From: a virus
Taxonomy: Duplodnaviria > Caudoviricetes
Virus record (IMG/VR): IMGVR_UViG_3300033489_000055
Span: 1-24,102 of that record
Direction: 5' to 3' (one strand)
DNA: 24,102 nt
Of the stretch, positions 1 to 24,102 are shown in pieces. Every line of letters starts with the position of its first letter. Positions within the stretch are counted from its first letter, which is position 1. Both the position numbers and the translations under genes were made by a program. The notes below the pieces were generated by a model, which saw only the letters and a program-made list of their open reading frames with translations, was not told the DNA's origin and did not search any database.

Positions 1-843
1 GTCCGCCTGGTCGATGCCCATCGTGCCGACGCGCGTCGAAACCGTCAGCGTGATCTCGCCCGCCGTCGCGCCCAAGTGCTGCGAGGCCGCGTGCGCCGTC
101 GAATCCGGCGTCAGTGTGGTGGCGTCAAGCGTTACCCTCTTGGTGGCGTTGATGGGCGCCGCGTCGATCAGCCACAGGTCGCCGGTCCCCTGGTAAATGT
201 CGTTTACCTGAACGCTCTTCGTGGACGGTGTCCCGCCGGCCGCGTCGGTCAGTGTCTCGAAGATGATGCCGATCTGCTGGCCGGCTGTCCGGTCCAGGTC
301 GGCCAGACCCAAAAACTTGACCGCCGCCGTCGCCATCTTGGATCGCCCGAACGCGATCTGGAAGCCGCCCGCGGCCACGGCCTTGTACAGGCAGCTCACC
401 AAATACTTCGCCCCGCTGACGCGCCGCTGCGAAATCGCCGCCACGCATACCTCCGGCAGCGCGATCGTGCCGCCGAAAACCACCTGCGTGAAGCCCGTGC
501 CGCTCGATGGCGCGCCCACGCCCAGCGCGTGCGCCAGCTTCACCGGATCCATCTGCGCCAGGTCCGCGGCGATCGACGATTCGACGCCGGTGACGACGCT
601 GTCAAACGGCCCGTCGTACTGGTCCAGGTTGATCAGCGCATGCGACGGCTTGACGGCCGTCGTGAGCGCGCTGGCGATGATCCCCAGGTGTACGCTCGCG
701 CCGTGCGTCACAGTGTCCGGCGTTCCGTCGCTGGCCAGGTCCACGCGAGGCGCTTCGTCTGTCGGCGCCGTCGCCAGAATCCAGAGATCACCAGGCCCCT
801 GATGAATCTCACTCGCTACGATGTCTTTGGCTGTTCCTGCCAT
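1..843 (-). CDS. Major tail tube protein with internal domain duplication (3' truncated by window edge)
   Basis: Not in ORF track. ATG at 843 after GGAGGAGG; frame open to base 1: MAGTAKDIVASEIHQGPGDLWILATAP... Follows the tail terminator gene; the N-terminal motif recurs about 203 aa later. Confidence 0.8.
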   Translation of the reverse strand, partial: MAGTAKDIVASEIHQGPGDLWILATAPTDEAPRVDLASDGTPDTVTHGASVHLGIIASALTTAVKPSHALINLDQYDGPFDSVVTGVESSIAADLAQMDPVKLAHALGVGAPSSGTGFTQVVFGGTIALPEVCVAAISQRRVSGAKYLVSCLYKAVAAGGFQIAFGRSKMATAAVKFLGLADLDRTAGQQIGIIFETLTDAAGGTPSTKSVQVNDIYQGTGDLWLIDAAPINATKRVTLDATTLTPDSTAHAASQHLGATAGEITLTVSTRVGTMGIDQAD

Positions 844-977
844 GATTCCTCCTCCGCGCTGATCAGCGCATAGCTCACTTCATCCGCGACTGCGTCGTCC
901 AGTTCGACGACGTCGCCAAACTCATACACTTGCCCCAGGATCATCACCGGCAGCGTCACGCGGTACTTGCGCTTCAC
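816..977 (-). CDS. Small 53-aa tail-associated protein (position of Mu gp38)
   Basis: GTG overlaps upstream stop (GTGA). MKRKYRVTLPVMILGQVYEFGDVVELDDAVADEV... has the Y-x-x-GDVVEL motif common in small genes before tail genes. Confidence 0.7.
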   Translation of the reverse strand: MKRKYRVTLPVMILGQVYEFGDVVELDDAVADEVSYALISAEEESWQEQPKTS

Positions 978-1429
978 GGCTCGGCCACCTCCACAGTGAG
1001 ATCGATCTCGGGGAACCGAGCCATCCCCCCGCCTTTCGCGAACAGCGGCCCGTAATCGTGGCCGACCACGTACACCCGGTTGACCTGGCCGCCCATCACC
1101 GTGATCTCGCGCGCAGCATCCGCCGCCGCGATCGCCTGGTGGACCGCGCGCACGTAGACCATCGCCGCATCGGTCACATCGCCCGGCTCGGTGCCGCTCA
1201 CCGCCAGCGTGATCTGTAGCTCGTGCGCCATGTTCTCGACGCCTTGCGCGTCCGGATCGAACAGCGTCCGCCGCGGCATCACGTACAGCGCCGGCATGTT
1301 GGCGACGATGCCGCTGAACTGGCGCCCGTACTCCCGGATCGGCTCCCGGTCCACCGGCAGCGCCGCCGGCACGCGCTTCTCCAGCGCGGTCAGCACCGCA
1401 TCGATCACCGGCTTGATGTACTCAGCCAC
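974..1429 (-). CDS. Putative tail terminator/completion protein (Mu gp37-like position)
   Basis: 151 aa; PALYV motif, C-terminal beta strand (EIDLTVEVAE); lies between gpG and tail tube. Confidence 0.7.
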   Translation of the reverse strand: MAEYIKPVIDAVLTALEKRVPAALPVDREPIREYGRQFSGIVANMPALYVMPRRTLFDPDAQGVENMAHELQITLAVSGTEPGDVTDAAMVYVRAVHQAIAAADAAREITVMGGQVNRVYVVGHDYGPLFAKGGGMARFPEIDLTVEVAEP

Positions 1430-1595
1430 GCTCCACCTTTGCGACCATCTCCCGGTACGCGGCCCGCGCCACGTCGATCGCGTGCGCCCGCGCCCACATC
1501 CGGGCCACCAGGTAGCGCAGGATGTCCGGTGACATCCACGTTGTCCAGCCCGCCGCCAGCACAGCCACTATCGCCAACAGAATCGCGTCCAGCAC
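1422..1595 (-). CDS. Small single-TM membrane protein, 57 aa
   Basis: Likely start is GTG at 1595, not 1922. MLDAILLAIVAVLAAGWTTW... then a basic helix; fills the gap between two real genes. Confidence 0.65.
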   Translation of the reverse strand: MLDAILLAIVAVLAAGWTTWMSPDILRYLVARMWARAHAIDVARAAYREMVAKVERG

Positions 1596-1609
1596 CTCTG
1601 TCCCTTGCC

Positions 1610-2905
1610 TCAGTACACGTACCCGATCGGCCCCACGTTCGCCGTGAACGTCGTCGGCACCGTCAGGCTCGGCAACGTGCCGAATGTGCCCGTTGCCGAC
1701 TTCGTCAGCACATCCACGTACGTGCTCGCCGCGATCGTCCGCAGCGTGTCCGTGGTCCCGTTCGATTGGAGCGCGACCCAGTACCGCGCCGGCCCCACCG
1801 CCGCATACGTGCTCGTGAACGCAATCTCCTGGAACGCGTTCGCTCCGCTCGACGTGGTGCCCGCCAGCGCGCTGTTCGCCACCACCGCCCCGCCATCGGA
1901 GTCGTAAAGCGCCACGATCCATTCGTCCGTGCCCACCGTCGCCCCGTTCAGCACGCCCACGCCCGTCAGTGTCACGTTGCGCGGGATGAACACCTCGGCC
2001 CAGTATGTCGTTCCCGCCACCAGTGTCGTGTTCGTGCCCAGCGACCCATAGGCCACCGACCCGATCGGTATGACCGCGTACTTACTCCTCCCCGTGTATG
2101 CCTCGCCCGACGCCGGCGTGATCACTCCGCCCGCCGACACGCTCGCCAAAACCGTCCCGGCCGAGTTTTTCCAGTCGTGCAGATTTGCCGTCTGGCTTGC
2201 CGCGCCCTGCACCGTCGCCGCCACGTTCCCCGCCGCGCTCGCCCGCGCCGTCGCTTCGTAGCTCGTCGCCGCGCCGGCCGAGGTGACAAAGAACTTCCCG
2301 CCGCCGATGTCGAACGTGCTGGTACAAGTGTTCCCGAGCAAGCACAGCCGGAAGTTCGAGTTATCCCAGAACAGCTTGGTGTTGTTCTGTGAGTACACGC
2401 CCGCCGCGATCGCGAACGGAATCGACCCTGCGGTGAATGCCGTCGCAGTTCCCGTCCCGCCCTCCGTCACCCGCACCGGGAATCCCTGCCCCGGCAGGTA
2501 CCCGCGGTAGTTCACACTAATGTTTGGCGATGTGCCACCGGAAAGCGCGCTCAGGTTCACGGTGAGAAACATGTATGTGCCGCTCAGCGCGTACGTCCCA
2601 GCCGAGGTGCACGTCTGCGAGGATTCCGTCGACCACGTCACCGCGTCCGGACTCGACTCGACGAGCAGCGTGCAGCTCGCCGGCCCGCCCTGCACCGTCC
2701 ACTCGATAACGTGATTGGTGATCCCCAGGTTCCGCACGTTGACGAAGATCACGCTCCGCCCCGTCGCCGTCTGCTTGTCGAGAAGCTGCGAATACATCGC
2801 ACTCGTCCCGCTCACCGCGCTCGTCTGCCCGTATGCCCACGCAATCAACAGCAGCACCGCCGCCGCGCCGACCGCCATCCCTATTGCCTTCTTACCTTTT
2901 TCCAT
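1610..2905 (-). CDS. Signal-peptide-bearing fibre-like protein
   Basis: MEKGKK, hydrophobic core, AYG|Q cleavage site; fibre-shaft-like motifs (VTEGGTG, LFWDNSNFRL); beta-rich C-terminal domain. Confidence 0.8.
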   Translation of the reverse strand: MEKGKKAIGMAVGAAAVLLLIAWAYGQTSAVSGTSAMYSQLLDKQTATGRSVIFVNVRNLGITNHVIEWTVQGGPASCTLLVESSPDAVTWSTESSQTCTSAGTYALSGTYMFLTVNLSALSGGTSPNISVNYRGYLPGQGFPVRVTEGGTGTATAFTAGSIPFAIAAGVYSQNNTKLFWDNSNFRLCLLGNTCTSTFDIGGGKFFVTSAGAATSYEATARASAAGNVAATVQGAASQTANLHDWKNSAGTVLASVSAGGVITPASGEAYTGRSKYAVIPIGSVAYGSLGTNTTLVAGTTYWAEVFIPRNVTLTGVGVLNGATVGTDEWIVALYDSDGGAVVANSALAGTTSSGANAFQEIAFTSTYAAVGPARYWVALQSNGTTDTLRTIAASTYVDVLTKSATGTFGTLPSLTVPTTFTANVGPIGYVY

Positions 2906-2915
2906 TTGCCTTTCC

Positions 2916-3485
2916 TCAAACTCGCCTCGCCCATGACGGGACGCTCTTGCCCCACCCCGCCCGCGCCATGATGCCGCTGACCTCTAACGGCCTCAGCCCT
3001 CGCCTGAACCCGCTCTGTGTCGCTATCTGCACCAGGTACATATGCAGGTGCCGCATGGTCCCACGCTTGAACTGCTCGGTCAGCATGATCTCCGGCCGCC
3101 GCGGCAGCACCTTGCGCGGCGCCGGCGATTGGTGATAGATCGCATACGACACCTTCGATCCCAGCGTCAGGGTCTTGCGCTCCCGCACCCGCACCGCATT
3201 CGGATCCGTGCCCGACGTAAGTGAAGCCACCAGGTCCCCCGTCCGTTGCAGGATCGGCTTGCCCGGATAGCGCACTTCCTTCCAGCCGGCGTACTCGGCC
3301 GACAGTTCCGGCCATTTCTCCCCGCCCTCCGCGCCTTCGCTTTTGAACTGGAATTTCTCCTCCGCATAGAAATCGTCTTCGATCACCGGCCAGATGGGCT
3401 TGTAGTCTGTGAGCCCGTCCGAGAACCGGGCGATCCCCCGGTCCATCTGCACCTCGCCGGCAATGTCGAGCCTGAATCGGAACAT
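2916..3485 (-). CDS. Virion morphogenesis protein (Mu gpG-like)
   Basis: FKSEG...WPELS...ILQRTGDLVASL...GSKVSYAIYHQ...LPRRP pattern typical of the gpG/tail-completion family. Confidence 0.88.
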   Translation of the reverse strand: MFRFRLDIAGEVQMDRGIARFSDGLTDYKPIWPVIEDDFYAEEKFQFKSEGAEGGEKWPELSAEYAGWKEVRYPGKPILQRTGDLVASLTSGTDPNAVRVRERKTLTLGSKVSYAIYHQSPAPRKVLPRRPEIMLTEQFKRGTMRHLHMYLVQIATQSGFRRGLRPLEVSGIMARAGWGKSVPSWARRV

Positions 3486-3710
3486 CTACTTACTAGCCAG
3501 CCCCGAAACCCACTGCTCGAACTTGCCCATTGCCTCGGCCGCGAGTTTATGCAGCGGCGCCGTGATCTCCAGGTGCCGCTTCCACAGCTCCGCCTTCGTC
3601 GCCGCGTCCTGCCCCTCGATGATCTTCTCCGTCAGCGAGCAGCCCGCGATGATCGCGTCCTCGTATGGCCCGTGCACCTTGATTACTTGCTGTTGCTCCG
3701 CCACCGCCAT
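3486..3710 (-). CDS. Hypothetical protein, 74 aa
   Basis: ATG after GGGGAGG; stop abuts the gpG start; helical composition. Confidence 0.7.
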   Translation of the reverse strand: MAVAEQQQVIKVHGPYEDAIIAGCSLTEKIIEGQDAATKAELWKRHLEITAPLHKLAAEAMGKFEQWVSGLASK

Positions 3711-3714
3711 CCTC

Positions 3715-3756
3715 CCCTTTGCCTTTTGCCCTTTGCCCTTTGCCTTTTGACTTTTG
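3715..3756. repeat. Heptamer tandem repeat, 6 units of (C/A)C(C/T)TTTG
   Basis: CCCTTTG CCTTTTG CCCTTTG CCCTTTG CCTTTTG ACTTTTG, intergenic. Confidence 0.95.
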
Positions 3757-3765
3757 GTTTCGGGG

Positions 3766-4236
3766 CTACCGCCAGTACAGGATCGAGACGATGTACCCGG
3801 CCGCGATTGGTTGGCCGGTTACAAACGTGACCGTCTGCCCGTCGATCTGGTAGTCGTGCGTCTCCGCCATTAACAAGCCGTTCGCGTACACCTTCACCGG
3901 CGTGCCCACCGCGGGCGCCGCCGTAAGCTGAAATGTCTGCGTCGGCACTGTCACCAGGAACGTGTGCCGTGCCTCCGTGCGAGCCGAGGGAACGACCGCT
4001 CGAATCACCGGCGGAGTTGCCGCCGTGTCTATTTGTATGCTCGAATCCGGCTGCACCAAGAGCCAGCCGCCCGGCGTCAGCACGCGGATCGCCGTGAAGC
4101 TCGTCACTGGAGCCTGCACCATCGCGTCCGGAACCTGCGTCGGCGGCCCCTGCGCCAGCGCCGCCAGCCCGATCCCGAGCGTCAGCATGATCGCCACCAG
4201 CAGCCCCGAGAACTTCCAATCTTTGATCCCTTGCAC
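3766..4236 (-). CDS. Signal-peptide-bearing small beta-sandwich protein
   Basis: MQGIKDWK, hydrophobic core, ALA|Q site; C-terminal VKVYANG...DYQIDGQTVTF...P..G..V pattern resembling fibre-adaptor domains. Confidence 0.8.
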   Translation of the reverse strand: MQGIKDWKFSGLLVAIMLTLGIGLAALAQGPPTQVPDAMVQAPVTSFTAIRVLTPGGWLLVQPDSSIQIDTAATPPVIRAVVPSARTEARHTFLVTVPTQTFQLTAAPAVGTPVKVYANGLLMAETHDYQIDGQTVTFVTGQPIAAGYIVSILYWR

Positions 4237-4262
4237 CTTCGTGCCTCCGTGTCTTTGTGGTT
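4237..4262. repeat. Short 8-9-bp-unit repeat element (CTTCGTG/CTTTGCG type)
   Basis: CTTCGTGC CTCCGTGT CTTTGTGGTT fills the whole intergenic gap; related to elements at 9505 and 18902. Confidence 0.65.
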
Positions 4263-5016
4263 AGAAGATTTGCGTCTTTGAGAACGCCCGCTCGGCATCC
4301 CCGTCATCCGTCTCGATGTCACCGCCCGCAAACTGCGTTCCGGTTTCCACCGTCGCCGCGGCCGGCTTGAACAGCTTGTCGTACCCGCCGTCTCCGAGCG
4401 TCTTCAATTCCCGCCCGAAGTCCGCCTGCAAATTCTTGGCCAGGCCCCACTCGCCCTGGCTGAACTGCCCCGCGATCGCCGACGCCAGCCGCGCGGCCGC
4501 GCCGTACCGGTTGATCAGCTCCAGCACGCCCGCCGGCGTAGGCATCGCCGTCGCCGCGTCCGGTTGCTGCCACTGCGTTGAATCCAGCGACAGCCCCCGC
4601 CGCAACATCGCGCCCGCGATCGACTGCGCGATCGACCGCATCCAGCCCTCGATGGCCGAGTCCTGCACCTGGCCGCCGCGCCGGAAGCCCGGCACCTCGC
4701 CGCACACCGCCTCGATGTTGGTCCAGCTCTGTAGTGTTGAAGCCGGGTACGGGAAATTGACCGTGAACGATACGATCGCCGACCGCGATCCGTCCTCGTT
4801 CTGGACAAACACGCTGACGACAGCCGACCCGCCCGCCGGCCCGACCAGGTCGGCCGGGATCGCCGCCTCCAGCTCGGCGGCCGAGACGAACGTCGTCTCC
4901 GCCAGCGCCGGGCAACCGACCTGGGCCCCGGCGTCGAAGCCGGAGCCCAGGCAAGTGATCACCGTCCCCGGAGGGCCGAGGGCCGGTGAAACCGAAGTGA
5001 GCGTAGGAGCCGCCAT
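4261..5016 (-). CDS. IPT/TIG Ig-like domain fused to putative head-tail adaptor (Mu gp36-like position)
   Basis: N-terminus PTLTSVSP..GPPGTVIT..GSGF...TTFVSAAEL...V.VQN.DG..S...FTV is IPT/TIG-like; helical C-terminal half; directly follows the capsid gene. Confidence 0.75.
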   Translation of the reverse strand: MAAPTLTSVSPALGPPGTVITCLGSGFDAGAQVGCPALAETTFVSAAELEAAIPADLVGPAGGSAVVSVFVQNEDGSRSAIVSFTVNFPYPASTLQSWTNIEAVCGEVPGFRRGGQVQDSAIEGWMRSIAQSIAGAMLRRGLSLDSTQWQQPDAATAMPTPAGVLELINRYGAAARLASAIAGQFSQGEWGLAKNLQADFGRELKTLGDGGYDKLFKPAAATVETGTQFAGGDIETDDGDAERAFSKTQIF

Positions 5017-5022
5017 CTTGCC

Positions 5023-5952
5023 CTACTGGAGGCAGTTGCTGAACAGCGCCCCGGCGTACTGGTCGATGACCTTCTGGTCGTAATACTTGTGGACCTCGAC
5101 CACGTCGGCCAGGTTCGGCTCCCAGTAGTAGCGGTTCACGAACTGCGCCTGGCCAGCCCCGAACGCCTGGTTCCACTGGAACGTGTAACCGAGCGCCACG
5201 GTCTTCCGGCCCGGGGACGGAGGCCGGTACGCCAGCAGCGCGTACTCGCCCCACACCCAGCCGTTGGAGTTCGGCTGGCCTTCGTTCGCGGTGTCGTACA
5301 CCGCGCTGCCGATCAGGATCTCCTGCAGCCCCAGGTACGCGGCGAGTTGCCCCGTGGTCACTGCCGCGTCCGCCAGGTTTCCGGCGCCGTTGATCAGGCT
5401 CCGCACGTTCGCGTTGAGCTTCAGTGCGGACCAGACCGGATCGGAAAGCGCCAGTACATTCGGCTTCTGGCCGACCGCCAGCCCGACCGTCAGCATCTTC
5501 GCGTCGATGATCGCCAGCGGGTCTACGTCATCGCTGTCCCAGGGCGTGCTGGTCTGTGCGGTCGGTGTCATGCCCGCCGCCACCGCCGCCACCAGGTTGG
5601 CTTCTTGATTGAGCAGGATCTGCCCCGTCAGAAACTCCGTGGTGTCGCTGAGCATGTCGAGCTGCGGCAGCCCGTTGCTCTGGTTCTCGCGCGGCACGTA
5701 GTCCTTCAGAGCGTGCCCGTCGCAATAGAACGTCCCGTCCGAGTAGGTCCAGCGCGATGGCCGCGCCTCGGCGCCCGGCGACCGCCGGTCGTCGCGGACC
5801 CGGTACACTTCCTTGCCGTGGATCAGGTACTTGTCGCTCTGCTTGGCAACTGGCACCGGCAGGAACACCCGCTCGGCGATGAACGTCCCGTTTCTGTAGC
5901 CCACCGAAACATCGGTGAGCCGTTGATCGATGTGAACTGTGCCTTCCGGCAT
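5023..5952 (-). CDS. Major capsid protein, 309 aa
   Basis: ATG at 5952 after AGGAG (ORF track start 6027 is too long). IDQRLTDVSVGYRN..FIAERVF..VPV, GQKPNVLAL, GYTF and GALFSN motifs; head-gene context. Confidence 0.9.
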   Translation of the reverse strand: MPEGTVHIDQRLTDVSVGYRNGTFIAERVFLPVPVAKQSDKYLIHGKEVYRVRDDRRSPGAEARPSRWTYSDGTFYCDGHALKDYVPRENQSNGLPQLDMLSDTTEFLTGQILLNQEANLVAAVAAGMTPTAQTSTPWDSDDVDPLAIIDAKMLTVGLAVGQKPNVLALSDPVWSALKLNANVRSLINGAGNLADAAVTTGQLAAYLGLQEILIGSAVYDTANEGQPNSNGWVWGEYALLAYRPPSPGRKTVALGYTFQWNQAFGAGQAQFVNRYYWEPNLADVVEVHKYYDQKVIDQYAGALFSNCLQ

Positions 5953-6089
5953 CTCTTCTCCTAAGCCCTCCACCTTGCACCGGCGATATCCGGAGCCCGT
6001 TCCCCGGAAGCCTGACGCGATCGCCACCAGTGCCGCCGGCGCGCGCCCGTCAGGAACACGCGCCGGCCATCAACGGGCCCGCTCGACTG
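5953..6089 (-). promoter_or_regulatory. Structured intergenic leader upstream of the capsid gene
   Basis: Stem 6035-6045/6057-6067; nested stems 5977-6033; 7-nt complementarity 6011-6017/6048-6054. Confidence 0.5.
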
Positions 6090-6503
6090 CTAGCTCGCGG
6101 CCGTCTTGGCCACGAACGGCTGAATCTGCAGCTCGAAGATGTCCCCGTCCGCCGCCGCCGCCGTCCGCGCCACGCCGATCACGTAGTTGATCTTGGCCGA
6201 GCCCGGCGCCAGCACCACGTCCGCCTGCGCCGAATTCATCTTTCCGGCGCTATCCGCGATGCGCACATAGTCGCCCACCGCGATCGTCCCCGTCGCTGCC
6301 ACCGCAAAGCTCCGGCCGCTCTCTTTCACCGGAACGCTCCGGTACTGGGTGGCCTGCGCCTCCTGCGTGATGCCGATGAACTTGCCTTCGTTCTCGGCGC
6401 TCGGCTTCTTGACGGCTCCCGCCGCCGTGCCTTGAACAACCGCCCGATAGATCAGTACCCCGGCGGCGTCCTCGATTTTGTAAGACCTGATTTCTCCTGT
6501 CAT
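6090..6503 (-). CDS. Capsid decoration/cement protein (DUF2190-like)
   Basis: 137 aa; FIGIT, IAVGDYV..ADSAGK, IGVARTAAAADGDIFEL motifs; between protease and capsid genes. Confidence 0.8.
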   Translation of the reverse strand: MTGEIRSYKIEDAAGVLIYRAVVQGTAAGAVKKPSAENEGKFIGITQEAQATQYRSVPVKESGRSFAVAATGTIAVGDYVRIADSAGKMNSAQADVVLAPGSAKINYVIGVARTAAAADGDIFELQIQPFVAKTAAS

Positions 6504-6522
6504 GACTGGTTCGTTCGCCTCC

Positions 6523-7080
6523 TCAACTGCGCATCAGCTCGGCCCGGCGCTGCGCCAGGTCGGGATGCTCGCTCAGCACCGCCTTGAACGCCGTGCCGTA
6601 GCTCTGGTCCTTGTTCGCCGCGAGCTTGGCCTGAACCTGCTCGTCGATCTGCCGATCGATCTTCTTCAGGTCTCCGCCCTCGCCGCCGCTGCCCGCGATG
6701 CCGTGCTCGCTCAGATCGATCTGCGGCTTCATCGTCTTGAGCAAATCGCGGAAGCCGTCGATGTCCGACAGCGCCAGCTTCTCGTAGTGCGGCCGCTGCG
6801 CCGGCGTGATCTTGCCGCCCTGCACCGCCGCATCCAGCTCGAGCTGCGCCTGCTGCGCGTGGAAGATCTCCCCCGCGATCAGCGTCCCCTGTTCGTGCGG
6901 CAACGAGGCGAAATCCAGCCTCCCCTCCTTGTCGCGTTTCACCTCTGAAAGACGGAACACTTTCGGCTCGGGCTTGAGCGCTTCCAAGCCCTCGACCGGC
7001 AGCGTGACTTCCTTTCCGTCCTCCAACACCGCGCGCACCGTGCCGGCGGCGCGATCCGCCATGATCAACTTTGTGATCAC
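6523..7080 (-). CDS. Nested scaffolding protein (Mu gpZ-like), in-frame internal start
   Basis: GAGGAGG, 5 nt, then in-frame GTG at 7080, right after the protease domain; contains AVQGGKITPAQR. Confidence 0.7.
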   Translation of the reverse strand: MITKLIMADRAAGTVRAVLEDGKEVTLPVEGLEALKPEPKVFRLSEVKRDKEGRLDFASLPHEQGTLIAGEIFHAQQAQLELDAAVQGGKITPAQRPHYEKLALSDIDGFRDLLKTMKPQIDLSEHGIAGSGGEGGDLKKIDRQIDEQVQAKLAANKDQSYGTAFKAVLSEHPDLAQRRAELMRS

Positions 7081-7614
7081 CGTAACCTCCTCATCGCCGC
7101 CGTCGCGGTCGATCTCTCTCCACCCGGCCTCACTCAGTGCGATAGCCGGCAGATCCTGCAACACCGGAATGTTCGTCAGCGCCGCGCTCGTCAGCGTCCA
7201 GCCCTGCTGTTCGCCCGTCTTGATGTCGCGCGTCGCCGGATTCATCACCGGCGAAAAGTACTTGTACTCGCGGGCCTTGATGTAGGCAGCCGCCTTCTCC
7301 GTCCACTCGGCCATGGCCCACAGAATGCCGTGCTCGTCCGGGGCGTCTTCGATCCCCTTGATCCACCCCGCCGCCGGCACCGCCGCTCCGCTGCCCGCCG
7401 CGAATTCGATGCCGTGCTCGTAATCGATCGGCACCTCGCCGTTTGGCCGTTTGCAAAAGTTGGCGACCACCTGGCTCAGCATCTCGCGCGTGATCCGGAT
7501 TTTCTGTTTCCCCTTCCACCAGGTCCCGATCTTCGCGATCGCGATCCGCACCAACTGCCCAGGCTCCCCCGGCTCCGCCAGGAGAACTACAAACCGCGGC
7601 ATGCTGCTCGTCAT
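6523..7614 (-). CDS. Mu-like prohead protease (gpI) with C-terminal scaffold region
   Basis: PIDYEH, PAAGWI, EWTEKAAAYIKAREYKYFSP and SAALTN.P motifs of Mu-type protease I. Confidence 0.93.
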   Translation of the reverse strand: MTSSMPRFVVLLAEPGEPGQLVRIAIAKIGTWWKGKQKIRITREMLSQVVANFCKRPNGEVPIDYEHGIEFAAGSGAAVPAAGWIKGIEDAPDEHGILWAMAEWTEKAAAYIKAREYKYFSPVMNPATRDIKTGEQQGWTLTSAALTNIPVLQDLPAIALSEAGWREIDRDGGDEEVTVITKLIMADRAAGTVRAVLEDGKEVTLPVEGLEALKPEPKVFRLSEVKRDKEGRLDFASLPHEQGTLIAGEIFHAQQAQLELDAAVQGGKITPAQRPHYEKLALSDIDGFRDLLKTMKPQIDLSEHGIAGSGGEGGDLKKIDRQIDEQVQAKLAANKDQSYGTAFKAVLSEHPDLAQRRAELMRS

Positions 7615-7628
7615 CCTCTCTCCCTTCG

Positions 7629-7668
7629 GAGAGCCGGAGCCCCCTCCCCCGAGTCGGCCCCGGCCCCC
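7629..7668 (-). promoter_or_regulatory. Intergenic hairpin upstream of the protease gene
   Basis: Minus strand GGGGGCCGGGGCC...GGCTCCGGCTCTC forms a 13-bp stem with G-U pairs; no U-tract follows. Confidence 0.5.
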
Positions 7669-7678
7669 GTGCGCTGGT

Positions 7679-8686
7679 CTACACCAGCAGTCCGACGTTG
7701 GACGTGTCGCCGGCGGGCTTCACCGCGCCCACGATGGCGATCTTGTTGCGGTCGTTGACGTCCCACTTGATCAGCGTCGCGGGAGCGTCCGAGATGGTGG
7801 CGCAAGCGGCGTCCACCAGGAAATACCCTTGCGTCAGAGCCGGCAGCCGGAACACGCCCGTGGCCGCCACGGCGTAGTTGGCGCTCTGGTACAAGAACTT
7901 GCAGCCCTGGAAGTAGTTGAACGCGTCAACGCCCGTCGCGTCCGCCACCTCCACCAGAACATGGTTGGTCGCGTGCGACACCTGGCTCACGATCCGGCAG
8001 TTCTCGAACAGGTTTTCCTTCGCCGACGAATCGAACAGGATCTGCGAGTTCAATTGCGCCCCGCGCGCCAGTGTGAATGTCCCGATCACGCAGTGGTAGA
8101 ACTCGTTCTCTTCCGCCCCGTCCAGCTTCAGTGCGTACGCCCCCGCGATGTCGTTCGTCGCGGCCACGTACCCGGCGAAATGGCACCGCTCGAACCGGTT
8201 CCGGCTGCCCGTCACCTTCACTCCGCCGGTCGGGTTCACGCTTGCCACTTCGACCACCGTCAGCAGGTTCGCGAAGTAGCAGCCGTTCGCCGAAACCGTC
8301 ATCAAGTTCGATGCCCCGGCATACGCGTCGGTAAAAGCGATCCGCGAGCGCGGTGAAATGCTCACTCCGCTGTTGACCCCGATCAGGTGTACCAGGTCCT
8401 TGTTCCAGTCCAGCGTCGCGGCCTGCTTATCGGTGGTGTTGGCTGCCGCGTTCGCCTCGCTGTATAGCAACACGATATCGTTCTGGTTCGCCGTGCACTT
8501 GGAAAGTGCGTAGGGCAACGTCTTGAACGCCTCGCTCGGCTTCATGCCGCTGTTGCCGTCATTGCCGCTGGACGGCTTGACGTGGCAGATCTTGCCCTGG
8601 GTGAATGCTAGCCAGGGCGGAAGCTGCGGCAGCATCGGGATCGCCCCGATCCTCGGCAGTTGTGGTGTGAATCGTGTTTGTGCCAC
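7679..8686 (-). CDS. Right-handed beta-helix (pectate-lyase-like fold) protein, about 335 aa
   Basis: Likely GTG start at 8686 (MAQTRFTPQ...). HVKPSSGNDGNSG...AFKTL..AL cap motif; repeated N-x-F-x-x-C rungs (NRFERC, NEFYHC, NLFENC, NYFQGC). Confidence 0.8.
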   Translation of the reverse strand: MAQTRFTPQLPRIGAIPMLPQLPPWLAFTQGKICHVKPSSGNDGNSGMKPSEAFKTLPYALSKCTANQNDIVLLYSEANAAANTTDKQAATLDWNKDLVHLIGVNSGVSISPRSRIAFTDAYAGASNLMTVSANGCYFANLLTVVEVASVNPTGGVKVTGSRNRFERCHFAGYVAATNDIAGAYALKLDGAEENEFYHCVIGTFTLARGAQLNSQILFDSSAKENLFENCRIVSQVSHATNHVLVEVADATGVDAFNYFQGCKFLYQSANYAVAATGVFRLPALTQGYFLVDAACATISDAPATLIKWDVNDRNKIAIVGAVKPAGDTSNVGLLV

Positions 8687-8691
8687 TTTTC

Positions 8692-10806
8692 TTACCTGTT
8701 CCTTTCCTCGTCCTTGAAAATGTACACATGCACGCAACGGCACTTGTCGCCGCCGTCGCAATCGGGGTTCGGGACGCCCGGAATTTCGTCTAGTGTCGTG
8801 CCCTCGGCCCCGTCCGCGTGCGAGCAGTTCTCGCACGTATTCCAGTCCAACAGCGCGCTGTACTGCACCGCGCCGATCTCGTCGGAGTACTCCTGGTAGC
8901 CCGCCTGGCGTCCGTCCGCGAACGCTTCGTTCGCGCCCTTCGCCGCCGCGCCGTCGATCCACTTGTCCGATTGCTCGTCAAGCTCCTGTTCGACCTTGCG
9001 GATGATCTCGCCCTTGCTGAGATCGCCCGGCCGCCGCATCCAGTCCAGCGCCACGTTCGCGGCCCGGCTGGTGAGGGTAGTGATGAACTCCCCCACCACG
9101 CCGTCCGCGTAGACGCCTAGCGGATCGCGCTTGAGTTTCTTCTTCAACACGCTGGCCGCGCGGATCGCCTCGGCGTCTCTCGGCGCCGCGCCGGCCTGCT
9201 GCCGCTCTCGCTCCTGACCCACTTGTTGGGAGCCAAACTCGCCGACCCCCTGCAGGATTTCTTCAACCTCCGCGATTAACCGCTCGTCCGGAGCGACGCT
9301 CACGCGGTGCATCGACCGCACCGGCGCGTTCACCAGCTTGTTGACGATCTCGGCCTGGATGGCGCTCCGGGCCCGGCGCAGTGCGGCCGCGATCTCGTCG
9401 CGGCCTTTGTCCAGCGCGCTCACGATATCCGCCAGCGCCAGGTGCTTCTCGGCCGGCTTCAGCTCGCGCCGGAACTTCAGCCCGCCAGCTTCGCTCATCT
9501 CGGCCTTTGCGTCTTCGCGCCTTTGCGTGAGATCCGGCGCCGCCGGCCTAGGCCGCGCCGTCGCCTTGTCTTTGCCCGGCGCGCCCAGCTTGCTCCGCAG
9601 CCACTCCTCCAACTCCTCGTCGGATTCGATGGCGCCGGCCGTCGCCAGCTTCTGGAGCGCGTCCACCAGGCTCTCGAACCGCACCGAAAGAATCTGCTGA
9701 GGGACCAGCGTCGGGTATCGCTCGATGCCGGCGAAATTGAAATCCACCAGGCGCGCGATCGTGGTCCAGTTCATGACGCGGGCGATCTTGTTCGCCGTCG
9801 CTTGCAGCGCCAGGTAGAAAAAGTCGCTCATCGTTTGCCCGAGCGCGCGGTTGCCGCTGTCCGACTGCCCCAACACCATGAACTGCGCCAGGCCGGCCAT
9901 CGAGATCTGCACGTTATGGTGCGCGATCGACTCCTTCGCGTCGCGCGTCGTGCCCGTGACGCCCGCCAACCCAAACTCCCAGCCCGGAGGCAACAGCAGC
10001 GCGGCCTTCTCGTGCGTGCTGAGCTTCTGGAGCCACTCCAGCGCCGCCTCGCGGTCTTCCTTTTTGGCGTCGGCGGCCATCTTGATCCAGGGCACGCCCA
10101 TGCCGTTGCGCTCCTGCGCGATGGCGTCGATCTTGTACAGGTTGCTCTTGATGTACCAGTGCTGGTACATCGGCCTCAGCACCGACCGCCCCGCGTAGTT
10201 GCTGCCTTCCTGCTGGAAGGTGAACAGCGCGATCTTCGATGCCGGCACCTCGACGGTCTTGTAGACGTTGCCCGCGTAGCCGTACTGCTCGATCGCCGTC
10301 AGCTCCTCGGCCTCGTCCACCAGCCAGCGATTAAACGTGCTCGGCAGCCGCGGCGCCAGCTTGCGCAGCCGCACCCGGTTGCCGTCGATGTAGTACACGT
10401 CCTCGTGCGCCGCACAGCCGAAATCAAGCATCAGCAGCGCGTTCTCGATTACGCTGTCCAGCTCTAGCTCTTCGAGCAGGCAGGCGCGCACGAACTCCGT
10501 CGCCTCGCGCTCGATGGGCGTCGCGTTATCCGGCTCGAGGATGGCCCACTCGGCCGAGCGAATCGGGAGTTTCATCCCCATCAGCGTCGCCGCCACCTGG
10601 CCGTCTCCGCGCCGCATCTTCTCGTAGAGCTGAAATGCAGCCAGCCCTTCGAGCGACGGGTTGTACTCCCCGGCGTCGCGCAGGAATCCGCCCATGATCG
10701 GCGTGCCGGTGGCCCCGAACTCGGTCAGCTCCGGCCGTTCCGAGCCGCGCGCGTTAGCAAGCGGCTTCTCCGCCAGGCCGAGCATCCGCCTCCAGTTCAC
10801 GCGCAC
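8692..10806 (-). CDS. Portal protein (Mu gp29/DUF935-like) fused to MuF-like minor head domain
   Basis: Portal motifs (GRSVLRPMY, ERNGMGVP, HHNVQIS...LAQF, GNRALG) then C-terminal YSALLDWNTCENC...NPDC.GG.KCRC; single 704-aa frame. Start may be the GTG at 10800. Confidence 0.9.
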   Translation of the reverse strand: MRVNWRRMLGLAEKPLANARGSERPELTEFGATGTPIMGGFLRDAGEYNPSLEGLAAFQLYEKMRRGDGQVAATLMGMKLPIRSAEWAILEPDNATPIEREATEFVRACLLEELELDSVIENALLMLDFGCAAHEDVYYIDGNRVRLRKLAPRLPSTFNRWLVDEAEELTAIEQYGYAGNVYKTVEVPASKIALFTFQQEGSNYAGRSVLRPMYQHWYIKSNLYKIDAIAQERNGMGVPWIKMAADAKKEDREAALEWLQKLSTHEKAALLLPPGWEFGLAGVTGTTRDAKESIAHHNVQISMAGLAQFMVLGQSDSGNRALGQTMSDFFYLALQATANKIARVMNWTTIARLVDFNFAGIERYPTLVPQQILSVRFESLVDALQKLATAGAIESDEELEEWLRSKLGAPGKDKATARPRPAAPDLTQRREDAKAEMSEAGGLKFRRELKPAEKHLALADIVSALDKGRDEIAAALRRARSAIQAEIVNKLVNAPVRSMHRVSVAPDERLIAEVEEILQGVGEFGSQQVGQERERQQAGAAPRDAEAIRAASVLKKKLKRDPLGVYADGVVGEFITTLTSRAANVALDWMRRPGDLSKGEIIRKVEQELDEQSDKWIDGAAAKGANEAFADGRQAGYQEYSDEIGAVQYSALLDWNTCENCSHADGAEGTTLDEIPGVPNPDCDGGDKCRCVHVYIFKDEERNR
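9505..9530. repeat. CTTTGCG-type short repeat element inside the portal-MuF linker
   Basis: CTTTGCGT CTTCGCGC CTTTGCGTGA; encodes TQRREDAK in frame. Confidence 0.7.
10740..10764. repeat. REP-like element (CCGAGCCGCG family) in portal N-terminus
   Basis: CCGAGCCGCGCGCGTTAGCAAGCGG; 24/25 identical to 20106-20130; encodes PLANARGS. Confidence 0.85.
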
Positions 10807-10813
10807 CTCCCCG

Positions 10814-10844
10814 GCTGACCGCTGACCGCTGATAGCTGACTGCT
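10814..10844. repeat. Heptamer tandem repeat GCTGAYH, about 4.4 units
   Basis: GCTGACC GCTGACC GCTGATA GCTGACT GCT fills the terL-portal gap. Confidence 0.92.
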
Positions 10845-10846
10845 CC

Positions 10847-12256
10847 TCAAAACACCGCCTCCATGACGTTGCCCATCACCGTCCGCCCCTCTACCTCGCA
10901 CTCGCTGGCGGGCACGTAATGCCGCGGCCCCTCCATCGCTCCGCACAGCAGCGCCGTCGCCCAAAACCAGTCCGCGTGCCCGCCCTTGTTGGTGCGCTCC
11001 GCATCGAGCCTCACCGCGCCCGTCGCGCCCACGTACCGCTTCACCGCCTGGAATTCCCGCCTCAATTGCACCGACTCCGGCAGCCAGATCGCCCGGTCCT
11101 CGCAGCGCCGCTTGAGCAGCCCGGCCATGCGTTCCTTCACCAGCACCTTCGCCGCTTTGCCCTCTTCATCTTTCAGGCCCGATTCCACCGCCGTCGCGAA
11201 GTTCACCGGCTCCACGCACTCGAACTCCGCGCTCAGCTCCTCGCCGAGCTGCATCCCGAGCCCCGTCGCGTCCATCGCGAACCGCCCGCCGCTGGCTTCG
11301 ACCACCCGCGCGACATCGGCGCAGACCGAGCGCTGCTGCGCGAAGGTCTGCTGCGAGAGCACGATAACGCCGCAGATCACCACCAGCGGGCCCACCGGAT
11401 AGCCCAGGATGATCACCGAGCCGTCCCTCTTCCGCGCCACGTCGTAGCCGGCGCACAACCCGGGCCGCGGCTGCCAGTTCCAATCGAGCGTCGCCTCGCT
11501 CGATTCGCACGCCATCACCAGGCTGAGCGGGATGTACTGGCTGCCGTCTTCCATCGGGACGTTGCAGAAATCCTGAAGCCAGATGTCCTCGTCGCCGATC
11601 GCGTCCCGCATCGCCGCCAGGTCCACCGGAGATCCCTGCGCCACGGCCATCGCCGCATCCACCCAGTAGCCGTGCCAGCCCTGCCGTGCCACCGGCTGCC
11701 TCTCCGGCGCCACGCCGTCCGCCAGGCCGAGCATCTTGAGCAGCTCGCCGAACTGGTTGTTCAGCCCCTTGACCGTGGACAACACCCGGCACTTGAAGCC
11801 CCGGCTCACGCGCGTCATGCCCGCCGCCCAGATCGCCTTCGAGTCCCGGTGCAGCGCAAACTCGTCAAGCAGCAGATCGCCCGAATAGCCGCGGGCCGTG
11901 TCCGGATTCGCCGGCAGCGCCAGCAGCCGCTTCCCGTTCGGGAAAATCGCGCGGTGCTCGACGATGCTGGTCTGCTCGAAGTAGCCGTCCTCGAATTTCA
12001 CGTCCCAGGCGCGCGTGTGCATCTTGACCTTCTCCATCAGCTCCACGCTCTGCCTGTCGCTGGCGCTCAGCAGGATGCCGAGCTGCGCGGATGCGGCCCC
12101 CGGCTTCATGCGGTCCATCGATGCCTCCAGCGACGACACGAAGGACTTGCCGGACGCCTGCGCCGCGGCCACCACGAGCTTGAAGCGGTGGTCGTCCTCG
12201 ATCCATTGCTGCTGCCATGCCAGCAGCGGGATGATCGGCTTGGGCAGGTTATGCAT
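10847..12256 (-). CDS. terL: Terminase large subunit (Mu gp28-like)
   Basis: Q-motif LAWQQQW, P-loop QASGKS, LPANPDTARGYSG, Walker B LLLDEFA; nuclease motifs GYDVARKRD, MDATGLG, HADWFWA. Confidence 0.95.
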   Translation of the reverse strand: MHNLPKPIIPLLAWQQQWIEDDHRFKLVVAAAQASGKSFVSSLEASMDRMKPGAASAQLGILLSASDRQSVELMEKVKMHTRAWDVKFEDGYFEQTSIVEHRAIFPNGKRLLALPANPDTARGYSGDLLLDEFALHRDSKAIWAAGMTRVSRGFKCRVLSTVKGLNNQFGELLKMLGLADGVAPERQPVARQGWHGYWVDAAMAVAQGSPVDLAAMRDAIGDEDIWLQDFCNVPMEDGSQYIPLSLVMACESSEATLDWNWQPRPGLCAGYDVARKRDGSVIILGYPVGPLVVICGVIVLSQQTFAQQRSVCADVARVVEASGGRFAMDATGLGMQLGEELSAEFECVEPVNFATAVESGLKDEEGKAAKVLVKERMAGLLKRRCEDRAIWLPESVQLRREFQAVKRYVGATGAVRLDAERTNKGGHADWFWATALLCGAMEGPRHYVPASECEVEGRTVMGNVMEAVF

Positions 12257-12803
12257 TTTCCTCCGGCCTGATCCCGTAGATGGCCTGGATCTCCCGCAGC
12301 CGTTCCTCGGCCGTCATCGTCTCCGCCGGCGTCTCCAGCGTCGCCTTAACCCGCGACTCCCGCTCCTCGACGAGCTTCAGCTTCCGCTCGTCCAACTCCA
12401 GCGCCCGCTGGCGGATCGCCGCCTCGCGCTCCTTCACCGAAACCTCGCGCGCCCGGAGATTCTGCGCCTGCACCTTGAGCGGGTCCGCATCCTTGAACCC
12501 ATCGGCGTTCGCCATCAGCGCATCGGTCAGCAGAGCCTCGGCCATCTCCGTCGCCGTGAAATTGTTTGCCTTCAGCTCCGCGACCAGGTCGCCGACGTAC
12601 TCTCTCGCCGCCTGGCGCCGCGACTGCTCGGCCCGCCACTCCGACGCCCGCCGCGCGATCGTGCTGTCGGACACCGCCTCGCCGATCTCCGCCAGGTCCC
12701 GCACGATCGCGGTATAGGTTTTTTTCGCCCGGAAGCCGGCCACCATCAGCCGCTGCGCTTCCGCGCTCAGCGAATCCGTCGCCTTGTGTACGAGTCGCGC
12801 CAT
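12249..12803 (-). CDS. terS: Putative terminase small subunit (Mu gp27-like)
   Basis: N-terminal HTH (TYTAIVRDL...VSDSTIAR), coiled coil, C-terminal IQAIYGI; overlaps terL start. Confidence 0.8.
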   Translation of the reverse strand: MARLVHKATDSLSAEAQRLMVAGFRAKKTYTAIVRDLAEIGEAVSDSTIARRASEWRAEQSRRQAAREYVGDLVAELKANNFTATEMAEALLTDALMANADGFKDADPLKVQAQNLRAREVSVKEREAAIRQRALELDERKLKLVEERESRVKATLETPAETMTAEERLREIQAIYGIRPEENA

Positions 12804-13144
12804 CAGAACGCTACCGAGGGGTCCTCCGCGATCAATCCATCCAGCAGTTGCAGCCCGCGCGGCTCCAGCTTGGCGAACATGATCGTCTCCGCGCTCACGT
12901 CCATCGGCCGGTCGCGACGGAAGCCCGGCAGATCCCGCGCTCGCAAGATCCGCACATAGCCCTGGTCCGCGAGATAGCGCAAGTGGAAGCTCAGCTCATC
13001 GTGCGACAGCGGCACGCCCTGCGCGTCGAGCACGCGGATCAGGCTGCGGATGCTCGTCATCTCGCGCACGTAGTCCTCTTTCAGCGTGCGCAAGATACTG
13101 CCGCGCTCCTGCGCCCAGCGCGCCTTCTCGATGTCCGCCATCAT
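12803..13144 (-). CDS. Winged-helix-like protein (Mu gp26-like position)
   Basis: R..ILRTL...L..HLRYLADQGYV...AKL..RGLQLL.G pattern; directly upstream of terS. Confidence 0.75.
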   Translation of the reverse strand: MMADIEKARWAQERGSILRTLKEDYVREMTSIRSLIRVLDAQGVPLSHDELSFHLRYLADQGYVRILRARDLPGFRRDRPMDVSAETIMFAKLEPRGLQLLDGLIAEDPSVAF

Positions 13145-13470
13145 GCCGCCGGCCTCCTTCCCGTGGCGCAGGCTTCAGCCTGCGATGTGCGCGCAGCGCC
13201 GCCTGTGATGTACGCGCTCAGTTCCTTCACCCAGTTCTTTGTCTCGTCCACCTTCGTCGCCAGCACCCGCACCGCGATCAGCAGCTCGCGCTGCTCGCCC
13301 TGCCCGTCCTTCACCGCCGACGCCAGCGCGCCCATCGCCTCGGCCTGCTGCTTCTGGACCTCAAGGAATAGGCCTGCCCACTTGTCCACCAGCTTCCAGC
13401 CCACGTAGACGATCAGCCCGCTAATCCCCAGCGTCTTGACGATCTCCACCAGCCCCGAATACTCGCTCAT
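13141..13470 (-). CDS. Single-TM plus coiled-coil membrane protein (Mu gp25-like position; possible lysis accessory)
   Basis: TM segment LGISGLIVYVGWKLV followed by heptad helix; ATGA-coupled on both sides. Confidence 0.75.
   Translation of the reverse strand: MSEYSGLVEIVKTLGISGLIVYVGWKLVDKWAGLFLEVQKQQAEAMGALASAVKDGQGEQRELLIAVRVLATKVDETKNWVKELSAYITGGAARTSQAEACATGRRPAA
13163..13184 (+). repeat. GTRG-type REP-like palindrome
   Basis: GTGG CGCAGGCT TC AGCCTGCG; encodes SQAEACAT on the minus strand. Confidence 0.9.
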
Positions 13471-14708
13471 GGCATCACCAGAATCAGCGGGAAAAACATG
13501 TTGTAGGGGCCGCTCGCACGGGGGACCCGTGCGGACGGTGCGCCCATGTTGGCCGGCATTACCAACGTCGTCGTTCCCGTGCTGACGCTGCCGTCCGAGA
13601 AATTGTAGCGGAGCGATGTGGCGCCCACCAGCCCGTAGATGCCGGTCAGCAACAGCTCGGAAGCGAAATCCCCCGAGGTTCCGAGGTATTCTAGGTATAT
13701 GGCTGCGGAGTCGGTGGTCACCCCAAGGTAGTACGTACCGGCGCCTAGAATCACATCCCCCGGAAAAGTGATGCCAAAATAGACGGCGCTCGTCTCGCCG
13801 GTGATTGTGTTGGAGTTCCCGTTGGTCATCAGCGCGCCGGAAGCGTCCCAGAGTCCGATCGCCAGGTGCTGCGCGGCTACCGAGGAAAACACTCGGGCGT
13901 ACACCTTCCGGATGGTGATCGTGGCTGGGACCTCAAATTCCCAGTAATACACGCGGTTCGCAACCGCCGTTGCGACGGCCCAGCCTACCGAGGTCGTTAG
14001 GGGCGCGCCCCACGGCCAGAAATGCCCGGCTCCAGCCGTGGACATCATGACGTGGCCATGTGAGGTCGGCGCTTTGCCCGCCAGCGCGTCTGTCAGGCCC
14101 GTCACCTCCGCGACCGCGTAGTCGCCGCTCTGTGCTGTCACCGCGCCCGTCCGCCCGAACACGCTCGATACGCCCGCCTCGACGTCGCCCCATTTCACCC
14201 CGCGCGCCTGCGTCGAGTCCCGCAGCAGCGCCTGGCCATCCGTCCCGCCCGTGAGCAATCCCCAGCTCGTGCCGAACGCGATCAGGTCGCCCTTCGCCGC
14301 GCCCACCGGCGAGAGTTGCGTGAGCGCCAGCATCGTCGCCGGCGTCTGCACCGTCGAGAGCCGCACCGCCGAGATCGTCACCGGCGTCGCGCTCGTCGGC
14401 ACCCGCCATCGCTCGTACTTCAGCAGGCCGTCGCTCAGCCGGTACTCGGCTGTGTAGTCCACCGCCGCCGGCTGCGCCGTGTCGCCCGGCTCCAGCTCGA
14501 CCGTGAACGCGCCGTTCCTCACGGCCACCGCCACCTGGCCCGCCGCAACCGTCCTCGGCCCCGGCACCGTGAACGCATCCCACTTGATCGTGATCCGGCC
14601 ACTTACTAGCTTGCCCCTCGCGTCATACAAGGTGTCGGTAATCGTGGTTAGTCCGAACGCCGCCTGCGCCGTTGCCAGCCACAGCAAGATACTAAGTCCC
14701 CTACGCAT
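13467..14708 (-). CDS. Signal-peptide-bearing tail-fibre-like protein, 413 aa
   Basis: ATG at 14708: MRRGLSILLWLATAQAAFG|LTT. N-domain resembles lambda Stf N-terminus; KGDLI and VSSVFGRTGAVTAQSGDY fibre motifs; beta-rich C-terminal domain. Confidence 0.82.
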   Translation of the reverse strand: MRRGLSILLWLATAQAAFGLTTITDTLYDARGKLVSGRITIKWDAFTVPGPRTVAAGQVAVAVRNGAFTVELEPGDTAQPAAVDYTAEYRLSDGLLKYERWRVPTSATPVTISAVRLSTVQTPATMLALTQLSPVGAAKGDLIAFGTSWGLLTGGTDGQALLRDSTQARGVKWGDVEAGVSSVFGRTGAVTAQSGDYAVAEVTGLTDALAGKAPTSHGHVMMSTAGAGHFWPWGAPLTTSVGWAVATAVANRVYYWEFEVPATITIRKVYARVFSSVAAQHLAIGLWDASGALMTNGNSNTITGETSAVYFGITFPGDVILGAGTYYLGVTTDSAAIYLEYLGTSGDFASELLLTGIYGLVGATSLRYNFSDGSVSTGTTTLVMPANMGAPSARVPRASGPYNMFFPLILVMP

Positions 14709-14928
14709 GTCGCCGCATCGCCTCCTCCACCCGCTCGACCATCTCCGGCGTCCAGCCCAGCACACCAGCCAGGTCACCCCACGCGCTCAACACCGCCACC
14801 TCCGCGCGCCTGCCCTTGCCGTGGATCGCCACCGCCGCGCGGATCAGATCGGGCAGCGCCTTCGCGGCCTTTTGCACCCGCCTCTTCTCGCGACTGTTCA
14901 CCGGGTACATAGAGTCAAACAGTCCCAT
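14701..14928 (-). CDS. Hypothetical protein, 75 aa (probable first late gene)
   Basis: ATG after GGGGA; overlaps next start; helical composition. Confidence 0.65.
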   Translation of the reverse strand: MGLFDSMYPVNSREKRRVQKAAKALPDLIRAAVAIHGKGRRAEVAVLSAWGDLAGVLGWTPEMVERVEEAMRRHA

Positions 14929-14945
14929 GCGGGCGTCCCCACACG

Positions 14946-14983
14946 CCGGGCGCCGGAGCCGCCCAGTAGGCCCCGGCGCCCGG
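14946..14983 (-). promoter_or_regulatory. Strong GC hairpin at the early/late boundary
   Basis: CCGGGCGCCGG (14946-14956) pairs with 14973-14983; extends to 15 bp with one G-U on the minus-strand RNA; 8-nt loop. Confidence 0.6.
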
Positions 14984-15075
14984 ACACTCCGCGCCCGTCC
15001 GCATTGTGATTCCGCTGTCTTCGTGCGCTGCCGCCTTCATCGCATCCCCATAATGCAGATACCCGCCTCCGATTA

Positions 15076-15498
15076 CTAGGCCGCGTCGCGCCGGTTCATG
15101 GCGCGCACGCCCGAAAAAACGCGGTGGAAGTCGAGCCGGGTCCGGATCTGTTCCCGCCCGCCAAGCTGCCGCCGGATAAACGCGTGCTGCGTTTCCAGGC
15201 CCCATCCCCGCGCCGCGAAAGCCCGGCCGAGCGTCTCCAGGTCCTCGCCCGACACCAGCTCGATCTCGCCGCTGCGCGCGTAGCCGCGCTTCGGCAAAGA
15301 GGTAGTCCGCTTTCTTCGCAACTTATGGCCGGTCCAGTTGCGGTACAACCCTTCGAGCTGCTGCTCTGTAAGATCGCCCATCGAGTGGACTCCGAACTGT
15401 CCGCGACATACTTCGCGGAGTCCGTCGTGGTCCAGTCCGCGCTTCGCCGCTTCGGCGTGTACCGCGCGAAACAGCTTCGACCGCTGGTTCTTCATCAC
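15076..15498 (-). CDS. gemA: GemA-like regulatory protein (Mu gp16/DUF1018)
   Basis: KLFRAVHAEAAKRGLDHDGLR...GVHSMGDLTEQQL signature; end of early region. Confidence 0.82.
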   Translation of the reverse strand: MMKNQRSKLFRAVHAEAAKRGLDHDGLREVCRGQFGVHSMGDLTEQQLEGLYRNWTGHKLRRKRTTSLPKRGYARSGEIELVSGEDLETLGRAFAARGWGLETQHAFIRRQLGGREQIRTRLDFHRVFSGVRAMNRRDAA

Positions 15499-16091
15499 AT
15501 CGCCCTCCCCGCTAACCGGCCGAACAGCATGGCCTTGTACCAGTCCTCGTCCACCCGGCGCAGCTCGTATTCGCCGGGAAATTTGCGCAGGAATCGCGCC
15601 ACGCTCGCTTCGCTAACCCGCACTCCTGCTGCTCGCTGCGCGTGCCCGAATAACCCGCGTCTTACCCAACCCGCCGCCCGCCCATCGCTGACGCCGAACA
15701 CTCGCTGCAAGTCGGCGAGTGTGTATCCCTCGCGTAGCCGTAGGGACAGCTCCAGCTTGCGCGCCCGTCCTTTGACGGAGGCAATGGACCTCCCCATCGC
15801 TCTCGCAATGTTCGATGCACTCTTGGCGCTGGCGCGCTCTTCCAGGTACGCGATCTCCGCGGCCGCCCATATGCGCCGGTGATCCGACGTCGTGATCCCC
15901 AGCCGGATCGCCTCATCTATCACGGCCCAACGCTTCCAGCCCGTGATGCTGCACAGCTTGTCGATGCCCGCCGTGAGCGCCCGCTTGTTCCGCCCGCGGT
16001 AGACCTCGCGCAGCAGTTCGCGCAGCTCCGGCGTCCAGCGGTACTTCCGCCTGGCCTCGGCAAGCTGCGCGATTCTGGATTCCGTAGTCAC
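15495..16091 (-). CDS. Multi-HTH DNA-binding protein
   Basis: Likely GTG start at 16091 (GTGA overlap). Two Myb-like units (WTPELRELL, WAAAEIAYL...IARAMGRSIASVKGRARKL) plus YTLADLQRVFGVS HTH. Confidence 0.75.
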   Translation of the reverse strand: MTTESRIAQLAEARRKYRWTPELRELLREVYRGRNKRALTAGIDKLCSITGWKRWAVIDEAIRLGITTSDHRRIWAAAEIAYLEERASAKSASNIARAMGRSIASVKGRARKLELSLRLREGYTLADLQRVFGVSDGRAAGWVRRGLFGHAQRAAGVRVSEASVARFLRKFPGEYELRRVDEDWYKAMLFGRLAGRAM

Positions 16092-16228
16092 GCTGCCAAC
16101 ATTCCCCTCACGATCCACGCCAGCAGCAGGCAGATCAGAACGCCCTGCGCGATCGCCACGCGCTTCAGCCCGCGGAACCGCGCGCGGAGCCTCATCAACG
16201 CCGCCAACGTGCAAGGCGTCGTGTTCAT
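16088..16228 (-). CDS. Small membrane protein, 46 aa
   Basis: Not in ORF track. MNTTPCTLAALMRLRARFRGLKRVAIAQGVLICLLLAWIVRGMLAA; coupled by ATGA and GTGA overlaps at both ends. Confidence 0.65.
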   Translation of the reverse strand: MNTTPCTLAALMRLRARFRGLKRVAIAQGVLICLLLAWIVRGMLAA

Positions 16229-16692
16229 CGTCCTCGGGGGTTCAGCGCCGGTCGCCATTTCAGGTCCTGATCGCCCTTGTAGATCTGGTTCTCCGCCCTC
16301 ATCTGGCAGAGAGCGGTGCTCACGCTGACGTTAGTCGCCTGGACTCCTACTCCATGTAGGAACTCCTGGACCTCCATGTTCGACTTCGGCCCGTCCGCCA
16401 GCGCCAGGCGGATGGCCTCGCGGACCCCGGGCGGCTTCCCTGTGATCTGCTCCGCCTGCTGCGCCTTCGCCGCCCGTGGCGCGGGCTTCAGCCTGCGAAC
16501 GTACTTCCGGTGCCCGTTCGTCGCGGGTGCCTCCGGCGCCTCGACCAGCGCAGTGGGACAGGCCTCCCGGCCTGTCGCCGCCGTCACCGCCGCCGGCCTG
16601 GCAGCCCCGCCCTGCATCGCCTCAGTCAGCCCGCGCACGATCGCGCCGGCGTCGTTTCCGTCCATCTCGATTTGCAGCAAGTTAATCCTCAC
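16225..16692 (-). CDS. Hypothetical protein with C-terminal winged-helix
   Basis: VREAIRLALADGPKSNMEV...VSTALCQM...IYK...WR; low-complexity linker carries two REP-like elements. Confidence 0.72.
   Translation of the reverse strand: MRINLLQIEMDGNDAGAIVRGLTEAMQGGAARPAAVTAATGREACPTALVEAPEAPATNGHRKYVRRLKPAPRAAKAQQAEQITGKPPGVREAIRLALADGPKSNMEVQEFLHGVGVQATNVSVSTALCQMRAENQIYKGDQDLKWRPALNPRGR
16476..16497 (+). repeat. GTRG-type REP-like palindrome
   Basis: GTGGCGCGGGCTTCAGCCTGCG, identical to 21164-21185; read as RRLKPAP. Confidence 0.9.
16553..16576 (+). repeat. GTRG-type REP-like palindrome, second subfamily
   Basis: GTGG GACAGGCC TCCC GGCCTGTC, perfect 8-bp stem; encodes TGREACPT. Confidence 0.85.
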
Positions 16693-16702
16693 CGCTTTGC
16701 CC

Positions 16703-17383
16703 TCATGCCGCCCAGAGCGCGTTGAACGAGTCCTCCGCGCGCCGCCGGTAAAAGTAGTCGGCGAGATGGTCGCCCGTCCCGTCGAAGTATTCGTCCACCG
16801 GGAACAGCGCGTACGGCCGCAACTCCCGGAACACCCGGCCGAGCTGCTGCTCGATCCGGTACACCGCGTGGAAGAAGTTCCCGCGGTTCATCCGCAGCGC
16901 CGCCGTGCACGCGCGCCAGTCCTGCCCCTCCACGAAATGCAGCCGGAACACGGGCCAGTGCGCCGCGTCCAGATGCCGCTTCGAGGCCAGCCACACATCC
17001 GCCAGAAACTCCTCCGATTTGCGCCCCGGCACGGCGAACCGGAAATTGATGCCGCCGACCGGCCGGAACTCGCGGCGATAGCGGTATGCCCGCATCACCG
17101 CGCGGAAGATCCTCCGGAAGACGCAGTTGCACGGCACGCTCCGCGGCGGCCCGTTATGCCAGACAGCGCGCAGGCCGCTGCCATGGCACGCGGCGCACTC
17201 CCTCAGCGCCAGAGCGCAGACGGCGCTCCGGTCCCAGACCATGCCGTTGGTCACTCTCGGAGGCATGTCGTAGGCTCCCAGCGGCCTGCGTTCGCGCCGC
17301 GCATACTCGCCGGCCCGCATCGCCGCGCACCGCTCCTCGAACGAGGTCCGCCGCGCCGGAGCCGTACTTGCCGCTGCGCTCAC
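16703..17383 (-). CDS. Zn-finger plus C-terminal HTH putative transcription regulator
   Basis: CAACHGSG...PCNC and FRLHFVEGQDWRACTAALRMNRGNFFHAVYRIEQQL (sigma-region-4-like). Confidence 0.78.
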   Translation of the reverse strand: MSAAASTAPARRTSFEERCAAMRAGEYARRERRPLGAYDMPPRVTNGMVWDRSAVCALALRECAACHGSGLRAVWHNGPPRSVPCNCVFRRIFRAVMRAYRYRREFRPVGGINFRFAVPGRKSEEFLADVWLASKRHLDAAHWPVFRLHFVEGQDWRACTAALRMNRGNFFHAVYRIEQQLGRVFRELRPYALFPVDEYFDGTGDHLADYFYRRRAEDSFNALWAA

Positions 17384-17844
17384 CGGCCATCCAGCGAGAG
17401 CTGCCCGAACAACTCCGGCATGCCCTCCGGGTCCAGTACGCGCAGCCGCCGCGCCATCGCGACAAACTGCGCCCGGTATGCGCCCGTGCCCGCCTCGACG
17501 TCGGCCGGGTCGCGCATGATGAAGTAGCCTACCGGCTCCTCGCGCCTGGCGCCGATCCGCATCTTGTGGCCGTCGATCAAATCCGCGACGATGCCCTTGA
17601 TCCCGCGTTCCTCCAGGTTTGTAATCTCGCGCAACCGCGCGATCGAGACCGGGTGCTCGCGCCCCTGGTGCTTCCAGATCAGGCCCGCCACCAGCGCCTC
17701 CAGCGCGGTCGGAACCAGCTTGCTCCGACCGAACGGACCATCGGCCCTGTTCACGGCGGTGAAGACACGCCGCTCTTCGTCGATGACCAGGTCAAACAGC
17801 GGGCCCGGCGAGGCCGAGAAGTCGGCTGCGTCCGTGTGCTTCAT
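17380..17844 (-). CDS. HTH-domain protein, 154 aa
   Basis: HQGREHPVSIARL...LEERGIKGIVADL...IGA...GYF winged-helix pattern. Confidence 0.75.
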   Translation of the reverse strand: MKHTDAADFSASPGPLFDLVIDEERRVFTAVNRADGPFGRSKLVPTALEALVAGLIWKHQGREHPVSIARLREITNLEERGIKGIVADLIDGHKMRIGARREEPVGYFIMRDPADVEAGTGAYRAQFVAMARRLRVLDPEGMPELFGQLSLDGR

Positions 17845-18023
17845 GCCGCCGCCCTTTCTAGCTCATCGAGGCACTGAAGCAGTTCCTCGAAGTGACTACG
17901 CAGGTACGCGCACCAGGCCGCGTCCGCGTCCAGCTTGGCGGCCGCGGCACACGCCTCGGCTTTGACCCAGTAGTCGATCCGCGCCTGTACGTGCTTCCGC
18001 CAGGCGTCGATCTTTTTCTTCAC
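17841..18023 (-). CDS. Hypothetical protein, 60 aa
   Basis: GTG at 18023 overlaps the gam stop, preceded by GGAGG; MKKKIDAWRKHV... Confidence 0.65.
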   Translation of the reverse strand: MKKKIDAWRKHVQARIDYWVKAEACAAAAKLDADAAWCAYLRSHFEELLQCLDELERAAA

Positions 18024-18541
18024 GGCTGCACCTCCGCCGCGCGGTCCGGCTCCGCGTAGAACTTCGCGTCTTGGGTAAGTTTCAGACCACACTCCGCCAG
18101 CCGCTCCTCCGGCATCTCGGTCTTGACCTTGTCGCGATCGACCTCCGGATCCGCGAAGCTCAGGAACCCAGTGCCCCACTTGGCCCGAATCGCCTCGCGC
18201 ACCGCTTCCCAGGTCCACGACTTGTTCGCCAGCTTTAGCGCCTTGTTGCCGAGCCGCCGCCCCATGACGCCGTACAACAGCTTCACGCTCTTGCGGCCGT
18301 CCTTCTCTAGATCCGCCAGGTGTGTCATGTAGTACTGCTGGAGTTGCACCTCCAGGTCCTTCGCCCGCTCCGTCTCCATCTCCAATCGCTTGTCGTACGG
18401 CCGCATCGCGGCGGCCGCCGCCTCCTCACGCGCCGCCGTCACTTGCTCGATTTCGAGCGTCGCCAGCAGCAGCCGCCGCATCGCCTGCTGGCACTCCTCG
18501 ATCGAGCCCAGAGTCACCGTCGTCTTCTTCGGCCTCGCCAT
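18020..18541 (-). CDS. gam: Host-nuclease inhibitor Gam-like protein
   Basis: N-terminal coiled coil, KSVKLLYGVMGRR, EVDRDKVK, L.ECGLKL...FY.EP. Confidence 0.88.
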   Translation of the reverse strand: MARPKKTTVTLGSIEECQQAMRRLLLATLEIEQVTAAREEAAAAAMRPYDKRLEMETERAKDLEVQLQQYYMTHLADLEKDGRKSVKLLYGVMGRRLGNKALKLANKSWTWEAVREAIRAKWGTGFLSFADPEVDRDKVKTEMPEERLAECGLKLTQDAKFYAEPDRAAEVQP

Positions 18542-18663
18542 CAGCGCGCCCTCCGCGTCGTAGCGCGGGCTTCAGCCCGCGGCCGCACCTTCGCCCACTC
18601 CGGCCGGACCTCCACCATCCGCCCGTCCTTCGATCGCTTCGTCCGAATCACCAGCCGTTCCAT
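18541..18663 (-). CDS. Small hypothetical protein, 40 aa
   Basis: MERLVIRTKRSKDGRMVEVRPEWAKVRPRAEARATTRRAR; TGATG overlaps at both ends. Confidence 0.6.
   Translation of the reverse strand: MERLVIRTKRSKDGRMVEVRPEWAKVRPRAEARATTRRAR
18560..18581 (+). repeat. GTAG-type REP-like palindrome
   Basis: GTAG CGCGGGCT TC AGCCCGCG; encodes RAEARAT. Confidence 0.9.
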
Positions 18664-18920
18664 CACTTCGCCCTCCTTCCCTTGGCCTGCGCGATCGCGC
18701 GGCCCGCCGGCGTCAGCACGCCCACTCGCTCGTGTGCCAGCCCCTCGTACAGTTCCCGCCGCGTCATCGGGATCACCTTGTACGCCAGCACTGGCTTGTC
18801 GCCGGCAAGCTGGCGAAACTCATCACAGAGGTCGAGAGCCTCGCGCGCAGTCTCCCGGAACTCTCCGCCGTCGTCTCCGATCTCGACCAGGTACGACACC
18901 CCTTTGCGCCTTCGCGGCAT
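18663..18920 (-). CDS. Hypothetical protein, about 85 aa
   Basis: Fills gap after the MuB-like gene; start uncertain because a repeat overlaps it. Confidence 0.6.
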   Translation of the reverse strand: MPRRRKGVSYLVEIGDDGGEFRETAREALDLCDEFRQLAGDKPVLAYKVIPMTRRELYEGLAHERVGVLTPAGRAIAQAKGRRAK

Positions 18921-18926
18921 TGCGTT
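18902..18926. repeat. CTTTGCG-type short repeat element
   Basis: CTTTGCGC CTTCGCGG CATTGCGTT; same unit structure as 9505-9530. Confidence 0.65.
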
Positions 18927-18932
18927 TGCTCT

Positions 18933-19934
18933 TCACGCCGCCTCCGTTCGCAGGCCCCACAGATGCCCGGCCACCCCGCCGATCGTGCGCTCGGTGATCC
19001 GCTTCCCCTGGTGCTTGGCCTTGATCATGTCCAGCGCCGCCAGCAGCCTGCGCATGGACCCGCCCGTCGCTTTCCAGAACAGATCGAACGCCGCCTCGTC
19101 GATGTCGGTGATCCCCTCCTGCTTCACGATCGCCGCCATCTCGGCCTTGCCCAGTCCGCGCAGGTTCGCGTACACGCCGATGCGCGATTCGAGCGCGCCC
19201 AAGTCCCGCATCTGGCTGACCTTCAGCCGCGCCATCAGCACCGGCGCCGCCAATAGCACGACGCCGACTCCCTGGTCCCGCGTCCGGTCCCAAATCTGCC
19301 GGATGATTTGCAGGATGCGCGGCCGCGTCATCTCCACCTGGTCGAAAATGAGCAGCGCCGGCGTCTCGCGCAGCTTGGCCACCACGGCCCGAAACACCTT
19401 GGTGGCGTCGTGCATCCCGCACTTGCTGTCGATGCCGAGCAGCTCCGCCAGCGCCTGGATAAACGAAACCTTGTTCGAGGCCGAGAATTCATCGAACTCG
19501 AACACAATCGCCTCCGTCTTGCGGCCCGTGCCGCGCCGCCAGGCGTTCAAGCCCTCGGTCTTGCCAACGCCGTAGTCGCCGGTCACCACGCCGATCGCCG
19601 CCTGCTCGGCGCAGTATTCCAGGACGTGCGCGATCCGGCGCACCGTCTCGGTGACATAAAACTCGTGCCGCTTGGCCACCCGCCGCGCGGCCTCGAATTG
19701 CTCCTCGGCCACCACTACCGCCCGCCCGCCGCCGGGTTGCAGGACGTCACCCCGGTCGACCAGATCCATCACGCGGCCCATCTCCTCGCGGATCCGCGTG
19801 GTCTCCGCCATGCGCCCGGCCACGTAATTTTTGACCGTGCTCTCGCCCAGCGTGCAGGCCGCCGCCAGGTCCGCCGTCGTCACATCCGGCCGCGACCGCA
19901 AAAACCGCACCACCCGCTCATGCACTTCGCTCAT
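18933..19934 (-). CDS. MuB-like AAA+ transposition ATPase, 333 aa
   Basis: ATG at 19934 (MSEVHERV). N-terminal HTH, Walker A GDYGVGKT, Walker B LLIFDQ, ALESRIG, GGSMRRL; directly after transposase. Confidence 0.92.
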   Translation of the reverse strand: MSEVHERVVRFLRSRPDVTTADLAAACTLGESTVKNYVAGRMAETTRIREEMGRVMDLVDRGDVLQPGGGRAVVVAEEQFEAARRVAKRHEFYVTETVRRIAHVLEYCAEQAAIGVVTGDYGVGKTEGLNAWRRGTGRKTEAIVFEFDEFSASNKVSFIQALAELLGIDSKCGMHDATKVFRAVVAKLRETPALLIFDQVEMTRPRILQIIRQIWDRTRDQGVGVVLLAAPVLMARLKVSQMRDLGALESRIGVYANLRGLGKAEMAAIVKQEGITDIDEAAFDLFWKATGGSMRRLLAALDMIKAKHQGKRITERTIGGVAGHLWGLRTEAA

Positions 19935-22140
19935 TCGGCCCTCCACCGAAAAAATCGAATGCGCCGTCGTCGGGATCGTCATCCCGGTACGACTGGTTGT
20001 CCGCCGCGCGGACCAGGTCAACCCCCGCATCCGCGAATCTGAAACTCTGCTCCTCCCGCTGCGCCGCCACCGCCGCGGCGATGTGCGCCGGCGCCTCCAC
20101 CGTTTCCGAGCCGCGCGCGTCAGCAAGCGGCTTCACTGGCCTCACCGCCATCCGCCTGCTCGCGCGTTCTTCCGGCGACGCCATCGGTATCGATCGATGC
20201 ACCGTATCGATGTACTTCTTGACATCGCGCCGCAGCGCCCGCCGGTCCCGCTCGTCCTGGACGAACGCGTCCTCTCCCATGCGCCGCAGCTCGGCGTTGT
20301 GCGCCAGGCCGATGAACCGGCCATCGCAGTAGATCGCCGCGGTCTCCAGATCGTGCGCGTCGTACGCCAACTCGACCTCGCGGCCGTTCAGCATCGGCAG
20401 CGCGTTGGCGTCCGCCAGGCGGTAGTGATACTGCCTGCCGTGGAACGTCGCGCGGATCTCGCCCTGGCGCACTGTCAATTCCTTGCGTTTGTGGAAGCAG
20501 AACGCCAGCACGTCCGGCGCGGCCGTGCGGATCTCCATGCCCCGCGTCAGCGATTCCCACGCCTCGTTCGGACACATCCATCCGTGCCCGGTCGGCGTGA
20601 CTTTCCGCATGCCTTCGCCCGGATGCTCACGCTCGTTGATCGTCTCGAGCTGCTCCTCGTACAGCCCCGCGATCTCTTCGATGGTGCGGAACGGCGTCGC
20701 CTCAGCCTCGCCGCGCACCCATCGTTCGTGCTTGTCGACCAGCTTCTGCAGCCGTTCCGGCCGCGCGTCCGGTTTGTGCCCGCAATATTCAGGCAAGCTG
20801 TGATCGAAATTGGCGGTGGCGATGAAGCACGGCTCGATGATCTTCGCCCGCGCCCGCTTGACGATGGCGTGGTGGACGCGTACGCCGAGCGTCTCCAGCA
20901 CGCCGCGCGTTCCCGCCTCCAGCTCGCCAACCCGGTAGCTCTCGCCCTGCCGGCGGGCCTTGCCTTCGAGCCACTCGCATCGGAAGTCCTTGCCGTTATC
21001 CCAGTAGCACGCCTCTGGGATGCCGTGGTCCAGGAACACGCGCTTGAGGACGCTGGCGATCGAATCGCTCGATGGCGTCTCCACGATCGCCCACGCCAGC
21101 CACTTCCGCGTCCGCATGTCGATCGCCGCGGTGAGCCAAGGGCGGCAAAGCCGCCATCCAGATGTGGCGCGGGCTTCAGCCTGCGAGTCGGCGCGGAGCG
21201 CCGGCCTATTTCGCACCAAACAGAACAGGTCCAGCCGCCGGTGATCCATCACCACGTATTGCAGCGGCCGCAACTCCGCCAGCGCGCGGAAACTGATGAT
21301 CTCCTGCGTGGCGTGGAACGCCTCGTCGCCCTCGCGCGCCATCACTTTCACGACGTCTGGGATCTTCGAGAACCAGCTCCGGAAGGTCTCGTAGCACGCT
21401 TCCGGCAACTGCGCCTGTTCGGTCAGGCGGCCGTGTCCATCCAGGTACCGCGCATACTTGCGCAGCTCGAACTCGCCGAGCCGGCTGTGCGCGTGCGCCG
21501 CGCGCCAGGTCTGCTCCTCCCTGTATGCCCGGAAGATCTCCCGCACGCTGAGCGTGCCATAGAGCCCGGGCCGCGGCAGCGCTGCCGCCAGGATGAAATC
21601 CAGCGCCGCATTATTAAAGGACCGCGGCCGGCCTTTGTCGGTGCGCGTCCGGCTCACCAGCGCCGGCAGCCCGCCCACTTTCCACGCCCGCAGCCAGTGG
21701 TACAGCGTGCGTGGCGCGACGTCGTGCTGTTGCGCGAGCCATGCGACCACGGCGCCCCTCGAGTGCGCGTGCTGAAGCCAGATACCGGCGTACTTGTCGG
21801 GCGTCACCAGCAGCTCGATGATGCGATACCGCCGCTCGGCTTCCGCCCGGTCTTCAGGACTCATGTTCGGCCCGGCCGGCACCGTCAGCGCCAGCGCGAG
21901 TTGCCCCGGCGCGGCCGTCGCCGCCGGGAAAATCTCGACTACCTTCTCCCGCTGCTTCTCCATCCACGCCCGCTGTGCCTCCGGAGGCAGCGAGCTGAGG
22001 TGGATCAGCGCCGGCGCCCGCCCGTTCCGGGCCTTTTTGTCCGCTTTGTTCAGCGCAAACTGTGTTGCGTGCCGCTCCACCCACCGTTCTGACACGCCGA
22101 GCACGTCCGCCGCCTGCCGCTTCGTGAGTAGGGCTTGCAT
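19918..22140 (-). CDS. MuA-like DDE transposase
   Basis: N-terminal HTH (LLTKRQAADVLGVSERWV), RTLYHWL HTH, DDE triad in VMDH / WDNGKDF / AKIIEPCF, C-terminal Mu-transposase beta domain. Confidence 0.95.
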   Translation of the reverse strand: MQALLTKRQAADVLGVSERWVERHATQFALNKADKKARNGRAPALIHLSSLPPEAQRAWMEKQREKVVEIFPAATAAPGQLALALTVPAGPNMSPEDRAEAERRYRIIELLVTPDKYAGIWLQHAHSRGAVVAWLAQQHDVAPRTLYHWLRAWKVGGLPALVSRTRTDKGRPRSFNNAALDFILAAALPRPGLYGTLSVREIFRAYREEQTWRAAHAHSRLGEFELRKYARYLDGHGRLTEQAQLPEACYETFRSWFSKIPDVVKVMAREGDEAFHATQEIISFRALAELRPLQYVVMDHRRLDLFCLVRNRPALRADSQAEARATSGWRLCRPWLTAAIDMRTRKWLAWAIVETPSSDSIASVLKRVFLDHGIPEACYWDNGKDFRCEWLEGKARRQGESYRVGELEAGTRGVLETLGVRVHHAIVKRARAKIIEPCFIATANFDHSLPEYCGHKPDARPERLQKLVDKHERWVRGEAEATPFRTIEEIAGLYEEQLETINEREHPGEGMRKVTPTGHGWMCPNEAWESLTRGMEIRTAAPDVLAFCFHKRKELTVRQGEIRATFHGRQYHYRLADANALPMLNGREVELAYDAHDLETAAIYCDGRFIGLAHNAELRRMGEDAFVQDERDRRALRRDVKKYIDTVHRSIPMASPEERASRRMAVRPVKPLADARGSETVEAPAHIAAAVAAQREEQSFRFADAGVDLVRAADNQSYRDDDPDDGAFDFFGGGPNERSA
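20106..20130. repeat. REP-like element (CCGAGCCGCG family) in transposase C-terminal tail
   Basis: CCGAGCCGCGCGCGTCAGCAAGCGG; encodes PLADARGS. Confidence 0.85.
21164..21185 (+). repeat. GTRG-type REP-like palindrome inside transposase catalytic core
   Basis: GTGGCGCGGGCTTCAGCCTGCG; encodes SQAEARAT between DHRRLDLF and RPWLTAAID. Confidence 0.9.
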
Positions 22141-22574
22141 CAGATCTTCCCCCGGAGTTTGGAGCGCAGCGCCGCAGCCTGGGCGCCGAGTTTCTCCCGC
22201 TTCAGTTCGGCCCGCGCCAGTTCGGCCAGGTCGCAGTCGGTGTCATCAGCGACCCGGAACCCGCACTCGGAGCACAGGATCTCGAGCATCCTCCTGGATC
22301 CCGTAACGCGCAGCCAGGCGGGCAACCATTCGGCCGGGAACCAGAGGATGCCCTTGGATTCCGCGGTGATCGCGTCGAGTTGAGCTACTGTGATTTCGCG
22401 ACCCAGTTCCTTCGAGAGCGCGTCAGCTACACCCAGTCTGGACCAGCGGCATTCCTTCAGGTCCTGCGCCGCCGCCCGCTTCAGAACCGCCGAGAGCAGC
22501 CCGACCCCTGCCGGGGCTGTTTTCGGCCCCTCACCTGAGGCCAGGATGTCCAGCCAAAGTTGTTCGTTAGGCAT
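22140..22574 (-). CDS. Conserved early protein of Mu-like phages (putative regulator)
   Basis: SRLGVADALS...EITVAQLDAITAESK...FPAEWLPAW..VTG pattern; coupled to transposase start. Confidence 0.78.
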   Translation of the reverse strand: MPNEQLWLDILASGEGPKTAPAGVGLLSAVLKRAAAQDLKECRWSRLGVADALSKELGREITVAQLDAITAESKGILWFPAEWLPAWLRVTGSRRMLEILCSECGFRVADDTDCDLAELARAELKREKLGAQAAALRSKLRGKI

Positions 22575-22836
22575 TGATCGGCCTGCGCTTCTGGGTTAGG
22601 TTGAACTTGTGATCCCCGTTCCTGCGCACCATGGGCGCGCCCCTCCGGCGCAACTCGTACTCGACATCCTTTGAACGCTTCCCCTCGCCCCAGAACACCG
22701 CCCTCACGTACTGCGGGCTGACGCCCAGTTGTCTGCCGATGGCGCTGAAGATGCCCCAGTGGTGCACTAGCCAACGCCGCTTGTGCTTCCGCTGTGTTGT
22801 GGTAGGCTCAGGCGGTAGGTTGTAATTCTGCCCCAC
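22567..22836 (-). CDS. Ner/Cro-like HTH protein
   Basis: FSAIGRQLGVSPQYVRAVFWG..RSKDV HTH; first gene divergent from the repressor. Confidence 0.75.
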   Translation of the reverse strand: MGQNYNLPPEPTTTQRKHKRRWLVHHWGIFSAIGRQLGVSPQYVRAVFWGEGKRSKDVEYELRRRGAPMVRRNGDHKFNLTQKRRPINA

Positions 22837-22842
22837 AGGCAG

Positions 22843-22872
22843 AGTGTACTGCTATCAGCTATCGATAGTCAA
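22843..22872 (-). promoter_or_regulatory. Early promoter with overlapping operator candidate
   Basis: TTGACT (22872-22867), 18 nt, TACACT (22848-22843); palindrome CTATCGATAG at 22859-22868. Confidence 0.72.
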
Positions 22873-22879
22873 GGAAAAA

Positions 22880-23389
22880 ATGGAGTCCCCTGTCCGCAAG
22901 CTGCGCAAGGCCCTGGACATCAGCCAGGAGGCTCTCGCCCGCCGGATCGGAAAGCACTCTGCTTCCGTGCGGAATTATGAACGGAATTTGCAGGTTGTGC
23001 CAGCCGAGGTCCGCGCCAAGCTGACGGAGTTGGCCATGGAGGCTAACCGGCCAGATCTGGCGGAGGAATTTGCGCAGCGTCCACCCGAGAAATCTTCTGA
23101 GAGGAATGACCACTGGCACGCACTACTTGAATTCGTGTTAAACAGCGGTGTGGATGTCGCCATTGAGGCTGTCACGCGGAACCTAATCGCCTTCCACTTG
23201 ACCGTCACGGTGTTGCATGGGGAAGAGCGCCATGGGCTTGAAAGTGATGCACCCGATACGCCGCCTGATATCGCAAGCCGAATTGCGGAGCTTCGTAGCC
23301 TTGCAGAACAGTCTCAGGCTCATCCAGAGCTTTTACGACCAGAGAAGCGCCGATCTCCTCGCCGCCCTGCTGACCGGAGGGCGAGTTGA
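22880..23389 (+). CDS. XRE-family HTH immunity repressor
   Basis: ATG at 22880 after AAGGA; VRKLRKALDISQEALARRIGKHSASVRNYER; no S24 peptidase motifs seen. Confidence 0.87.
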   Translation: MESPVRKLRKALDISQEALARRIGKHSASVRNYERNLQVVPAEVRAKLTELAMEANRPDLAEEFAQRPPEKSSERNDHWHALLEFVLNSGVDVAIEAVTRNLIAFHLTVTVLHGEERHGLESDAPDTPPDIASRIAELRSLAEQSQAHPELLRPEKRRSPRRPADRRAS

Positions 23390-23465
23390 GCTGGGGACTC
23401 ACATCGCCGAGGTCGTGAGCCGCACCCACGGCCCGAAGTTGGAGCGCCGTCTCCTGGTGCGGTGA
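23232..23465 (+). CDS. Hypothetical protein overlapping the repressor 3' end
   Basis: ATG at 23232 (or 23217/23247); globular-looking sequence; its stop is followed by the RBS of the next gene. Confidence 0.55.
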   Translation: MGLKVMHPIRRLISQAELRSFVALQNSLRLIQSFYDQRSADLLAALLTGGRVELGTHIAEVVSRTHGPKLERRLLVR

Positions 23466-23481
23466 AAGGTGGTCTTTATAT

Positions 23482-23733
23482 ATGGATACGACGCCAACGC
23501 TCCTCGCCGGAGTGGTGTTGATCGTGATATTTGTTGTTGGCTCGCTGCTCTTCCTGGCCTGGGTAGTCTCGCCCTTCATGCTGTACGCTATCAACTCCAA
23601 ACTGACGGAAACCAACCGGCTCCTTGCCCAACTCGTCAGCCGGGGGTATAAGCCAGTTCCGCCAGCGCCACTGCCAGCTCCAACCGAGCCTGAACCAGCA
23701 GCCCAGATAATGTTCCGGACCCTGGGCCGTTGA
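23482..23733 (+). CDS. Small membrane protein (possible lysogenic conversion/exclusion)
   Basis: Long hydrophobic stretch LLAGVVLIVIFVVGSLLFLAWVVSPFMLYAI, then helix and Pro-rich tail; AAGGTGG upstream. Confidence 0.75.
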   Translation: MDTTPTLLAGVVLIVIFVVGSLLFLAWVVSPFMLYAINSKLTETNRLLAQLVSRGYKPVPPAPLPAPTEPEPAAQIMFRTLGR

Positions 23734-23776
23734 AATACCCCCCCAGCACCAACGGGGTTCAATTTCTAAAACTGTT

Positions 23777-23922
23777 TGTCGCTTGGATGTTTTTTAACTT
23801 TTCAAGCTTTGTCGCTCGGGACTCACTGATTCAACGCCACTTCCACGATAAAACGGCTTGTCGCTTGGATGTCGCTTGGATTCGCACTTTTTCGACGAAG
23901 AATCAATAACTTCCAAGCGACA
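23777..23922. repeat. 11-bp motif TGTCGCTTGGA, five copies, in the end region
   Basis: Direct copies 23777-23787, 23859-23869, 23870-23880; variant 23810-23820; inverted copy 23912-23922. Confidence 0.92.
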
Positions 23923-24009
23923 ACACCCCACTCTCTGCAAAATAATTCCTGTTTCCGCCACCGCCACGCCGGCCCGCCTCCCACCCCAGAATCTGAATCC
24001 CATCAACAC

Positions 24010-24060
24010 TTTACCCGCCCCTTACCACCCCTTGCCACTCCCCCCCGCCTTCTGCCATAC
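24010..24060. repeat. Degenerate 10-bp-periodic pyrimidine-rich array
   Basis: TTTACCCGCC CCTTACCACC CCTTGCCACT CCCCCCCGCC TTCTGCCATA. Confidence 0.6.
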
Positions 24061-24102
24061 TCCGTCTGTACGTTTACTCCCAGGGCGTGGAGGCCCAGAC
24101 GC

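Follow-up and report, generated by a model that had tools for sequence, protein, structure and literature searches.

Candidate Sec-exported virion appendages among the late proteins of a Mu-like phage with a likely acidobacterial host

A late operon of a tailed phage that encodes three proteins with predicted Sec-type signal peptides, here called A, B and C, raises the question of where such proteins would act and whether they could still become part of the virus particle. Tailed phages are generally considered to assemble their particles entirely inside the cytoplasm. The DNA analysed (the window, 24,102 nucleotides of the IMG/VR record IMGVR_UViG_3300033489_000055, Caudoviricetes) belongs to a Mu-like transposable phage, as seen from its DDE transposase, MuB-like ATPase, Gam, Mu-type portal and I protease (family matches to phrog_310 with E 1e-80, phrog_296, PF07352, PF06074 and PF10123). 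The gene content suggests that the phage is temperate; its host is likely a member of the Acidobacteria, and we infer the order Bryobacterales.

All three open reading frames were found where the earlier note had placed them, on the minus strand within the late operon (Table 1), together with the motifs VTEGGTG, LFWDNSN, VYANG..DY and VSSVFGRTGAV that it had listed. Its statement that all of them are embedded in the morphogenesis operon stands as far as the late operon is concerned, but not for the placement of A among head or tail genes, as A opens the operon ahead of the holin-like gene and the terminase. B sits between the gpG-like and tail terminator genes, and the tail tube gene is cut by the record end. 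Within the operon the three genes are tightly spaced, either overlapping their neighbours or lying 10-24 nt from them. A promoter scan of positions 800-16500, in itself a weak test, found three sigma-70-like sites against 1.5 expected, with no excess over shuffles and none upstream of A, B or C. No RNA holder is listed for positions 900-6100, which counts neither for nor against. Pfam returned no match for A, B or C, and PHROGs only short repeat matches for A; no match came from tblastn of all three against 50,697 phage records, from profile searches of PDB sequences with A and C, or from Pfam and PHROGs searches with the holin-like gene, while B as a single query against the species genomes gave no confirmed match. 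ESM Atlas feature scores reached at best 0.87 for C and 0.84 for A, both below 0.9 and thus leads only.

Table 1. Features of the window discussed in the text.
Feature	Position	Strand	Description
Gene A	13467..14708	-	413 aa; leader, fibre-anchor domain (~20-120), short shaft with VSSVFGRTGAV repeat, C-terminal domain
Signal peptide of A	14652..14708	-	Predicted, Sec, residues 1-19; heuristic and homologue comparison, not SignalP
N-terminal domain of A	14349..14651	-	Predicted collar/anchor fold of phage neck and tail fibres
Gene B	1610..2905	-	431 aa; leader, jelly-roll N-domain, beta-rich shaft, exchangeable CBM-like tip
Signal peptide of B	2828..2905	-	Predicted, Sec, residues 1-26
N-terminal jelly-roll of B	2495..2812	-	Residues ~32-137; resembles XepA C-domain/YomS and capsid cement proteins
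C-terminal tip of B	1613..2092	-	Residues ~272-431; CBM-like, DUF4082-related
Gene C	3766..4236	-	156 aa; leader and two small domains
Signal peptide of C	4153..4236	-	Predicted, Sec, residues 1-28
109-aa gene	13141..13470	-	One hydrophobic segment; overlaps the stop of A; putatively holin-like by position and shape
Head module	4261..12803	-	Small terminase (by position), large terminase, portal-gpF fusion, leaderless 318-aa gene, I protease, cement, major capsid, IPT/TIG-bearing adaptor (adaptor by position)
Neck and tail start surrounding B	1..3485	-	gpG-like tail completion, terminator (by position), tail tube
Mu-type early region	15076..22140	-	GemA-like, Gam, MuB-like ATPase, DDE transposase

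The N-termini are built as the earlier note had described, with a basic n-region, a hydrophobic core and then a small-residue cleavage site in each case, which it had placed at AYG/Q between residues 26 and 27 in B, at ALA/Q between 28 and 29 in C and at AFG/L between 19 and 20 in A. Leaders were called with a heuristic of our own, not with SignalP, which flagged four of the 20 late genes (A, B, C and the gene at 816-977, the last judged a false call) and 6 of the 414 genes of control phage loci; its positives on Tunturi 4 gp16 and on locus L069 were also set aside as false. Relative to the earlier note, the heuristic places the cut two residues closer to the N-terminus in B and five in A, so the exact cleavage sites rest on alignments. 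The concern that homologues might mostly lack the leaders did not materialize: by the same heuristic they are kept in 33 of 37 homologues of the B N-domain (the other four being records cut at the N-terminus), in 11 of 11 for C and in 69 of 87 for the A N-domain, where 13 versions are leaderless. Identity to B is 17% in the leader versus 67% in the next domain, and for C the values are 21% versus 64%; the leaders keep their character while the sequence drifts.

The start of A is the least secure, since its GGAGG lies further up, 8 nt at the start are shared with the preceding gene, and a public gene call begins at residue 8; homologues opening with M-R-(R/K)-L nevertheless back Met1. The public call, the leaderless versions of the A domain and the heuristic nature of the leader calls would all suit a reading in which the leaders are wrong starts or uncleaved membrane anchors, and the proteins ordinary cytoplasmic fibres or tethers to the inner membrane. 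We regard this as very unlikely, given that good ribosome-binding sites lie at normal distance from the long starts of B and C, and that the leaders persist at low identity, end in small residues and go together with even numbers of cysteines.

B has four cysteines (Cys78, 99, 188 and 194), predicted to form two disulfides, and homologues sharing only the tip of B show 38 even and 3 odd cysteine counts with a leader versus 15 and 18 without (Fisher p 1.4e-5, uncorrected for relatedness; 6 cysteine-free rows set aside). Even counts were also found in 15 of 15 cysteine-bearing A-type proteins from 20 host loci. A and C lack any cysteine, so oxidative folding cannot explain their export, and disulfide formation as the single reason for export is ruled out. 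Leaderless A homologues begin at the equivalent of A residue 20-21. With conserved leaders, cysteine parity, and leaderless sister proteins that start at the mature chain, export of A, B and C is well supported by comparative sequence evidence.

What the exported chains might do is suggested by their predicted folds. The N-domain of A was modelled with pLDDT >90 over 100 residues (the C-terminal half, with a domain related to the tip of B, poorly at pLDDT <50), and when it was compared with 48,161 chains by VIA the five best matches were all N-terminal domains of phage neck, collar and tail-tip parts: the A-1(L) neck fibre (Z 11.9, rmsd 2.1, 95 aligned), Bxb1 (10.8), Ur-lambda (9.4), XM1 (9.2) and DEV (8.8). 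The best non-phage chain scored 7.6, such that at Z≥8 the domain matches phage fibre anchors only. Foldseek agrees, bearing out the suggestion of an Stf-like N-domain. The matched Ur-lambda chain Ta is, judging by its length, probably Stf, of which residues 1-91 are described in PMC12617516 as collar domains holding a trimeric fibre. Without a leader, the domain of A opens a fibre gene in 29 of the 29 viral loci found by a leaderless query, and in prophage L133 a leader-bearing A-type gene lies in the tail module, directly before a J-like central fibre gene. We predict, on the strength of the model, that the N-domain of A is a virion fibre collar or anchor. A shares predicted fold and N-terminal placement with lambda Stf and the neck-collar fibres (PDB 9e7m, 8keg, 9cod, 7kjk, 9d93); however, the solved Stf-type chains align from residue 1-2 and are leaderless, whereas A is short, has a 19-residue leader, and precedes the terminase outside the tail module. 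A would thus work like Stf-type or neck fibres, yet it is not a canonical member.

For B, the models predict a jelly-roll followed by a fibre shaft and a CBM-like tip. The tip matches the capsid-bound chain Z of cyanophage A4 by VIA at Z 16.2 (rmsd 2.9, 149 aligned, 16% identity), in keeping with a CBM-like beta-sandwich, and the Bxb1 tail tip at Z 12.7. Chain Z probably corresponds, from its length, to gp25, an auxiliary cement forming a capsid-bound trimer with a carbohydrate-binding module according to PMC12002296 (PDB 9jwb); B differs in that the module caps a shaft preceded by a jelly-roll and a leader. Among homologues the same front half of B carries three different tips, and the leaderless homologue P0109 joins a domain of the B-tip type to a cement domain. 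The virion operon of a complete podovirus-type genome encodes a B of 68% identity, and B and C lie between head and tail genes in three loci (L010, L011, L016), as does B in a fourth (L012).

The N-domain of B has its best VIA matches in PBSX XepA (Z 12.4, rmsd 2.3, 97 aligned) and SPbeta YomS (Z 12.3), at 6-10% identity to B, and XepA is an exported late phage protein. This brings in the possibility of exported lysis-stage factors that would be released at lysis or before it and remain off the mature particle, either as soluble decoys that bind glycans or with an action on the envelope. A lies in the slot before the holin-like gene and the terminase, the region that harbours the lysis genes in Mu. 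In prophage L142 the A-type gene comes after endolysin and holin-like genes, the virion operon of podovirus G153 (in which the A-family profile finds no match) has a leader-bearing subtilisin-like gene, and Pfam and PHROGs detected no endolysin in the window, although the window ends in the tail tube and lysis genes may lie beyond. XepA, according to PMC6834076, is a two-disc pentamer from a Bacillus lysis cassette, exported during development and reported to be absent from mature particles; the gene of YomS adjoins tail genes. B shares the predicted jelly-roll disc domain but lies between gpG-like and tail terminator genes and has a classical leader, another tip and a fibre-type shaft with swapped tips; cement and baseplate proteins are further matches of its jelly-roll (Z 8.3-9.1, cements 8.7), and A combines a fibre-anchor fold with the lack of a catalytic domain. 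Taken together, we consider an XepA-like role quite improbable.

The fibre motifs, offered by the earlier note as a sign of virion fibres, proved weak evidence: the shaft motif of B is common in leader-bearing surface fibres of Patescibacteria, Bacteroidota and others, and we reject the motifs as proof of virion location. A-type genes are found in host chromosomes as well, and the second domain of C occurs in their products. They are present in 108 of 151 genomes of the Bryobacterales and stand alone in ~18 of 20 regions examined, and 39 of the 42 distinct loci show a leader. Over the 151 genomes (uncorrected for relatedness), 94 carry both a chromosomal A-type gene and a conserved GTA-like capsid gene, 41 neither, 14 the A-type gene without the capsid gene and 2 the capsid gene only; the A-type gene tracks the phage-type capsid gene.

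The abundance of stand-alone, leader-bearing A-type genes, the shared shaft motif and the apparently temperate phage would all be expected of cell-surface cargo, namely adhesins or receptor masks that are exported and remain attached to the host envelope for lysogenic conversion or exclusion of competing phages, and that would be borrowed from a secreted fibre family of the host. A comparable family is that of the Bdellovibrio MAT fibres, which according to PMC10769870 combine a signal peptide, a beta-rich N-domain, a phage-like shaft and a variable adhesive tip, a layout that resembles the one predicted here. MATs, however, are chromosomal cell-surface proteins, whereas A, B and C lie in a phage late operon; the N-domain profile of A, compared with the MAT-like bacterial loci in L022-L094, matched none except a Bryobacteraceae locus. 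Packing of the three genes in the late operon with no sigma-70-like site of their own (on that weak test), the predicted virion-anchor fold of A, the tracking of the capsid gene and the lack of an evident membrane anchor downstream of the leader in A, B or C all argue against surface cargo, which we judge unlikely.

Leader-bearing late genes are also seen in cultured phages. In Cellulophaga phi10:1, the stretch examined contains 8 genes annotated in GenBank as 'structural protein, experimental MS/MS', of which 4 (gp91-94) bear leaders; this is a co-purification that falls short of proving stoichiometric assembly. In the Tunturiibacter phage Tunturi 1, the six consecutive tail genes gp12-17, including an annotated tail spike, all have leaders; the term 'signal peptide' is absent from the main text of the Tunturi paper. 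These proteins are encoded in the tail module and have no detectable sequence similarity to A, B or C. No convincing leader was found among 20 structural-region genes of Tunturi 4, and fibre-like genes without a leader are retained in relatives as well; not every fibre, then, requires export.

Of the three options in the earlier note, namely addition to virions, maturation outside the cytoplasm or action on the cell surface, export itself holds at the level of sequence, and addition to virions at lysis appears the likeliest in view of the cultured precedents. We propose, with a probability of roughly 0.6, that A, B and C are appendages which leave the cytoplasm by export and attach to virions when the cell lyses. 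Leaders, their conservation, operon positions and tip-module swapping can be read from the sequences, and two of the three leader proteins, A and B, are predicted to fold like virus-particle fibres; the position of A ahead of the terminase, away from the tail genes, speaks against docking, as do the match of the B N-domain to XepA, the occurrence of the B shaft motif in bacterial surface fibres and the mostly stand-alone A-type genes of host chromosomes. The proteins would be expressed late and exported via Sec, the leader cleaved and the chain folded in the periplasm; at cell lysis their N-terminal domains would dock them onto finished particles, A possibly on the neck or tail, B on the head or neck, and C as a small partner, where they may serve as glycan-binding appendages that bind host surface polysaccharide. 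T4 long fibres and P22 tailspikes attach in vitro to finished particles, which makes late docking feasible.

Coat proteins of filamentous phages carry Sec leaders, and these phages assemble at the membrane; lambda Lom has a Sec leader and lies among tail genes, and is an outer-membrane barrel rather than a fibre. We found no description of Sec-exported virion appendages of tailed phages, nor of a Bryobacterales GTA, in the literature covered, from which most subscription papers were absent. The leader pattern is not peculiar to this phage, since further phages and host chromosomes show it too. As a tentative extension, which we hold at somewhat less than even odds, tailed phages of Acidobacteriota and some of Bacteroidota, together with a domesticated GTA-like particle of the Bryobacterales, could share two-compartment assembly and a recombining pool of exported fibre modules: head and tail would be built in the cytoplasm, receptor-binding appendages would be Sec-exported and folded in the periplasm, and both would meet only at lysis, such that a phage could even pick up host-made fibres.

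Prior export of receptor-binding appendages could be tested now in the cultured phages Tunturi 1 and phi10:1, and the conserved GTA-like cluster of the Bryobacterales, with a candidate exported fibre encoded elsewhere, provides a second testable system. Were it confirmed, particle assembly would be completed only at or after lysis and would depend on host secretion and oxidative folding. It would change the reading of phage signal-peptide genes, usually taken as host-conversion cargo, as well as the prediction of host range for phages of an abundant soil phylum.

We favour, at a probability of roughly 0.62, a reading in which the late genes A, B and C encode proteins that would be synthesized late, exported via Sec and cleaved; the mature proteins would fold in the periplasm and, after failure of the inner membrane, dock on finished particles through their N-terminal domains, presenting glycan-binding tips. 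Export is strongly indicated. The earlier note had described Sec-type leaders (signal peptides) on all three, and their N-termini do consist of a basic stretch followed by a hydrophobic core and a cleavage motif of small residues. By a simple self-written rule, used in place of SignalP, leaders were called in 4 of the 20 late genes of the window, one of them likely false, and in 6 of 414 genes from control phage loci. The same rule was positive for 33 of 37 homologues of the B N-domain (the remaining four are cut records) and all 11 homologues of C, and homologues of the A N-domain carry a leader in 69 of 87 cases, with the domain at the very start in 13 and five unclassified. Identity is low in the leaders compared with the mature parts (17% versus 67%, and 21% versus 64%). 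The start of A is the least secure, one public gene call placing it at residue 8. On these sequence grounds we take the leaders to be real, and consider it very improbable that they are uncleaved or miscalled. In a separate case, the terminal tail-module gene of prophage L021 has a full signal peptide ahead of the Met where its homologues begin, the only one among 19 homologues examined, and this leader looks recently gained.

Cysteine parity fits folding in an oxidising compartment. Among tip-only homologues of B, even cysteine counts occur in 38 of 41 with a leader versus 15 of 33 without (p 1.4e-5, not counting six homologues that also share the front half, nor 6 cysteine-free rows, and ignoring relatedness). 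In the A family, again ignoring relatedness, the counts are 48 even and 19 odd with a leader, and 1 even and 11 odd without. A and C themselves have no cysteines; in B, Cys78 and Cys99 are invariant and Cys188 and Cys194 nearly so across 31 aligned homologues.

Attachment to particles we infer from fold, gene context and precedent. Confidence in the model of A is high for the 100 residues that follow the leader and low for the C-terminal half. A structural comparison with 48,161 solved chains bore out the suggestion of an Stf-like N-domain: its five best hits are without exception N-terminal domains from components of the phage neck, collar or tail tip. They are the neck fibre of cyanophage A-1(L) (Z 11.9), the tail tips of Bxb1 (10.8) and Ur-lambda (9.4), the neck of XM1 (9.2) and the collar of DEV (8.8); the best non-phage chain reaches 7.6, and a Foldseek search agrees. 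In Ur-lambda Stf the collar domains, the first 91 residues, hold the side fibre (PMC12617516). An A-type domain stands at residue 1-2 of the gene in all 29 viral loci found with a leaderless query; the ten displayed in full share a single gene order and thus represent one phage group. At one such locus (L176) the gene matches tail-fibre families and lies amid virion genes. Leader-bearing A-type genes occur in two prophages, immediately ahead of the J-like central fibre gene in L133 and after the endolysin in L142. The C-terminal part of A resembles the tip of B (hhalign 77.6%, E 1.9e-5), and two database proteins (P0063, P0067) combine an A-type anchor with a B-type tip.

In the model of B (pLDDT 85.5), a jelly-roll N-domain is followed by a beta-rich shaft and, at the C-terminal end, a beta-sandwich. 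The jelly-roll is closest to XepA of PBSX (Z 12.4) and YomS of SPbeta (12.3), followed by a KP1 baseplate chain (9.1) and the KHP40 and BPP-1 cement proteins (8.7). An exported lysis-stage factor like XepA, absent from particles (PMC6834076), is an unlikely identity for these proteins. The tip matches chain Z of the cyanophage A4 capsid (Z 16.2), the Bxb1 tail tip (12.7) and a lectin-like domain of Cwp84 (11.3); from its length, chain Z is probably gp25, an auxiliary cement protein that forms a trimer on the capsid and has a carbohydrate-binding module (PMC12002296). Among the 31 aligned homologues the same front half is followed by one of three unrelated tips, an exchange as in receptor-binding proteins.

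Of 20 A-type proteins from chromosomes or prophages, 13 also contain the second domain of C, so that A and C carry the two ends of one host-level architecture. Three related loci (L010, L011, L016) keep the positions of C and B, both with leaders; a fourth (L012) has no C, and there a different fibre with a leader follows the capsid gene. In a complete 87.8-kb podovirus-type genome (G153), a 68% identical B lies amid virion genes; leader-bearing genes immediately follow the capsid gene and others come behind the neck genes, and leaderless fibre-like genes are present too. The virion operon of this genome also includes a leader-bearing gene, subtilisin-like by motif.

Coordinates of the features (positions in the window unless a locus is named)
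Feature	Position	Basis
A	13467-14708	
B	1610-2905	
C	3766-4236	
Portal and gpF-like domains fused in a single gene	8692-10800	family search
Head-tail adaptor (by position), N-terminal IPT/TIG domain PF01833	4261-5016	family search
Leaderless 318-aa gene	7679-8635	
Small gene beside C, 74 aa	3486-3710	
Small gene beside B, 57 aa, hydrophobic start	1422-1595	
A-rich tandem repeats	3715-3760	
Usual Mu lysis slot	12803-14928	
Terminase-portal-capsid-tail cluster	L156-L161, L166-L167, L174-L175	
Cluster capsid gene	L158:1108-2019	
Solitary terminal tail-module genes	L164:2197-5226, L168:15125-18391, L170:14875-18153, L172:1342-4128	
L021 terminal tail-module gene	L021:15934-18993	
G153 subtilisin-like gene	L001:2148-3605	motif

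The window, a virus record, covers the greater part of a Mu-like transposable phage. It encodes a DDE transposase, a MuB-like ATPase, Gam and the large terminase, a Mu-type portal with gpF fused to it, the I protease, the cement and major capsid proteins and a gpG-like protein, and ends within the tail tube gene. The product of the IPT/TIG gene could be where B or C docks. Between portal-gpF and protease sits a leaderless gene with 8 cysteines, kept in L010 and L011, which gave the impression of a beta-helix and had no match in the family search. In relatives, unrelated small amphipathic genes fill the slot of the small gene beside C, and short repeats (AAAGG/CAAAAGG type) separate C from the next gene. 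The family search found no endolysin, either in the usual Mu lysis slot or in the rest of the window, the record stopping in the tail tube. The host is probably a member of the Bryobacterales, since the only species genome with the whole front half of B is the prophage L021 in a Bryobacterales assembly (60% identity), the A N-domain is present in 108 of 151 sampled Bryobacterales genomes, and Acidobacteriota make up most of the three closest structural clusters in the ESM Atlas.

Chromosomal A-type genes, which encode a leader at 39 of 42 distinct loci, are mostly solitary and flanked by host genes, an arrangement that initially points towards a surface adhesin. Host-surface cargo of the type of the Bdellovibrio MAT fibres (PMC10769870), a kind of protein in which the shaft motif of B is frequent, is in our view rather unlikely. 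The same Bryobacterales genomes, however, also contain a conserved cluster of terminase, portal, capsid and tail genes, read in five of them (G008, G007, G033, G104, G028). Its capsid gene is present in 96 of the 151 genomes, with 70-89% identity and almost always as a single copy, and accompanies the A-type gene (both 94, A only 14, capsid only 2, neither 41), as does the terminal tail-module gene (both 103, A only 5, tail gene only 3, neither 40), in raw counts that ignore relatedness and assembly incompleteness. The terminal tail-module gene is also found solitary amid host genes, outside the clusters. The cluster looks like a domesticated element resembling a gene transfer agent (GTA), and the co-occurrence would suit a GTA-like particle with a separately encoded, exported fibre. 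The accessible part of PMC5900883, which treats acidobacterial prophages, shows no GTA cluster.

Leaders also occur on structural genes of cultured phages. The podovirus Tunturi 1, which was isolated on Tunturiibacter (PMC11924767), has six consecutive leader-bearing genes (gp12-17), an annotated tail spike among them, and Tunturi 4 has no convincing leader in 20 genes examined. In the stretch read of Cellulophaga phage phi10:1, four of eight genes annotated in the record as structural by MS/MS have textbook leaders. None of these genes shows detectable sequence similarity to A, B or C. Late docking is feasible in light of the in vitro attachment work with T4 fibres and P22 spikes. We found no description of leader-bearing virion fibres, or of the implied assembly route, in the openly accessible literature; as far as that literature shows, the domains of A, B and C are already known, the leader and implied route are new, and there is a roughly even chance that a new assembly route lies behind these proteins.
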